64,000 nt of DNA from an uncultured delta proteobacterium (GTDB taxonomy: Bacteria > Myxococcota > Myxococcia > Myxococcales > Myxococcaceae), in assembly GCA_963771175.1 (NCBI GenBank), contig CAVYSY010000033.1, forward strand, positions 128,001-192,000, read 5' to 3'. Shown piece after piece: positions 1 through 64,000 of the stretch (position 1 is the stretch's first letter; each line of letters begins with the position of its first letter). The notes below the pieces were generated by a model. That model had not been told where the DNA came from and ran no database searches. It was given only the letters and a program-made list of their open reading frames with translations. Both the position numbers and the translations under genes were made by a program.

Positions 1-1327
1 CGCCGGTGAGGGTGCGCTGGGCGATGAGCAGCAGCCGGCAGCGCTCGGCGATGCGACGCGGCAGTCGCGCCGTCTGGACGAACTCGGCGAGCAGGTCCTC
101 GATGCCCTGGGCCACGGAGGGACGGCCCGCCGGATCCTGCGGCTCGACGATGGGACCGGCCTGCGCGATGGGGACGAGCAGCGCGGCCAGCAGGATGGCG
201 TCATCCAGCGGCTCCCCGGAGGAGACGCGCCGGTCGAGCGCCTCGGCGTAGGAGTAGAAGGTCTCCCGACCCTTGCGGCCGTTCTCCCTCAGGTAGGCGG
301 CCACGGGCGGCAGCAGAATCTTCAGCGCGTCCAGCGCGGCGAGCAGCCGCAGACTGGGAGCCGCCACCCCGCCACGGATGAGGCGGAAGGTCTCCTCCAG
401 GAGGCGCGCGGGGGCGCAGCGGGGCAGGTCCTCGACCGCCCCCTCCATGGCGGCGTAGGTGCGCGACTCGATGTCCAGGCCCAGCTTGGAGGCGAAACGC
501 ACGGCGCGCAGGATGCGGACGGGATCCTCGCGCATGCGGATTTCCGGGTCGCCGATGGTCCGGATGTAGCGCTCGTCGAGGTCGCGCCGGCCGCGGACGT
601 AGTCAATCACCCGGCCCTCGGCGACGTCGTAGAAGAGGCCGTTCATGGTGAAGTCGCGGCGACGGGCGTCCTGCTCGGCGGTGCCGAAGACGTTGTCGTG
701 GGTGATGAGGAGGTCCTGCGCCGACTCCTGCGACCCCTCGACCTCGCCGCCCTCCTCACCGGTCTCCCCGTTCTCGGGAGCGCTCTCGCCATTGGAGGCG
801 TCGAGCTCGGTGGGGTTGGCGCGGAAGGTGGAGACCTCGATGATCTTCCCGCCCTTGAAGTAGATGTGGGCGAGCCGGAAGCGCCGGCCGATGAGGCGGC
901 AGTTGCGGAAGATGGCGCGCACCTCGCCGGGATGGGCGCTGGTGGCGATGTCGAAGTCCTTGGGCTTCTTGTCCAGCAGCAGGTCTCGCACACACCCACC
1001 CACGAAGTAGGCCTGGTGGCCGTGGGCGAGGAGGCGGTGGATGACCTTGAGGCCGTCCGGGTCGAGCTTGTCGGGGTCGATCTCCGCGGGCTCGCCAGAG
1101 GGGGTGGTGTCGGAAAGGAACTCGGTATCGGAGAGGGTGTCCTCGGAAAGTGTCTCCGAAAAAGCGGACATAGGGGCTTGGGTCTCCTCCGCGGGCTCGG
1201 GAACCGGCAGAACCTCGAGGGAGTCCAGGGACTCGGCCTCGGAGGCGACAACCTCGCGCGCGTCATCGGGCGCAGGCTGGAGCGTCGGTTCGCCGACAGG
1301 CGGCGTTTCAGTGGAGTCTCGCGTCAT
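1..1327 (-). CDS. pcnB: Poly(A) polymerase / polynucleotide adenylyltransferase (3' end runs off the window)
   Basis: Manual translation from ATG 1327 gives AYFVGGCVRDLLL..PKDFDIAT, CRLIGRRFRLAHI, DARRRDFTMNGLFY and EDPVRILRAVRFA. LIGRRFRLAH is the PAP I signature. Absent from the ORF track because no stop lies in the window. Confidence 0.93.
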   Translation of the reverse strand, partial: MTRDSTETPPVGEPTLQPAPDDAREVVASEAESLDSLEVLPVPEPAEETQAPMSAFSETLSEDTLSDTEFLSDTTPSGEPAEIDPDKLDPDGLKVIHRLLAHGHQAYFVGGCVRDLLLDKKPKDFDIATSAHPGEVRAIFRNCRLIGRRFRLAHIYFKGGKIIEVSTFRANPTELDASNGESAPENGETGEEGGEVEGSQESAQDLLITHDNVFGTAEQDARRRDFTMNGLFYDVAEGRVIDYVRGRRDLDERYIRTIGDPEIRMREDPVRILRAVRFASKLGLDIESRTYAAMEGAVEDLPRCAPARLLEETFRLIRGGVAAPSLRLLAALDALKILLPPVAAYLRENGRKGRETFYSYAEALDRRVSSGEPLDDAILLAALLVPIAQAGPIVEPQDPAGRPSVAQGIEDLLAEFVQTARLPRRIAERCRLLLIAQRTLTG

Positions 1328-1401
1328 CGCGGTTGACGCCCATGGGGGGCGATTCTAAGGGGCACGACCTATAGCGCATCCTCCCCGGAAGGGAGTAGCA
1401 C

Positions 1402-2421
1402 ATGAAGACATTGTTGACGGGAGCAACGGGGCTGGTGGGGGCCAACCTCGCCCACCTGCTGTGTGAGCAGGGGGAGCGCCCCCGCCTGCTCGTCCGGGAG
1501 CGGAGTGACCGCCGGGGCCTGCGCGGGCTGAGCTATGAAGAGGTGCTCGGCGACGTGCTGGATGCGGATTCCCTCCGGGGGGCGATGAAAGGGGTGGAGC
1601 GGGTCTACCACGTCGCGGGCGTCGTCCGGTTCGATCCCTTTACTCGGGAGGACGTCTCCCGCATCAACGCCCAGGGAACGCGAAACGTTCTAGAGGCGGC
1701 GAGGGGGGCGGGGGTGCGGCGGGTCGTGGTGGTGTCGAGCGTGGCGGCGGTCGGCCATGGGACGCTGGCCGAGCCGGCGACCGAGGAGAGCACGTACAAC
1801 TACGCCGGGGACAACCCGTACCACGAGTCCAAGCGGGAGGCGGAGCGGCTGGCGCTGGAGGCCTCGGGACCCACACTGGAAGTATTGGCGGGCAACCCGA
1901 GCTTCGTGATCGGCCCCTATGACGTGAGGCCGTCCACGGGGGACTTGCTGCTCTTCGTGGCGAAGGGGCTCGTGCAGGTCTACCCGAGCGGTGGGGTGAA
2001 CGTGGTGAACGCGCAGGATGTGGCGCGGGGGTTGCACCTCATCATGGAGAAGGGCCGCCCGGGGGAGCGCTACATCCTGGGTGGGGAGAACCTGACCTAC
2101 CGCGAGCTCCTGACCCTCTGCGCGGAGGAGGCGGGGGTGGCGCCGCCGAGGCTGCCGCTGCCGGACGTGGCGGTGAAGGCGCTGGGGAAGTTCGGGGACG
2201 TGGTGGGCCGGCTGTCCCCGGACCTGTTCAAGCACGTGAACACGGCGTTCCTGCAGGCGCTGCCGGTGCCGGCGTACCAGTCGTCGGGGAAGGCGATGCG
2301 GGAGCTGGGCTATCAACCGAGGCCGGTGCGGCTCGGCATCCGGGAGGCCCTGCGCTGGTTCCAGGAGGAGGGAATGCTCCCGAGGGACCGGCCCCTCACC
2401 CCCCGCGGCGTCGTAGGCTGA
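1402..2421 (+). CDS. NAD-dependent epimerase/dehydratase (extended SDR, HpnA/dihydroflavonol reductase-like)
   Basis: TGATGLVG Rossmann motif, YHVAG, SSVAA, YHESK (YxxxK), GERYILGGEN. Confidence 0.88.
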   Translation: MKTLLTGATGLVGANLAHLLCEQGERPRLLVRERSDRRGLRGLSYEEVLGDVLDADSLRGAMKGVERVYHVAGVVRFDPFTREDVSRINAQGTRNVLEAARGAGVRRVVVVSSVAAVGHGTLAEPATEESTYNYAGDNPYHESKREAERLALEASGPTLEVLAGNPSFVIGPYDVRPSTGDLLLFVAKGLVQVYPSGGVNVVNAQDVARGLHLIMEKGRPGERYILGGENLTYRELLTLCAEEAGVAPPRLPLPDVAVKALGKFGDVVGRLSPDLFKHVNTAFLQALPVPAYQSSGKAMRELGYQPRPVRLGIREALRWFQEEGMLPRDRPLTPRGVVG

Positions 2422-2443
2422 ACCCCCTGGAGAACCAGACCCC

Positions 2444-2965
2444 ATGAGCTTCACCATCGCCATCGGCTCGACGAACCCGGCCAAGACGACAGCGGCGCGA
2501 GCCATCTGTGAGCGGGCCTTCCCCGGCTGCACCGTGGTGCCAGTCGACGTGCCCAGCGGAGTCCCCGAGCAACCCATCGGCGCCCAGCAGACCTCGACGG
2601 GAGCGCGCAACCGGGCCCGGGCGGCGCTGGCGGCCGTTGCGGGGGCGCGGATGGGCATGGGGTTGGAGGGGGGCGTGGACCCGGACGGCAGCCTCATCAA
2701 CTGCGTGGCCGTGGTGGAGGCCGAGGGCCGGGAGAACCTGACCTGGGGTGTGCGCTTCCCCCTCCCGCCGAGCGTCGTCGCCCGGGTGCTGAAGGGCGAG
2801 GAGCTCAGCGTGGTCATGGACCAGGTCACCGGCCGGACCGAGAGCAAGAAGCAGCTCGGAGCCGTGGGCATCCTCACCAACGGCCTCTTCACGCGCGCCG
2901 AGATGTGGCAGGGCCCGCTCGCCTGCGCGCTGATGCCCTTCCTGCACCCAGGGCTCTACCCCTAA
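2444..2965 (+). CDS. yjjX: Non-canonical purine NTP phosphatase (inosine/xanthosine triphosphatase, DUF84)
   Basis: GSTNPAK, VPSGVPEQP, GARNRA, GLEGGV, GAVGILT motifs. Confidence 0.9.
   Translation: MSFTIAIGSTNPAKTTAARAICERAFPGCTVVPVDVPSGVPEQPIGAQQTSTGARNRARAALAAVAGARMGMGLEGGVDPDGSLINCVAVVEAEGRENLTWGVRFPLPPSVVARVLKGEELSVVMDQVTGRTESKKQLGAVGILTNGLFTRAEMWQGPLACALMPFLHPGLYP
2470..2962 (+). repeat. Direct repeat copy 1 (~490 bp, yjjX body); copy 2 at 4367-4858
   Basis: Both copies start GACGAACCCGGCCAAGACGACAGCGG and end CTCTACCCC, with scattered substitutions. Confidence 0.95.
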
Positions 2966-3119
2966 CCCCCCCTTCAGGGAGCAGGGATTGACACTCCCGG
3001 CGGCTCCAAACGGTGCATCCGGTGGATGCGACCGGGGGTCTTGGGAGGTGGTTTGCCTGGAAGTGACTCCAGGCGTCTCGTGTACTACAGAGGCGCTTCC
3101 ACCCATTTGGAGGAACGAG

Positions 3120-3890
3120 ATGAGCCGATTCATTTGGTACGACCTGATGAGCTCCGACGTCGCGGGTGCGAAGGCTTTCTATTCGGACATCATCGGCTGG
3201 AGGACCGAGAAGTGGTCGGGCGGCGACTACGAGCTCCTGAAGGCCGGCGACAAAGGTGTCGGGGGCATCATGGCGCTGCCTGACGAGATGAAGCGTGCTG
3301 GCGTTCCGCAGCACTGGATGGGCTACGTCCACGTCGACGATGTCGATGCCATCGCGCAGAAGGCGCAGAAGATGGGCGGCAAGGTGATGGCGCCTCCCTC
3401 CGACATCCCCACCGTCGGCCGCTACGCCGTCCTCGCGGATCCGCAGGGTGCCGTGTTCGCCGTCTTCAAGCCGCAGCCCCGCGAAGGCGAGCAGCTCGCT
3501 CCTCGCGAGCAGCTCGGCAACTTCAGCTGGGCCGAGCTCAACACCACCGATTGGCAGAGCGCCTGGAAGTTCTACTCTGATCTCTTCGGCTGGAAGGCCA
3601 CCTCGTCCATGAACATGGGCCCCGAGTTCGGCGAGTACTTCATGTTCGGCACCGACCCCAAGCAGTCGATGGGCGGGATGTCGAACGCCGCCAACATGAT
3701 GAAGACCCCCGCTCACTGGCTGCACTACATCAACGTGAAGAACGCCGACGAGACCGCCAGGCGCATCACGGAGAAGGGCGGAAAGGTGCTCAACGGCCCG
3801 ATGGACATCCCCGGCGGAGACCGCATCGCCCAGTGCATGGATCCGCAGGGCGGTGTGTTCGCCATCTATTCGGCGGGTAAGCGCGCGTAG
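3120..3890 (+). CDS. VOC/glyoxalase family protein with two tandem VOC domains
   Basis: FIWYDLM..AKAFYS..GW and FSWAEL..AWKFYS..FGW repeats, two DPQG motifs; GGAGG RBS before ATG 3120. Confidence 0.9.
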   Translation: MSRFIWYDLMSSDVAGAKAFYSDIIGWRTEKWSGGDYELLKAGDKGVGGIMALPDEMKRAGVPQHWMGYVHVDDVDAIAQKAQKMGGKVMAPPSDIPTVGRYAVLADPQGAVFAVFKPQPREGEQLAPREQLGNFSWAELNTTDWQSAWKFYSDLFGWKATSSMNMGPEFGEYFMFGTDPKQSMGGMSNAANMMKTPAHWLHYINVKNADETARRITEKGGKVLNGPMDIPGGDRIAQCMDPQGGVFAIYSAGKRA

Positions 3891-3937
3891 CGTTGCTTCG
3901 TGGGGAAGGTCGCCTCGTCGAGCAGACGCATCGCCCG

Positions 3938-3959
3938 CCTCGGGTCGGTGGACCCGAGG
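3938..3959. terminator. Perfect 9-bp GC hairpin between convergent genes (possible bidirectional terminator)
   Basis: CCTCGGGTC-GGTG-GACCCGAGG; no clear U-tract. Confidence 0.35.
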
Positions 3960-3992
3960 ACGGGCGCCTACGCCATCAAACCGGGTCGGTCG

Positions 3993-4366
3993 CTAGCGCA
4001 GGAAGAGCTCCTCGCGGCTCGGTGCGTCGATGGGCAGCTCCTCGGCCGACAGGGTGTTCAGCGCGGGTGGACGGACGACGCTGACGCCCATCCACTGCTG
4101 GAGCTTGTCCAGGGCCAGGGTGCGCTCGGGCTCGGGGAGTTGGAGGATGGAGGAGCCGTGGTTGCCGCCGGGCACGAAGAGGCGCAGCGAGTCGTTGCGC
4201 TCGCGCACTTCGAAGGCGCCGGTGGACCAGGGGTCGTTCTCCCCGTAGATGAAGAGCAGGCGCTGGCCGTCGGTGCGCACCCAGCGCTCCACCTGGCGCA
4301 TGATGGCGTGGTCGAACGGCTTCTCCACCTCCAGGGGCGGGTAGTTCGTCACCGCGTCCTGGCGCG
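3993..4366 (-). pseudogene. C-terminal remnant of an S37/S28-type tripeptidyl aminopeptidase
   Basis: FDHAIMRQVERWVRTDGQRLLFIYGENDPWSTGAF..PGGNHGS resembles the C-terminus of PS-10 (S37) peptidases; the 5' part is replaced by the yjjX repeat. Confidence 0.65.
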
Positions 4367-4882
4367 GACGAACCCGGCCAAGACGACAGCGGTGCGAGCC
4401 ATCTGTGAGCGGGCCTTCCCCGGCTGCACCGTGGTGCCAATCGACGTCCGAGCGGAGTCCCCGAGCAACCCATCGGCTCCGAGCAGACCTCGACGGGAGC
4501 GCGCAACCGGGCGCGGGCGGCGCTGGCGGCCGTTGCGGGGGCGCGGATGGGCATGGGGTTGGAGGGGGGCGTGGACCCGGACGGCAGCCTCATCAACTGC
4601 GTGGTCGTGGTGGAGGCCGGGGGCCAGGAGAACCTGACCTGGGGTGTGCGCTTCCCCCTCCCCCCGAGCGTCGTCGCCCGGGTGCTGAAGGGCGAGGAGC
4701 TGGGCCGGGTCATGGACCAGGTCTCCGGCCGGACCGAGAGCAAGAAGCAGCTCGGAGCCGTGGGCATCCTCACCAACGGCATCTTCACGCGCGCCGAGAT
4801 GTGGCAGGGCCCGCTCGCCTGCGCGCTGATGCCCTTCCTGCACCCGGGGCTCTACCCCGCGCACCGCTCCGAATCCGTTTGA
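4367..4882 (+). pseudogene. yjjX: Degenerate second yjjX copy (5'-truncated, 1-nt deletion near 4448, altered C-terminus)
   Basis: Direct repeat of 2470-2962 lacking the first ~9 codons (MSFTIAIGS) and the RBS. Confidence 0.85.
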
Positions 4883-4886
4883 GGCC

Positions 4887-5222
4887 TCACCCCTCCAACC
4901 GGTGCTCGATGCGAATGAGCCGGACGCCCTTCGGCGTGCGCATGAGCGTGTCCCACCAGTCCGCCCCGTCATACCAATAGCGGATCTGCACCCCGAGCAC
5001 CCTCCCCTCCCGGAGCGCCTCCACGGCCTCGGCGAGCGGGACGGACTGCTCGGAGGCCATCGCCAGGGCTCCGCCCTTGAGCAGCACCTCCTTCACCACG
5101 GTGCAGCGCTGGATGTCCTGGAGGAGCTGCTCCAGCGTGTCCGAGTCGAGGATGGCGTCCTGCAACTGGGGAAGCGGGGTGTTCTCGGGAGCGGCATTCC
5201 CGAGGCGGAGAGCTGCTGTCAT
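4887..5222 (-). CDS. Hypothetical protein (111 aa), last gene of the nap operon
   Basis: MTAALRLGN..VQIRYWYDGADWWDTLMRTPKGVRLIRI; ATGA overlap with the upstream ferredoxin stop. Confidence 0.75.
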   Translation of the reverse strand: MTAALRLGNAAPENTPLPQLQDAILDSDTLEQLLQDIQRCTVVKEVLLKGGALAMASEQSVPLAEAVEALREGRVLGVQIRYWYDGADWWDTLMRTPKGVRLIRIEHRLEG

Positions 5223-5800
5223 GAGACGGCGACCTGCTGGTGGGAGGGAAGGAACTCGAAGGCGTTGAGCGGGGCCGGGCACACCTGGACGCAGACGCCA
5301 CAGCCGTTGCACCGCTCCTCCACCACGCGGGGGCGCCCCAGCTCGATGACGATGGCGTTCTCGACGGGGCAGCGCTCGGAGCAGGTGCTGCAGAACGAGC
5401 CCTGCCAGGCGAGGCAGAGCTGGGGACGCACGCGAACGGTCATCCCCGGGACGGGAGCACCCATCGGAGCGCCGGGATTCGCGGAGGACGGACCCCCAGC
5501 GGGAGGCGCGAGCGGAGCCATTCCGATCCGGCTGACGCCGTCCTGGGGGACGACGAGCCCCTCTCGCAGGGAGAAGACCGGGATGCTGTTTCCAGTGGCC
5601 TCGCCCGCCTGCGAACGGGAGGAATAGAACGCCTCGAGGGAGAAGCCACCGCCCGCTGCGGGAGCAGGCGCGGGTGCGGGCTCGGACACAACGGGCGCGG
5701 GCGCGGGAGCACGAGTGGGCTCCGGCGAAGGCGCGGGCTCCTCCTTCTTGCGAAGGAACCCGAAGAGCGCCCGGCGGCTGATGGCGGCCCGCGAGCTCAC
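5219..5800 (-). CDS. NapF/NapG-like 2x[4Fe-4S] ferredoxin
   Basis: GTG start overlapping the napB stop; SRRALFGF N-terminus; CLAWQGSFCSTCSERCP and CNGCGVCVQVCP. Confidence 0.8.
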   Translation of the reverse strand: MSSRAAISRRALFGFLRKKEEPAPSPEPTRAPAPAPVVSEPAPAPAPAAGGGFSLEAFYSSRSQAGEATGNSIPVFSLREGLVVPQDGVSRIGMAPLAPPAGGPSSANPGAPMGAPVPGMTVRVRPQLCLAWQGSFCSTCSERCPVENAIVIELGRPRVVEERCNGCGVCVQVCPAPLNAFEFLPSHQQVAVS

Positions 5801-6594
5801 GGCTTCGCCTCCGTCGCCATGCCCGCCAGACCCGGCTCCCCTGCCCCACCGACGCGCTGGTCGAGCCGCGCCGAGGAACCATGGCACTGCTGGCAGTTCT
5901 GCCGCTCCGGGTGCGAGGTGCGCAGCCCGGGGAGCCCCTTGGGCCCGTGGCAGCTCGCGCAATCGGTCCGCATGTGCGTCGAGTGAGGCATGGTCGGCGG
6001 TGCGCCCGGCCACGCCCGCGCACCATTCCCGGCCGAGGCCAGCCCGACGAAGCCGTTGCCCGGCATGTCCTTGTACGGGGCCAGCGGGCGAGGCGAATCC
6101 CCCACCACATGGCACTGCGTGCAGCTCTGGTACGGCTCGTGGCTGATCTTCGGAGCCACCCGGTTGCCCAGCTTCATCCCCTCGCCGTGGCAGGCGAGAC
6201 AGCCGGGGACCTCGCGCTGGTCGATGTCGTGCGGAATGGTCGGCGGCGCCCCGTCATACGCGCGGTGGGTCTTCCGCTGGGCCACGGCCTGCGCGCGCTG
6301 CTCGGAGGTGGCCACCGGCAGGGGCTTCACCGGCAACTCCTCCTCCGACAGCGAGGCAATGGCCCCCTCGTACATCCGCGCGTTGTCTCCACGCCGCGCC
6401 TCGCGCAGCTCGCCGTAGCTCAGAGCACGCTCCGCCCGTTGCGCATGCGGATCCGAAGCCACCGGTCGCTCGGGCATCTCCGGCGCACGGACCCCCGCGA
6501 AGTACCCGGTGGCCGCGAGCGCCACCGCCACGGCGGCGCCCACGTGGAGCCAGCGAGCCGGGAGGCCACTCCCCTGTTCGCCCTCGGGGTTCAT
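5797..6594 (-). CDS. napB: Nitrate reductase cytochrome c subunit, tetraheme (duplicated NapB-like domain)
   Basis: N-terminal hydrophobic helix; [22 protein letters not shown] and [22 protein letters not shown]; translationally coupled to napA. Confidence 0.85.
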
Positions 6595-9044
6595 CCCTGC
6601 TTCTCCGCGACGAGCTCACGCCGGCGCACCCGGGCCGCGCACTTCTTGTAGTCCGGCTGCTTGGAGAACGGGTCGTGCGCGTCGAGCGTGAGCCCGTTGA
6701 TGAGCAGCCGCTCGTCGAAGAACGGGACGAACAGCGAGCCCGGCGGCGGGCTCGCCGCGACCGTCGATCCACACCGGCAGCTCGAGCTTCCCGCGCCGCG
6801 TCTCGAGCGTCACCGAGTTCGCCGTTGCCGCACGCCGAGCCGCCGCGCGTCGTCGCGGTTCATCTCGACGTAGGCCTGCGGCATCGCGCGCTGGAGCTGC
6901 GGGAATGCGCATCGTCATCGTGCCGGTGTGCCAGTGCTCGAGCACGCGGCCGGTGCAGAGCCAGAAGGGGATACTCGGCGTCGGGCGACTCGGGCGGCGG
7001 CTCGTAGGGGCTGGAACCAGATCTGCGCGCGGTCGTCCTTGGTGGTCGAGTGGTAGAACTGGATGTCGCGTGCCCTTCTTCACGTACGGGTCGTCGAAGC
7101 CGGAGAAGCGGAACCGCGTCTCGCGCCAGCGTGCCGTCCGGCTGCTGCACCACCGGCCAGCGCAGGCCGCGCGCCTTCACGTACTCCGCGTAGGGCGCGA
7201 GGTCCTTGTGCTTGATGCGGCGTGAACTTGCGGTACTCCTCGAAGAGGTGCTCGTCGACGTTGACGTCGTAGTAGTGGGCGAAGTCCCAGATGGGCACCG
7301 GCTTGCCGTCCTTGCCCTTCAGCGTCGAAGAGGAACCGGCCGTCCTTGTCCTTCATCCCCGCGATGCCCGAGCTCGAAGAGCCGGTGCGCGACGGCGATG
7401 ATCTGCCAGCAGTCGTCGCGCGCCTCGCCCGGGCGGCTCGACCATCTTGAACCACTGCTGCGTGCGGCGCTCGGAGTTGCCGAACATGCCGTTCTTCTCG
7501 ACCCACATGCGCCGACGGCAGGACGAGATCGGCCGATGCGCGTCGTCGCGGTCGGGTAGACGTCGGAGACGATGAGGAACTTGTCCGCGAGCTTGCGGCT
7601 CGGGATCGAACAGCTCGTGCAGTTGGGCAGCGACTGGCCGGGGTTGGTGACCTGCACCCAGATCGTGTCGATGTCGCCGCCCTGGTCCGTGGGCGTGGAG
7701 AAGCGCTTCCACATCTCGACGGTGTGGTAGCCGGGCTTGGCGTTGATGCGGCCCGCGGGGACGTTCCAGATCTCCTCGGCCTCCTCGCGGTGCTCGGCGT
7801 TGGCGACCACGCAGGCCGCCGGGGAGCGCGTGGGCGAGCGTGCCGACCTCGCGCACCGTGCCGCACGCGGAGGGCTGGCCGGTGAGGCTGGTCGGCGCGT
7901 CGCCCGGCTTGCCGAAGTGCCCGCTGAGCAGGTGGACGCCGTGGACGAGGTTGTTGATCGCCGTGCCGCGCGTGTGCTGGTTCATGCCCATGCACCACAG
8001 GCTGGTGATGCGCAGGTCGCGCCGGCCGAACAGCTCGGCGAGCATCGCGGATGTCCTTCGCCGGCGACGCCCGAGAGCTGCTCCACCTTCTCCGGGCGTG
8101 TACTCGGCGAGCAGCCTTCTTGTACTCGTCGAAGGTGATGGCCTTGCCCTCGAGCGTCGGCGGCTCGTCGGCGCGCGCGGAAGGCGCAGTGCTTCTCGAC
8201 GAAGTCCTTGTCGTAGGTGCCGTTCTCGACGCAGCAGGTGCGCGATGCCGCAGGCGATCGCGAGGTCGCGCGTGCGGCTTGAAGCGCGAGCACGTGATCG
8301 GCAGAACCCGCTGGTGCGCGTGCGGCGCGTGCCGATGTCGATGAGGGTGACCTTCTCGCCGCGCGAGCGCCGGTCGATGACGCGCGAGAACAGCACCGGG
8401 TGCATCTCGGCGGGGTTGTTGCCCCAGAGTGATGAGCACGTCGCACGTGTCGAGGTCGTCGTAGCAGCCGGCCGGCTCGTCGACGCCGTAGGTGGCGAGG
8501 AAGCCCGTCACCGCCGAGGACATGCAGAGCCGCGCGTTGGCGTCGATCTGGTTGGTCGCCGAGCCCGCCCTTGATGAACTTGTTGGCGGCGTAGCCCTCG
8601 GGGATCGTCCACTGGCCGCTGCCGTAGATGGCGAAGCCCGCGGGGTTCTTCATGCACGCGCTTGGCGATGATGTCGATCGCCTCGTCCCACGAGATGGGC
8701 TCGAGCTTGCCGTTCTTGCGCAGGAGCGGCGTGGTGCAGGCGATCCTCGCCGTAGAGCGCGAGGCCGACGTGGTAGCCCTTCACGCAGAGCAGGCCCTTG
8801 TTCACCTCGGCCTTCTGATCGCCCGCGATCGCGACGACCTTGCCGTCCTGCACGCCGACCTGGACGTGGCAGCCGGTGCCGCAGAACCGGCACGGCGCCT
8901 TGTTCCACGTGCACGCCGTCGCCGTGACGGGCGGCGGCCGACGGCGTCCGCGGCGGCCTCGTCCTGGCCGTAGCGCGAGCCGGCGCGGCCGCGACCGTCG
9001 CCGCCGCCATCGCCGAGCCGCTTGAGGAAGTCCCGGCGATCCAT
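6591..9044 (-). CDS. napA: Periplasmic nitrate reductase catalytic subunit (multiple apparent frameshifts)
   Basis: Tat motif [21 protein letters not shown] [4Fe-4S]; [20 protein letters not shown] with the Mo-ligand Cys; [37 protein letters not shown], spread over several frames. Confidence 0.93.
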
Positions 9045-9049
9045 CAGCC

Positions 9050-9303
9050 TCAGCCCTCCTCGTGCTCTGAGAAGTCGATCCATCACCACGTCCACGAAGC
9101 GCACGCCGGCGGCTCCGTCAGCGCGACTCGCGCGAGCGCCTCGCCCTCCTGCGAGCGTCGCCGTCTCGGTCGACCACCGGCAGCCAGCGCTCCTCGCGCG
9201 TCGCCGCCCAGCGTGATGCGCGGGTCGCGAGCAGCTCCGAGGGCGCGCGAGCCTCAGCGCGGGTCACAGCGTCGAGGGTGACGACCAGGCCGCTGATCGG
9301 CAT
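9050..9303 (-). CDS. napD: NapD-like signal-peptide chaperone (frameshifted)
   Basis: [10 protein letters not shown] start and VRFVDVV near the end; ~85 codons directly upstream of napA. Confidence 0.75.
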
Positions 9304-9464
9304 GCGGGTCCGCCCGTCGCAGCACGCCCGCCCATGGAGCAAGAGGCGGACCACTCCGACGCGCCACCGGCATCCGGCACGCGTGACGCGCAAGTCTGCG
9401 CGCGACCGTGCATCGGCGATGCGCGGCATCGCCGCCTCGAGGCGTCGCGAGGCAGACGCGCGCG

Positions 9465-9480
9465 TGGCACGGACCCTGCT
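9465..9480 (+). promoter_or_regulatory. Putative sigma54 (-24/-12) promoter for the cytochrome/NrfC/NrfD operon
   Basis: TGGCAC-GGACC-CTGCT matches TGGCAC-N5-YTGCW just upstream of the cytochrome ORF. Confidence 0.6.
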
Positions 9481-9515
9481 TTGCGCGATCCCCGTGGCGA
9501 GCCACCTCTCGATTC

Positions 9516-10125
9516 ATGCGCCCGTCGCTCGTCGCCGTCGCTGCTCGCCGCTCGGCGGATGCCGGCAGGACCAACCCGCGCGCTTCGCAGCCGGCCCCCG
9601 GGAGCGCCGACTGGCGACGACGGTCGATCCACGCAGCCGGCGAAGCTCACGCTCGGTCGAGACCGACCAGAAGGACGCGCTCGGCCGGCCCATCCGCGTC
9701 GCGTGCGTCACGCTGCCACTCGCTGCGCGACGCCGAAGCCCGCTGCCCCGACGGCCCGAGCGAACTGAAGGAGTTCCACCAGGGCCTCCGTTCAGCCACG
9801 GCGACGCTCGCCTGCGCGCGTGCCACGTCACCAGGCCGCGCAGCGCACGCACGCTCCACCTCGCCGACGGGCGAGCCGCTGCCGATGACGCGAGGCGATG
9901 ACGCTGTGCGCGCAGTGCCACGGGCCGCAGTTCCGCGACTACCAGCACGGCGCGCACGGCGGCATGAACGGCCACTGGGATCTCTCGCGAGGACGACCGC
10001 CGCGCAACCACTGCGTCGACTGCCACGATCCGCACGCGCCGAAGTTCGCGGCCGTCGCATCCGGTGCTGCCGCCGCGCGATCGCGGCCGCCGACGGCGAG
10101 CCGCCGAGCTCGGAGCGCACCATGA
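9516..10125 (+). CDS. Multiheme (probably tetraheme) c-type cytochrome, possibly a lipoprotein (frameshifted, start uncertain)
   Basis: Intact CAQCH and CVDCH motifs; two further CxxCH motifs (near 9705-9720 and 9813-9826) broken by single-base indels; LGGC near the N-terminus. Confidence 0.7.
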
Positions 10126-11046
10126 GTGACAAGGTCGACCGCCGCGCCGTGACGCTCAAGGTGCTCGGCGGCCACGCTCGGCGCCGGCGCCTTCGCGCTA
10201 CGCGATGGCGCCGCTCACGCGAGTGGACGCAGGACCTGACGCGTCGATGAGTTCCTCCAGAAGCACTACAAGGAGCTGACGCCGCGACGAGCTGGCGACG
10301 GTCCTCGCGCGACCTCGAGGCCGAGACGCGAAGACGAAGTACGGCCGCGACGTGACCATCCAGCGACCTGCCGCCGCGACGGAGGGCGTCGAGTTCGGCT
10401 ACGCGCTCAACCTGAGCGTCTGCATCGGCTGCCGCAAGTGCGCCGAGGCCTGCCACATCGAGAACAACCACGATCGCGCGCACCAACAACTCGTACATCC
10501 GCGTGCTCGAGATGGAGCAGGGCAGCTTCGACCTGGAGCACGGCAACGCGCACTACGACCACGCCGGTGCCCGCGCCGGGCAAGTACTACATGCCGGTGC
10601 AGTGCCAGCAGTGCGACAACGCGCCGTGCGTGAAGGTCTGCCCGGTCGCAGGCGACCTGGAAGGAGCCGGACGGCATCGTCGTCGTCGACTACAACTGGT
10701 GCATCGGCTGCCGCTACTGCGAGGCCGCGTGCCCGTACCACGCGCGGCGCTTCAACTGGACGAAGCCGGAGATCCCCGCCGACGAGATCAACCCCGACCA
10801 GGGCTACCTCTCGAACCGCATCCGCCCGCAGGGCGTGGTCGAGAAGTGCACCTTCTGCCTGCACCGCACGCGCGAGGGCCGGCTGCCCGGCGTGCCTCGA
10901 GGCGTGCCCGACCGGCGCGCGCGTGTTCGGCAACCTGCTCGATCCGAACAGCGAGATCCGCTGGGTGCTCGAGAACAAGCGCGTCTTCGTCCTCAAGGAG
11001 GAGCTCGGGACGCAGCCCGCGCTTCTTCTACTTCTTCGACAAGTGA
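10122..11046 (+). CDS. NrfC/DsrO-like 4x[4Fe-4S] electron-transfer subunit (frameshifted)
   Basis: VDRR twin-Arg; CIGCRKC, CQQCDNAPCVKVCP, CIGCRYCEAACP, EKCTFCLHR..PACLEACPTGAR. Confidence 0.88.
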
Positions 11047-11068
11047 GCCGGTCGCCATCGCACCGAGC

Positions 11069-12379
11069 ATGCTCGCCGCAGTCACACGCGTCGAGCTACC
11101 CGCGCTTCCTGCGGCGGCTCGCTGCTGGCGCGCATCGACGGGAGCTGGCGCTTCTACGCCGTGGATGACGCGTGCTCACGGCGATCGCCCTGGTCGGGCG
11201 CCAACGCCTGGGCGCACCAGGTCGCGCGACGGCATGGCGCGTCACCGGCGATGACGCGACCACGTCTCGTGGGGGCTCTACATCGCCAACTTCACCTTCG
11301 GCGTCGGGCTCGCGGCCGGCGCGGTGATGATGGTCATCCCCGCCTACCTCTACGACGACCACGAGATGCACGACGTGGTGATCATCGGCGAGCTGCTCGC
11401 CGATCGCCGCGATCGTCATGTGCCTCGCTGTTCGTCGTGGTCGACATGGGCCGCCCCGATCGCTTCTGGCACCTCATGCCCGGCGATCGGCCGGTTCAAC
11501 TGGCCGATCTCGATGCTCACCTGGGACGTGATCGTGCTCAACGGCTATCTGCTCCTCAACCTGCACATCTGCGGCTACCTCGCTCTACATGCGCTTCCTC
11601 GGGCGCAAGCCCGAGCAAGCGCTGGTACCTGCCGTTCGTCTTCCTCTCGATCGTCTGGGCGATCTCGATCCACACCGTGACGGCGTTCCTCTACAGCGGG
11701 CTCGGCGGCCGGCCGTTCTGGAACTCGGCGCTGCTCGCGCCGCGGTTCATCGCGTCGGCGTTCGTCACCGGCCCCGCGTTCGTCATCGTGCTGCTGCAGG
11801 TCATCCGCCGCGTCACGGCGCTTCCGCGTCGGCGACGGGCCCGATCGCGCACGCTGACGTCGGTGCTCCGCGTGACGGTGCTCGCTCAACCTGTTCATGC
11901 TGGGCTCGGAGCTGTTCACCGCGCTTCTACACGGGCGGCGCGCACGCCACGCGCGGCGCGCTACCTGTTCTTCGGCTCGCACGGGCAGCACGCGCTCGTG
12001 CCGTGGATCTGGACGGCGATCGCGCTCAACGTCGCCTCGGCGGTCCTGCGTGCATCTGCCCGCGAGCCGCGCGCGACAGCTGCGGCTGCTCGACCTGGCG
12101 TGCGCGCTGCGCGTTCGCCGGCGTGTGGATCGAGAAGGGCATGGGCCTCATCATCCCCGGCTTCGTCCCGAGCACGCTGCACGAGGTCGTCGAGTACGTG
12201 CCCGAGCGCTCACCGAGTGGAAGGTGACCGCGGGCATCTGGGCCTTCGGGCTGATGGTGCTGACGGTCGCGGTGAAGGTCGCGCTGCCGGTGCTGAGTGG
12301 GCAGCTCGCCGCCTCGCATGCCGAGCACGCACCGGCCGGACATGGAGACACGGCCCCTGAATCAAAGCAGGCCGCGTAG
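11069..12379 (+). CDS. NrfD/PsrC-family (DsrP-like) integral membrane quinol-interacting subunit (frameshifted)
   Basis: HVSWGLYIANFTFGVGLAAGAVMMVIPAY, DMGRPDRFWH, SMLTWD, SIHTVTAFLY..RPFWNSALLAPRFIASAF, WIEKGMGLIIPGFVP. Confidence 0.88.
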
Positions 12380-12380
12380 G

Positions 12381-12460
12381 GTCACAAGACGGACGCGAAC
12401 AACTGCGGCGCCTGCGGTGTGGTGTGCCCGAACGGGTGCGCCGACGGGAGCTGCCAGTGA
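12381..12460 (+). pseudogene. C-terminal remnant of a myxobacterial cysteine-rich repeat protein
   Basis: Reads TDANNCGACGVVCPNGCADGSCQ-stop with no start, immediately after the nrfD-like stop. Confidence 0.6.
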
Positions 12461-12506
12461 GCTGAACGGGGCCGGCGCCGGCTGCACGCGACGAGTCCCG
12501 GGAGAG

Positions 12507-13079
12507 CTACCAGCGCAGGACGAAGGTCGTCCGGCCCCGTTCGAGGTCGACGTCCCTCAAGCTGAGGCTCGCCGTCCCGGCGTGATTGGCCACGTCCACG
12601 AGCCCGAGGAGGGTGCTGCCGACCAGCAATGCGGTCGTGCCCGTGCGGTAGGTGCTGGCGGGGAAATCGCGCATCGTCAGGTGCGCGCATCGCTCGTCCA
12701 CGCATGTGTACGTGAGCTCGCCCGAGTCGCGCACGATGGATTCGCGCCCCCGCGGGGCGAACTTCAAGAGGGAATGCGGCGACAGCCCGGAGATGCGGAT
12801 CATCGCCTCGAGCGCCGCCTGGAACAGCGGTGTCTTGATCAGCCGGCGTCCGACCTTCCGGAACAGCGCCTGAAACGCCTCATCGCCCAGTTCGGCGCGC
12901 GTCGCTTCGGTGAGGGCGTTGTACGTCTCCTCGTCGAGCCACATGACGGGCAGCGCCTGTTCGATGTGCGTCCACGCCGGCCCGGTCCGGGCGCGGATGG
13001 CCGCGGTGACGTTGGGCGGCAGCGCCCTGAGCTCATCCATGATGTTGTGCGCGAAGCTGGCCTTGGTCTGAGGGCTCAT
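12507..13079 (-). CDS. Myxobacterial hypothetical protein (DUF2378/TIGR02265-like)
   Basis: 190 aa; ALPVMWLDEETYNAL..GLSPHSLLKFAP.. and C-terminal TTFVLRW resemble this family. Confidence 0.6.
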   Translation of the reverse strand: MSPQTKASFAHNIMDELRALPPNVTAAIRARTGPAWTHIEQALPVMWLDEETYNALTEATRAELGDEAFQALFRKVGRRLIKTPLFQAALEAMIRISGLSPHSLLKFAPRGRESIVRDSGELTYTCVDERCAHLTMRDFPASTYRTGTTALLVGSTLLGLVDVANHAGTASLSLRDVDLERGRTTFVLRW

Positions 13080-13409
13080 CGTTCCGCTCACCAGCCTGAC
13101 AGATTCGTTATGGCAAGTGCAGGGGGGGGAAGAGAGGCGGCGAACGTATAGAGGAGATGAAGCGGCCGGGCGGCCACGGGCGTGGAGGCCCAGTGGATTT
13201 TGAGCTTGCGGCCCTACCGGAAACGTTGGCGGCATCACCCTACTATCCACGTAACCGGGGCAAGCCCAGTAGCCCCGCGACAGTCTACGTGTTCCTCGCA
13301 AAGCAGGCTCTCTCATCGAGCTTGCTGTCGCCGATGATCAATCGGCAATCGGATTCGGGCGCCTTGAAATTCAGCGCCCGACCGCCATCAGAAGAACCTG
13401 AAGCAGGGC

Positions 13410-14187
13410 TCAACGCCTGTCTTCACTTCGTCGCCGAGGGAGGGGCACGGTTTCCGGGCAGTCCTCACGAAAAGCTATCGAAGTGGCTGATTGAGCACCG
13501 GGGCACCTGTAATTGCACTGCCACTCTTTGAGACCATCTTTTCGCACCCAGGAGTTCTTCGTGGTAAGCTGGCAAACACCCGGTTTTTCGAGTAAGCGGA
13601 TGGCCCTTTCCATCCCCGCGCGAAGTGACTTGTCCTGTTCCTGCTCCCAAGCCCGCTTCAGGAAGGGAATAGCTCCCGGATTACCGGTGCCCAGCATGAG
13701 ATACATCACCTCGTAGCGGAATTCCAAATTCCCCTCGATCAGCAATTTCTCTCCCATGACCCGGAGGGCCTCCTCTCTGAGAGGAGACCTTCTCCAGCTG
13801 TTTGAGCGCTTCAGCCACGGCATCCGGAGGCACACCTACATCCAACGCCAGTGCTCGCAGAACTGGAACGGAAGATGCCCCCTCCACGGCCGCGAATCCC
13901 TCGATGGCGGCAGCGAGTTCGAGCGCTTGGACGTAATCGGTGGTGTGTCGGTATTGCTCGATGACCTTGCGATAGAGCGGAAGCGCTTCACGCCCATGCT
14001 TCCGGATGAACCGCTCGACCGCCCCCTCGTCCGCGGTTTCTGGCAGATCCAGATACTTCGGCTGGCGTGCCTGCACCATCTGGGAGAACTCTCTCTTCAG
14101 ACAAGCAGTCCAGGAGAGAGCCAGCCCCAAGAGCAAGCCCAGTCGCACCGCTCCCCTGACGCTCCTTCGTGCCCATGCGCTCGACAT
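13410..14187 (-). CDS. HEAT-repeat lipoprotein with Cys-rich C-terminus, paralog 1 (indel near 13780)
   Basis: Lipobox LSWTAC; ORFs 13681-14187 and 13410-13835 together align with 16339-17127; visibly AT-richer than the flanks. Confidence 0.75.
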
Positions 14188-14364
14188 TCAGCCCCCTCTG
14201 GTATTCACCGGTGTTCATGAATCGTGACCTGCGCGCGCGAATGGAGGCCATGCTCGCCGCCGCGGCAGCGGTCGGAGGGTAGCTCGCCCAGGAACCGACA
14301 CGATCCTCGGTCTATCGGCCGCGCATCACAAGGGACGCCTGTGGACTCCTCCAAGGGGTCACCC

Positions 14365-15252
14365 ATGGAGCAATCGATGCAGACCCAGGCAAGGCGCTTG
14401 GTATCCCCCGAGCCAGAGTCCTCCGCGAGTCCAGTCCTGGCCGAATGCCCGCAACTGGAAGCCCTGACGGTGGAGTCGCTCATCGTGCCGATATTGCAGG
14501 CGCAGATCGAGGCGATCTGGCCGCAGGAAGTGGACCTCCTCCTGCGTTACCCGCTGCCCGCGCAGCCTGCCCTCCTCGACGTGGGCTGCGGCACGGGCGA
14601 GTTCATGGCCAGGCTCGCGGCGCTCTGGCCGGAGGCTCGCATCACGGGATTGGATCTCGCGCCCACGCTGCTGGACATCGCCCAGCGCCGCACCGCCTCC
14701 TCTGACCGCATCACCTACCGCCAGGGGAACGGGGCCCACCTGCCCTTCGAGGATGACTCGCTCGATGGCGTGTTCTGCCGGCACGTCTTGCAAGCCGTCA
14801 GCAGGCCCGAGCTCATCCTCGACGAGATGATCCGCGTCCTGAAGCCGGGCGGTGTGCTCCACCTCCTCGCGGAGGACTACGGCATGATCTACAGCTCCCG
14901 AGGCGACCCGGACCTGGACAGGCTGTGGCGGGAGGGCTGGATCGCAGCCGGAGAGAACAGCGGGATCGACCTGCGCATTGGCCGGAAGGTTCCCTCGATG
15001 CTCCTACACAGGCGGATGCGAGATGTCCGGATGAACTTCGCCCAGGTCGATTCCCTGCGCGTGAATCGGAGCACCCTCCGGAGGCTCTTCCAGCACTGGA
15101 AGGACTTCGCCAACGAATGGGTGGTCAAGAACTCCAGCCTGCCAGCGAAGGAGCTGAACGCACTCCATGATGACCTACTCGCCACGCTCGACACTCCCAA
15201 CGAGCAGGTCCTCTGGATGGTGCCCCTCATCTCCGCGGTGAAGCCCACGTGA
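14365..15252 (+). CDS. Class I SAM-dependent methyltransferase
   Basis: LLDVGCGTG, ITGLDL, LPFEDDSLDGVFCRHVL, RVLKPGG. Confidence 0.88.
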   Translation: MEQSMQTQARRLVSPEPESSASPVLAECPQLEALTVESLIVPILQAQIEAIWPQEVDLLLRYPLPAQPALLDVGCGTGEFMARLAALWPEARITGLDLAPTLLDIAQRRTASSDRITYRQGNGAHLPFEDDSLDGVFCRHVLQAVSRPELILDEMIRVLKPGGVLHLLAEDYGMIYSSRGDPDLDRLWREGWIAAGENSGIDLRIGRKVPSMLLHRRMRDVRMNFAQVDSLRVNRSTLRRLFQHWKDFANEWVVKNSSLPAKELNALHDDLLATLDTPNEQVLWMVPLISAVKPT

Positions 15253-15284
15253 GTGAGGCTGTCACGGCGGAGTCGGACCTCCAC

Positions 15285-16269
15285 TCAGGGGGCGACGGAT
15301 GGGCCCTCGGCCCCGGACTGCTCGACACGCACCCGGGAGAAGTGGCGCACCGAGAGGATGGCGAGCACCACCAGTCCCGGGAAGAAGAGCAAGGAGCCCA
15401 CTTCACCGCCATCGGCGATGAACAGGAACCAGAACGTCAGTCCACCCGAGAGCCACAGTGGCAAGGAGCGAGGCACGGCCTGGCGCGTGCCGCCCCACAG
15501 CAGGACGAGCACGAGCAGGAACAACGCCACTGCGGCGAACGACGCGAGCGTCTGGTTCTGGCCCGCCACCTCGTAGCTGAAGCGGGTGACGGCGAGCGGG
15601 TTGTACTCGTTCTTGATGGTGCCCGCGAAGCGCTGGTCGGCGAGCACGTTGGTGTCCTGGCTGATGTAGCGGGACGACCACCCACCGAACTCGCGGCTCG
15701 CGCTCGTCCAGGGCAGCAGGAGTGAGAGCAGACACACGCCCGCCGCGCCCAGCACCAGCAGGAGCCGACCGCGCGGAACGGGAGGAGGCAGCCAGCCGGC
15801 GGACCTGCTCGACACCCAGGAGGACGGCGGCGGCGAGCCACAGTGGAGGCACCAACCCGCAGCCGAGCTGCAGCGCCGCATGCGCGCAGGTGAGCACGGT
15901 GAAGAGCAGAGGCACGAGCGGGTGCCGCGTCACCGAGGGAAGGCGATCCACCACCGGCCACCCGGGCTGTCCGGCCGCACGCCGCTCCTCGGCGAGGACC
16001 AGCACGGCACCGACCAACATCACCAGCGACCAGAGAAAGCCGATGCCCGTCACGGGCGGAATGACTGAAAGCCCGATGGCGAGGATGACCAGCAGGGCCC
16101 CGATCTGCGTCCACGAGCGACGCGGATGGGCGGAGGTGGACTGAGCAGGCTCGGCTGAAGCGGGCCAGGAGGCCTCTTTCGCCGACGGCATGAGTCGCCC
16201 ACCGCAGGAGGGACAGAAGGAGCGGAGGCTCCCGGAAGGGAGAGCCTGGCCACAGTGAGGGCAGGACAT
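15285..16269 (-). CDS. Zinc-ribbon-containing membrane protein (frameshift near 15800)
   Basis: N-terminal CPHC..CPSC followed by several TM segments split across two ORFs. Confidence 0.6.
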
Positions 16270-16338
16270 GGGCCCCACTATAGCCACAGTGAAAGAAGAG
16301 GACCCGATGCATTGCCCAGGGACCTGGAGCCAGGGGGC

Positions 16339-17127
16339 TCAAGGCACCTTCTTCTTCACCCGGCGGCGGGGAAGGGGCTCAGTATCAGGACATTCTTCAC
16401 GTAATGACATTGCGTAGCCGGGTTGAGGGCCAGGGCACTCATAATTGCACCACCACTCGTCGCCATTCTTTGAATAAATCCCAAACGCCTTATCGCTAAG
16501 CTGACAAACATCTGGCTTTTGGAGCAGGCGAAGAACCCGCTCCATGCCCACACGAAGCGATTTATCCTGTTCCCTCGCCAAAGCCTGCGTAAGAAAGGGA
16601 ATAGCGCCCGGATTGCCGGTTTCCCTCATGAGAGAAACGATTCGGCGGCGACCGTTCACATCTTCTTCAGCCAGCAATCTCTCCCCCATAATCAGGATGG
16701 CATCGTCCCGAGAAAGATTCTCCAATTGCTCGAACACTGCTTCCATTGCGACTGCAGGCACACGTACATCCAGAGCCAACTCCCTTAGAACCGGCAGAGA
16801 AGAAGCCCCCTCCACAGCCGCGTATCCTTCGATGGCGGCAACGAGTTCGAGCAGTTCGATGGAGTCAGCGGTGTGCGCGAACTGCTCGATGATCTTGCGA
16901 TAGAGCGGAAGAGCCTCACGACCATGCCTCTGGATGAATCGCTCAACCGCTGCCTCATCCTCCACGACTGGCATATCCTCCAGCGTAGGCTGTCGTGCCT
17001 GCACTGCCCGAGAGAACTCTTTCTTCAGCGGCTGAACTGGCTGACAAGCGCTCCAGGAGAGCGTCAGGCCCAGGCACAGAAGCCGCCACACCCAGCCCAC
17101 GCCTCTCGTATGGACCCGTATCAGCAC
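16339..17127 (-). CDS. HEAT-repeat lipoprotein with Cys-rich C-terminus, paralog 2
   Basis: Lipobox LSWSAC; HEAT-like TGNPGAIPFLTQALAREQDKSLR; C-terminal CQL..WWCNYECPG..ECP; AT-richer DNA. Confidence 0.8.
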   Translation of the reverse strand: MLIRVHTRGVGWVWRLLCLGLTLSWSACQPVQPLKKEFSRAVQARQPTLEDMPVVEDEAAVERFIQRHGREALPLYRKIIEQFAHTADSIELLELVAAIEGYAAVEGASSLPVLRELALDVRVPAVAMEAVFEQLENLSRDDAILIMGERLLAEEDVNGRRRIVSLMRETGNPGAIPFLTQALAREQDKSLRVGMERVLRLLQKPDVCQLSDKAFGIYSKNGDEWWCNYECPGPQPGYAMSLREECPDTEPLPRRRVKKKVP

Positions 17128-17161
17128 CAGTCCCCCTGTCGTCGGACTTCAACCCTCTGAC

Positions 17162-17953
17162 TCAGCTCTCGCTCGACAGTCCCGGCAGCCGCGCCTTCAG
17201 CGAGGGCAGCACCACGCGGTCGTCCATCATCCGCTGGTCGAACACGAAGCTCTCCGTGGGCTCCACCTGCCATCGGCCGCCGTGCCGCTCGTTCAGCGCG
17301 CGGACGATCTCGTAGTAGGTCCACCGCTCGTTCGCATCGAGCATGTAGAGCCCCGGCTCCGCCCACGCGAGCGCCAGCAGCGCCCTCACGGTGTCATCGA
17401 GGAAGGAGCACGCTGGATACCACCGGGTGCTCGCCTCCACCCGGCCCCGCTCGCGCATCTGCGCCTCCAGCGAGGCCAACATGTTGTTGCCCGAGGGCTG
17501 GTCGTCGATCTGCCACCCCAGCCGCACCACGCGCGCCTCGGGGTTCTGGTGGAAGACCCGCTCCTCCGCGCGCCGCTTCTCGTACCCGTAGCCCGCGGGC
17601 GCCTCCGGCTCCGAGTCCACCGTGAAGGGCCCGGGCGCAGCGTTCGAGAACACCATCGCCGTGCTGGAGAAAACGAATCGCACGCCCTGCTGCCGGGTGA
17701 TCCACGCCAGCTCGCTGGTCCACTCGTAGTTGATGAGCCACGACTCGTTGGCCCGACCCGTGGGCCGTGACGCGGTGGCCAGGTGGAACAGCACGTCGGG
17801 TGCCACCGAGCGGACGAAGCCCTCCATCGCCCAGTAGTCATCCACCGGCACACTGTTGCGATCCCAGCAGGCCACCTCGACACCGTGGCGCCGGAGGTAC
17901 TCGCACAGTCGGGCGCCAATCGTGCCGTTCGCACCCGTGACGATGGCTCTCAT
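17162..17953 (-). CDS. RmlD-like sugar-nucleotide-binding SDR
   Basis: MRAIVTGANGTIG, FSSTAMVF, YGYEK (YxxxK). Confidence 0.8.
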   Translation of the reverse strand: MRAIVTGANGTIGARLCEYLRRHGVEVACWDRNSVPVDDYWAMEGFVRSVAPDVLFHLATASRPTGRANESWLINYEWTSELAWITRQQGVRFVFSSTAMVFSNAAPGPFTVDSEPEAPAGYGYEKRRAEERVFHQNPEARVVRLGWQIDDQPSGNNMLASLEAQMRERGRVEASTRWYPACSFLDDTVRALLALAWAEPGLYMLDANERWTYYEIVRALNERHGGRWQVEPTESFVFDQRMMDDRVVLPSLKARLPGLSSES

Positions 17954-17987
17954 TTCCGTGTCTCCACTCGTCCCGGCACCGCGCTCC

Positions 17988-19025
17988 CTATTGCGTCTTC
18001 CGCCCCTTGTGCGTCCGCGGGAGCGCGTGGTGGATGAGTCCCAGGTAGTCCACCGCCTGCACCGGCGGCGGCGGCGGCGGCGTCCCCAGCGCGGCGAGCC
18101 GCTTGGTGAACGCCGAGATGATGTCCGGCATCGGCCGCAGCGCCTGGATGAGCGCGTTGGGCCCCTCCAGCGCCTGCAGCAGCGCCGCCGCGGCCTGCTG
18201 CAGCGGAAAGCCCCGGCGCAGCAGATCCTGGAGCGAGTTCGACAGCGTGATGATGTTGTGCCCCGCCGTCTGCACCATCTCCACGGCGATCTTGATGACC
18301 TGCGGCGCCGACAGGTGGCCATCGGCCATCAGCACGAGCGCGGCCTGGAAGTAGTTGAAGATGGGCACCACGCGCGGGCCGTAGTTCGAGAAGTGCGCCG
18401 GCGGCGTCAGCTTGTCCAGGTGGATGAAGATGCGCCGCACCGGGTCCGACACCGGAATCTTCTTCCACGCGGACAGCACCCGCTCGGCCTCGTCCGGGTA
18501 CACCCCGGCCGTGTCGAGGATCTGCTTCAGCACCCGCTCGTCCACGCGCCCGGCGATCATGTCCGCGAAGAGCGAGTAGATGAAGGCGTCCGCCTCGGCA
18601 TCATCGCCGAAGAGCACCTCCTCGGACTCCACGGGCGCGTTGGCGCGGCTCTCCAGGATGGCGGGCAGCTTGTAGCCGACCTGCCCGCGCAGCGCCCGGA
18701 AGCGCCCGCGCATCAGGTTGCCCACGTTGTCCTTGAGGACGAACTCGTCCCACACCACCCCGTCCAGCTTGAGCTTCTCCTCCAGCACCGAGCGCATCTG
18801 CTTGGGGCTGCCGGAGACGATGCACAGCCGCGTGTCCCCGTTGGCCGCCAGCTCGCGGATGAGCGCGGACGCACCGGGCACCGCCTGCTTCTCGTGCGCC
18901 TTCTGGAAGGCCGTCCGCAGCAGGTCCCGCAGCGAGTCGAACTCCGTCTGCAGGTACGTCTTGTCCAGGTCCCAGCGGTAGATGCGTCGCGGGGGCCTGG
19001 GATCGATGCGATCCGGCAGGCTCAC
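17988..19025 (-). CDS. HAD-like phosphatase domain protein (App1/DUF2183 phosphatidate phosphatase-like)
   Basis: WDLDKTY (DxDxT), CIVSGSP, GYKL, LFGDDAEAD; GTGA overlap with the plsX stop. Confidence 0.75.
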   Translation of the reverse strand: MSLPDRIDPRPPRRIYRWDLDKTYLQTEFDSLRDLLRTAFQKAHEKQAVPGASALIRELAANGDTRLCIVSGSPKQMRSVLEEKLKLDGVVWDEFVLKDNVGNLMRGRFRALRGQVGYKLPAILESRANAPVESEEVLFGDDAEADAFIYSLFADMIAGRVDERVLKQILDTAGVYPDEAERVLSAWKKIPVSDPVRRIFIHLDKLTPPAHFSNYGPRVVPIFNYFQAALVLMADGHLSAPQVIKIAVEMVQTAGHNIITLSNSLQDLLRRGFPLQQAAAALLQALEGPNALIQALRPMPDIISAFTKRLAALGTPPPPPPVQAVDYLGLIHHALPRTHKGRKTQ

Positions 19026-20050
19026 CGCGCCAGACCCTGCTGGATGGCATTGCCGAGGTCGTGCGCCACCGCCTTGGCGGCCACCTTCCCGGCATTGGCG
19101 ATGGCCCTCGCCTTGGAGCGGCCGTGGGCCTTGATGAAGATGCGATCGAACCCGAGCACCGGTGCTCCCCCGTACTGCTCCCAGTCGGTGATGTCCTTGA
19201 TGCGCTGGATGCCACCGGACAGCATGGCGATCCCCGCGCGCCAGCGCAGGCTCTCCTTGTACGCGTACTGGGCCAGCTCCACCACCGTGTCGTGCACGCC
19301 CTCGAGCATCTTCAAGCACACGTTGCCGACGAAGCCGTCCGTCACCACCACGTCCGCCGTACCCTTGGGGATGTCCACGCCCTCCACGTTCCCGATGAAC
19401 TGGAGCCCCGGCATGCTCACGAGCTTCTCGTGGGCCTCCACCACCTGGCGCGGTCCCTTGTTGGGCTCGGTGCCGTTGGACAGCAGCGCCACCCGGGGGT
19501 TGTCGTTCTTGGAGATGATGCGCGCGTACGCCGCCCCCATCACCGCGAACGTCATCAGGTCCTCCGCGGTGGCCTCCACCGTGGCCCCCACGTCGAGGAT
19601 GAGCGAGAACGGATCCTCGTTCACCCCGCGCCGGGCCCGCGTGGGGTACACGGCCGCCAGGGCCGCGCGCCGCACGCCCGGCAGGAGCTGGAAGTGCCGC
19701 GCGCACGAGAGCACGCAGGCTCCCGTGTTGCCGGCGGACACCAGCGCGTCCGCCTCGCCCTCGGCCACGAGCCGCGCCGCCACCGACACCGACGCGTCAT
19801 GCTTGCGCGCCAGGGCCTCGCCGGGCTTCTCGTCCATGCCGACGAACTCGGAGGCATGCTGCACCGAGATGCGCTCGCCGTTGTGCTTCGTCTCGGCGAG
19901 CGCGTCGTCGATGACGGCCCTGTCCCCCACCAGCAGGGTGTGGATGTGCGGTGATTCCAACGAGAGCTGCGCGGCCCCCCTGATTACCTCCGCGGGGCCG
20001 TGGTCGCTCCCCATCACGTCGAACGCAATGGTGATGAGCTTGGTGGCCAT
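19022..20050 (-). CDS. plsX: Phosphate acyltransferase PlsX
   Basis: IAFDVMGSDHGP, VSAGNTGA, LDVGA, GNVEG, VVTDGFVGNVCLKMLEG, YGGAPVLG, IKAHGRS. Confidence 0.95.
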   Translation of the reverse strand: MATKLITIAFDVMGSDHGPAEVIRGAAQLSLESPHIHTLLVGDRAVIDDALAETKHNGERISVQHASEFVGMDEKPGEALARKHDASVSVAARLVAEGEADALVSAGNTGACVLSCARHFQLLPGVRRAALAAVYPTRARRGVNEDPFSLILDVGATVEATAEDLMTFAVMGAAYARIISKNDNPRVALLSNGTEPNKGPRQVVEAHEKLVSMPGLQFIGNVEGVDIPKGTADVVVTDGFVGNVCLKMLEGVHDTVVELAQYAYKESLRWRAGIAMLSGGIQRIKDITDWEQYGGAPVLGFDRIFIKAHGRSKARAIANAGKVAAKAVAHDLGNAIQQGLAR

Positions 20051-20136
20051 GACGGAACCATCCTACAGGTTTATGAAATGCGAGGGGGCCGGACCCACGT
20101 GGATCCAGCCCCCGGTGAACGAACCAACAGACAGTC

Positions 20137-22174
20137 TCAGTTGTTCTCGCTCGCCTGGATCGTCCGGTTGGCGGTGTCGCGCTGGATGCAGCCCTTGGTG
20201 AGCGTGTACTGGTAGGTGCCCAGCTCGTCGCGCCAGTACTCGCCCTCGTACGGCCAGTAGAGCTGGTCATCCGCCACGGCGACCGAGTACTTGTACTTCT
20301 TGACGACGGAGACCTGGCCGCCCGCCTTGAGCTGCTCCTCGAGGAAGTCCTTCTCCTTGGAGACCGTCTCGAACTTGATGCGCAGGCCGTTGGCCAGGAG
20401 CTGCTTGAGGGCCGCGAGCTCCGTCTCCAGCTTGCCCTTGGCCATGATGCCGGCCTTGTCGATGAGGCTGGTGCGCTGCTGCTTCAGGCCGTCCAGGAGC
20501 TGCTTGGACAGCTCGGAGTAGCGGAAGGTGTCGGCCTTCTCGGAGAAGGCGTCCATCTCGCCCTCCAGCTCGAGGATGGACTCGTTCGTCTTCTTCAGGT
20601 CCTGATCCGTGAGGGCGAGGCGGAGGATGCGCTCGAGGATGACGTCCGTCTCGGCCTTCTCCAGGCCCTCCTTGTTCTTCTTCTGCACGTCGGCGAGCAC
20701 GCCGTAGTACTCGCTGGCCGCGAGCTCCTTCTTCGTAATCAGCTCGAGCTGATCATGAACGGGCAGGTAGGTGCGCTCGAAGTCCTGGAGGATGAGGCTG
20801 GACTCGCGGTAGCGGCAGTTCTCGTAATAGATGACCGCCTTGAGGATGAGCGCCTCGGGGAAGTACTCCTCACGGAAGAAGGGCGAGGACAGGGTGATGA
20901 GGTTGCCGAGCGCCTGCTCGTACTGGCCCACGCGGTAGTTGGCCCAGCTCGACTCGAACATGGACTCCAGCCACTGCGAGGTGCCGCGCTCCACCTTGTT
21001 GAAGTAGAAGAGCGCGTAGCGGTTCTGCTGCATGCCGTAGTGGGTGCGGGCCAGCTGCATGAAGGCCAGCTCGCGCAGCTTCTGGTTCACCGCGGCCTGC
21101 TCGGCGTCCAGGCCCCCCGAGGTGCGGGTGACGCGGACGATCTCCTTCATGGCCTCGATGGCGCCCACGGTGTTGATGTCCGTGCGCTTCGCGGCGGCGC
21201 TCGTGGCCCGGTTGCCGGAGCGGAAGAAGGACAGGCCCTCGAGGTACTTGGCGCGAGCGTAGAAGACGTCCGTCTTCGGGATGAGCAGCGTGAGCCGCTT
21301 CACCTCGTTGAAGCTCTTGTCCGCGTCCTCCTGACGGCCCACCTGGTCCAGCGCCTTGCCACGCACGAAGTGGTAGCGGGCCAGCAGGTAGTGGAACTCG
21401 GTGCGGAAGCGCTCGGGGAACTCCTGGTTCGCGTACTTGGCGATCTCATCCAGGATGACGGTCTCGTTCTTCGTCTTGCGGCTGATGAAGAAGAGCCACT
21501 CGAGGCTGGTGCGGAAGAACTTCGTCTCCGGACCGACGGCGAGGATCTTCGAGAACTCACCCAGCGACGAGTGGTACAGGCCCATGCGGTAGAGGGCCTT
21601 GGCCAGCACGTAGCGAGCCTCCAGGTGGAGGCCGGCGAGCTTGGCGTCCTGGAGCATCTCGAAGGAGCTCATCGCCGCCTTCTCGTACTCCTCGTTCTTG
21701 AAGAGCGGAGATGGCCACGTCCAGGCGCTGGCGATCACCGCTCTTGCCGGACACGTCCACCGCGTCGAAGGACATGGTGGGCGCGGCCTTGGGCGCGCTG
21801 GGGGTCTCCGCCGTCAGATCCAACCCCATGCCCATGGAGGGGGTGGACTCCGGCTGGGACGCCGGGGCGGCGGGAGTGCTCGCCGCCGTCCCCGTGTCGG
21901 CCGGGGTGGTGGCGGGAATGGTCGTGGGGAGAATGGAAGAAGAGCTCGCGTCCGCGCCCGCGGGGGCCTCGGTCGAGTCCTCGGACTCGTCCTCGACGGG
22001 CTGGGCGGCCGTGGGCTTCTTGCCACGCGACGGCTTGCGGGTGGGCTTCTTCTTCTTCTTCTTGGACGGCTGGGAGATGTCCAGACCCTCGAAGCTCTGG
22101 GCGGGCGAGGGGTTCGCCCACGCCAGCGTGAGCCCGAGGACGGAGAGGCAGAGCGGCCGGAGCAGACGTTTCAT
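20137..22174 (-). CDS. gltC: Adventurous gliding motility TPR protein GltC (indel near 21707)
   Basis: Signal peptide, TPR-rich body, C-terminal YWPYEGEYWRDELGTYQYTLTKGC; follows two beta-barrel genes as in the myxobacterial G2 cluster. Confidence 0.85.
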
Positions 22175-22986
22175 GACTCAGGGTGGACGGTAGGGAAGAA
22201 GAAGGAGACACCCAGCTCGAACAGGAGCTGGTTGCGGAGCATCTGGGACGGATTCACGGCCTTCTCGACGTAGATGAGGTCGCGGAACTCGGTGCGAACC
22301 GTCATCCAGCGATTGACGAAGAAGCGCATGCCCACGCCGACGTTGCCGCCCATGGTGAGCTGCGCAGACTGGTCGGGCCCGCGGTACTGCACCGCGGTGG
22401 CGCCGCCGACGCCGTACAGGTCGAAGTGGAGGAACTGCTCGGCCAGCAGGGAGATCTTCCCGTAGATGGGGGCCCACTGGACGTCCAGTCCGCCGATCAG
22501 CCGGATCTCCCCGGGCGCCGAGCGCGCGCGCAGCTCCTCGACGGTGGGCAGGCGGCAACCGCGGGTGGTGCTCCCGCCCGTGCCCTCGGTGAAGGTGCAG
22601 ATCTGCGCCGTCCCGGACACCGTGGGGATGGAGTAGCCGGCGCGCAGGCTCACGCCCAGCGTCTCGAAGGGGTGGTAGGTGAGCGTGCCCCCGAAGATGT
22701 ACTTCGAGAAGAAGGCATCCGTGAGGGACAGGGTGGCCGAGGGGCTGAACTCGAAGCGGCCCTTCTTGAGGAAGAGGTGGCCGGAGACGGGATGCACGCG
22801 CTCGCGCAGGGGCCCGAGGCGATCCTTGTCCACCTCGGACACGTCACCGGCCTCCTGCTCGGAGCCACCGGAGGTGGAGGGAGCGGGCTTCGCGGCGGGC
22901 GCGGGCGCGGGCGCCGACTCCTGGGCCAGGGCCAGCGCGGGCACCAGACAGAGCGCGAGCAACAGGCGACGGGCGGCGGTCTTCAT
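22171..22986 (-). CDS. gltA: Outer-membrane beta-barrel gliding protein (GltA by synteny)
   Basis: Signal peptide; LFLKKGRFEFSP, WAPIYGKISL, terminal GVSFFFP. Confidence 0.78.
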   Translation of the reverse strand: MKTAARRLLLALCLVPALALAQESAPAPAPAAKPAPSTSGGSEQEAGDVSEVDKDRLGPLRERVHPVSGHLFLKKGRFEFSPSATLSLTDAFFSKYIFGGTLTYHPFETLGVSLRAGYSIPTVSGTAQICTFTEGTGGSTTRGCRLPTVEELRARSAPGEIRLIGGLDVQWAPIYGKISLLAEQFLHFDLYGVGGATAVQYRGPDQSAQLTMGGNVGVGMRFFVNRWMTVRTEFRDLIYVEKAVNPSQMLRNQLLFELGVSFFFPTVHPES

Positions 22987-23822
22987 TCGGCCTCCCGACC
23001 CGTCGACTTCAGCGGGAAGAAGATGGAGATACCGGCATTGAGGGTCATGATGTTCTGGGTGGCGCCCTTGCTGGTGTTGAGCGGCTGGTCCACGTAGGTC
23101 GTGTTGATGAGCGCCACGTTCACCGCGAGGAAGTCACGGGCCACGAAGCGCAGGCCCAGGCCGAGATCGGTGGCGAGGCTGGGACCACGGGTCTCCACCT
23201 CGGACGTCAGGGGATTGAGCGTCTTGTTACTCGACGTCTCGGTGTTCATCACACCCATGCCGCCCAGCAGGTAGGCGTCGAAGTGGAGGATGGAGTTGAG
23301 GAAGGCCACCTTGCCGTAGAGCGGGCTCCACTCCACGTCGCCCATGGCCGACCACTGGGGCACCGAGTGGTAGATGCGGCTCTGGAAGGTGCGCTTGGCG
23401 ATGCGCACGTCGTCCGAGGACACCACCTCCATCACCGACACACGCGCGGCGACGGCCAGGGTGTCCGCCAGGAAGTACGCCCCACGCACCGAGGCGCCCA
23501 CCTTCGAGTAGTAGGGATCGTTGACCGACAGGGTGACGAAGGGCGCCAGCTCGAAGCGGCCCTTCTTGAGGTACACCTTGCGCTGCACGCTCTTGACGCG
23601 ATCGTCGAGCGTGACGTCGCGCTCGGCCGGCGCGAGCGGCTCGGCGGGGGGTGGCTCCGCCTCCGTGGAGGGCAGCGGGGGCGGCTCCTCCGCGGGCGGC
23701 TCCGAGGCAGTCTCGGTTTCTTCCTGGGGCTTGCTCAGATCGAGTCCGAGCCCCGTGTCTTGGGCAAGTGCTGGCACTGGCGCGAGGCACAGCGCGAGCA
23801 GAATGGCCTGGAGGCGTTTCAC
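22983..23822 (-). CDS. gltB: Outer-membrane beta-barrel gliding protein (GltB by synteny)
   Basis: GTG start (MKRLQAILL); VQRKVYLKKGRFELAP, WSPLYGKVAF, AGISIFFP. Confidence 0.78.
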   Translation of the reverse strand: MKRLQAILLALCLAPVPALAQDTGLGLDLSKPQEETETASEPPAEEPPPLPSTEAEPPPAEPLAPAERDVTLDDRVKSVQRKVYLKKGRFELAPFVTLSVNDPYYSKVGASVRGAYFLADTLAVAARVSVMEVVSSDDVRIAKRTFQSRIYHSVPQWSAMGDVEWSPLYGKVAFLNSILHFDAYLLGGMGVMNTETSSNKTLNPLTSEVETRGPSLATDLGLGLRFVARDFLAVNVALINTTYVDQPLNTSKGATQNIMTLNAGISIFFPLKSTGREAE

Positions 23823-24099
23823 TTCCGGAAGCTCCGTGGTTGGGGCATCCGCCCACCGATGCAATCGGAATCGGAGGCTGAGGCAGATGCGCATCCTATC
23901 TGTCCCGCTCGGGGCCCATCAACCGATCAAAGCTCGCCTGCTCCCTCTGGAGGCTCGCGCGTATGCCCCCCCGGTATTGTTGCAGAGAGAGCACCCGAGC
24001 CCCTCGCAGCCAGAGCATCCGTGCGACCACGGTACGGTTGGCAGGGAGAGGCGCTGTGCTACGGTGGCCGCCCACATGCGACTCAAGAGGTGTACGTCG

Positions 24100-24588
24100 A
24101 TGTCTTCGCGTCTGGCCCTGTTGGTGAGCGCCGCCCTGCTGTTCGGCGGGTGCAAGGAGACCTCCGATATCGGTAAGCCGTGTCTGTTGGTAAAGCGGGG
24201 AGAAGACGCCAAGGGCGCGACCATTGCCGTGCCCGTCACCCGGGCCGACTTGAAGGACGGTCAGGACTTCGTTTCCTTCGGCTCGCTGGACTGCGAGGAT
24301 CTGGTCTGCGTGCTGGATGCCGACACGCCCGTCGAGGCCGCCGAGAACGGGCAGATCAAGGGCTACTGCAGCAAGGCGTGCAAGGTGGAGACGCTGGACA
24401 CCTGCGCCGTCACCGACCCGGATGCGACGGAGGCCGTGAAGGCCCGCATGGCCTGCCGCCCCCTGCTGTTGGATCAGCAGGCGCTGGAGGACCTGAAGGC
24501 CAACGACCCGGCCACCTACCGCGCGACGTTCGGCGACAACACTTCGCCGTACTTCTGCGCCGCCGAGCCGCCCCCGGCCACCAACTGA
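24100..24588 (+). CDS. cglC: Adventurous gliding motility lipoprotein CglC (AgmO/GltK)
   Basis: Lipobox LFGGC; IGKPCLLVK, DFVSFGSLDCEDLVCV, GYCSKAC, CRPLLLD; divergent from gltB. Confidence 0.85.
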   Translation: MSSRLALLVSAALLFGGCKETSDIGKPCLLVKRGEDAKGATIAVPVTRADLKDGQDFVSFGSLDCEDLVCVLDADTPVEAAENGQIKGYCSKACKVETLDTCAVTDPDATEAVKARMACRPLLLDQQALEDLKANDPATYRATFGDNTSPYFCAAEPPPATN

Positions 24589-24672
24589 CGTAAACCCGAC
24601 GCGCGAAGACGTAGAACTTTTTCGCGCGCCGGACGTAGACAGCAGGGCCCTCGCCGCAAGGAGCTCTCTGTC

Positions 24673-26073
24673 ATGAACAAGACGGTCGCCTTCATCTCCC
24701 TGGCCGCCGGACTCGCCCTCACCGCCCTGGTGCTGGGCCTGCCCCATGTGGCGCCGCCGCATCCCGCCGAGCCCCACCCCGCCACTCCCCCGGCCACAGC
24801 GACGAACGGCTCGCTCTCCATGACGAGCCGGCTGTCGCACCCCTACATCACCCCGGGCACCACGGACCTCTTCGTCACGGTGGATCTCACCGGCGCGCAG
24901 GTGCCGGGCGCCAAGCGCACCCCGGTGAACCTGGCGGTGGTCATCGACCGCTCGGGCTCGATGAGCGGCTACAAGCTGCAACAGGCGAAGCAGGCCGCGC
25001 GCCACCTGGTCGGGCTGCTGGGTCCGGAGGACCGGCTGGCCATCGTGCACTACGGCTCGGACGTGAAGAGCCTGCCGAGTCTGCCGGCCACGCCCGCCAA
25101 CCGCGAGCGGATGCTCCAGTATGTCGAGGGCATCTGGGACGACGGCGGCACCAACATCGGCGCGGGGTTGCACGCGGGCCGCTCGCACGTGGTGGCCGCG
25201 CGCGGGAACTACTCGGTCAACCGCATCATCCTGCTGAGCGATGGCCAGCCCACCGAGGGCATCACCGATGATGCCGGCCTCACCGAGGTGGTGAAGAGCA
25301 TCCGCGCCGAGGGCATTACCGTGAGCTCCATCGGCGTGGGCACGGACTTCAACGAGGACCTGATGCAGGGCTTCGCCGAGTACGGGGCGGGCGCGTACGG
25401 CTTCCTGGAGGACGCGGGACAGCTCGCCACGCTCTTCCAGAAGGACCTGCAGCAGGCGGCCACCAGCGTGGCGCGCAACGTGGAGCTGTCCTTCGAGCTG
25501 CCCGAGGGCGTGACGCTGGGCGAGGTGCTGGGCTACCGCGCACACCAGGCGGGGCGCACGGTGCGGGTGCCGCTGCCGGACTTCTCCGCGGGCCAGGTGG
25601 AGCGCGTGGTGGCGCGGCTCACGGTGGTGGGCTCGAAGCCGGGCAGCGCGGTGGACGTCACGGGGCTGAAGCTGGCGTACACGGACCTGCTGAAGGACGC
25701 GGCGGTGCAGAGTGGGGCCAGCCTGTCGGCGATGGTGACGGAGCAGCGCGAGGAGATGCTGGCGCGGCAGGACAAGGACGCCACGGTGTACGCCACGCGC
25801 GCGCTGAGCGCGAAGAACCTGAAGCTCGCCGCCGAGGCCCTGCGCGAGGGCCGCAAGGAGGAGGCCAAGGGGTATGTGATGCAGAACCAGGCCCTCTTCG
25901 AGCAGGCCGGCGCGGTGGCCAGCCCCGCGGCGGTGGCCGAGGACCTCGCCGAGCAGAAGGCCGTCCTCCAGGACTACGAGCAGGCGGACAGCGACGAGGC
26001 GGTGGGCACGGCGGTGAAGCGCTCGAAGGCCAAGGCGATGAAGAGCTTCGGCAAGCTCGGCTCCACCTACTGA
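24673..26073 (+). CDS. von Willebrand factor A domain protein with N-terminal TM (YfbK-like)
   Basis: MIDAS motif DRSGSMSG, GGTNI, LLSDG. Confidence 0.9.
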   Translation: MNKTVAFISLAAGLALTALVLGLPHVAPPHPAEPHPATPPATATNGSLSMTSRLSHPYITPGTTDLFVTVDLTGAQVPGAKRTPVNLAVVIDRSGSMSGYKLQQAKQAARHLVGLLGPEDRLAIVHYGSDVKSLPSLPATPANRERMLQYVEGIWDDGGTNIGAGLHAGRSHVVAARGNYSVNRIILLSDGQPTEGITDDAGLTEVVKSIRAEGITVSSIGVGTDFNEDLMQGFAEYGAGAYGFLEDAGQLATLFQKDLQQAATSVARNVELSFELPEGVTLGEVLGYRAHQAGRTVRVPLPDFSAGQVERVVARLTVVGSKPGSAVDVTGLKLAYTDLLKDAAVQSGASLSAMVTEQREEMLARQDKDATVYATRALSAKNLKLAAEALREGRKEEAKGYVMQNQALFEQAGAVASPAAVAEDLAEQKAVLQDYEQADSDEAVGTAVKRSKAKAMKSFGKLGSTY

Positions 26074-26202
26074 CCCACATCCCCTCCCCTGCCCCCTTGC
26101 CCGCCGGTCCACACTTCCGTGTTGACCGGCGGAATCGCCCCGCCCTATCTCCGCGTTCCTCGTTCCTCCTGGCACCACCAGGAGGACGCACCGGAGGCGA
26201 GC

Positions 26203-26697
26203 TTGAGCGCGGACACACCGTGGGTGGGCGTCATCATGGGGGGCAAGAGTGACCTGGAGCACCTGCGCCCCGGAATCGACGTGCTGAAGGAGCTGGCCAT
26301 TCCGCATGAGGTGCGGGTGGTGTCGGCCCATCGCACGCCGGACTGGATGATGCAGTACGCGGAGACGGCGGAGGCCCGCGGGCTGTCCGTCATCATCGCG
26401 GCGGCGGGAGGCGCGGCCCACCTGCCGGGCATGGTGGCGAGCAAGACGCTGCTGCCGGTGCTCGGCGTGCCCATCCCCGCCACCGTGCTCAACGGCTTCG
26501 ACGCGCTCATGTCCATCGTCCAGATGCCCAAGGGCGTGCCCGTGGGCACCATGGCCATCGGCAAGCCGGGCGCCATCAACGCCGCCCTGTACGCCGCCTC
26601 CATCCTGTCGCTCAAGTATCCGGAGCTGCGCCCGCGGCTGGCCGCCTGGCGTCAGGCCCGCACCGACGAAGTGCTTCGAGACAGGGAGCTCTCATGA
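26203..26697 (+). CDS. purE: N5-carboxyaminoimidazole ribonucleotide mutase
   Basis: [37 protein letters not shown] start after GGAGG. Confidence 0.96.
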
Positions 26698-27836
26698 ACA
26701 AGAAGACCATTCTCCCGGGCGGCACGCTCGGCATCCTCGGTGGCGGGCAGCTCGGCCGGATGATGGCGCAGGCCGCGCGCACGCTCGGCTACCAGGTGCA
26801 GGCGTTGGATCCGGACCCCGCCTGCTCCTCCCGCTTCGTGGTGGACCAGTGCTACACGGCCGACTTCGGCAACGTGGAGCAGGCCACCCGGCTCGCCCGA
26901 TCGAGCGACGTGGTGACGCTGGAGATCGAGAAGATTCCGCTGACCACCCTGCGCGCGGTGGAGACCCACGCGCCGATGCGGCCGGGCCCCTCGGTGCTCG
27001 AGGTGGTGCAGCACCGCGGGCGTCAGCGGGCATGGCTGGCGAAGCACGGCTTCCCCCAGGGACCGTGGAGGCAGGCGGACTCCGAGGAGGCGCTGGCCGC
27101 GGCGGTCACCGAGCTGGGCGGGCGCTGCTTCGTGAAGTCCTGCGAGGGTGGCTATGACGGCCGGGGCCAGTACCAGGTGAAGTCGGCCGCCGAGGCCCCT
27201 CAGGCCTGGCGCGAGCTGGGTCAGCAGTCGGTGGTGGTGGAGGCCGCGCTGGACCTGGAGTCCGAGCTGTCCGTGCTGGTGGCGCGCGCGCCCAATGGTG
27301 AGACGGCGGTGTACCCGCCGGCCTACAACCACCACGAGGAGCGGATCCTCGACTGGTCCCTGCTGCCGGGACAGGTGCCGCCCCAGGTGGTTTCCCAGGC
27401 GACGGAGATCGCCCGCACCATGTCGGCGGCGCTGAGCGTCGAGGGCCTGCTGGTGGTGGAGCTGTTCCTGCTGAAGGACGGACGGCTGCTGGTGAACGAG
27501 CTGGCGCCGCGCCCGCACAACAGCTTCCACGCCACGGAGGTGGCGTGCCTCACCAGCCAGTTCGAGCAGGCGGTGCGCGCGGTGTGCAACCTGCCGCTGG
27601 GCTCGGTGGAGGTGGTGCGGCCAGCGGCCATCGTCAACCTGCTGGGCGACCTGTGGCTGCGCGAGGGCGGACCGAAGTTCGAGCACGTTCTCGCCATGCC
27701 GGGCGTGCGGCTGCACCTCTACGGCAAGCGCGAGGCGCGCAAGGGCCGGAAGATGGGGCACCTGTCCGCCGTGGGCCACACGCCCGAGGAAGCCGTGGCC
27801 CGCGTCAAGGCCGCCCGCGCGGCGCTGGGGGCGTGA
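26694..27836 (+). CDS. purK: N5-carboxyaminoimidazole ribonucleotide synthase
   Basis: [37 protein letters not shown]. Confidence 0.96.
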
Positions 27837-27840
27837 GACC

Positions 27841-28317
27841 GTGAAGACGAACGCGGCCCGGCTGCTCGATACGCTCGGCGTCCGCTACGAGCTGCGCGAC
27901 TACGACGTGGACCCGGAGGACCTGTCCGCCGAGACGGTGGCCGCCAAGGTGGGCATGCCCCCGGAGCAGGTCTTCAAGACGCTCGTGGCGCGCGGGGACA
28001 GGACCGGCGTGCTCATGGCCGTGGTGCCGGGCAACGGGGAGCTGGACCTCAAGGCGCTCGCGAGGCTGAGCGGCGACCGGAAGGTGGACACCGTGCCACT
28101 CAAGGAGCTCCAGCCGCTGACGGGCTACATCCGCGGCGGCGTCACGGCCATCGGGGGCAAGAAGGACTACCCCGTGTTCGTGGACGAGACGCTCGAGCTG
28201 TTCGACGTCGTCGCCGTGTCCGCGGGAGTGCGGGGGACGCAGCTCGTCCTCGCCCCCGCGGACTACCTGCGCGTCACCAAGGGCAAGGTGGGGCCCATCT
28301 CGCGCGACAAGGCATAG
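27841..28317 (+). CDS. ybaK: Cys-tRNA(Pro) deacylase
   Basis: [30 protein letters not shown]. Confidence 0.93.
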
Positions 28318-28320
28318 GGC

Positions 28321-29337
28321 TCACTCCGGGACGAGCAGCACCTTCCCGGAGGTCATGTCCTCCGCCGCCAGCTTCACCGCTTCCTTCGCCTTCCCCAGCC
28401 CCAGCCGAGTCCGCACCGGCGTCTCCATCTCGCGCCCGAAGAGCGACGGCACGCCCATGAGCGCCCGGAGTTGCTTGGGGCCGAAGCGGCCCTGGAGGAA
28501 CCAGTCCGCCAGCCAGAAGCCCTCCACCCGCTTGCGCTCGAAGATGAGCGCTCCCGCGGGGACGTCGCACGGCGCGTCCGACAGCGCGCCATACACCGTC
28601 ACGCACCCGCCCGAGGGCATGGCCCGCAGGAGCTGCCCCGTCATCGCCCCCGCCACCGCGTCGAAGGCCAGCGTCACGCCCAGCCGGTGGAACAGCTCGC
28701 GCAGCCGCTCGTCGAAGCCCGGCTCGCTGCTGTTCACCACGTGCTCCGCTCCCAGCCTGCGCAGCAGCTCCGCCTGCTCCTGGCGACGCACCACGTTCAC
28801 CAGGGGAATGCGCTCGCGCTGCGACAGCTTCAGCATCATCCGCCCCAGCGAGCTCGCCGCCGCCGTCTGCGCCACCGCGCGGTGCTTGCCCCCCCGCGCC
28901 TGGTCCATCAACACCCAGGCCGTGAACGGGTTGACGAAGAGCGTCGCCCCCTGCTCGTCGCTGATGTGCTCGCGCAGGGGCAGGCAGTGCCCCCACGGCA
29001 CCCGGACGTACTCCGCCCACGACCCGTCCCCCTGCACCGGGGCCCCGAACCCCACCCGCCGGCCCACCAGCAGGCGCCCGGCGAGGCCTCCCGCCGCCAC
29101 CACCGTGCCGCTCCCCTCGAAGCCCGGCACCGTGGGCAGCGCCTTCTTCAGCCCGTAGGCGCCTCGCAGGAACATCAGGTCCGAGGGGTTGATGGGTGCC
29201 GCCGCCAGTCGCACCAGCACCTCGCTCGGGCCCGGCTTCGGCACCGGGCGCTCCTCCACCTTCAGCGACTCCGGCCGCCCGTCGTATGCCGTGAGGACGA
29301 CCGCACGCATCGTCTCGGGGATGCTCGGTTGATTCAT
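28321..29337 (-). CDS. MDR-family (quinone/enoyl) oxidoreductase
   Basis: [38 protein letters not shown]. Confidence 0.88.
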
Positions 29338-29571
29338 GAATCGAATCCTACCGCCCCCCCTCACGTGGCCCTCGAAATTCTCGCCCGCTCCGAGAACAGG
29401 TCTCCGAGGAGAGGCGCGCGAGCACCTTCCTCTTCGAGCACCTGGGTGTCACCTGGGCAACAGTGCCCCCTCCCTCGTGAGCCCTTGTCAGGCCCTCCAG
29501 TCAGGCACCAAGATGTCCGCCCCTCCTCGCGCCACGCCCCGCCGGGCCGCTGGATGGCACCCCTGCTCCGC

Positions 29572-31357
29572 ATGCCACTGACACCATTCGAGACCCCGTA
29601 TCTGTTCTTCACTGGCAAGGGAGGGGTGGGCAAGACATCGCTCGCATGCGCGACAGCCATCCATCTGGCGGATGCGGGCAGACGCGTGCTGCTCGTCAGC
29701 ACGGACCCGGCCTCCAACCTGGATGAGATGCTGGGCGTTGAGCTGTCGCGCCAGCCGAGGGCCATTCTCGGGTGTCCCGGGCCTGATGGCGCTCAACATC
29801 GACCCCGAGGCCGCCGCCGAGGCCTACCGGGAGCGTGTCATCGCCCCCTACCGCGGGCAGGTTCCCGAGAAGGAGGTGGAGAAGATTCGCGAGGAGCTGT
29901 CCGGCGCCTGCACCACCGAGATCGCCGCGTTCGACGAATTCGCGGGGCTCCTCGAAGAGACGTGGCGCCAACAATTCGACCACGTGGTGTTCGACACGGC
30001 CCCGACAGGACACACCCTGCGGTTGCTCAGCCTGCCCCGGGCCTGGACCCATTTCCTCGACAACAACACCCGTGGCGCCTCCTGCCTCGGACCCCACTCG
30101 GGGCTCACGATGCAGCGGGATCGCTTCGCCGCGGCCCTCGCCGCCCTCTCCGATCCCCACCTCACGACAGTCGTGCTCTGCACGCGGCCGGAGCGGGCGG
30201 CACTCCAGGAGGCGGAACGAACCTCCAGCGAGTTACGCGCCCTGGGGCTGGCCCACCAGCGACTGATCATCAACGGTGTCTTCCGGGCGACGAACCCGTC
30301 CGATCCCGTCGCCCTGGCCATCGAGGACCGGGAGAGGCAGGCACTCGCGCGGATGCCGCCAGCGCTCCATTCGCTCCCCACTGAAGAGGTGCCGCTGCGG
30401 GCCTTCAACATGCTCGGCATCGAACGCCTCCGGGCCTTGCTCGACTCCACGCAGCCGCCTCTCGGCGCCGGGCTCCCGGAGCTACCGCCCCTCCCCACGC
30501 GCTCGCTCTCCGGGCTCATCGACGAGCTCGCCGCGCCCGGCCATGGGCTCATCCTCGTCATGGGCAAGGGCGGCGTCGGAAAGACCACGCTCGCCTGCGC
30601 CATCGCCGCGGAGCTCGCCACCCGAGGCCACCACGTCCACCTGAGCACCACGGATCCTGCGGCCCATGTCGCCTCGACCCTCGCGGGCACCCTTCCGAAC
30701 CTCGAGGTGAGCCGGATCGATCCACGCGCCGAGACCCAGGCCTATATCGAGAAGACCCTGCGCCGCCGTGAAGCGGAGCTGGATGAGGAGGGCCGCGCGC
30801 TCCTGCTGGAGGACCTGGCCTCCCCCTGCACCGAGGAGGTCGCTGTCTTCCACGCATTCTCCCACCTCGTCTCCGAGGCACGCTCCTCGTTCGTGGTGCT
30901 CGATACGGCCCCGACGGGCCACACACTCCTCCTGCTCGACGCCACCGGTGCCTACCACCGGCAGATGACGCGCACCCTGCGGCCAGAACATGGGAGGCTG
31001 ATCACACCGCTCATGCGCCTGCAAGACCCGGCCTACACCCGCCTCCTCCTGGTCGCGCTCCCCGAGACGACTCCCGTCTCGGAGGCCGCGCACCTGCAAG
31101 AGGATCTCCGCCGCGCGGGCATCGAACCCTGGGCATGGCTCATCAACAACAGCCTGCTCGCCACGGGCAGCGAGGATCCCCTCCTGCGCGAGCGGATGAG
31201 GGCCGAGGTCGAGCAGGTGGTCCGGGTGGCGCGCGACCAGGCCCGGCGCGTCGTGCTCGTCCCGTGGATGGCCGAGGAGCCCACGGGGTTGGAGCGGCTC
31301 CACGCACTCGTGGACCACGGAGCCCCGGGCAAGCCGCAGCCCCTTCAGAGCCCGTGA
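29572..31357 (+). CDS. arsA: Arsenical pump-driving ATPase (indel near 29770)
   Basis: Two halves, each with GKGGVGKT and DTAPTGH; STDPA; SGACTTE, ASCLGP and SPCTEE metalloid-binding cysteines. Confidence 0.93.
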
Positions 31358-31394
31358 AGCGGAGGGGCTCGTGACCGGCTCCCGGGCCGGCGCG

Positions 31395-32417
31395 TCAGAA
31401 CGCGAGGACCACTCGCCCCTCGAGCTCGCCGGACTTCATCCGCGCGAAGATGTCATTGATGGACTCCAGCGGCGCCTGGGTGAAGGTGGTTCGGACCTTG
31501 CCCTCCGCCCCGAACTGGAGCGCCTCGGCGAGATCGGCGCGCGAGCCCACGATGGAGCCCCGGATCGTCAACCGCTTGAGCACCACGTCGAAGATGTGCG
31601 CGGTGAAGTCGCCCGGAGGCAGACCGACCAGCACCACCGTGCCCCGCCGACGTACCATGCCAACGGCCTGGGAGAAGGCCTGTGGAGAGACGGCCGTGAC
31701 GAGCACCGCGTGAGCACCGCCGAGCTCGTTCGCCACCCGGGCCACGGGGTCCTCCTGCCGCGCGTTGATGGTGAGCTCGGCGCCCAGGCGACGGGCCAGG
31801 GCCAGCTTGCCGTCGGCGACATCCACCGCGGCCACGTGCAGTCCCATGGCCCGGGCGTACTGCACCGCCATGTGGCCCAGCCCGCCGATGCCGGAGATGA
31901 CGACCCACTGGCCCGGCCGCGCCTCCGTCTCCTTGAGCCCCTTGTAGACGGTGACTCCCGCGCAGAGCAGGGGCGCCCCCTCGGCGAAGCCCACTCCCTT
32001 CGGCAGGTGGCCCACGTACTGGGCATCGGCCAGGATGTATTCGGCATAGCCCCCGTTGACGGAGTAGCCGGTGTTCTTCTGCTCCGGGCACACCGTCTCC
32101 CAGCCGGTGACGCAATACTCGCAGTGCCCGCATGCCGTGTAGAGCCAGGGCACGCCCACCCGGTCCCCCTCGCGCACCGCCCGCACGCCAGGCCCCACCG
32201 AGGCCACCGTCCCCACCCCCTCGTGCCCCGGAATGAAGGGGAGGGAAGGCTTGGCCGGCCAGTCGCCCTGTGCCGCGTGCAGGTCCGTATGGCAGACGCC
32301 GCAGGCGGCCACCTTGACCAGCGCCTGCCCCGGACCGGGCGTCGGAATGGGAACCTCCTCGATGGATAGGGGCTGGCCGAAGGCGTGGACGACCGCGGCC
32401 TTCATGGTGTCGGGCAT
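31395..32417 (-). CDS. adhP: Zn-dependent alcohol dehydrogenase (propanol-preferring)
   Basis: [40 protein letters not shown]. Confidence 0.93.
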
Positions 32418-32523
32418 GGCGTACCTCCCTCACCACATGAATGGGGCCGGTACCCGCCCTCGTGAACCTTCAGCGAGCAGCCATGAAAGCGTGAGGCGGC
32501 CCGCCCCGACGGCGACGGCCCGC

Positions 32524-32943
32524 TCAACCTGGGGAGGGAGACGCCCGCAGCCAGCCCTCGCGGGCCAGGAACGCCGACACGCGCGAGCGCACCTCGTCGC
32601 GAATCTCGCGCACCCGCTCGACCGGCTTGCCCTTGGGGTCCTCCAGCGGCCAGTCGTCGCGCTTCAGGCCGGGCACGTGCGGACAGGCCTCGCCGCAGCC
32701 CATGGTGATGAGCCACTGCGCGCCCTGGGCCAGCTCGTCCGTGAGGCGCTGCGGCTTCGCGCCCGACAGGTCGATGCCCACCTCGGCCATGGCGGCCTGC
32801 ACCTCCGGGTGCACACGCTCGCCGGGCTGCGTGCCGGCGGATACGCCGCGCGCCTTGTCCGGAGCGGCCAGCGCGTTGAAGAAGGCCGCCGCCATCTGCG
32901 AGCGGCCGGCGTTGTGGACACAGGCGAAGATGACCGTCTTCAT
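32524..32943 (-). CDS. arsC: Arsenate reductase (LMW-PTP fold)
   Basis: CVHNAGRSQMA P-loop, GCGEACP, DWPLEDP; coupled to acr3. Confidence 0.92.
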   Translation of the reverse strand: MKTVIFACVHNAGRSQMAAAFFNALAAPDKARGVSAGTQPGERVHPEVQAAMAEVGIDLSGAKPQRLTDELAQGAQWLITMGCGEACPHVPGLKRDDWPLEDPKGKPVERVREIRDEVRSRVSAFLAREGWLRASPSPG

Positions 32944-34074
32944 ACACTCTCCTGGGTGGAGGCGGGTTTCCGCTCACCGAAGCGGCGGGGCAGGACGACG
33001 GACTCCGACTGAGGGAAGAGCCGGCGCCGCAGCCACAGCGACAGGTAGACGAGCGCGATGAGCGCGGGCACCTCGATGAGCGGCCCCACCACGCCCGCCA
33101 GCGCCTCGCCCGAGGCCATGCCGAACACCCCCACCGCCACCGCGATGGCCAGCTCGAAGTTGTTGCCCGCCGCGGTGAAGGACAGCGAGGCCGTCTCCTC
33201 GTAGCTGAAGCCCAGCTTGCGCGAGAGGAAGAAGGCCGAGGCGAACATGATGATGAAGTAGAGCATCAGCGGGAGGGAGATGCGCACCACGTCCAGCGGC
33301 AGGCGGGTGATCTTCTCCCCCTGCATCGCGAACATCAGCACGATGGTGTAGAGCAGCCCGAGCAGCGCGGTGGGCCCCAGGCGCGGCAGGAACTCGTCTC
33401 GTACCACTCCTCGCCCTTGCGCCGGGTGAGTCCGAGCCGGGTGAGCGCCCCCGCGACCAGCGGCACGCCGAGGAAGATGAGCACGCTCTTGGCGATGCTC
33501 CACATGGACACGTCGAAGGCGGTCCCCTCGGCGCCGAGCCAGCCGGGGACGACGGTGAGGAAGAACCAGCCGAGCACCGAGTAGAAGAGGATCTGGAAGA
33601 CGGAGTTGAGCGCCACCAGCACGCGCGGCCATCTCGTTGCTGCCGCAGGCGAGCATGTTCCAGATCAGCACCATGGCGATGCAGCGCGCCAGGCCGATGA
33701 GGATGAGGCCCGTGCGGTAGTGCGGCAGATCCGGCAGCAGCAGCCACGCCAGCGCGAACATCAGCACCGGCCCGACCACCCAGTTGAGGAAGAGCGAGAC
33801 GCCGAAGAGCTTGCCGCGCGCGCGCAGCCGGCCCAGCTCGCCGTAGCGCACCTTCGCCAGCACCGGGTACATCATCCACAGCAGGCCGATGCGCGATGGG
33901 CAGCGACACGCGTGTCCAGCTTCACCGTGTCCAGCCGCGCGCCGAGGTCCGGGAAGGCCCGCCCCAGGCCGATGCCCGAGCGCCATGGCGGCGAAGATCC
34001 AGACCGGCAGGAAGCCGGTCGATGAACGAGAGTTTCCTGACGACGCTGTCGGAGGATGCAGCCGCGGTGGTCAT
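32940..34074 (-). CDS. acr3: Acr3-family arsenite efflux transporter (several indels)
   Basis: [51 protein letters not shown]. Confidence 0.92.
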
Positions 34075-34117
34075 GGTGTACGGGAACTCCAAAGGGGAAG
34101 GTCCGGCGAGGCGCACC

Positions 34118-34483
34118 TCACCGGCATGAATCGGGGCCTCGCGCCGCCAGGAGGCGCTCCACGTCCTGCTTCAGCACCTCGCGCCGGCCGAAGGCGGAGA
34201 CCAGCGTCTTGAGCTGCTGCTTGCTGAGCTCGTCCAGTTGCGGAGCCAGCCGGTAGTAGACCCAGCTCCCCTCCCGGCGAGACTCGACGATGCCGGCCGA
34301 GCGCAGCACGCCGAGCTGGCGCGACGCGTTGGGCTGCGAGAGCCCCAGCGCCGACTCGAAGTGGCAGACGCACAGCTCCCCATGGGAGAGCAGCGCGACG
34401 ATGCGCAGGCGCGTCTCGTCCCCCAGTGCCTTGAAGAAGCGGGAGGCCTGGCGGACGTCCAGGGTGGCAACGGCGGTGGACAT
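34118..34483 (-). CDS. arsR: ArsR/SmtB transcriptional repressor
   Basis: FKALGDETRLRI, ELCVC As(III) box, RREGSWVYY. Confidence 0.92.
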   Translation of the reverse strand: MSTAVATLDVRQASRFFKALGDETRLRIVALLSHGELCVCHFESALGLSQPNASRQLGVLRSAGIVESRREGSWVYYRLAPQLDELSKQQLKTLVSAFGRREVLKQDVERLLAARGPDSCR

Positions 34484-34486
34484 GAC

Positions 34487-34508
34487 GACATAACAATATT
34501 CGAATGTC
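34487..34508 (-). promoter_or_regulatory. Putative ArsR operator
   Basis: AT-rich inverted repeat GACAT-N12-ATGTC ending 3 nt before the arsR ATG. Confidence 0.6.
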
Positions 34509-34530
34509 CTTCTGCCGCAATCCCCCCCGG

Positions 34531-34546
34531 GTCACATCTGTGTGAC
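34531..34546. other. Perfect inverted repeat GTCACA-TCTG-TGTGAC (operator or terminator stem)
   Basis: Lies between the di-heme gene stop and the arsR promoter. Confidence 0.4.
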
Positions 34547-34596
34547 GGGACTGGCTCCCTACCCACCAGGCAGAGAGAGGCCCCGGAGCAGCCGGC

Positions 34597-36231
34597 TCAC
34601 TCCCAGTCGAGCAGCAGCCGGCCGTCCGTGAAATAGCGGCCCGTGGCCTCCAGCTCGGTGGAGCCGTTCTCCACCTGGGGGTGGACGTTCTTCGGAGGGG
34701 CCAGCAGCGTGTCGCGGCCCCTGGCGAAGGACTGCTCACGCACCAGCGCGAGGTAGGCCTTGTTCAGCGCCAGGGCCCGCTCGCGCGAGGGCGCGACGAG
34801 GAAGGACAGGTCCTTGTCCCCACCCTTCGCGGCCCGCCGCACCGTGGCCTCGTCCAGGACGCCATTGGGGAAGAAGCGCGTGAGGAGTTCCTCGTTGGCT
34901 CGGAACTCGTCACCACCTCGCACGCGCTCGAAGTACGTCAGCACCTCCGGCTTGGAGTGCCCGTTCTGCGGCACGTCGGGAATGCCCCGCACGTCCTGGT
35001 GCCGCCAGCCCTCCTTGCCCGGCACCTTGCGCGGAAAGGCGAACGTCTGATCCATCGTGACGCCGATGTTGGAGTGGCACCCCATGCAGAAGAGGTGCTC
35101 CTCGTACGTCTGCTTGCGCAGGCGCCCCCGGTCATCCTCGATGAAGCCCTCGAGCTGCCAGCCGAACTCGTTGAGCAGCCCCACCTCGGCGTTCCCGGCG
35201 AACACCGGCAGCTTGCCCCGCTGCTTGTCCTCGAACTCATTCTCGTAGGCGGCCATCGTGCGCCAGGCGTCCGGCTGTTCCACCTTGCGCGAGTAGCGCA
35301 GCTCCTTCATCCGCGCGGACAGGAGCGAGGGCGCGTCCGGGTCCACGTAGCGCACCGAGTGGAGGAACTCGGTACCGCCGGGGTACACGTACGTCACCCG
35401 CTTCACCGAGGCCGCGCCTCCCACGTACTGGCCCGGGAAGCCGCGAATCTCCGTCACGCCCGCGCGCAGCTCCCCATCCCCGTCCAGGTCCACCCCCGCC
35501 ACCCGCTCGTCCAGCGGCTCCACCGTGCGGCGCAGCTTGGAGGCCTCCGTCTCGTAGGGGCGCACCGTCATGGCCGCTTCGAGCAGCGACAGGTTGATGC
35601 GGTACACCTCGCGCGACGGCTGGCCGCTGGCATCGCGGCGGAAGGACTCCGGCAGGCGGATGAAGACGTCGTCCGTGCTGCCGTTGGTGGGCCAGAAGGT
35701 GCCGAGGAAGGGCTTGTAGCGCACCGCGCGCCAGCCGCTGCCGTCACGCGCGAAGCCGTCCTCGTCGAAGCCCTGGGAGAAATCCAGGTCCGGCTTGTAG
35801 CCGAGGTAGCCCTCACGCCCCTCCAGGGCCTCGCGCAGGGGCGTGTAGTTGTCCTCCCGGACCCAGGCGAGGATCTCCTCGTCGGAGAGCCCCGCCAGGG
35901 TCGCCGAGCGATCGGCGAACAGGTTGGTCCAGTGGTTCTTCAGCCCGAAGTCCGAGAAGGCGTACTCGGACTGCAGGGCGGCGTCGTTCGCCGTGTTGAG
36001 ACCGACGCCCTGGGTGTGACACGTCCAGCAGGGATTCGAGACACCCGCCGTCTTCGTGTAGCACATGGAGGGGATGGGAGCCTCCCGGTTCTCCACCCGC
36101 TCTCCCGCGGCCCGGGCCACGGCGAGCGGATCATACGAAGGCCGCCGGAGAACGGCGAGGGCGGCGATCACTGCTCCCAACCCGAGGAGCACCAGCGCTC
36201 CTCGGGAGACAGGCTTCACGACAGGCGACAT
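34597..36231 (-). CDS. Uncharacterised membrane-anchored putative di-heme c protein
   Basis: N-terminal TM; CWTCH and CMGCH; DLDGDGEL DxDxDG loop; starts 34 nt after the phoX stop. Confidence 0.8.
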   Translation of the reverse strand: MSPVVKPVSRGALVLLGLGAVIAALAVLRRPSYDPLAVARAAGERVENREAPIPSMCYTKTAGVSNPCWTCHTQGVGLNTANDAALQSEYAFSDFGLKNHWTNLFADRSATLAGLSDEEILAWVREDNYTPLREALEGREGYLGYKPDLDFSQGFDEDGFARDGSGWRAVRYKPFLGTFWPTNGSTDDVFIRLPESFRRDASGQPSREVYRINLSLLEAAMTVRPYETEASKLRRTVEPLDERVAGVDLDGDGELRAGVTEIRGFPGQYVGGAASVKRVTYVYPGGTEFLHSVRYVDPDAPSLLSARMKELRYSRKVEQPDAWRTMAAYENEFEDKQRGKLPVFAGNAEVGLLNEFGWQLEGFIEDDRGRLRKQTYEEHLFCMGCHSNIGVTMDQTFAFPRKVPGKEGWRHQDVRGIPDVPQNGHSKPEVLTYFERVRGGDEFRANEELLTRFFPNGVLDEATVRRAAKGGDKDLSFLVAPSRERALALNKAYLALVREQSFARGRDTLLAPPKNVHPQVENGSTELEATGRYFTDGRLLLDWE

Positions 36232-36265
36232 TGCTTCGAACCTCGGACAGCGGACTTCGGTTGGA

Positions 36266-38752
36266 TTACTTCGTGTACGGCCAGGCGCTGAACACGGCCT
36301 CGCCCGGGTGCTGGACGTTGAAGAACAGCGTCCGCATGTCCGGGGTGAACGCGGGGCCGGTGGCCTCGGCGTCGGAGGGCGTGGCCACCACGCGGAAGGC
36401 CTTGCCGTAGGTCTTTCCGACGTGGGCCGGGTTCAGGTCCAGGTAGTAGATGGAGTCCGAGGCGCCGTTGGCGTCGAAGTTGCCGTCGGTGCCGAACCAC
36501 ACGCCGCCCTGGCGGTCGATGGCGATGTTGTCCGGCTTGGACGCGTCGTAGAGCGCGTCATACCCGGCATCGCCCTTCTTCTTGCCCTTCCACACCCGGA
36601 AGTAGGTGAAGGCCGTCGAGGCGCCAGGAGAGGACGGATCCGCCTCGCGCACCGCGAAGATGCCACCGGACTTCTCGGTGGAGCGGCCCGACTTCTCCTC
36701 GGGGGAGGCGCTGTCGCGGGTACGCGTCACCCACGTGCCATCGCCAGCAACGGACGGCGCGGCGGTGATGAGGGTGCCGTCCTGACGCAGGGCCGTGGTG
36801 GTGCCGTGCTCGGTGAAGGCGATGTAGAGCAGCGGAGTGCCGCTCGGGTCCTTCGGGTTCCACTCCAGGTCCTCGGGCCGGTTGAGCTCCATCACGCCCA
36901 GCTTGTTGGAGGCGGTGAAGAGCGCGCGGCGGACCTCGTCGTCGTTGGGGAAGCCGCCCAGGCCGTTGTAGCTGACGTCCTTCAACGCCTGGCCCACGGT
37001 GTAGTCGGGATAGGTGTAGTCGGTGGTGCCGTCCGACATCTTGACCGTCTTGCCGGCGTTGGGCGCCTTGTCCGTCTCGTTGTTCACGGACAGCTCGATC
37101 CACTTGCCCTGGCCCGGCACCTCGGCGGTGGGGGCGACGGAGGCGCCGCCCTTGAGGATCTCCATGCCGTTGAGGTTGTCGAGGTCCGCGAAGTGGGCGA
37201 CGTACAGCTTGCCGGTGTCGAGCAGCTGGCGGATCTGCTCGCGCGTCATGCCCGCGGTGTAGTTGCCGCTGGAGACGAACTTGTAGATGCGACCGCTGCG
37301 GCGGTCGTCACCGGAGTAGATGACGATGGGCTTGTTGGGCACCAGCTTGAAGTCCGCGCCGACGGCGAAGGTGGCGTTCTCCCAGCGCGCGCGGCCCATG
37401 CCGCCCAGCTTGCGGTGGCCGACGCCCGCGGTCGTCTTGCCGTAGTACTCCTGCGGGCCCACCGTCAGGTCCATCTCCACCAGGTAGCCGTGCATGTCAC
37501 GGTTGTGGCGGGCGTTGGTCGAGCCCGAGTCGGTGGTGGGATAGGGGCTGAAGTCACCCGTGGTGCTCGGCGTCACCACCGGGGTGATGGTGGAGCCGGC
37601 CAGGAAGGTGTTCGGGTTCTCGCCCGTGGTGGTGAAGACGAGGTTGTTGCTGCTGCTCCAAGCGGTCTCCAGGTCACCGTAGGAGCCCTGGACGTTCTCC
37701 TCGGCGGTGATGAGGGTGCCCCACGGCGTCTGGCCACCGGAGCAGTCCGATTGGATGCCGGCCACCACGCCATCGGGCAGCGGATTGCCCGAGTCGTCAT
37801 GGTCCACGCCGGAGAGGGTCTGGCCCACCACCTTCACCAGCGTGTTGCTGGTGGCATCGAAGCGCCGGGCGTTCGCGGTGAGGTCCACGTTCCACTCGCC
37901 CGTGCGCGCATCCTGCACGACGCGGAAGTACGAGCCGCCCACCTGCCGCTTCCAGTGGTTGCCGTAGTCCGCGAGGTCCTGCTGCGACCAGGCGGCGGCG
38001 GTGACGTCGTTGTTCAGCGCGCCGAAGCTCTTGAGGAACCGGGCGAGCGTCAGGTGCTGGCCCATGGGCGCCGCGGTGGCCTTGGGACGCGAGTTGGAGA
38101 TGTACTCGTGGTTGACCCACACCCAGCCAGCGGTGCCGCTGCCGCTGTACACGGGCGAGAGGTTGCCGCCGGCGTTCCAGTCGTCGCCGAAGAAGGCGAT
38201 GTAGTCGCCGTTGGCGCCAAAGCGCGGCGCCTTCACCGGATCGTAGTTGTTGTTGTCCGCGTCCCCATCGGCATAGCTGAGGGGATCCATCCACTTGGTG
38301 ACGACGGTGGAGTGGACGCCCTGCACCGTGCGCACGTTGTCCGTGGCGGCGGAGGGCAGCGGGAAGGAGACCCCCGCGGGGAGCGTGCCAGCGGCCACCT
38401 GGTCCACGCGCGCCTTCACGTAGTCCGCGAGCGTCTCCGCGCCCGTCTCCGCGTCACCCCGGTAGACGATGGCCACCATGGACGACAGCGGCGTGCCCTG
38501 CTCCACGCCCTGGGCGCGCTGCACGTTGCCGAGGCCCGGAATCACCGGAGCCGCCGGCCCCTGGGGACCGGTGGGACCCGTGGGCCCGCTCGTGCCCCCG
38601 ACGCCGTCGGCGCCATCCTTACCGTTGGTACCGTTGACGCCATCCTTGCCGTTGGCACCCGCGGGGCCCTGGGAGCCCTCACAGCCGACTCCAGCCAGGG
38701 CGCTACCGAGGAGGAGCGCGCTCGTGGCGAGGCCCAGAAGACGAGAAGACAT
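36266..38752 (-). CDS. phoX: PhoX-family (DUF839) alkaline phosphatase, lipoprotein with collagen-like linker
   Basis: WVNHEY, DCSGGQTPWGTLITAEEN, GRARWEN, NRPED, PDNI, TDG, AEATGPAFTPD..LFFNVQHPG; lipobox-like AGVGC. Confidence 0.88.
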   Translation of the reverse strand: MSSRLLGLATSALLLGSALAGVGCEGSQGPAGANGKDGVNGTNGKDGADGVGGTSGPTGPTGPQGPAAPVIPGLGNVQRAQGVEQGTPLSSMVAIVYRGDAETGAETLADYVKARVDQVAAGTLPAGVSFPLPSAATDNVRTVQGVHSTVVTKWMDPLSYADGDADNNNYDPVKAPRFGANGDYIAFFGDDWNAGGNLSPVYSGSGTAGWVWVNHEYISNSRPKATAAPMGQHLTLARFLKSFGALNNDVTAAAWSQQDLADYGNHWKRQVGGSYFRVVQDARTGEWNVDLTANARRFDATSNTLVKVVGQTLSGVDHDDSGNPLPDGVVAGIQSDCSGGQTPWGTLITAEENVQGSYGDLETAWSSSNNLVFTTTGENPNTFLAGSTITPVVTPSTTGDFSPYPTTDSGSTNARHNRDMHGYLVEMDLTVGPQEYYGKTTAGVGHRKLGGMGRARWENATFAVGADFKLVPNKPIVIYSGDDRRSGRIYKFVSSGNYTAGMTREQIRQLLDTGKLYVAHFADLDNLNGMEILKGGASVAPTAEVPGQGKWIELSVNNETDKAPNAGKTVKMSDGTTDYTYPDYTVGQALKDVSYNGLGGFPNDDEVRRALFTASNKLGVMELNRPEDLEWNPKDPSGTPLLYIAFTEHGTTTALRQDGTLITAAPSVAGDGTWVTRTRDSASPEEKSGRSTEKSGGIFAVREADPSSPGASTAFTYFRVWKGKKKGDAGYDALYDASKPDNIAIDRQGGVWFGTDGNFDANGASDSIYYLDLNPAHVGKTYGKAFRVVATPSDAEATGPAFTPDMRTLFFNVQHPGEAVFSAWPYTK
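38560..38680 (-). repeat. Collagen-like Gly-X-Y repeats within phoX
   Basis: GSQGPAGANGKDGVNGTNGKDGADGVGGTSGPTGPTGPQGP. Confidence 0.85.
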
Positions 38753-38880
38753 TGAAGATGACCTTCCTGACAGATTGGGGGAAACGCCCGCGGCTCAGGC
38801 ACGGGCTCGCACATCCTGCGAGCCGCGTGTGGCGTTCCCTTGAGGAAGTCGTCACATCTTCATTACGAATGAGGAACGGG

Positions 38881-39419
<539 letters not shown>

Positions 39420-39420
<1 letters not shown>

Positions 39421-39815
39421 CAGCCCATCTGCAGCGGCTTGTTGAGCAGCTTCTCCGCGAGCTGCGTGCCGAGGCTGTCCGCCATCAGCCGCTCCACCAC
39501 GCCCTCGAACTCGGCGCGCTGGTGCTCGTCGTTGTAGATGAAGCGGATGCCCATGCCGGGCTCCTCCACATCCCCCTTGGACCAGACCACCTCGCCGAGC
39601 AGCTCGAAGGGCGCCTCGCGCTGGGGCACGGTGAGCTTGAAGAGGAAGCGCGTCCCGATGGGCAGCGGCTTCTTCGTCTTGATGAAGGTGCCTCCCTTGG
39701 AGATGTTCTTCGTGTAGTCCGCGAAGAACGAGTTGAGCTTCTTGTAGTCGACCTTCAGCTCGATGGGCGCGCGAGCGTACTGGCGGAATTCAGCGCCTGT
39801 CTTCTGTTCGGCCAT
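39420..39815 (-). CDS. Myxobacterial stand-alone PilZ domain protein (TIGR02266-like)
   Basis: RQYAR (RxxxR), NISKGG, GEVVWS, GMGIRF. Confidence 0.9.
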
Positions 39816-39840
39816 TCTGCGTGGAGTATAGGAGAAGGCC

Positions 39841-42199
39841 ATGCGTCAAGTCCTCTTCCGTGCCAAGGAACTGCTCCGACGCCCCCCGGTGCTGGTGCTC
39901 GCCGGGGCCCTGGCTGGGGGGGGAGCGGCGCTCGTCCTCCTGCCCCTCTTCGGAGTGCCCGGCTTCGAACTGGGCCTCACCCTGTCCATCGCCATGGGCC
40001 TGCTCGGTGGGGGGGTAGGCATCGCCGCGGTGCATCAGGAGCGCCGCCTCCGGGCCGGGCAGGACGCCCCGGCCACTGGGACGGCCCCCTCCGAAGGCCC
40101 CTCGCGCGTGGCCTGGAGGGCCCTCGCCCCCGCCCTGCTCATCAATCTGGCCGTGCTGGTGCCCCCCTTCCTCGCCGCCACCCTCTACTCCCTGGTCGGC
40201 ACCCGGTGCGACCCCTTCGCCCTGGTGGGCTTCTACCCCCTGCTCACCCTCCCCTCGGCGGTGCTGGCCGCCGTCGTGGGCGTCTTCTGCGGCTTCGCCA
40301 CCCGGCGCTTCGGCCGGGCCGTCCTGCTCTACGTGGGGCTTGCTCCTCCTCTCGGGCGTGGGCACCGGCTGGCCCATCGTCTTCGGGCCCCAGGTCTACG
40401 CCTTCAACCACTTCCTCGGGCACCTGCCGGGCCCCCTCTACGACGAGGCGCTGGCCGTCTCCTCCGCCCTCCTCTGGTTCCGGCTGGAGACGCTGCTGCT
40501 GGCCCTCGCTGTCTTCGCCCTCACCGCCCTCTCGCTCGACCCGGCCGGGGAGCGCCTGGGCCGCCCCCGGTCGCGCGTCGGGCCGCTCGTCCTCCTGGGC
40601 CTCGTCACCGCCCCCATCGTCCTCCTCGAGGCCCACGCCACCGAGCTGGGCCTGCGGATGACGGACGAGGCCCTCATGGCGAGGCTCGGCGGGGTGCGCG
40701 ACACCGAGCACTTCCAGCTCATCTACCCCCGCGGCAAGCCCCGCGAGGAGGTGGACCGGATGGCCCGGGACATCGAGTTCCGCTACGCCCAGCTCTCGAA
40801 GTTCCTCGGCGGAGCCCCCGAGGGCCCCATCCGCGTGTGGCTGTACCGCACGGACGAGGAGAAGCAGGCGCTGGTGGGCGCCGGTCGCACCCAGTTCGCC
40901 AAGCCCTGGCGCCAGGAGCTCCACATCAACGGGCGCGACTTCCCCCACCCCACCCTCAAGCACGAGCTGGCGCACGTGATGGCGGGCCCCGCGGGGAGCT
41001 GGCCCTTCCGCGTCACCACCCGGCTGGGCGTCTGGCCCCTCATGGGCGTCATCGAGGGCATGGCGGTGGCCGCCGACAACCCCGTCCAGGGAGACCTCAC
41101 CCTGCACGAGTGGGCCGCCGGCATGCGCAAGCAGAAGCTCGCCCCGGACATCCGCAAGCTGGTGGGCCCCGAGGGCTTCTACCAGTCCGCCCCCGCCCGC
41201 GCGTACACCCTGGTGGGCTCCTTCCTGCACCACCTCGCCGACACCTACGGCCCGGAGAAGCTGCGCGCCCTCTACGCCCATGCCGACTTCGAGGCCGCCT
41301 ACGGCCGCTCGCTGGACTCGCTCGCCACCGAGTGGGAGCAGCACCTGGACTCGCTTCCCCTGGACGAGGCCACGGTGAGCCGCGCCTTCGAGCGCTTCCG
41401 CACCGGCAGCCTCTTTTCCCGCGCCTGCGCTCGCGAGGTGGCCCTCCTCCAGGAGGAGGCCCGCGACTACCTCGCGAGCGATCCCCAGCAGGCGCTCGAG
41501 CTGTACCAGCGCGCCGCCCGCCTCCAGCCCCAGGAGCCCTCCTACCTGCTGGGAGAGGCCACCGCGTTGGACCGGCTGGAGCGCGCGGACGAGGCCGCCC
41601 AGGTGCTGGAGACGCTGGCCGAGCAGGTGAAGGGGCAGCCCTCGCTGGAGGCGGAGGTGGCCCTGGCCCAGGCGGACGTGGCCTCGCGCAAGGGCAACGC
41701 GGAGCAGGCGCGGGCCTTCCTCGACCGGGTGCTCGCGCTCGACCCCAGCCCCGAGACGACGCGCACCGCCCAGGTGAAGCGCGCCGCTCTGGACTCCGAG
41801 GCCCGCGCCGGCCCCATCCAGGCCTACTTCCGGGAGACGCACGAGGAGCTGCGCCTGCTGCGGCTCGCCACCGCCCTGGAGACCACGCCGAAGGACCCCT
41901 ACCTCCACTACCTGCTCGGTCGGCGGCTGCTCCAGGTGGACGCCCCCGCCCTGGCCCTGCCGCACCTCTCCCAGGCCCTGGAGGGCGAGCTGCCCGAGGC
42001 CATCCGCCGCGAGGCCCTCCGCCTCCGGGTGCAGGCCGCCTACCTGGCCGGGGACTGCGGTGCGGTGCGCCACGAGGCGGGCGCGCTGCCGGACTTCGGC
42101 CCCGCCTTCCGCGCGGTGGCCACCGAGTGGGTGGAGCGCTGCGATTTCGAGGACGGCCACTTTCGTGGTCCCCTGGTGCCCCGCGACGCTTTCCGATAA
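39841..42199 (+). CDS. Multi-TM protein with HExxH metallopeptidase-like domain and TPRs (indel near 40340)
   Basis: About 6-7 TM helices, then LKHELAHV..IEGMA gluzincin-like motif and helical repeats; ORFs 39841- and 40340-42199 join. Confidence 0.75.
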
Positions 42200-42279
42200 A
42201 CGCGCCGCCCGCCCTTCCCCGCGGCACGGGGAATGCAACCGTCTCCCATGCGGTTGCCCCTTCACGGAGATCCACGACC

Positions 42280-42744
42280 ATGAACGCCCGTCTGCTCCTC
42301 GCCTGTGCCACCCTGCTGCTCGCGGCCTGCGCCCCCCGCAACATCCCGGGGACGAAGATTCCCGACACGGAGGACGCCCGCGCCATCCTCAACGTGATGG
42401 AGCACTACCGCTCCGCCATCGAGGCACGCGACGCCAAGGCCCTCCAGCTGCTCGTCTCGAAGTCCTTCCGGGACAACGCCGGCACCGAGGACCCCCAGGA
42501 CGACCTGACCCACGACAACCTGCCCCAGGCGCTCCCCGCCCTCTTCTCCCGGCTGGACACGCCCCGGGTGGAGCTGGACATCCGCCAGGTGAGCGTGAAG
42601 AACGGCGCCGCCACCGTCATCTACTACTGGAACGCGAGCTTCCGGGTGCCGTCGCTGCTCGAGACGCCCCAGCGTGACTCCGAGCTGGAGCAGATGGTCC
42701 TCCAGAGGGAGGGCGATCAGTGGCTCATCGTCTCCGGCATCTGA
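42280..42744 (+). CDS. NTF2-like (DUF4440/SnoaL) lipoprotein
   Basis: Lipobox LLAAC; YRSAIEARD..LVSKSFRD, REGDQWLIVSG. Confidence 0.8.
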   Translation: MNARLLLACATLLLAACAPRNIPGTKIPDTEDARAILNVMEHYRSAIEARDAKALQLLVSKSFRDNAGTEDPQDDLTHDNLPQALPALFSRLDTPRVELDIRQVSVKNGAATVIYYWNASFRVPSLLETPQRDSELEQMVLQREGDQWLIVSGI

Positions 42745-42768
42745 GCCGCTGAGAGCCGCCGCGCGCGC

Positions 42769-43740
42769 TCACACTCCGGCGAGCGCGCGCAGGCCCCCGG
42801 CCCCCATCTGAGCCAGGGCTCGAGCCCGGGCCAGGTAGGTGCGGAAGTCCTTCGGTGCCAATTTGTCAGGCGGCAGCCCCGAGAGGTGGAAGTCGCGGAT
42901 GCGGCTGGCGGTGTAACGCACCGCCCCGAAGAGCGCGTGGCCGAAGAGGTCCTCCCGCTCCACCGGGACCAGCGAGCGCTCCACCTGGTAGCCGCGCAGC
43001 AGCGCCCGGCACAGCTCCGGCCGGTACGCCCCGTTGTCGAAGCACCACGCGTTGAGGGTGATGGCCACGTCCAGCCCGTACGCGTCCCGGCACGCCATCT
43101 CGAAGTCGAAGAGCGCGCTCACCCGGTCCCCCAGCCACTTCACGTTGTCCATGAAGAGGTCCGCGTGGATGACGCCGCGCGGAGCCAGCCCCCCGCGCTC
43201 CTGCTCGGCCCGCTCCAGGTAGCCCTGCAGCTCGAGGGCGATGGCGGACAGCTCCGCGTCCGGGTGCTGGCGCAGCCCCTCCAGCCAGCCGCGCACCACC
43301 TCGGGGCCGTAGGGGTTGGTGCGCGAGCCCCCGAAGGACAGGGTGACGCGGTGTAGCTTGCCCAGCTCCATCCCCAGGCCCTCGAGGTGCTCGGGGGTGA
43401 GCTGCGCGCGGGTGAGCTCCTCGCCCGGCAGCCACGCGAAGACGCTCACCCGGCCCCCCTCCATCTCCAGGAAGGGCTGGCCCTCGCGCGTGGAGACGAG
43501 CCGCGGCGCGGGGACGTGGGACTCGTTGAGCAGCGCCAGCAGCTCCGCCTCGAAGCGCAAATCCGCCGCCGAGCGCACCGTGGTGTGCCGCACGAAGTAG
43601 CGCCCGGAGGCCGTCACCAGCCGGTAGTTGGAGTTGATGGAGCCCTGGGGGATGCCCGCGAACTCGCGCGCGGGTCCCAATCCGTAGGCCTCCGAGAGCC
43701 GGGTGAAGGCCGAAGTGTCGAGTGTGGTGTAGAGCGCCAT
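42769..43740 (-). CDS. thrB: Homoserine kinase type II (APH-like fold)
   Basis: MALYTTL, GIPQGSINSNY, GVIHADLFMDNV, LFDFEMAC, KDFRTY. Confidence 0.88.
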   Translation of the reverse strand: MALYTTLDTSAFTRLSEAYGLGPAREFAGIPQGSINSNYRLVTASGRYFVRHTTVRSAADLRFEAELLALLNESHVPAPRLVSTREGQPFLEMEGGRVSVFAWLPGEELTRAQLTPEHLEGLGMELGKLHRVTLSFGGSRTNPYGPEVVRGWLEGLRQHPDAELSAIALELQGYLERAEQERGGLAPRGVIHADLFMDNVKWLGDRVSALFDFEMACRDAYGLDVAITLNAWCFDNGAYRPELCRALLRGYQVERSLVPVEREDLFGHALFGAVRYTASRIRDFHLSGLPPDKLAPKDFRTYLARARALAQMGAGGLRALAGV

Positions 43741-43889
43741 GGATGATGTCCTCCGGGGAACGACTCGCCGCCCCGCGCCGGCCGCCCCGCGTTGACGCCC
43801 CGAGGCACCAGACCTAACTACGAACGGCCCCATCGTCTCATTCATAAACGTCCGAAACCATTCAAATTTCAGCTTCGGAGGCGCCCTCC

Positions 43890-45485
43890 ATGGCCGCGAA
43901 GGATGGAAGCAACGGCGGGCAGCGGGACTGGAGGAGGAGGGAGAGCCTGACGAGCGCGCTCGTGCAGGTAGGGGTGGTGGCGGTGCTGCTGGCGGGCGCG
44001 GTGACGTACGTGGTGCACCGGGGCTCGGTGCGGCAGCAGACGGATGCGCGGATGAAGGCAGCGCGGACGGCGGCCCAGCGCGACAACCCGGCGGACCTGC
44101 GCAAGGCGCTGACGGAGCTGGAGGCCCTCTTCCAGCTCGACGCGGACGTGCGCGACGCCCAGGCGCTGGCGGCGGACGTGAACACGCGACTGTGGCTGGA
44201 GTACCGCCAGCCCGAGTCCGAGGCCCGGGCCCGCGAGCACCTCGCGCGCGCCGAGGCGTTGGACTCGCGCTCGGGCGAGCGCTACGGGGCCAAGGCCCTG
44301 CTGCTGCTCGCCGAGGGTAAGTCCGCCGAGGCGGAGAAGTACCTGGAGGAGCTGAAGACACAGGGGGCCAAGAGCCCCAGGCTGTCGCTCGCGGAGGCGA
44401 AGCTGCTGCTGGAGCGAGGACGGCTCTCGGATGCACGACTGGCCTTCTCGCGGGCGAGCGAGGCCGCCTGGAGGGAGCCGCGCTACCCCGTGGCCCATGG
44501 TGAGGCCCTGCTCGACGAGGGCATGTACGCCCAGGCCGCCGAGGCGATGAAGAAGGCACTGGCGGCGAACCCGGATCATCTGCGGGCGAGGCTCTCGCTG
44601 ACGCTCGCCCGGCTGTACCAGGGCGAGGGCCGGGAGGAGGCCGCCAAGGTCGTCTCCGAGATGCTGTCACGCGAGGCCGAGCTCGGCCCGGCGCTGAAGG
44701 CCCGCCTACGAGTGGTCCAGGCCGCCCTGGCGCTGGCGGAGGGACGCGCGGACGAGGCCCAGAAAGCCGCCGAGGAGTCTCTCGCCGCCGTTCCGGACGA
44801 GCACCATGCCCTCTTCGTCCGAGCGCGGGCACTGGCCCTGAAGAAGGACCCGGGCGCGCGCGCGGCCTTTCAGGAGGCGGTGGCGAAGCATCGGACGGCC
44901 CCCCTCCTCTATCTGGATGGCGCCCGGGCGCTGCAGCAGGCGGGAGATGGCGAGGGCGCCCTGGCGCTGCTGGACGCCTACGAGGCCGTCTTTCGCGACG
45001 TGCGGGTGGCCGCTCCCGAGGGAAAGACGGTGGGCGCGCTGGAGCGGGACGAGCGGTACTGGCTGGCGCGGGGCAACGTGATGGAGGCGCTGGGCCGCGC
45101 GGACGACGCGATGGGCGCCTATGACAAGGCCATGGCGGTGAAGGGCGTGGGCCTGGCGCGCGCGCAGTACGCGAAGGCGGTGCTGCTGATGGCGCGCAAG
45201 GACTACGACGGCGCCCAACCGCTGCTGACCGAGGTGGCGCCGGAGAACGGCATGGGCGCCATGCCCGAGGCCTACGAGGCCCTCGGCGACCTGCTCTTCG
45301 CTCGGGGCGAGTACGCCAACGGGTGCCAGCGCTACTTCCTCGGGCTGACCCGCGCGCGGCTCCAGGGGGCGCCGCTCGAGACGCTGAAGGCGAAGGCCTC
45401 GGACGTGGAGAAGCGCCTGACGGCCGCGGGACAGCCCTCCATGGCCAAGGCGTGGAAGACCGAGGCGGAGGCGATGCTGCGGTAG
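43890..45485 (+). CDS. Membrane-anchored tetratricopeptide repeat protein
   Basis: Single N-terminal TM followed by Ala/Leu-rich TPR-like repeats. Confidence 0.8.
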   Translation: MAAKDGSNGGQRDWRRRESLTSALVQVGVVAVLLAGAVTYVVHRGSVRQQTDARMKAARTAAQRDNPADLRKALTELEALFQLDADVRDAQALAADVNTRLWLEYRQPESEARAREHLARAEALDSRSGERYGAKALLLLAEGKSAEAEKYLEELKTQGAKSPRLSLAEAKLLLERGRLSDARLAFSRASEAAWREPRYPVAHGEALLDEGMYAQAAEAMKKALAANPDHLRARLSLTLARLYQGEGREEAAKVVSEMLSREAELGPALKARLRVVQAALALAEGRADEAQKAAEESLAAVPDEHHALFVRARALALKKDPGARAAFQEAVAKHRTAPLLYLDGARALQQAGDGEGALALLDAYEAVFRDVRVAAPEGKTVGALERDERYWLARGNVMEALGRADDAMGAYDKAMAVKGVGLARAQYAKAVLLMARKDYDGAQPLLTEVAPENGMGAMPEAYEALGDLLFARGEYANGCQRYFLGLTRARLQGAPLETLKAKASDVEKRLTAAGQPSMAKAWKTEAEAMLR

Positions 45486-45526
45486 GGAATTCCGCGGGCG
45501 CGAAGTCCAGACGGGGGGAAGACGAT

Positions 45527-46942
45527 ATGGCTTTGGACCGGGCAGGGGTTCCCTGGCTCACACCAGTTCTGCTTGCCGCGGGCGTGGCATGGCTGCTGCT
45601 TGATGTGCTCACCCCCCGCGCCATCTTCATCCCGCCCGACGGGTGGATGTACTGGCAGGCCTCGGTGAACCTGCTCGAGGGCCACGGCTACCAGGACTTC
45701 CGAGGCGTCCCGCTCATCTGGTGGCCGCCGCTGTACGCCGCGTTCCTCGCCGGGTGGCAAGCGCTCTGGGGCGTCTCCGGAACAGCGCTCGTGCATGCGA
45801 ACAAAGCGCTGGCCGCCGTGGCCGCGGCGGGCTGGGTCTCCCTGTACGTGACCACGCGTCAGGCGGAGGGGGAGCGCATCAGCCGGAAGGAATGGCCCGA
45901 GCTCGCCCTGGTCCTGCTCTTCGCGGCCCTGGCGGTGGCCAGCACCTGTAACGGCGTGCTGGCCAACAACCTCGTCCACGCCCTGGTGCCGTTCGCCCTC
46001 GCGAGCGCTGTCTCGCTCACGACCGCCGCCTCTTCGGCGAGCCTCCTGCGGCGGGCCGCGGCCCTGACCTTGCTCGGAGCCGCGCTGATGCTCACGCACA
46101 ACTCGAGTCTGACGCTCCTGCCGCCGCTGAGCCTGTCGGCCCTGCTGGCCCGCGGAGGGACCCGCACCACCCGCTGGGCCGCGGCGGCGCTCGTTTCGGT
46201 CGTGCCCCTGGGGATGTGGCTGGCCGTACGTCGGGCCCTCGGACTCTTCTCGAGCCACACCCTCGGCTGGGGAGCCTCGCCCCTGACGCCGCTGGAGCAT
46301 CTCGGGACTCTCACGCGGAGCGTGGGGGAGCTCCTCTTCACCACCTGGAGGGGACAGCACCTCCCCGTCCTGGTGGGTGTGCTCGGCTGTCTGGGGCTCC
46401 TCGTGGCGCGGGCCCGCCGGGAGCGAGGCCATTTCCCCGCCGAGGCGGTCCCCCTCTCCGTCACCCTGTTCGCCGCGGGGGCGCTCTTCCTCCTGTTCAA
46501 CCTGGTGCACCTGGAGAACGGGCTGGGACGCCGCTTCACCCTGTTCATTCCCCTGACGCTCGTGCCCTCACTGCTGGCGCTTCGACGTGCGGCGAAGGGC
46601 CCTCGATGGCTCGGGGCGCTCTCGCTGGCGCTGGCGGTGCTGGCCACCGTCTCGGCGGGGTACCGGTATGTCGAATCGCTGCGGGCCTCGCGGCGCGTCA
46701 CGCCGTTCGAGCCGGCCCACTGGCAGGAGCAGGCGAGTGCCCTCGCCTACCGGGAGCTGACCCTCACCCCGGGCTACCTGGAAGGGCCCGTCACGGAGAA
46801 GGGACAGCAGTGGCTCGTGCCGCCACCGCGCGTGGCCTGGTACGAGCGGGACTTCCAGCGCGCCCTGAGCAGGAACCAGGGCACCGCGGAACCGGGGCCA
46901 CCCCTCTCGGCCACGCAGCGGGACGAGGCCCCGCTGCCCTGA
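45527..46942 (+). CDS. Polytopic membrane protein, GT-C (ArnT/PMT-like) glycosyltransferase candidate
   Basis: First loop PPDGWMYWQASVNLLEGHGY..WPPLY followed by about 10 TM segments. Confidence 0.55.
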   Translation: MALDRAGVPWLTPVLLAAGVAWLLLDVLTPRAIFIPPDGWMYWQASVNLLEGHGYQDFRGVPLIWWPPLYAAFLAGWQALWGVSGTALVHANKALAAVAAAGWVSLYVTTRQAEGERISRKEWPELALVLLFAALAVASTCNGVLANNLVHALVPFALASAVSLTTAASSASLLRRAAALTLLGAALMLTHNSSLTLLPPLSLSALLARGGTRTTRWAAAALVSVVPLGMWLAVRRALGLFSSHTLGWGASPLTPLEHLGTLTRSVGELLFTTWRGQHLPVLVGVLGCLGLLVARARRERGHFPAEAVPLSVTLFAAGALFLLFNLVHLENGLGRRFTLFIPLTLVPSLLALRRAAKGPRWLGALSLALAVLATVSAGYRYVESLRASRRVTPFEPAHWQEQASALAYRELTLTPGYLEGPVTEKGQQWLVPPPRVAWYERDFQRALSRNQGTAEPGPPLSATQRDEAPLP

Positions 46943-46946
46943 CGCC

Positions 46947-47438
46947 TCAGAACAGCTCGGTCGGGCTCAGCGAGCGGTGGCGGGCCTGGATGATGCGCCA
47001 CTCGCCATCGCCCTGCTTCTCGAACGTCCCCTCGATGAGGTAGGCGCTCAGCACGCTCTCCTGCGCGAGGTTCTCGAGTTGGTCCGCCTCGGAGCGGCCG
47101 AAGATGATCTTCATCTGCACGTCGCCGCGGGCGGGGTTCACCTCGGTCACGGACAGGTCCTTCACGAAGACGCGGACCCAGCTCCCGCGCAGCACCTGAC
47201 CCACCAGCACGCCCTTCACCTGCTGCTTGTTCCACCCCTCGCCGGACTGGAAGTTGTCGGAGACGCCCTCCATCAGCTCCGCCATGTCCTTGCGCTCGGC
47301 GGCGTCGGTCATCTTCACGACCTGGCGGGTGATGGCCTCCTTCACCCCGGGCTCCTCCCGGGGCCAGAAGGCCAGCACCGCCCCCGCGGCCAGCAACGCC
47401 ATCACCAGCCCCAGCACATGCACTCTCGACAGCGTCAT
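46947..47438 (-). CDS. NTF2-like membrane-anchored protein
   Basis: N-terminal TM; AAERKDMAELMEGVSDNF, GEWRIIQA. Confidence 0.75.
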   Translation of the reverse strand: MTLSRVHVLGLVMALLAAGAVLAFWPREEPGVKEAITRQVVKMTDAAERKDMAELMEGVSDNFQSGEGWNKQQVKGVLVGQVLRGSWVRVFVKDLSVTEVNPARGDVQMKIIFGRSEADQLENLAQESVLSAYLIEGTFEKQGDGEWRIIQARHRSLSPTELF

Positions 47439-47454
47439 CCGTCGCTCCCCGGCC

Positions 47455-48795
47455 TCACGCAGCCCCGGTGTCTTCGCTCTCCAACAACAGCTCGTCCGCG
47501 TCGATGATCTCCGCGGGCCGCAGCGCCTCGCCGATCTGCTTCAGCCGGCGATCCGAGAGCTGCTCCAGGTACTTCTTGATGTGCGGGTACGTCTTCACCA
47601 GCTCGTTGAAGGCCGAGCGATCCAGGAAGGACGTCGCCGTCTTGCGCTGGGACACCACGGTGGCCGTGGCGCGCAGGCCGGTGAGGAGGGAGATTTCGCC
47701 CGCCACCTCGCCCTCGCGCAGCATGCCCAGGCGCACGGTGCCGCCGGCCGGGTCGTCCTTCTGCACCACCAGCTCGCCCGCCAGCACCAGGAAGAGGCCC
47801 GGCGAGTGCTCGCCCTCCACCAGCACCTTCTCCCCGGGCTGCAGCGCGCGGAAGGAGAAGCGCTGCAGTAGCGCGTCCCGCTCGGACTCGGGCATGGGCT
47901 GGAACAGCGGCGAGGTGGCCATCAGGTTGCGCTCCATGCGCTTCTGCGCGAACGCGGCCAGCACCTGCGGCACCGAGGGGAAGCTCTTGGCCACCGCGTT
48001 GAGGTGCTCGCGGCGGATCTCGAACACCTCCATGTCCGAGACGGCGGTGACGGTGGCCGTGGGCGGAGTGCCCGTCAGCAGCGACAGCTCACCGAAGATG
48101 GAGCCACCCCCGAGGAAGCCCAGCGTCCGCTCCTCGCCCTCGACCCGCCGCGTCACCTCCGCCTTGCCGGCGACGATGACGTTCAGCCGATCCGAGGCAT
48201 CCCCCTCGGAGCTCACCACCTCCTCGGGCTTGATGCTCCGGTAGCCCATGCGGCCCACCAGGTCGATGAAGGCGTCGAGCTCCAGGTCCGCGAAGAGCGG
48301 CAGGGGCGGCCGGTCGCTCGGGTTGGCGGAGCCGCCCGGATCCGGCGCGGCGAGCACCTCGATGGCCCGGTCGCTCAGCTCCTCGCCGGACAAGCCCATC
48401 AGGTCCGTGTCCACCTTGCCGTCATAGAGCGTCTCGGGCGGCAGCGGCGGAGGCACCGAGGCGCGTCCGGCCACGTTGCGCGCCGCGCGCGCGTGCAGCC
48501 GGGCCAGCGTGTCCTTCAGCCGCCGCTCCTGGGGCGCCAGATCCAGCCCCAGCTTGCACGCCGCCATCGCGGACAGCAGGTAGTCGCGCCGCAGCAGGCC
48601 CTCCGCGCAGGCGTGGTACACGGTCACCGCCCGCTCGCGCTCTCCCAGCTCCGCCAGACACCGCGCGGCCAGCATCCGCGAGCGGTGGTCCTTCGGAAGC
48701 CGGCGCACCGCCTCGGCGAATACCGCGAGCGCTCGCTCGAACTGGCGATCCTCCAGGAGGTCCAACCCCAATTCCCGCAACGATGAGTCGTTCAT
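47455..48795 (-). CDS. TPR plus tandem cyclic-nucleotide-binding domain protein
   Basis: N-terminal TPR; FGELSLLTGTPPTATV and AGEISLLTGLRATATV. Confidence 0.9.
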   Translation of the reverse strand: MNDSSLRELGLDLLEDRQFERALAVFAEAVRRLPKDHRSRMLAARCLAELGERERAVTVYHACAEGLLRRDYLLSAMAACKLGLDLAPQERRLKDTLARLHARAARNVAGRASVPPPLPPETLYDGKVDTDLMGLSGEELSDRAIEVLAAPDPGGSANPSDRPPLPLFADLELDAFIDLVGRMGYRSIKPEEVVSSEGDASDRLNVIVAGKAEVTRRVEGEERTLGFLGGGSIFGELSLLTGTPPTATVTAVSDMEVFEIRREHLNAVAKSFPSVPQVLAAFAQKRMERNLMATSPLFQPMPESERDALLQRFSFRALQPGEKVLVEGEHSPGLFLVLAGELVVQKDDPAGGTVRLGMLREGEVAGEISLLTGLRATATVVSQRKTATSFLDRSAFNELVKTYPHIKKYLEQLSDRRLKQIGEALRPAEIIDADELLLESEDTGAA

Positions 48796-48837
48796 CCCTC
48801 TCCTCCACGAACCAATCGGGGTGACGCTATACCCCAC

Positions 48838-50847
48838 TCACTGCTGTTCGAGCGCCTCGAGTTGCGTCTGCGCCTTGGTCTTCAGCTCGGAGCCCTCGGC
48901 CGCGAGCTGGACGATCAGCCGGAACTTATCCGCCGAGGCCACTGGATCCCTATCCCTCTGGACGTAGGCCTGCATGTACAGGCCATCCAGCTTCTCCTGG
49001 ATGCTGTCCAGGCCCGCCTGAGCCTTGGAGTCCTCCGGGCGCAGGCGCAGGGCATCGTTGAAGAAGCCGGCGGCGTTGGACAGGTCGTTGCGAGCCAGCG
49101 CCGCCTTGCCCGCGACGACCGCGGACCCCGCGAGCTGCTTGTCGATGCTGTCCCCCACGGGGCCCTTGAAGCCGATCTGCCGGTACAGGTCCGCCGAGCT
49201 ACGCAGCGGGCGCGCCGCGGACTCCAGGGCGTTGGCCTGCACCTTGCGCAGGGCGTCCTGGTAGACGCGCGCGAACTTGGGAATGAGCGTCTTGAGCTGC
49301 TTCGCCCGGTCGCGGATCTCCTTGTCGGTGCTGTGGGTGTCAATGACCCGATCGCACTCGAGCGCCGCGCGCGCGTAGTCGCCCGAGTTGAAGCGCGTCT
49401 CCACCATGCTGAAAGCGGCGACGATGAACGCCTCGCGCTGCTCCTTGGCCCGCCGGGCGGCGGCGGCCTTGAGCGCCCGCTCCCGGGCCGCCGCGTCCTG
49501 GGCCTCCTCGGCGAGCAGCAGCTCCAGCGCCTCCAGCTTGCTCAGGTACAGTGGCTGGAGCTCGATGGGCAGTCGCTGGATGAGCGCCCGAGCGCCCTCC
49601 ACGTCCCGAGCCTCCAGCGCCGCCTCCACCTGCTTCACCAGGTACTCGACCTCGAGCTTATCCAGCTCGGCCTCGAGCTTCTCGCGCATGTCCTCGGTGA
49701 GCTGCGCGGTGCCGTGCGGCGTCGCTTCCAGCAATGCGCGCGCCTCGTCGAACTTGTTCTCGTCCGCGAGCTGGCGCACCTGCGCGAACGCCTGGACGAT
49801 GGACAGCTCCTTGCGCGCCACGGGCAGGAAGCCTTCCGTGTCCACGCCCGGGAAGAGCGCCTCCGCCTCCTCGGCCAGCGCCACCGCCTGCGCGTAGCCT
49901 CCGGCGCGGAAGGCCTTGCGCGCCTCCTGCATCAGCCCCCGGGCCTGCTCCAGCTTCGGGTTGGGCGGGGGCGGGGGCGGCGGGCCCCGCTTGATGAAGA
50001 GGACGCTTCCTCCAATGAGGGCGAGCAGCAGCACGAGCACGCCCGCCGCGATGAGCCCTATCTTGCGCTTGGGCTGGTTGCGGCGCGGGATGTCCTTGAT
50101 GTCGCGGACCTGCGTCTTGTTGTTCTCCTCGCCATTGGGCGCCGGCTCGCCGCTCTCGGCGTTGGCTCCAGCCTCCGCTGGCCGTGCCTCCTCGCCCGCG
50201 GCCTCGCCCGAGGCGGCCGCGGCGGCCTTCTTCTCCGCGACCTCCTTCTTCTTGCGCTCCGCCTCCTCGGCCTCGGCGCGCATCCGCTTGATGCGCTCCT
50301 GCTCGTCGATGAAGCGCAGCTTCGTGCGGCCGATGAAGACGACGTCGTCGTGGACCAGCATGCACTCGTCCACGCGCTCGTCGTTCACCTTGGTGCCGTT
50401 GCCGCTGCCGAGGTCGCGCATCAGCACGCCACTCTCGCCACCGAACACCAGTTCCACGTGGCGGCGAGACACGGACTGGTCGCTGAGCACGAGGTCGCAA
50501 TCCTGCCCCCGGCCGATGACCATGCGCACGCTCTTGAAGCGCTTGCGCTTGCCGCGGTCCGGGCCCTCGATGATCTCCAGCGACAGGGGAGGACCGGCGC
50601 GCGTGGCGTCCGGGTTGTCGTCGTCGTCCTCCATGGGAGGAATCTCCTCCTCGGCCGTGCTCACGTCGTAGGCGCCCTCATCGCCCTCGGCGTCCCCCTG
50701 CTCCTCCTCGGGGTACTCCTCCTCGCGGGGAGCACGGCGGGCACTGGGGGCGGCCTTGACACGGGTCTTGCTCTGCTCGTCCAACCCGGCCTCTTCGGAC
50801 GGATCAGCGGGCATTGAACGGGAGGGGCGACGGGACGGGGGAGCCAT
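48838..50847 (-). CDS. FHA domain protein with TM helix and periplasmic TPR region
   Basis: IGRGQDCDLVLSDQSVSRRH..DLGSGNGTKVN FHA motif; acidic N-terminus; TM followed by a polyproline linker. Confidence 0.9.
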   Translation of the reverse strand: MAPPSRRPSRSMPADPSEEAGLDEQSKTRVKAAPSARRAPREEEYPEEEQGDAEGDEGAYDVSTAEEEIPPMEDDDDNPDATRAGPPLSLEIIEGPDRGKRKRFKSVRMVIGRGQDCDLVLSDQSVSRRHVELVFGGESGVLMRDLGSGNGTKVNDERVDECMLVHDDVVFIGRTKLRFIDEQERIKRMRAEAEEAERKKKEVAEKKAAAAASGEAAGEEARPAEAGANAESGEPAPNGEENNKTQVRDIKDIPRRNQPKRKIGLIAAGVLVLLLALIGGSVLFIKRGPPPPPPPNPKLEQARGLMQEARKAFRAGGYAQAVALAEEAEALFPGVDTEGFLPVARKELSIVQAFAQVRQLADENKFDEARALLEATPHGTAQLTEDMREKLEAELDKLEVEYLVKQVEAALEARDVEGARALIQRLPIELQPLYLSKLEALELLLAEEAQDAAARERALKAAAARRAKEQREAFIVAAFSMVETRFNSGDYARAALECDRVIDTHSTDKEIRDRAKQLKTLIPKFARVYQDALRKVQANALESAARPLRSSADLYRQIGFKGPVGDSIDKQLAGSAVVAGKAALARNDLSNAAGFFNDALRLRPEDSKAQAGLDSIQEKLDGLYMQAYVQRDRDPVASADKFRLIVQLAAEGSELKTKAQTQLEALEQQ

Positions 50848-51033
50848 GCGGCCCGGCATCTTAGAGCGCCGGACCCGGACTTGTAGACGCCTCCGCGCCG
50901 ACAATCGCGAATGATGTAGGCCAAAGTGTGCCCTCCCAGGCGCGACACCATGCCGCACCCGGTGACGAATCCGCTGCTGGTAGGGATGGCGGTGCCAGCC
51001 CCGCTGACCACTCCCACGATTCCGAGGTAGACG

Positions 51034-51882
51034 ATGAAGGTCCTGAAGAAGCCCCTCCCCGCGCTCCTGCTGCTCTCCTCGCTTCCCCTGCTCCAGGCGT
51101 GCGAAGTCCCCGAGAAGCAGCACACCGTGAAGTTCAGCCCGCAGGTGGGCGAGCAGCCGCTGAGCTGCACTTCCAGCTACACGGGCATCGGGAAGACGGC
51201 CACCACCATTGAGCTGCTGGACTTCAGGCTCTACGTGCGAGACGTGACGCTCGTACGCGCCAACGGCGAGAAGCACCCGCTCGTGCTGGATCAGGATGGG
51301 ACGTGGCAGCGGGAGTCCGTCGCGCTGCTGGATTTCGCGGACGGAACCGGCACCTGCGAAACCGGCAGCCCCGATACGCGCATGGAAGTGGTGGGCCGGG
51401 CACCGGACTTCGATGACTACACCGGCCTGGAGTTCTCGCTGGGGGTGCCCGAGGCGCTGAACCACCTGAACATCACGTCCCCGGCTCCGCTCAACATCGA
51501 ACCCATGTGGTGGAGCTGGATGATGGGCTACAAGTTCATGCGCCTGGATGTGCGTACCCCCAAGAACCCGTCCTTCGTCTTCCACCTGGGCTCGACCGGC
51601 TGCACCGGCAGCCCGGCGGAGGGCTATACCTGCGCGGCCTCCAACCAGCCGACGGTGACCCTGAGCGGCTTCGACCCCAGCCGCAACCAGGTGGTGCTCG
51701 ATGTGGCGGGCCTCTACGCCAACTCGGACCTGGACCACACCATCGACCAGAAGACGGACCTCACCGCCGGCTGCATGTCGAAACCCACGGATCCCGAGTG
51801 CCCCGCGCTCTTCTCCCAGGTGGGACTGGCGGAGGATGGCACTCCGCGAACCGTGCCCGCGTCGTTCATCCGCGTCCGGTAG
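51034..51882 (+). CDS. mbnP: MbnP-family copper-binding lipoprotein
   Basis: Lipobox LQAC; DFRLYV, WQ..VALLDF, MWWSWMMGYKF (WxW), FHLGSTGC, GCMS..DPEC. Confidence 0.85.
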   Translation: MKVLKKPLPALLLLSSLPLLQACEVPEKQHTVKFSPQVGEQPLSCTSSYTGIGKTATTIELLDFRLYVRDVTLVRANGEKHPLVLDQDGTWQRESVALLDFADGTGTCETGSPDTRMEVVGRAPDFDDYTGLEFSLGVPEALNHLNITSPAPLNIEPMWWSWMMGYKFMRLDVRTPKNPSFVFHLGSTGCTGSPAEGYTCAASNQPTVTLSGFDPSRNQVVLDVAGLYANSDLDHTIDQKTDLTAGCMSKPTDPECPALFSQVGLAEDGTPRTVPASFIRVR

Positions 51883-51923
51883 TCCGCGAAGAAACGCCCC
51901 TGGAGTGAAAGGAGTCCTCCCGC

Positions 51924-53057
51924 ATGTCGTCCCGAGCCCTGTCGTCGTTCAGTGCCGCGGTGCTGTCGCTGTTGCTGCTCACCGCCTGCGGAGAGGAGAA
52001 GCCCTATGCGTGGCAACTGCCACCGGGCTTCCCGGAGCCCTTCGTCCCCTCGGACAACCCCATGTCCGAGGAGAAGGCGGCCCTGGGCCGCTACCTCTTC
52101 TACGACAAGCGCCTGTCCGGCAACGGCACCATGTCCTGCGGGAGCTGCCACGAGCAGAAGCGGGCCTTCAGCGACGGCAAGGCAACGCCCACCGGCTCCA
52201 CGGGGCACCACGTCGCGCGCAACTCGCCCGGCCTCGCCAACGTGGCCTACCTCGCCACGTACACCTGGGCCAACCCCTTGCTCGACACCCTGGAGAAGCA
52301 GGCGCTGGTGCCTCTCTTCGCGGAGTCGCCCGTGGAGCTGGGCGCGGCGGCGAACCTGGAGGAGGTGTTGCAACGGCTGCGCGAGGACTCGCGCTACCCG
52401 GACCTGTTCCGCGCGGCATTCCCGGACGAGAAGCAACCCATCACCCGGGACAACGTCGTGAAGGCGATCGCGTCCTTCCAACGCACGCTGCTGTCGGGCA
52501 ACTCGCCCTACGACCGCTACTTCCAGGGAGACATCCATGCCCTGTCCGACTCCGCCAAGCGGGGCATGGAGCTATTCTTCGGCGAGCGCGCCGAGTGCTA
52601 CCACTGCCACAGCGGGCCGCACCTGACGAACTCCTTCCGGACGAAGGACGCGAAGCAGCTCGAGATCGTCTTCCAGAACACGGGCCTCTACAACGCGGAC
52701 GGCCAGGGGGCCTACCCGGGGGACAACACCGGCCTCTTCGAGTTCACCGGCGACCCGAGGGACATGGGACGCTTCCGCGTCCCCAGCCTGCGCAACGTGG
52801 CCCTGACGGCGCCCTACATGCACGACGGCAGCGTGGCCACCCTGGAGGCGGTCCTGGACCACTACACGGCCGGCGGGCGCGACGTGACGAGCGGGCCCTA
52901 CATGGGGGACGGCCGGGCGAGCCCGCTGAAGGATCCGCTGGTGCGCCCCTTCGAGCTGACGGACCAGGAGCGCGCCGACCTCATCGCCTTCCTCGAGAGC
53001 TTCACCGACATGGACTTCGTGAACGACCCGCGCTTCAGCGACCCCTTCGCCGAGTAG
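51924..53057 (+). CDS. mbnH: MbnH-family di-heme enzyme (bCcP/MauG superfamily)
   Basis: DNPMSEEKAALGRYLFYDKRLS, CGSCH, CYHCH, FRVPSLRNVALTAPYMHDGS; directly downstream of mbnP. Confidence 0.88.
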   Translation: MSSRALSSFSAAVLSLLLLTACGEEKPYAWQLPPGFPEPFVPSDNPMSEEKAALGRYLFYDKRLSGNGTMSCGSCHEQKRAFSDGKATPTGSTGHHVARNSPGLANVAYLATYTWANPLLDTLEKQALVPLFAESPVELGAAANLEEVLQRLREDSRYPDLFRAAFPDEKQPITRDNVVKAIASFQRTLLSGNSPYDRYFQGDIHALSDSAKRGMELFFGERAECYHCHSGPHLTNSFRTKDAKQLEIVFQNTGLYNADGQGAYPGDNTGLFEFTGDPRDMGRFRVPSLRNVALTAPYMHDGSVATLEAVLDHYTAGGRDVTSGPYMGDGRASPLKDPLVRPFELTDQERADLIAFLESFTDMDFVNDPRFSDPFAE

Positions 53058-53060
53058 CCT

Positions 53061-53255
53061 CTACAGCAGCGGGGACGGCAAGGGGCGTCGTTCAAAGGGT
53101 AATCGCAAGCCTTCACCCTTCTCCACGCCCTTCACGAAGGCCGCCTGGAGTACCTCCTCGGCCGCCTCCTGGCTGCCCACGCGGGGCACGAGGAAGGCGA
53201 GGAACTGGCGGTGGTGAGCCACCAACGTCCGCAGGACTTCGGGGTGCATGCTCAT
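53061..53255 (-). pseudogene. Truncated ECF sigma factor (CorE-like N-terminus)
   Basis: MSMHPEVLRTLVAHHRQFLAFLVPRVGSQEAAEEVLQAAFVKGVEKGEGLR (start of sigma region 2), then unrelated sequence and a stop; ATGA overlap with the czcA stop. Confidence 0.7.
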
Positions 53256-56200
53256 GGTGCCCTCCGGGCCACGAGGCGCTGGCCCATCCGCTCCTGCACT
53301 CCATGGACGAGCGCGTAGAAGGTGGGCAGGGCCAGCAGCGTGAAGAGGGTCGAGGTGAGCAAGCCCGCCCACCATCACCACGGCCAGCGGACGCTCGATT
53401 TCCGTGCCGTGCAGCGGCAGCACCAGCAGGGGCAGCAGGCCGAGGATGGCGGTCCCCGCCGTCATCAGCTTGGGTCGCACGCGGCCGATACTGGCCTCGC
53501 GGAGGGCCTCGGAGAAGGGCTTGCCTTCCGCCACCAGGCCCTTCGTCTGCGCCACCAGCACCAGACCGTTCTGCACCGCGATGCCGAACAGGCCGATGAG
53601 GCCCACGAGGCTGGACACGTTCCATGTCTCCCCGGCCAGCAGCAGCGCGAGGATGCCGCCCACGAAGGCGTCCGGCAGGGTGGCGAGGATGACGAGCGTT
53701 TCGGCGAGCGAGCCCAGCGCCAGGTACAGCAGGAGGAAGACGGCGAGCAGCGCCACCGCGATGGCCACCAGCGAGGGACTGTGCGGCACGCTCCTGGCTC
53801 TCCACCCGGCCTCCCACGTCGAGGAAGTAGCCGGTGGGCAGCTTCAGCTCGCGCCGCCAGCCGCTCGCGCACCTCCGCCGCCGTGCTTCCCAGGTCGCGT
53901 CCCGCGCACGCTCGCCTCCACGGCGATGCGGCGGCTGCCCGGCCTCGCGGCGCACGCTGCCCGCGCCCGATCGTCTCCTCGATGGTGGCGAGCTGACTGA
54001 GGGGAATCCGGCGAACCGTCATGCCCATCCACCAGCAGGTTGCGGATGGCGTTGACGTCCCCCCGGCGGTGATCCGCCAGGCGCAACACCAGGTCGAAGC
54101 GGCGCTGGCCCTGCCACACCTGGGACTCCTCCTCGCCCACGAGCCCCACGCGCACCGCCCGGATGACGTCGCCGGGAGTGAGGCCCACCCGGGCCACCGC
54201 GGCGCGGTTCACGTCGATGCGCAGCTGCGGCAGGCCGCTGAGCTTCTCCACGCGCAGGTCCTCCACGCCCTCTACCCGCGCCATGACGGCACGGGCCCGC
54301 TCCGCGAGCTGGGCGAGCCGCTCCAGGTCCGGGCCGAAGATGCGCACCGACAGATCGGCGGGGCTGCCGCCCAGGCCCTCGTCGATGCGCATGCCCAGGG
54401 GCGTGGTGAAGAGGACGGACACGCCGGGCACCTTCGCCACCGCCTCGCGCATGTCCGCCTCCAGCTCCTCCAGGTTGCGCCGCCGGTCCTTCTTCAGCAC
54501 CACCAGCACGTCGGAGACGGTGTGCGGCATGGGGTCCTCGGTGCGCTCGGCGCGTCCCGTGCGGCGCACCACGTCCTCCACCTCGGGGAACTCGCGCAGC
54601 ACGTCCTCCACGCGGTGGTTGAGCCGGTCCACTTCTTCCAGTGATGCCTCGGGCGGCAGCATCGTCTGGAGGAGCAGCGCCCCCTCGTCCAGCCGCGGCA
54701 TGAAGTCACTGCCCACCACGAAGGCGAGCCCCAGGGCAGGCACCGTGATGGCGAGCGCCACCACGCGGACGAGGCCCGCCCTGCCGCATGCAGGCGTCCA
54801 GCAGCGGCGCATACACGGCCTTCACCTGACGGATGAGCCACACGTCTTCCGGCTGCCCCTGCCTTCCGGGGCCGGAGGAAGAGCGCCGAGGCCACCGGCA
54901 CCAGCGTGAGGGCGAGCAGCAGCGAGGCGGCGAGACACGCCACCACCGCCGCCGCGAGCGGCCGGTACATGCGCCCCTCGATGCCCGACATGGCGAAGAG
55001 GGGAATGAAGACGGAGACGACGATGAGGGTGGCGAAGGTGATGGGCCGGCCCACCTCGCGCGCCGCGCTTCAGCGCCAGCGCGTCTTCTGCGGCGGCCTG
55101 CGTCGCGTCCAGTCCGGAGCCGGTGGACGATGTTCTCGGTGACGATGATGGCCGCGTCCACCAGCAGGCCCACCGCGATGGCCAGCCCGCCGAGCGTCAT
55201 GGTGTTGATGCCCACGCCGGTGGCCTTCAGCAGCAAGCCCGCCAGCGCGAGGGAAAGCGGCAGGGTGAGGGTGACGATGGCCGCGCGCCGGATGTCACCC
55301 AGCAGGCCGAAGAGGACGAGCACCACCAGGAAGGCGCCGATGAGGATGGCCCGGCTGACGCCTCCCAGCGCGGAGGCCACCAGCTCCGACTGGTCGTACA
55401 CGATGCGCAGGCTGACGTCCTGGAGGGAGACTCGCCTGCACTTCGGCGATGGCCCGGCGCACGCCCTCCGCCACCTTCATGGTGTCCGCGCCGAACTGCT
55501 TGCTGATACGGCAGCTCACCACCTCCCCCTTGAGCCGGTGGGCCATACCGCGACGGATGGCGGGTGCCTCTCGCACGTCGGCCACGTCCCCGAGCAGCAC
55601 GGGCGTCCCCCCACGCAGCGCCACCACCGTGCCGCGCAAGTCGTCCAACGTCTTCGCCCGCCCCACCGCCCGCACCGTCCACTCCATGGGCCCCTGCACC
55701 ACGAAGCCACCCGAGGCGTTGAGGTTGGCGCCCTCCAGGGCGTGCTCCACCTCGTCCAGGGAGATGCCCCGGGCCACCATCTGCTCCGAGTCGAGCTGCA
55801 CCTGGAACTGGCGCAGGTAGCCGCCCAGCCGCTCCACGCCCGCCACCCCGGGCACGGCGAGCAGCCGGTTCTTCACCTCGAATTCGGCCAGGTCGCGCAG
55901 CGACATCAGGTCCGCCGTCGCCCGGCTCGGCCTCCAGGGTGAACTCGAACACCTCGTTGAGCCGCCCGGTGAGGCTGGAGACGAGCGGCACATCGGTGCC
56001 GGGCGGCAGCTCGCTGGTAGCCGCCGCCACGCGCTCGGCGACGAACTGGCGGCTGCGGTAGTAGTCCGCGTCCGGCTCGAACTCCACCGTCACCTGGGTG
56101 ACGCCGAGCTGCGAGGTGGAACGGATGCGGCGCACATCCGGCAGGCCCGCGAGCGCCACCTCCATCGGAATGGCCACGGCCGTCTCCAGCTCTTCCGCGC

Positions 56201-56369
56201 CCATGGCCGGGTTCTGCACGATGACGTTGAAGAGGGGGGCGGACAGGTCCGGGAAGACGTCGCGGCGCAGGCCCTTGAAGGCCACCACGCCGAAGGCGGA
56301 GAGGGCCAGGGCCAGCACCACGGTGAGGCCGGGACGCGAGAAGGATGCCTTGAGGGTTTGCGTAATCAC
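53252..56369 (-). CDS. czcA: CzcA/CusA-family heavy-metal RND efflux permease (many indels)
   Basis: DVFPDLSAP, MTLGGLAIAVGLLVDAAIIVTEN, IEGRMYRPL, FMPRLDEG, GIAVQNGLVL, RVRPKLMTA. Confidence 0.88.
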
Positions 56370-56380
56370 GAGAGGCTCCT

Positions 56381-57580
56381 TCAGTGCTCATGGTGCTCGC
56401 CTCCGCCCCGTGACTTCTCCACCTCGGCCTTGAGGAGGAAGGCGCCCTTCCACCACCACCTGCTCGCCGGCCTTCGAGGCCCGAGAGCACCTCCACGTCG
56501 TCCCCCGAGGGTGCGGCCACGCCCCACCTCGTCGCCGCTCGAAGGTGCCCTCCTCCTTGGGAAGGAAGGCGAACCAGCCATCCTCCAGCCGCTGGAGGGC
56601 CGCCGCCGGGACGGTGGTGACAGTGGCTCCCTGCGCCCCCAGCGGAATGAAGGCCGAGGCGGACATGCCCGGCCTCAACAGCGCCGTCGGGGTTGTCCAG
56701 CTCCAGCCGCACGGGGATGGTGCGCGAGGCCAGCGTCCACCCGCTGACCGACGAAGCCCACCTTCGCGGTGAAGTCCTTGCCGGGAAGCGCCGCGAAGGA
56801 GATGCGCGCCTCGGGCTCCAGGCTGAATGCGCACCGCATCCCGCTCGAAGGCATGCACGGTGAGCCACAGGCGCGACAGGTTCCCGACGTGGAAGAGGCT
56901 CTGGGACGGGTCGGCCATCTGCCCCATCCCGGCGTGGCGCTCGATGACCGTGCCGTCGACGGGCGAGCGCAGGGTGAAGCCCGCGGCCCCTCGACCACTG
57001 GCCGCCTCCTGGGCATCCAGCTCCGAGCGCCAGGAGCTCCGACCGTGCCGCCGCGAGGTCGGCCTCGGCCGCGGCCGCTTCGGCTTCGGCGGCCTGCACC
57101 TCCTTCTGGGCCACGATGCGCTCGGCGGCCAGGGTGCGCTTGCGCTCGGCGGCCTGTCGAGCGGCGCTGGCGCGGGCCTGGGCTGCCTGGAGGGCCGCGC
57201 GTGCCCTGCCCAGCTCGGGGCTCTGCAGGTCCACCAGAGGCTGGCCCTTCTTCACCTGCTGGCCCGCCGAGGCCAGCGAGGGAAAGCACCCGGGCGGGGA
57301 TGGGCGAGGCCACCTCGGCGTAGGCGTTCTCGTTCACGGCCAGCTCGCCCAGGGCGGTGACGCCCTCGCCGCCGGGGCGCTCTTCCACCGGGGCCGTGGT
57401 GACGCGCAAGTCCCGCAGCATCTCCGGATCGATGCGGACGAGGGTTTCGTCTTCGCCCTCACGGTGGGCGTGCGTCTCGGCTTCCTGCTCGTGAGCCTGC
57501 CCCTCTTCATGCGGAGGCGTCTCGCGCTTGCAGGCGCAGAGTCCAAGGAGGAAGGCCAGGAGGATGTGGAGGGGCTTCAT
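56381..57580 (-). CDS. czcB: RND periplasmic adaptor, CzcB-like (indels)
   Basis: Lipobox LCAC, His/Glu-rich N-terminus, VKKGQPL, LSRLWL, SRTIPVR, LRPGMSA, C-terminal EHHEH. Confidence 0.85.
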
Positions 57581-58806
57581 CGAAGGGCTCCGGTCTGGAC
57601 GGCGAGTTGGACGCGGGAGAGGGCGGCTTGCAGGAGACGGTCGAGGTAGTCGGCGCGAGAGTCGAGGACGTCCCGGCGCACGAGGAGGAACTCGGCCAGT
57701 CCCATCTCTCCGGCCTCGTAGGACTTGCGCGCGAGCAACTCGTTGTCCGCGAGCAGCGGGAGGGCCTCGCGCTCCAGCAGCTCCACGGCCTCGCGCTGCT
57801 TGCGGTACTGGGCGAGGGCGGCCTCCACCTGGACGGATTGGGCTCGGCGGGCGGCCTCCACTGCCACCTGGAGACGCCGCACCCGGGCCTCGCCCGTCAC
57901 CCGGGCGTACTGCCCCCGGGTGAAGAGCGGCAGGGACACGCCCAGGGCCCCGACGATGACACGCTCATCGCCCTCGTTCTCATAGCGGACCCCCACGTTG
58001 ACGTCGGGCCACGCGGAGCCCTCTCCCAGGCGCCGCTCCGCCTTGGCCTCCTCCAGCTCCGCCACCAGGGCGGTGACGTCCGGACGCTCTGGCAGCGTGG
58101 GCGGAAGCTCCACGGGCTGGGCAGCCAGGGCGCTCAAGTCACCACGCAGCGAGAGAGCAGCGTCAGCCGACAGGCCGAGCAGTCCGCGGAGTTCCCCAAG
58201 AAGGGCGACCTCCGCGCCCTCGGCGCTCGCCACCTCCGCCCGCGCACGAGCCAGGGCCACCCGCGCCACGTTGACGTCCACCACGGGCACGTCCCCGGCC
58301 TCGAATCGCCGCTGGGTGGACTGGGAGAAGTCCCGAGCGGCCTCTTGGGCCCCTCGCGCCAGGAGAAGCCGCTCCCGAGCATGCAGCGCCCGCAGGAAGG
58401 TGGCCGCCACCTCCCCGAGGACCAGGCGCTCCGTGTCCCGCTGGCGGGCCGTCTCACGGGCAAGGCCGGCGCGGGCTGCATCGAGACGAGAGCCCCGCTT
58501 TCCGCCCAGCTCGACGGGCTGAGAGAGCCCCACGACGACATTCGGTGCCCGTTCTCCGGTGGCCAGGGTGCGGGGGCCCGCTTCGAGCGCCAGCGTGGGG
58601 TTGTCGTGCAACAGGGGGGAGGCACCAGCCACGGGCCCTTGCGCTTCGGCCACGCGGCCCGCGGCCTCCAGTAAGGCCGGGGCACGCTGGCGGGCCAGGA
58701 CCAGGGCCTCCTCCAGGGTGAGTACAGACGACTGCGCCGCACCAGAGCACGGCCAGAGCAGCACGGCGGCGAGCCCGAGGGCTGCCGTCGCCAGACGGTG
58801 GAACAC
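57577..58806 (-). CDS. czcC: TolC-family outer-membrane factor, CzcC-like
   Basis: Signal peptide; LSQPVELGGKR, RRFEAGDV, KSYEAGEM. Confidence 0.88.
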   Translation of the reverse strand: MFHRLATAALGLAAVLLWPCSGAAQSSVLTLEEALVLARQRAPALLEAAGRVAEAQGPVAGASPLLHDNPTLALEAGPRTLATGERAPNVVVGLSQPVELGGKRGSRLDAARAGLARETARQRDTERLVLGEVAATFLRALHARERLLLARGAQEAARDFSQSTQRRFEAGDVPVVDVNVARVALARARAEVASAEGAEVALLGELRGLLGLSADAALSLRGDLSALAAQPVELPPTLPERPDVTALVAELEEAKAERRLGEGSAWPDVNVGVRYENEGDERVIVGALGVSLPLFTRGQYARVTGEARVRRLQVAVEAARRAQSVQVEAALAQYRKQREAVELLEREALPLLADNELLARKSYEAGEMGLAEFLLVRRDVLDSRADYLDRLLQAALSRVQLAVQTGALR

Positions 58807-58911
58807 GAGACACCTCGCGGATGTGGGCGAGCGTCACGAGCGAGGCGCCACCCTGGACAACCGGGGCACACCACTCCTGATGAGGCTCAAGGCGGGTAGA
58901 CGAACAGGGCC

Positions 58912-59220
58912 TTACGCGAGGGGCACTATTGGGACGTGCAGGATGTCACCCACGTCGACGGAGGGTGGCTCGTCCTCTTCGTGCTCGGCGGCGGGAGGAG
59001 GCCTTGGAGCCATCGGAACGGTCGCGGGGGTGGGGGCCACGACAACCGGGCGCGCGTGGGAGCAGCAGACGCAATCGGTGCAGTCCGGGGCACACTGCCC
59101 GCGCTCGTCATCGTCCCGGCAGCTCTGCGTGCACACGTCACCCGAGCTGGCGGGCGACAACAGGCCACCACCGACTGGGGTAGACAGCAGGAGGCTGAGG
59201 AAGAGCCAGAGCCGGAGCAC
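58912..59220 (-). CDS. Small exported Cys-rich protein heading the czc operon (CzcI/DUF2946-like)
   Basis: GTG start with AGGAG RBS; signal peptide; CTQSC..CAPDCTDCVCCSH; C-terminal ILHVP. Confidence 0.7.
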   Translation of the reverse strand: MLRLWLFLSLLLSTPVGGGLLSPASSGDVCTQSCRDDDERGQCAPDCTDCVCCSHARPVVVAPTPATVPMAPRPPPAAEHEEDEPPSVDVGDILHVPIVPLA

Positions 59221-59236
59221 GTGGAGCACTCCTAAC

Positions 59237-59262
59237 ACGTCGTCAAATGATTTGTTCGACGT
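59237..59262. promoter_or_regulatory. Imperfect palindrome upstream of the czc operon (candidate operator)
   Basis: ACGTCG-T-CAAAT-G-ATTTG-TT-CGACGT. Confidence 0.4.
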
Positions 59263-59382
59263 TGCTGCCCGACGAGACCAGATTGCTGCTCGGAGTGTCG
59301 CGCATAAGGACCTCAACCGCATGGGCGGCCCCCTTCTCGTCCCCGAGGACGAGGAATAAGGATTGCAGGTATTGGTTCCTCC

Positions 59383-61914
<2,532 letters not shown>

Positions 61915-61935
61915 CCCGCAGTACCCCACCCCTCC

Positions 61936-64000
61936 ATGAAGACGCTTCCGTCCTGGTTGCTCCTGCTGTGCCTCGGGCTCACCGCGCCCGCGCTGGCCCA
62001 GCGCCGCCCCGGCCCGCCCGCTCCGGCGGGCACTCCCGCCGAGCGGCAGGTCGCCCCGCAGACGCCCTCGGGCCCCGAGGCCGGTGGCGCCACCATCGCG
62101 GCCCGACGCCCACGTGCGAGGAGGTCCGTCGCCGCGCCCGCTACGGCATCTACTTCGACAAGGTGGAGATCGAGAAGCTGGTGCAGACCGTCTCGGACGT
62201 CACCTGCAAGCACGTTCATCCTCCCGGAGAACGTGCGCGGGAAGATCTCCATCATCGGCCCGGAGAACGGCACGCGTGGAGGTGGACCGCCGACCAGTTC
62301 TACGCCGCCTTCCTCGCGGCGCTCGACGCCAACGGCCTGGCCGTCTACCAGCACGGGCGCTTCCTGAAGATCGTCGACAAGCGCGCCGCCAAGCAGAACC
62401 CCATCCCCACCATCATCGACGGTGACGCGCCCTACACCGTCAACGAGCAGATGATCACCAAGCTGTTCCGCATCAAGAACGTGGAGGTGGAGCCCCTGCG
62501 CGGCGTGCTGCAGCAGCTGGTGTCCAAGGACGGCGACACCATCCCGTTCCCGCCGGACATCATCATCGTCAACGACGTGGGCTCCAACGTGCACCGGCTC
62601 GAGCGGATCATCGATCAGCTCGACTCGCGCGCGGCCAGCGACGAGATGCGCATCATCCAGGTGCAGTACGCCACCGCGCAGGACGTGGCCGACACGGTGC
62701 AGAAGCTCTTCGAGGAGAAGGGCGGAAGCCGTCCCGGCGGCCGCGCGGGTGCTCCCGCCATGGTGCCGCCGCCCGGCGGCAGAGCGGCGCCCCCATGGCC
62801 GCCGCTCGCCGACAACGGCACCGGAGGGCCGGTGACCCTCTCGCAGATCATCCCCGACGAGCGCACCAACAAGCTCATCGTCGTCGCCAGCCCCGCCGCC
62901 TTCGAGCGCATCCAGAGCTGGTGCGCGAGCTGGACATCCCCATCGCCGGCGACGGGCGCATCAACGTCTACTCCCTGGAGAACGCCAACGCCGAGGAGAT
63001 CGCCAGCACGCTGCAGACGCTCTCGCAGGGCAGCGCCAGCCGGCCGCGCACGCCCACGCCGCAGCCCGCCGGGCGCCCCGCCCGGGTGGCACCGGCGCCC
63101 GCTCCGCCGAGCTGTTCGCCGGCGAGGTGAAGATCTCCGCGGACAAGGGCACCAACTCGCTGGTCATCATCGCCAGCCAGAGCGACTACCGCAGCCTCGT
63201 GCGCGTCATCGCGAGCTCGACAAGCCGCGCCGCCAGGTCTTCGTCGAGGCGGTCATCATGGAGGTCAACCTCGACCGCAACAACGAGTTCGGGCTGAACC
63301 TGCACAGCGGCTACACGCTGTCCACGCCGCTGGGCGACGGCGCGGGCATCGTGGGCACCAAGTACACCAGCAGCGGCGCGCCCGCCCTCCTTCTCGCTGG
63401 TCAACCTGGCCAGCTTCGGCGGCTTCCTCGCCGGCCTGCAGGGCCCCGTCATCCCCGAGCTGAAGGCCCTGGGCATCGACATCCCCGCCTTCGGCGTGGT
63501 GCTGCACGCGCTCCAGCAGAGCTCGGACGTCAACGTGCTCTCCACCCCGCACATCCTCACCAGCGACAACGAGGAGGCGGAGATCACCGTGGGCCAGAAC
63601 GTGCCCTTCCAGGCGGGCTTCACGCCCTCCTCGCTGGGCACCGGCACTCGGCACCACCGCCGGCGGCACCAGCGGCGCCTCCGCCGTCGCTGCTCGGCGC
63701 CCTGGGCGGCCTGGGCAGCCTCTACGCCCCCATCCACCGCCAGAACGTGGAGCTCAAGCTCAAGATCAAGCCGCAGATCAACGAGAGCGACTACATCCGC
63801 CTGACAGTCGACGAGCAGACCGAGGAGATCGCCTCCACGGACCCGGCGCTCGGCCCCACCACCTCCAAGCGCAGCGCCAAGACGACGGTGGTGGCCAAGG
63901 ACCAGGAGACGGTGGTCATCGGCGGCATCATGCAGGAGCGCACGCTCGAGTCGGTGCCGAAGGTGCCGATCCTCGGCGACATCCCGCTCATCGGCCAGCT
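61936..64000 (+). CDS. gspD: Type II secretion secretin (indels; runs off the window)
   Basis: N domains (IEKLVQTVSD, DERTNKLI, DKGTNSL), QVFVEAVIMEV, VLSTPHILTSDNEEAEITVGQNVP, KVPILGDIPLIG. Confidence 0.92.

Follow-up and report, generated by a model that had tools for sequence, protein, structure and literature searches.

The DNA analysed here, a window of 64,000 nucleotides from a myxobacterial genome, carries at positions 4887-12379 a cluster of eight genes, and both these coordinates and the gene content agree with the original prediction. The minus-strand genes are napD, napA, a napB of four haems, one for a ferredoxin and one for a protein designated X; those on the plus strand encode a four-haem cytochrome c (Cyt4), an Fe-S protein resembling NrfC/DsrO and a membrane protein resembling NrfD/DsrP. 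Gene limits were transferred by DNA alignment from an intact relative (L004). The window copy has intact reading frames for X, the ferredoxin and NapB only, and Pfam searches of the window's own fragments recover pieces only (NapB, Molydop_binding, Fer4 and NrfD). Pfam and NCBIfam searches of the locus ORFs found no gene for NapC or NapH inside the cluster, an absence that had also been foreseen.

The frameshifts in the window copy are almost certainly assembly or sequencing errors, and neither biology nor gene decay, judging by comparison with relatives, in which the cluster genes are intact. The stretch from 6743 to 12206 contains 98 private insertion events, of which about 83 involve a single base, against 10 private deletions, and 94 of the 98 sit in five genes: napA (33 events), napD (6), cyt4 (17) and the genes for the NrfC-like (15) and NrfD-like (23) proteins. 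From 4449 to 6742 there is no private insertion except one in-frame 21-mer, at 5695 in the ferredoxin gene. Private substitutions amount to 4-16% within the patch and 0-3.4% outside it. Similar patches, 203 of them, are scattered genome-wide and total 729 kb of 9805 kb; a second patch, compared with four relatives, has 83 one-base insertions against 3 one-base deletions. Contigs from a public run (X1), whose depth is similar (24-30), disagree with the flank at 4 of 323 letters and with the patch at about 10%, single letters being absent at the same positions. It is highly improbable that the frameshifts are real and the cluster a decaying pseudogene block in this strain. Natural loss does occur within the genus, where one genome (G012) retains deleted remnants only and another (G010) is without the cluster, and no public sequencing run was found to hold half or more of this sequence's words; but the changes are nearly all one-base insertions, the patch edges are sharp and fall inside genes, about 200 patches over unrelated genes show the same signature, the inserted letters are absent from the X1 contigs that match the flank at about 99%, and genome completeness is just 81.7% across 58 contigs. 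About 7% of the assembly lies in apparently similar error-rich patches (two were checked against relatives), with genes broken artificially. Nor is the block a contaminant, as had been considered, because a colinear match of at least 6.4 kb at 82-87% identity is held by 14 of 17 same-genus genomes.

The gene for the catalytic Mo-bisPGD subunit, napA (6591-9044, minus strand), has the predicted Tat signal, Fe-S motif and cysteine Mo ligand; all are readable in the window DNA in three different frames (MDRRDFLK, CRFCGTGC and ARLCM) and are clear in the intact relative. The intact orthologue (806 aa) scores 868.1 bits against the NapA family NF010055 (cut-off 904; positions 3-828 of 830) and, again over the full length, 848.6 bits against TIGR01706 (cut-off 930.55); the Pfam family TAT_signal covers residues 1-19 and Molybdop_Fe4S4 matches with 60.8 bits. 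Its nearest solved relatives are the NapA chains 3ML1, 1OGY and 2NYA (E 1e-204 to 1e-208, full-length alignment), and CRFCGTGC and ARLCMASA align with the equivalent motifs of 3ML1. As in other Nap systems, genes for a NapD chaperone and a NapB-type cytochrome adjoin napA. A NapA-like enzyme acting on a substrate other than nitrate would fit a score just below both equivalog cut-offs, but alignment over the full length to three solved NapA chains (E about 1e-205), the retention of the Fe-S and Mo-Cys motifs and the company of NapD and a NapB-type cytochrome make this extremely improbable. On sequence grounds, the near miss is that of a divergent subfamily and no evidence for another function.

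The putative chaperone gene napD (9050-9317, minus strand) is itself divergent: Pfam NapD (PF03927) matches 14 of 34 orthologues, with a best E of 8.6e-9, and among solved structures the family profile matches E. coli NapD best (2PQ4 and 2JSX; E about 0.005, full length). The cytochrome NapB4 (5797-6594, minus strand), open in the window as 265 aa, matches Pfam NapB (PF03892) with 36 bits (cut-off 25.1) and is a membrane-anchored tandem duplication of the NapB dihaem unit. Four CXXCH motifs are present in all 70 orthologues and an N-terminal hydrophobic segment in 63 of them; the two halves are 44% identical to each other over 59 aa (E 3e-12), and the motif APPTIPH occurs twice. The ferredoxin-type protein (5219-5797, minus strand) has two C-terminal [4Fe-4S] motifs and an N-terminal RR motif, and matches generic Fer4 Pfam families only; with 24 bits against NapF TIGR00402 (cut-off 102), it is possibly NapF-like. 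It is less conserved than the other cluster genes, being found at 42 loci at E<=1e-6. Last in the nap operon is X (4887-5222, minus strand; mapped from L004 and open in the window), a conserved soluble protein of 111 aa with orthologues in 66 loci (tblastn, E<=1e-6). X matched no Pfam or NCBIfam family, and fold comparison of its AlphaFold model (pLDDT 85) gave no clear match.

The divergent module had been described as a cytochrome with NrfC(DsrO)- and NrfD(DsrP)-like partners, and on the intact relative these family assignments are clear. Cyt4 (9494-10129, plus strand) is a predicted periplasmic tetrahaem cytochrome c, a lipoprotein or membrane-anchored; four CXXCH motifs are present in 79 of 81 orthologues, along with four additional invariant histidines that are compatible with bis-His ligation. 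It matches generic multihaem Pfam families only, and the NrfB-type pentahaem family scores 25 bits (cut-off 184). The NrfC-like protein (10122-11046, plus strand; 301 aa) contains Fer4 domains only, an RR motif suggesting Tat export, four Fe-S cluster motifs and 16 invariant or near-invariant cysteines; its closest NCBIfam family is DsrO (183 bits, cut-off 200), it scores 119.8 bits against NrfC TIGR03149 (cut-off 377.6), and mean column identity is 79% over 40 orthologues. The NrfD-like protein (11050-12379, plus strand), an integral membrane protein presumed to hold the quinol site, belongs to Pfam NrfD (PF03916; 126.3 bits, cut-off 25.8) and scores 425 bits against NCBIfam DsrP (cut-off 350). 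By a crude hydropathy count it has about 9-11 hydrophobic segments, and ActC chains of ACIII (6F0K_C, E 3.5e-10) are the sole solved structures related to it by sequence.

The two operons are separated by what appears to be a shared regulatory region. A sigma-54-like -24/-12 element at 9338-9353 (minus strand) faces napD, another at 9465-9480 (plus strand; TGGCAC-N5-CTGCT) faces the cytochrome gene, and between them lies a conserved palindrome, GCGCA-N4/5-TGCGC (9388-9401), which is a candidate activator-binding site and could be read by eye in the intergenic DNA of Archangium, Myxococcus/Pyxidicoccus and Sorangium loci as well as in the window. Such elements precede Cyt4 in 52 of 79 loci (1.9 expected from shuffles) and NapD in 41 of 61 (1.5 expected); upstream of the operon-internal NapA there are none in 76 loci. 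Sigma-54 promoters flanking one palindrome appear to drive both operons. Since the distance from promoter element to chosen start codon is only about 30 nt, some of these starts are probably wrong.

The association of the trio with nap extends well beyond this genome. Among 80 public loci carrying the closest NrfD relatives (55-95% identity), 73 have napA, counts that include related, non-independent genomes and so overstate the number of independent observations. Of the seven exceptions, four are on short or edge contigs and three have an NrfD of 56% identity or less. The loci span Myxococcota, Verrucomicrobiota and Planctomycetota, and the nap-linked ones come in two gene orders, 67 divergent and 6 colinear. 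In a tree of NrfD sequences, obtained by a quick search and with long outgroup branches, all 72 nap-linked rows and three short-contig rows form one clade (SH-aLRT 99), and the copies without nap fall outside it. At one locus (G105) a more distant trio, with an NrfD 55% identical, comes after a NapA-like gene and a canonical NapB. The trio thus does not usually occur without napA, the circumstance named beforehand as telling against the proposal that it is Nap's quinol dehydrogenase; the linkage, the single clade and the lack of NapH in 18 genomes of the genus instead support that proposal. We consider it probable, at roughly 0.7, that the eight genes specify a periplasmic nitrate reductase system in which Cyt4, NrfC and NrfD act as the quinol-oxidising donor in place of NapC or NapGH.

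Homologous trios without nap (NrfD 42-56% identity) are nevertheless common in Myxococcota; one family (f7), for instance, has them in 65 of its 67 genomes, and at the two loci examined in that family the trio adjoins a monohaem cytochrome c. It follows that the module is a general quinol/cytochrome c adaptor, which could serve other acceptors here too. This can be pressed further: as a minimal ACIII-like complex, the trio may serve generally as a quinol:cytochrome c oxidoreductase, for which Nap is one client among NrfA, oxidases and other cytochromes, or a mere neighbour. Consistent with this, the trio's neighbours at six nap-free loci examined are a monohaem cytochrome c, a c554-like cytochrome, large multihaem cytochromes or an EB_dh protein, and of 401 Myxococcota genomes 117 have NrfD homologues (E<=1e-60) against 53 with a match to the NapA query (E<=1e-120), many of these 53 being half-length matches to other molybdoenzymes. 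The available text of a study of cable bacteria likewise proposes such a general role for a DsrOhPh-tetrahaem locus (PMC13047784). However, nap genes are present at every sufficiently flanked locus within the NrfD clade of the window protein, the linkage persists through a change of gene order and across three phyla, and Archangium genomes have a single copy of the trio, located at nap. We regard such a general role as unlikely for the trio of the window.

The supply of electrons to Nap from elsewhere is a related concern, since a spare NapC or NapH in the genome would have spoken against a dedicated donor at the locus. No such gene was found in the genus, Archangium: NapH scores above cut-off in none of 18 genomes, and the matches to the NapC family PF03264 in 17 of the 18 include two copies examined in one genome (G006), both of which are NrfH (161 bits, cut-off 134) and adjoin NrfA-like genes. 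Cytochrome b (PF00033) is absent from all three complete genus genomes searched. The same genome, G006, carries four further NrfD-family genes, possibly of ACIII. Nap might then be fed by NrfH or an ACIII-type complex via a soluble cytochrome c, with the trio running in reverse as a periplasmic donor:quinone reductase of the Qrc or Nhc kind. NrfH genes are indeed present in 17 of 18 genomes, the four NrfD-family genes might feed periplasmic cytochromes, and Qrc and Nhc are NrfD-type complexes able to reduce quinone, according to the available part of a review (PMC8076601). We nonetheless think this very unlikely: in both cases examined NrfH adjoins an NrfA-like gene and lies about 250 kb or more from nap, the cluster encodes no periplasmic enzyme that would donate electrons, for instance a hydrogenase or a formate dehydrogenase, and linkage to a terminal reductase favours quinol oxidation. 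Myxococcota nap loci that do not have the trio carry different candidate donors at the corresponding position; one (G120) has a Rieske protein, a cytochrome b and an octahaem cytochrome, and another (G092) a weakly NrfH-like cytochrome (45.9 bits, cut-off 134.2).

If the trio is the donor to Nap, as we prefer, the napD-napA-napB4-fdx-X operon would provide a Tat-exported NapA, its chaperone and a membrane-anchored four-haem tandem NapB, and the divergent cyt4-nrfC-nrfD operon a three-subunit NrfD-family membrane complex. (Mena)quinol would be oxidised at NrfD, and electrons would then travel along NrfC, by its four Fe-S clusters, and Cyt4, by its four haems, to reach NapB4 and finally NapA. 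Together with the NrfH/NrfA-like pairs elsewhere in the genome, the nap system could allow reduction of nitrate to ammonium in a myxobacterial genus usually considered aerobic. What the sequences show directly is which genes are present, their motifs and conservation, the linkage, the structure of the clade and the promoter-like elements. The electron path we infer from linkage, a shared clade and a shared promoter type; that the subunits form a complex, the direction of electron flow and any proton-motive effect are inferences too. That the trio makes periplasmic nitrate reduction proton-motive, through proton uptake or pumping by the NrfD subunit, is a tentative suggestion that we find somewhat doubtful; it draws on the analogy of Qrc and on proposals made for ACIII and DsrP. 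Were it correct, Nap would be an energy-conserving respiratory enzyme, and not a redox-balancing one, in myxobacteria, Verrucomicrobiota and Planctomycetota, and the same chemistry would account for orphan DsrOhPh-tetrahaem complexes in cable bacteria and in sulfur oxidisers.

Accounts of Nap usually recognise four types of operon, with NapC and NapGH as the two quinol dehydrogenases. The classical operons, as set out in the available text of a 2026 review, are napEDABC, napDAGHB, napCMADGH and napAGHBFLD (PMC13223375), and a bc complex has been added as a Nap donor in Campylobacter, by the available part of that report (PMC6195509). The cluster shares with classical Nap a Tat-exported NapA with [4Fe-4S] and Cys-ligated Mo-bisPGD, NapD, a NapB-type cytochrome, a small ferredoxin gene and electrons presumed to come from the quinol pool. 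Unlike classical Nap, it has no NapC at the cluster, NapH was found neither there nor in 18 genomes of the genus, and the putative donor combines a cofactor-less NrfD-type subunit with an Fe-S protein of NrfC type and a separate cytochrome with four haems; NapB is tandem-duplicated, with four haems and a membrane anchor, and there is the extra protein X. The original prediction named the cluster as a candidate for an undescribed system. The arrangement is absent from the operon list of the 2026 Nap review (PMC13223375) and from the NrfD-family review, so far as their available text extends. It is not peculiar to one lineage, given three phyla, and a similar DsrOP-tetrahaem module was described in 2026 (in the available text of PMC13047784).

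Several known complexes follow a comparable logic. In E. coli NrfABCD, as outlined in the available part of PMC8076601, NrfD, NrfC and NrfB supply NrfA, so that an NrfD-family subunit feeds a 4x[4Fe-4S] protein, a multihaem cytochrome and a soluble periplasmic reductase in turn; here, by contrast, NapA and not NrfA would be terminal, the NrfC and NrfB scores lie far below cut-off (120 against 378 and 25 against 184), and the membrane subunit resembles DsrP and has about 10 hydrophobic segments. The likeness to DsrMKJOP is to its JOP half, with DsrP above cut-off (425 against 350) and DsrO the nearest family although below its cut-off (183 against 200), whereas DsrJ is trihaem and Cyt4 tetrahaem, and neither DsrM nor DsrK is among the locus ORFs. 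ACIII (ActABCDEF), a quinol:cytochrome c oxidoreductase with an NrfD-type subunit at its core, resembles the trio through ActC homology, but at this locus there is a single NrfD-family gene, no ActB-type fused molybdopterin-like domain, no ActF, ActD or ActE, and four haems in the haem subunit where that of ACIII has five. Also comparable is an orphan DsrOhPh-tetrahaem locus that cable bacteria share with some Gamma- and Betaproteobacteria, and to which the available text of PMC13047784 assigns no known role; by that description its tetrahaem cytochrome is His-His ligated, which recalls the four CXXCH and four extra histidines of Cyt4, but the module here is nap-linked, which gives it a concrete candidate acceptor.

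A further, widespread, NrfD-type Nap would supply that orphan module (as described in the available part of PMC13047784) with a defined acceptor. It would also change the annotation of nap genes, the scoring of nitrate reduction in soil Myxococcota, Verrucomicrobiota and Planctomycetota, and estimates of the energy yield of periplasmic nitrate reduction. The nap-linked module is present in cultured Myxococcus, Pyxidicoccus, Archangium and Sorangium, and the question is therefore testable by ordinary genetics. In public records the trio subunits are named 'DsrP', 'polysulfide reductase NrfD' or 'HybB-like'.

The cluster under study is a Nap operon joined to a probable electron-donor module that is absent from the literature descriptions we found, and the system is not unique to this genome. 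Gene positions were obtained by transferring the genes of an intact relative locus (L004, from the complete genome G006) via DNA alignment, which was used in place of tblastn of intact proteins against the window because the latter, run without composition correction, gave misleading wrong-frame alignments. All eight genes map exactly within 4887-12379, confirming the predicted cluster. The nap operon, on the minus strand, consists of NapD (9050-9317), NapA (6591-9044), a four-haem NapB (NapB4; 5797-6594), a ferredoxin gene (5219-5797) and a terminal gene, X (4887-5222). Divergent from it, on the plus strand, is a trio encoding a tetrahaem cytochrome c (Cyt4; 9494-10129), an NrfC-like Fe-S protein (10122-11046) and an NrfD-like membrane protein (11050-12379). 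Of the eight genes, three are open in the window (X, the ferredoxin gene and NapB), and the remaining five are split over many frames. A DUF84/ITPase-type NTPase gene occurs twice nearby (2444-2965 and 4368-4879, both on the plus strand; copies 96% identical), and the copy adjoining X is divided into two ORFs by a one-base deletion at 4448 that is private, that is, present in the window's copy and not in relatives. A second copy of this gene is also present elsewhere in relatives.

When the region is aligned with four same-genus relatives, the broken frames coincide with an error-rich patch (6743-12206) containing 98 private insertion events, about 83 of them single-base, against 10 private deletions, and 94 of the 98 insertion events lie within the five broken genes. 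The patch starts within napA, 150 bases from its 3' end; between 4449 and 6742 the sole private indel is one in-frame insertion of 21 bases. Counted over the columns in which the four relatives do not vary, private substitutions reach 4-16% within the patch versus 0-3.4% outside. Codon-phase segmentation of the whole genome (9.83 Mb in 58 contigs, about 70% G+C, with a marker-gene completeness of only 81.7%) detected dense phase switching, defined as at least four same-strand switches, in 908 of 9805 one-kb bins, and the flagged bins merge into 203 patches of at least 2 kb, amounting to 729 of 9805 kb and distributed across contigs. A second patch on the same contig (C33:286.8-292.5 kb), also compared with four relatives, has 83 one-base insertions versus 3 one-base deletions and 5-10% private substitutions, and across the two patches compared in this way one-base insertions occur roughly once per 55-70 bases. 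The segmentation also flags C33:187-195 kb, covering the last 5 kb of the window (59000-64000), which is probably a patch of the same type.

No public sequencing run contained half or more of the region's words (the best share being 0.19), and the errors were thus checked on contigs of related or near-identical organisms. Within one public run, X1, a contig over the clean flank differs from the window at 4 of 323 letters and contigs in the patch differ by about 10%, at similar contig depths (24-30); the X1 contigs are without the single letters found in the window at 6742, 8047, 8065, 8174, 10477, 10563, 11923, 11952 and 12049, which are private insertions. Judged from these alignments, the frameshifts in the window's copy are an assembly artefact, and their signature (insertion-only, one-base, non-homopolymer and sharply bounded over 5-6 kb) points to uncorrected long-read sequence left in the assembly. 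That the frameshifts are real, and the cluster decaying in the window's genome, would fit with true loss in some members of the genus, since G012 retains deleted remnants only and G010 nothing, but set against this signature we regard it as very improbable. The G012 remnant (C108:7667-11870), in which napA is mostly deleted and cyt4 and nrfC partly so while nrfD is intact, is an intermediate of natural decay and so differs from the window's artefactual frameshifts. Any 'pseudogene' call in this assembly should first be checked for error patches. Contamination, or mis-assembly of foreign DNA, is ruled out by synteny: 14 of 17 same-genus relatives share the block in colinear matches of at least 6.4 kb.

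Protein identities were judged on intact relatives. NapA (806 aa) has a Tat signal, an Fe-S domain and both molybdopterin domains, and its full-length match to the NCBIfam NapA model scores 868 bits, slightly below the cut-off of 904. Its closest solved relatives are the NapA chains 3ML1, 1OGY and 2NYA (E 1e-204 to 1e-208), with which the motifs CRFCGTGC and ARLCMASA align; we take the second to hold the Mo-ligating Cys. NapD is divergent: the Archangium protein alone matches no family, Pfam NapD is matched by 14 of 34 orthologues, and the best solved hits of the family profile are E. coli NapD (2PQ4, 2JSX). In the four-haem NapB the dihaem unit of NapB is duplicated in tandem, the halves being 44% identical over 59 residues (E 3e-12) and each carrying one 'APPTIPH' motif, two CXXCH and one invariant His; four CXXCH are present in 70 of 70 orthologues and an N-terminal hydrophobic segment in 63 of 70. 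X, of about 111 aa, is conserved as the last gene of the nap operon across three phyla and yields a confident alpha/beta model (pLDDT 85). It is without a family; its fold has no match in the PDB by Foldseek at E<=0.001, the best Z of 7.4 in a wide VIA-align search is within the background range, and the ESM Atlas returns nothing but clusters labelled 'hypothetical protein', from Myxococcota and Verrucomicrobiota.

Within the trio, 79 of 81 Cyt4 orthologues contain four CXXCH, and Cyt4 has four more invariant histidines. The NrfC-like protein combines an RR motif with Cys clusters that are fully conserved (mean column identity 79% over 40 sequences), and its nearest family is DsrO, at 183 bits versus a cut-off of 200. 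The NrfD-like protein exceeds both the DsrP cut-off (425 versus 350) and that of Pfam NrfD, and the only solved relatives found by sequence are the ActC chains of ACIII (E 3.5e-10). Membership of the locus in DsrMKJOP, NrfABCD or ACIII was rejected on membership tests. A model of NrfC and Cyt4 with NapB4 as partner scored 0.00, a value that counts neither for nor against binding. Public names for the nap-linked membrane subunit include 'DsrP', 'polysulfide reductase NrfD', 'Ni/Fe-hydrogenase subunit HybB-like' and 'molybdopterin-containing oxidoreductase family membrane subunit', and automated sulfur-cycle annotation of these genomes may therefore mislead.

Comparative genomics ties the trio to nap well beyond this genus. 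In 401 Myxococcota genomes, sampled evenly over the phylum, every NrfD match of at least 61% identity adjoins a full-length NapA match on the same contig. From a public species collection we also gathered the 80 loci whose NrfD proteins are the closest relatives (55-95% identity). Near-identical loci occur in Archangium (A. minus, A. violaceum, A. gephyra, A. lansingense) and Vitiosangium; further Myxococcota are Pyxidicoccus, Myxococcus, Sorangium (including So ce56), Polyangiaceae, Kofleriaceae and Haliangiales, joined by Opitutaceae and Rariglobus of the Verrucomicrobiota and by Phycisphaerales and others of the Planctomycetota. NapA is present in 73 of the 80, and the seven exceptions are four short or edge contigs and three loci whose NrfD has at most 56% identity, so that a trio of this kind usually co-occurs with napA. 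The divergent order of the window is found in 67 loci, and six have the colinear order cyt4-nrfC-nrfD-napD-napA-napB4-(fdx)-X. All 72 of 72 nap-linked NrfD sequences, with three short-contig cases, form one clade (SH-aLRT 99) and nap-less copies fall outside it, in a tree from a quick maximum-likelihood search with long outgroup branches. The nap-linked reading thus holds for Myxococcota, Verrucomicrobiota and Planctomycetota. One genome, G105, has a distant trio (NrfD 55% identical) downstream of a NapA-like gene and a canonical 168-aa NapB; the layout (L027, G105:C110:1-8859) is napA-napB(canonical)-cyt4-nrfC-nrfD-octahaem(HDH-like)-NnrS.

Genomes of the genus were also searched for the usual donors of Nap, and in none of the 18 does NapH score above its cut-off. 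The NapC/NirT/NrfH family (PF03264) is matched in 17 of 18, and both copies examined, those of G006, are NrfH (161 bits versus a cut-off of 134), each adjoining an NrfA-like gene (285-302 bits, below the NCBIfam cut-off of 595) and lying at least 250 kb from nap. NrfH beside genes for NrfA-like pentahaem nitrite reductases was located at C33:360027-360422 and C29:6284-6712 in the window's genome and at L021:7666-9686 and L022:8827-10844, with two pairs in G006. Cytochrome b (PF00033) was not found in any of the 3 complete genomes, which therefore have no bc-type complex. G006 has four further NrfD-family genes, possibly ACIII. In other Myxococcota, nap loci that lack the trio have a different candidate donor in its place: Rieske-cytochrome b-octahaem-napA-napB in G120 (L032, G120:C1, 7330-14803), and a weakly NrfH-like cytochrome in G092 (45.9 bits versus a cut-off of 134.2). 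An HDH-like octahaem cytochrome adjoining nap is reminiscent of cable bacteria, for which a 'NapAB-pOCC' pairing has been reported (PMC10926707).

The two divergent operons also share a promoter type. A search for sigma-54-like -24/-12 elements, allowing up to two mismatches and keeping GG and GC, placed one directly before Cyt4 in 52 of 79 loci (1.9 predicted from shuffled sequences) and directly before NapD in 41 of 61 (1.5 predicted), these counts including related, non-independent genomes; upstream of the operon-internal NapA there was none in 76 loci. The window's elements lie at 9465-9480 (plus strand, upstream of Cyt4) and 9338-9353 (minus strand, upstream of NapD), and between them, near 9388-9401, is a palindrome, GCGCA..TGCGC, that is conserved in the intergenic regions of L004 and the compared loci L038-L117. 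The elements are only about 30 nt from the chosen start codons, and therefore some starts are probably placed too far upstream. An FNR/CRP-type box (TTGAT-N4-ATCAA, up to two mismatches) was dropped as a nap-cyt4 regulator, being intergenic in only 2 of 56 loci. Downstream of nrfD in G060 (L025:12220-14796) are a histidine kinase and an NtrC-type sigma-54-dependent response regulator.

Linkage, clade structure, the shared promoter type and the missing usual donors together support, at the level of comparative genomics, the original prediction that the trio is a quinol dehydrogenase for Nap, to which we would give a probability of roughly 0.7. Quinol would be oxidised at NrfD, with the electrons carried by the four NrfC clusters and then the four Cyt4 haems to the tandem NapB, which would hand them to NapA. 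The logic of this chain is that of NrfD-NrfC-NrfB-NrfA in E. coli, with a different terminal enzyme, here NapA. Combined with the NrfH/NrfA-like pairs, Nap would give nitrate-to-ammonium reduction in Archangium.

A Nap review of 2026 describes four operon types and, in its accessible text, makes no mention of NrfD (PMC13223375); likewise, the accessible text of an NrfD-family review covers fourteen complexes and mentions neither Nap nor nitrate reductase (PMC8076601). No nap cluster with a donor of the NrfC/NrfD type is described in the open literature that was searched, including the accessible parts of PMC11896075, PMC12780646, PMC5516251 and PMC10926707. Nothing in the accessible open literature comes closer than the 'DsrOhPh-tetrahaem' locus of a March 2026 paper, reported from cable bacteria, some Desulfobulbales and some Gamma- and Betaproteobacteria; as far as its accessible text goes, the function is called unknown, electron transfer from quinone to periplasm is suggested and no link to nap is made (PMC13047784).

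The trio had been proposed as dedicated to Nap, and the wider module family speaks against such exclusivity. Homologous trios without nap, with NrfD at 42-56% identity, occur in many Myxococcota; in one family of that phylum, f7, 65 of 67 genomes have an NrfD match at E<=1e-60, none of which adjoins a full-length NapA match. The nap-less trios examined neighbour a monohaem cytochrome c, large multihaem cytochromes or a c554-like protein, and the module family is therefore a quinol/cytochrome adaptor of general use, with one clade linked to Nap. At two f7 loci, from genomes of 4-6 Mb (L024:7768-10923 and L031:8425-11613), cyt4-nrfC-nrfD is followed by a class I cytochrome c of 100 aa, an arrangement that looks like a minimal quinol:cytochrome c oxidoreductase.

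Follow-up and report, generated by a model that had tools for sequence, protein, structure and literature searches.

Two ORFs lie on the minus strand between positions 34,597 and 38,752 of the window, by which we mean the whole 64,000-nt stretch of DNA that was analysed. The sequence-only reading had described here a PhoX gene followed, after 34 nt, by a gene for a two-haem protein, and both ORFs (828 and 544 aa) and the gap were found as claimed, at the coordinates first given. Third-position GC is 0.93 in the phoX-type gene and 0.92 in the PF27085 gene, values typical of real genes, the window as a whole being about 70% GC. Within the spacer, GAGG stands 9 nt ahead of the ATG of the PF27085 gene, and no terminator-like site was seen there. 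The features are as follows.

36266..38752, minus strand: phoX-type gene, 828 aa, Sec/lipoprotein-type PhoX (ORF, translation, Pfam PF05787)
38684..38752, minus strand: predicted PhoX signal peptide, residues 1-23, ending in lipobox-like LAGVGC (translation)
38555..38686, minus strand: collagen-like G-x-x linker, residues 23-66 (Pfam Collagen, E 4.2e-05, below cut-off)
36302..38362, minus strand: PhoX beta-propeller catalytic domain, residues 131-817 (Pfam envelope, alignment to PDB PhoX)
36232..36265, minus strand: intergenic spacer of 34 nt between the phoX-type and PF27085 genes
34597..36231, minus strand: PF27085 (Aq_1262) di-haem c protein, 544 aa (translation, precomputed Pfam label)
36151..36201, minus strand: hydrophobic N-terminal segment, residues 11-27 (translation; helical in the AF2 model)
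36061..36063, minus strand: Cys57 (MCYTKT), invariant, followed by near-invariant Tyr58 (30-sequence alignment)
36016..36030, minus strand: haem motif 1, CWTCH, residues 68-72, in a small helical N-terminal domain; invariant
35002..35814, minus strand: central beta-rich domain, residues 140-410, P460/c'-beta-like, with haem motif 2 (structure comparison)
35473..35490, minus strand: DxDxDG loop, D248-L-D-G-D-G253, candidate calcium-binding-type motif (sequence)
35074..35088, minus strand: haem motif 2, CMGCH, residues 382-386; invariant

The two proteins

The 828-aa protein matches PF05787 (PhoX) over residues 131-817 with an E-value of 7.7e-59 (200.6 bits, Pfam's curated cut-off being 24), and the P. 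fluorescens PhoX structures 4amf and 3zwu also match it (E 1e-19). Its PhoX motifs are retained, as had been proposed: DCSGGQTPWGT..AEEN was read in the translation, and DCSGGQTPWGT aligns with NCANGKTPWGT of 4amf. Ten motif residues (C337, E351, E352, E458, D483, R625, E627, D741, D756 and E796) are invariant in 64 of 64 members of its clade and likewise in all 11 twin-arginine-type PhoX proteins; individual residues among them, including the iron-ligating Cys, we take to be metal ligands. A twin-arginine (Tat) signal is typical of characterised PF05787 members without defining the family, and no RR was read in the translated N-terminus, MSSRLLGLATSALLLGSALAGVGC. The sequence thus points to a PhoX-type Fe/Ca phosphatase, predicted to be Sec-exported and lipid-anchored. 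Compared with the classical Tat-exported PhoX of P. fluorescens (3zwu/4amf), it belongs to the same Pfam family and keeps all the shared motif residues, but it is longer by about 240 residues, carries a lipoprotein/Sec signal and the collagen-like linker, and falls in a separate clade, the one linked to PF27085.

The 544-aa protein bears the precomputed label PF27085.1, as do all 120 relatives listed, the atlas clusters being 100% PF27085; this family (Aq_1262-like lipoprotein) is uncharacterised. Its AF2 model reached a pLDDT of 91.3 and a pTM of 0.90. Both CxxCH motifs noted at the outset, like the additional Cys, turned out to be conserved family-wide: C57, C68, C71, H72, C382, C385 and H386 are invariant across 30 diverse members, and both CxxCH motifs and the upstream Cys are invariant too in a distant subset of 14 sequences. 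These motifs are not a product of chance, since the 30 sequences keep them unchanged although identity falls as low as 31%, and we infer from them that the protein binds haem. In the 30-sequence alignment, D248 and L249 of the loop are at least 90% conserved, and no conserved Met or His that might be a distal ligand lies in residues 73-140. For a class I cytochrome c character of the N-terminal haem domain, the one profile match was a weak one to Cytochrome_CBB3 (residues 67-120; E 0.021, 15.6 bits, cut-off 27). The protein had also been called membrane-anchored. The hydrophobic, helical segment at residues 11-27 agrees with this, but signal peptidase may cut at ALA|V, so that the segment could serve as a signal anchor or be cleaved off; many relatives in the alignment have a lipobox Cys at this place instead.

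Linkage, clade structure and fusions

Adjacency to DUF839/PhoX genes, the measure proposed from the sequence, was scored among PF27085 homologues, and at 61 of 79 species loci the gene immediately upstream, in the same orientation, encodes PhoX, with a divergent PhoX upstream at one more (L071). Across 301 Myxococcota genomes, 50 of the 53 PF27085 matches have a PF05787 match upstream; PhoX is adjacent in five of the eight Pseudomonadota genomes having PF27085, and a member fused to PD40 also sits after a PhoX gene. At least eight phyla share the gene order, and no third conserved gene was found around PF27085, the commonest next ORF cluster occurring at 17 of 79 loci. Pairwise identities of PF27085 and its PhoX partner co-vary (r 0.89, 54 loci), no permutation in 999 giving a value as high, and the median identities across phyla are 59% for PF27085 and 52% for the partner. 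PhoX and PF27085 form a real, strongly conserved module. At three loci (L048, L049, L050) the gene directly upstream encodes a purple-acid-phosphatase-like lipoprotein with a GDxxY motif. A phosphoesterase neighbour was not found at seven of the 79 loci (L032, L063, L064, L068, L069, L072, L077), and the genomes of L032 and L077, which are possibly incomplete, gave no PhoX match.

The suggestion that linked PhoX proteins form a non-Tat clade was borne out by the tree, in which 57 of 58 adjacent PhoX proteins group together (support 90) and all 11 twin-arginine PhoX proteins fall outside. Of the 14 unlinked PhoX proteins, at least 11 carry a twin-arginine motif; among the 58 full-length linked ORFs no consistent one was found, 32 of them carry lipobox-like motifs, and G-x-x runs occur in many linked proteins. 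Nested in the linked clade is the lipoprotein, collagen-linked PhoX of one Myxococcota family, 51% identical over its full length and with all PhoX motifs kept. PF27085 was found in none of the 39 genomes of this family, and, since the PhoX type is retained, PF27085 is dispensable or replaced there.

Among 93 long PF27085 relatives surveyed for fusions, three are clear PhoX fusions (P0271, P0299, P0350) and a fourth is dubious (P0270), and nine join PF27085 to a PF04185 (PLC/AcpA-type) phosphoesterase; lipoprotein-type signals begin all six of the PF04185 fusions that were read. In c-type cytochromes the haem is attached in the periplasm after Sec export, and the fusions must therefore fold outside the cytoplasm. 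Most of the long fusions involve PD40/TolB-like or cd1-type (PF02239) propellers and come from Desulfobacterota, which are anaerobes, so that an oxidation driven by O2 or H2O2 cannot be general for PF27085. The fusions to PhoX, together with the links to two other phosphoesterase families, speak for a direct partnership.

The central domain and its relatives

With the whole PF27085 model, the sole matches at Z of at least 3.9 were five P460/c'-beta chains. With the domain alone, such chains scored 6.5, 6.3, 6.3, 5.6 and 5.0 and the next fold 4.3, all below 8; the top match superposed 130 of 143 residues at an rmsd of 3.7. Foldseek gave a best E-value of 0.057 for the domain (above 0.001), and hhalign against the P460 family a probability of 61% (E 7.9e-5) over 42 columns. 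In the Pfam search the PF16694 profile did not match the 544-aa protein; sub-threshold P460 matches (cut-off 27 bits) appeared at the haem-2 region in four of 12 long relatives (E 1.4e-4 to 7.8e-4), and one further such match, in relative L086, at the haem-1 motif. These comparisons point to a modest resemblance to cytochrome P460/c'-beta (PF16694; 6hiu, 2je3, 7s5o, 8brk), with which the domain would share a beta-sheet haem c architecture, a CxxCH near the C-terminal end and the pattern GW..F ... CxxCH ... D..F. However, it spans about 270 residues rather than about 140, has large insertions and sits inside a 544-aa two-haem protein, and a link to nitrogen-oxide chemistry is not evident. On this model the second haem is probably open-coordinate and catalytic.

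The protein had been said to lack the bCcP/MauG motifs present elsewhere in the window, and the profiles agree: CCP_MauG (PF03150) gave no match to it at E up to 0.1 in the Pfam search, while the same library identified the window gene at 51924-53057 as CCP_MauG with E 6.4e-50. No CCP or MauG chains were among the fold matches listed for the model.

The statement that no PhoX-cytochrome partnership had been described, on the other hand, does not hold. According to Lidbury et al. 2022, the phoX operon of every Flavobacterium genome includes a MauG-like c-type cytochrome peroxidase, and the Flavobacterium lipoprotein PhoX expressed alone in P. putida showed no activity (PMC8812569). As that account has it, the operon likewise encodes a lipoprotein PhoX together with a two-haem c-type protein, the MauG-like di-haem cytochrome c peroxidase (fjoh_2477), which its authors suspect to be necessary for PhoX function (PMC8812569). 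The partner described there is a bCCP/MauG protein (PF03150), whereas the partner here is PF27085, with no PF03150 match and a P460/c'-beta-like centre.

Possible roles of the two-haem protein

Pairing and fusion across many phyla suggest that the linked PhoX phosphatases, secreted enzymes for gathering phosphate, need a so far uncharacterised redox helper. With somewhat less than even confidence, we favour PF27085 as a dedicated redox partner of Sec-exported phosphoesterases, responsible for setting or maintaining the state of their iron. The module would consist of a Sec-exported, lipid-anchored PhoX and a periplasmic, membrane-tethered two-haem c-type protein, the latter built from an N-terminal c-type haem domain with its invariant Cys-Tyr pair, a P460/c'-beta-like haem-2 domain and a calcium-type loop. 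PF27085 would donate electrons to the iron centre of its partner or accept them from it, and iron acquired in the periplasm would be brought to, or kept at, Fe(III), as the Fe3+/Ca2+-oxo cofactor of PhoX requires; the direction and target of this transfer, like its effect on phosphatase activity, are presumed. The earlier proposal, that the haem protein oxidises iron or delivers it to PhoX, is likewise conjectural. The PhoX cofactor is described as two Fe3+, three Ca2+ and an oxo group, and the use of the Tat route by PhoX and PhoD is believed to permit iron insertion in the cytoplasm (PMC4223295); PlcH, too, is reported to be exported by Tat in folded form (PMC3601568). PF27085 would stand in for the loading of metal in the cytoplasm that classical enzymes of the PhoX, PhoD and PlcH types are believed to achieve because they fold ahead of Tat export.

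A precedent for a periplasmic haem enzyme dedicated to iron oxidation is the haem peroxidase EfeB (EfeUOB system), for which oxidation of Fe2+ in the periplasm has been proposed, but it is a DyP-type b-haem protein, Tat-exported, that serves iron uptake rather than enzyme maturation, and it has no homology with PF27085. An obligatory maturation role for PF27085 is disfavoured by the sister group that has the same PhoX type without it. We know of no iron use by PF04185 enzymes, which counts against the iron-centre reading, as do the seven loci where no phosphoesterase neighbour was found. Moreover, a permanent 1:1 fusion would be unusual for a factor acting once per molecule, and a permanent redox subunit fits better.

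Another reading, which we consider rather unlikely, is that PF27085 is a permanent electron-transfer and catalytic subunit turning its partner into a redox-hydrolytic enzyme for unusual phosphorus compounds, an arrangement recalling cd1 nitrite reductase or quinohaemoprotein dehydrogenases with their cytochrome domains. Possible variants are hydrolysis followed by oxidation of reduced phosphorus such as phosphite, or a mixed-valent di-iron site held reduced for oxidative chemistry. The stable fusions with PhoX, PF04185, and cd1-type and PD40 propellers suit such a subunit; the strong conservation of PF27085, above that of its PhoX partner, suits a small-molecule enzyme. In favour, too, are the P460-like haem-2 domain, P460 enzymes being oxidisers of small molecules, and the many invariant Arg and Lys residues which the 30-sequence alignment places in it. 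However, no reduced-phosphorus genes (ptx, htx, phn) were seen in the PF27085 neighbourhoods, the PhoX motifs are those of an ordinary phosphomonoesterase, and three unrelated hydrolase folds would have to feed one redox step.

It is improbable that the two genes are merely co-regulated, PF27085 being a general periplasmic peroxidase, electron carrier or NO/O2 sensor in a phosphate-starvation operon. P460/c'-beta relatives do bind NO, and both the seven loci without a phosphoesterase neighbour and the family with this PhoX type and no PF27085 would fit; against it stand the order kept in at least eight phyla, the direct fusions to two phosphoesterase families, the lack of a conserved third gene and the co-divergence of PF27085 with PhoX.

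There is only a slight chance that PF27085, as a haem protein exposed at the surface or in the periplasm, mobilises substrate by reducing Fe(III) in insoluble phosphate or phosphate-ester complexes and so feeds the adjoining phosphatase: its association with phosphoester hydrolysis generally rather than with one fold, and its occurrence in soil, sediment and marine lineages, anaerobes among them, would agree, but there is no sign of an extracellular location or electron supply, two haems and a P460-like pocket do not resemble the multihaem, six-coordinate make-up of known Fe(III) reductases, and the restriction to PhoX without a twin-arginine motif would be left unexplained.

The di-haem enzymes MauG and MbnH serve to mature neighbouring proteins of the periplasm, pre-methylamine dehydrogenase and MbnP respectively, and like them PF27085 would be a periplasmic two-haem enzyme encoded beside its proposed target. 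We hold it very improbable, though, that it acts as they do, by a covalent cross-link or hydroxylation on a partner residue rather than on a metal: the action of MauG on methylamine dehydrogenase, the similar suggestion of the Flavobacterium authors for their PhoX (PMC8812569) and a design that may parallel bCCP/MauG (two haems, one probably open-coordinate, and a Ca-type loop) are outweighed by the lack of homology to PF03150 and to MauG/MbnH and by the related PhoX that keeps all its motifs in a family without PF27085. The target in MauG and MbnH is a Trp modification, that proposed for PF27085 a metal centre. Finally, because it partners with, and is sometimes fused to, hydrolases whose three folds (the PhoX propeller, the metallophosphatase fold and that of PF04185) are unrelated, a single residue-specific modification is unlikely.

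The gene pair and its haem protein

The sequence-only reading had described a two-gene unit of a PhoX phosphatase and a di-haem c protein, and this was borne out by two adjacent minus-strand ORFs with a 34-nt spacer, both with third-position GC as in real genes (window GC about 70%):

36266..38752, minus strand: P0002, PhoX, 828 aa, third-position GC 0.93
34597..36231, minus strand: P0001, di-haem c protein of Pfam family PF27085, 544 aa, third-position GC 0.92

Within the spacer, GAGG stands 9 nt ahead of the ATG of P0001; no terminator-like site was found between the ORFs, and a promoter scan of 34000-39600 returned no sigma-70-like promoter. P0002 is identified as PhoX by its residues 131-817 (Pfam PF05787, E 7.7e-59), and the P. 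fluorescens PhoX structures 4amf and 3zwu match it at E 1e-19, with its block DCSGGQTPWGT..AEEN aligned to NCANGKTPWGT..CEEN of that enzyme. Its N-terminus is a lipobox-like signal (...LAGVGC) without a twin arginine, the Tat signal motif, and residues 23-66 form a collagen-like G-x-x stretch. Archangium and other Myxococcota supply the nearest relatives of both proteins (77-81% identity).

An arsenic-resistance-like cluster (29672-34483) lies directly downstream of the P0001 gene:

34118-34483, minus strand: ArsR-family regulator
32940-33986, minus strand: SBF/ACR3-like permease
32524-32943, minus strand: low-molecular-weight phosphatase/ArsC-like gene
29672-31357, plus strand: ArsA ATPase

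Arsenate is a phosphate analogue; ORF clustering over 79 loci found this neighbourhood unconserved across the other loci.

P0001 carries the motifs claimed for it, namely CWTCH at 68-72 (haem 1), CMGCH at 382-386 (haem 2), Cys57 in MCYTKT and the loop D248-L-D-G-D-G253. The local Pfam and NCBIfam libraries gave no family for it, the sole local Pfam match being a sub-threshold Cytochrome_CBB3 (E 0.021), and a PDB sequence search returned a chance-level match alone (E 0.1). A search of 5.8 billion proteins yielded 3879 relatives at E <=0.001 among 8000 scored candidates. Among the 120 matches listed, all 120 bear the precomputed label PF27085.1 (named Aq_1262 in the ESM Atlas) and share at least 59% identity with P0001, with sources that belong, by name, to Myxococcota, Acidobacteriota, Chloroflexota, Planctomycetota, Bdellovibrionota and Pseudomonadota. 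Clustered at 50% identity, the family comprises 566 clusters at E <=0.001 and 182 at <=1e-30 (exhaustive search of 1.84 billion representatives). Our literature search found no paper on PF27085 or Aq_1262, and a first functional context for the family is given here.

Conservation of the CxxCH motifs and of the extra Cys was likewise confirmed, since C57, C68, C71, H72, C382, C385 and H386 are invariant in 30 sequences reaching down to 31% identity, together with 27 further positions, while Y58, H291, D248 and L249 reach 90% conservation or more; a 14-sequence alignment of distant members agrees on the conserved motif residues. The invariant cysteines number five, an odd count; Cys57 would therefore more probably ligate a haem, form a cross-link or stay a free thiol than pair in a disulfide.

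The AF2 model of whole P0001 is confident, with pLDDT 91.3 and pTM 0.90. Foldseek against the PDB gave no match at E <=0.001 for the whole or the domain model, the best rows for the whole model being cytochrome P460 and cytochrome c'-beta (E 0.18-0.25), and neither model's list contained a bCCP/MauG, FoxE-like or multihaem fold. An exhaustive VIA-align comparison of the whole model with 48,161 chains gave eight chains at Z >=2, five of which, at Z 3.9-5.1, are all P460 or c'-beta (6hiu, 8brk, 7s5o, 2je3, 6amg) and cover model residues ~140-407. When residues 140-410 were folded alone from alignment A3 (28 sequences; pLDDT 82.7, pTM 0.84), the same five chains came first (Z 6.5, 6.3, 6.3, 5.6 and 5.0), the top one with rmsd 3.7 over 130 of 143 residues and the next fold at Z 4.3; the top Foldseek row for this model is P460 (E 0.057, probability 0.69). 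Pfam Cytochrome_P460 matched the haem-2 region below threshold in 4 of the 12 long relatives scanned (E 1.4e-4 to 7.8e-4), and a profile-profile comparison of A3 with 23 P460-family domains from Pseudomonadota genomes gave a probability of 61% and E 7.9e-5 over 42 columns, with GW..F, CxxCH and D..F aligned. Each line is weak to moderate (Z <8) and all agree in direction, so the central domain of P0001 is probably P460/c'-beta-like, which in turn suggests an open-coordinate, ligand-binding haem 2.

Association of PF27085 with phosphoesterase genes

In a scan with one genome per species, the best 80 of 141 relatives were kept, amounting to 79 loci. PhoX was detected by tblastn with P0002 in 63 of them, and the adjacency that the sequence-only reading had proposed to score in homologs was found in 61, with PhoX directly upstream on the same strand and 99-557 nt from its stop to the first aligned PF27085 residue. 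The other loci are distributed as follows, L048 being counted twice because its short upstream DNA still contains the end of the purple-acid-phosphatase-like gene:

L074, L075 (2 loci): PhoX 3.0 or 4.6 kb upstream of PF27085
L071 (1 locus): divergent PhoX upstream, Pfam E 1.6e-12
L048, L049, L050 (3 loci): purple-acid-phosphatase-like lipoprotein gene directly upstream
L017, L048, L060, L061, L066, L073 (6 loci): upstream DNA <1 kb
L032, L063, L064, L068, L069, L072, L077 (7 of 79 loci): no phosphoesterase neighbour

The purple-acid-phosphatase-like genes combine Metallophos and Pur_ac_phosph_N domains with GDxG, GDxxY, GNHE and GHDH motifs; the genome of L050 (G305), in which no PhoX match was found, is flagged unpublished, and the association is also supported by L048 and L049. 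As for genomes with unlinked PF27085, G301 and G308 encode elsewhere a PhoX without the twin-arginine motif, and no PhoX match was obtained in the assembled sequence of the L032 and L077 genomes.

The same arrangement emerged from 301 evenly drawn Myxococcota genomes, 46 of which contain PF27085 (53 rows) and 88 PF05787 (150 rows among the matches listed, one of them from the flagged genome G196, and 19 more beyond). For 50 of the 53 PF27085 rows, a PF05787 match on the same strand precedes the PF27085 match at a distance of 111-1098 nt. Of the other three, one is fused to a PD40 propeller (G014, 1055 aa), one is a truncated copy interrupted by an in-frame TAG (G161) and one is cut off at the end of a contig (G295). 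At least 37 long PhoX matches among those listed, in turn, have no adjoining PF27085. Of 401 Pseudomonadota genomes, 8 contain PF27085, with a PhoX-family gene directly upstream in 4 of the 8 and divergently oriented in 1, and at the single usable metagenome locus a PD40-fused member follows a PhoX gene after 28 nt.

When all ORFs of the 79 loci were clustered, no third conserved gene emerged: PF27085 occupied 79 loci, PhoX 63, an antisense-ORF artefact followed, and the next cluster reached 17. Pairwise identities of PhoX and PF27085 (medians 52% and 59%) co-vary with r 0.89 over 54 loci, a value attained in 0 of 999 permutations; the genomes being related by shared history, this shows co-inheritance and nothing beyond it. 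We know of no myxobacterial Pho box; an E. coli-type consensus with 3 mismatches allowed gave 0 matches at L071 and 1 chance-level match, distant from the genes, at L040.

Several single loci deserve mention. In one Myxococcales locus a purple-acid-phosphatase-like gene (L079 2551-3231) precedes the paired PhoX and PF27085 genes, placing three genes of phosphoesterase context consecutively. Downstream of PF27085 in the Binatia-like loci L072-L074 is a BamD/YfiO-like lipoprotein gene (477-483 aa). In Myxococcus sp. Y35 the PhoX alignment is broken in two (L054 3726-5851), and the truncated PF27085 copy with the in-frame TAG lies at G161:C1:6988229-6989329; decay of the module is possible in these single genomes.

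Precomputed Pfam labels, counted by eye on 93 long PF27085 relatives of 953-2720 aa, paired PF27085 with PF05787 in 4 (P0270, P0271, P0299 and P0350, the last also with PD40), with PF04185, the phospholipase C/acid phosphatase AcpA family, in 9, and with the cd1-type propeller PF02239 in 5; the remaining ~75 carry PD40/TolB-like propellers and come, by source name, mostly from Desulfobacterota and Chromatiales. Ten of these sequences were read individually. P0271, P0299 and P0350 contain a complete short-type PhoX followed by PF27085, with Sec-type signals at the start of P0271 and P0350, and lipoprotein signals without a twin arginine were seen in 6 of the 6 PF04185 fusions read. The order, hydrolase N-terminal and PF27085 C-terminal, mirrors the gene order. 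Local Pfam searches recovered PF04185 in P0218 (E 9.3e-78) and Cytochrom_D1 in P0155 and P0129. P0270 was left uncounted, for it looks like a frameshift merge of two genes in which the PhoX part ends mid-domain. A PF27085-propeller fusion at L086 4740-7907 has a Kelch-repeat lipoprotein gene upstream.

The PhoX clade and its export signals

Among 58 full-length linked PhoX ORFs, those adjoining a PF27085 gene, 32 show a lipobox-like motif and 8 an RR-x-hydrophobic pair of some kind among residues 1-130 of the maximal ORF, with no consistent twin-arginine signal. From the 37 unlinked long PhoX genes 14 were fetched, of which at least 11 encode a clear twin-arginine motif (e.g., SRRQFL, SRREMI) and none has a PF27085-type CxxCH neighbour. 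In a midpoint-rooted FastTree of 80 proteins, leaving out L054 (split), L075 (truncated) and L003, L008, L019 and L070 (5'-truncated), 57 of the 58 adjacent PhoX fall in one 64-row clade (support 90, unstarred), and all 11 twin-arginine-type PhoX lie outside it in groups supported at >=99; linked PhoX do form a clade without the twin-arginine motif, as the earlier reading had asked. The L071-type PhoX is a long separate branch.

Nested within the linked clade are three PhoX of f2, a Myxococcota family in which PF27085 was found in 0 of 39 genomes. One of them shares 51% identity with P0002 along its entire length, lipoprotein signal and collagen-like linker included, and has unrelated genes as neighbours. 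The motif residues common to all PhoX are invariant in 64 of 64 clade members and 11 of 11 twin-arginine-type proteins (H815, 10 of 11), whereas several adjacent positions differ consistently between the two groups, e.g., W457 versus His. The genome of the window (G000) also encodes a second, shorter PhoX (G000:C57:66777-67928; L087 4568-5983; 471-aa ORF, Pfam E 3.9e-64), which is without a haem neighbour and groups with a twin-arginine-type PhoX.

What the haem protein may do for its partners

Taken together, gene linkage, fusions and the separate PhoX clade make a direct functional partnership between PF27085 and phosphoesterases very likely. The partners are phosphoesterases of three unrelated folds, and the canonical relatives of these families are Tat substrates; the partners found here begin with a Sec or lipoprotein signal or form one chain with a c-type cytochrome, a kind of protein that must acquire its haem in the periplasm. 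Fe(III) is used by PhoX and purple acid phosphatases, two of the three partner families. According to PMC4223295, the PhoX cofactor comprises two Fe3+, three Ca2+ and a mu3-oxo group, and both PhoX and PhoD are exported through Tat; its authors speculate that these enzymes acquire iron while still in the cytoplasm, the periplasmic supply being unreliable. Tat also exports PlcH, prototype of the PF04185 superfamily, in its folded state (PMC3601568). In all Flavobacterium genomes, according to PMC8812569, one operon holds the lipoprotein phoX and the gene of a MauG-like c-type cytochrome peroxidase; the peroxidase is induced by Pi depletion, and Flavobacterium PhoX alone showed no activity in P. 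putida. Our search for literature linking PhoX or DUF839 with cytochrome c or cytochrome c peroxidase found nothing on PF27085.

The simplest reading, which we hold tentatively and at somewhat less than an even chance, is that PF27085 would act outside the cytoplasm, setting or keeping the redox state of the iron centre in its partner. Against it stand the PhoX of f2, which do without PF27085, the PF04185 enzymes, for which we know of no iron requirement, the many fusions from anaerobes, and permanent fusion itself, which is uncommon for a factor that acts a single time. In view of these points PF27085 may alternatively be a permanent redox subunit engaged in chemistry on phosphorus compounds, which we consider unlikely, or fit one of the other rivals. 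Still less probable is that it would be a new kind of periplasmic haem enzyme of phosphorus metabolism, fused to or paired with phosphoesterases and carrying out a redox step on phosphorus compounds (e.g., oxidising phosphite or other reduced phosphorus from the hydrolase) or keeping a mixed-valent di-iron site for oxidative chemistry; on this reading, the "PhoX" of the clade without the twin-arginine motif would be half of a redox-hydrolytic machine and not a simple phosphatase.

In soils as well as oceans, PhoX is among the main enzymes that recycle organic phosphorus; its need for iron links the phosphorus and iron cycles. If the whole Sec-exported clade needs a dedicated two-haem partner, counts of phoX genes without the partner would not predict activity, heterologous expression without it would fail, as already seen for the Flavobacterium enzyme, and a new periplasmic route of metallo-cofactor assembly or maintenance would replace Tat export, one that may extend to purple-acid-phosphatase-like and PLC/AcpA-type enzymes.

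Other features of the window were recorded in passing. A 953-aa ORF (42769-45630, minus strand) has an aminoglycoside/choline-kinase-type phosphotransferase (APH) domain in its C-terminal third only, the remaining two-thirds matching no Pfam family. Consecutive ORFs of 242 and 322 aa (53061-54812, minus strand) match separate parts of the AcrB/ACR_tran profile and may be one RND pump gene that is split or frameshifted, unless the ORF boundaries are misplaced. Two further haem-protein candidates are an ORF of 265 aa (5797-6594, minus strand) in which four CxxCH motifs accompany Pfam matches of NapB/cytochrome c3-like type, and a di-haem cytochrome c peroxidase/MauG family gene, earlier called mbnH (51924-53057, plus strand; Pfam CCP_MauG, E 6.4e-50).
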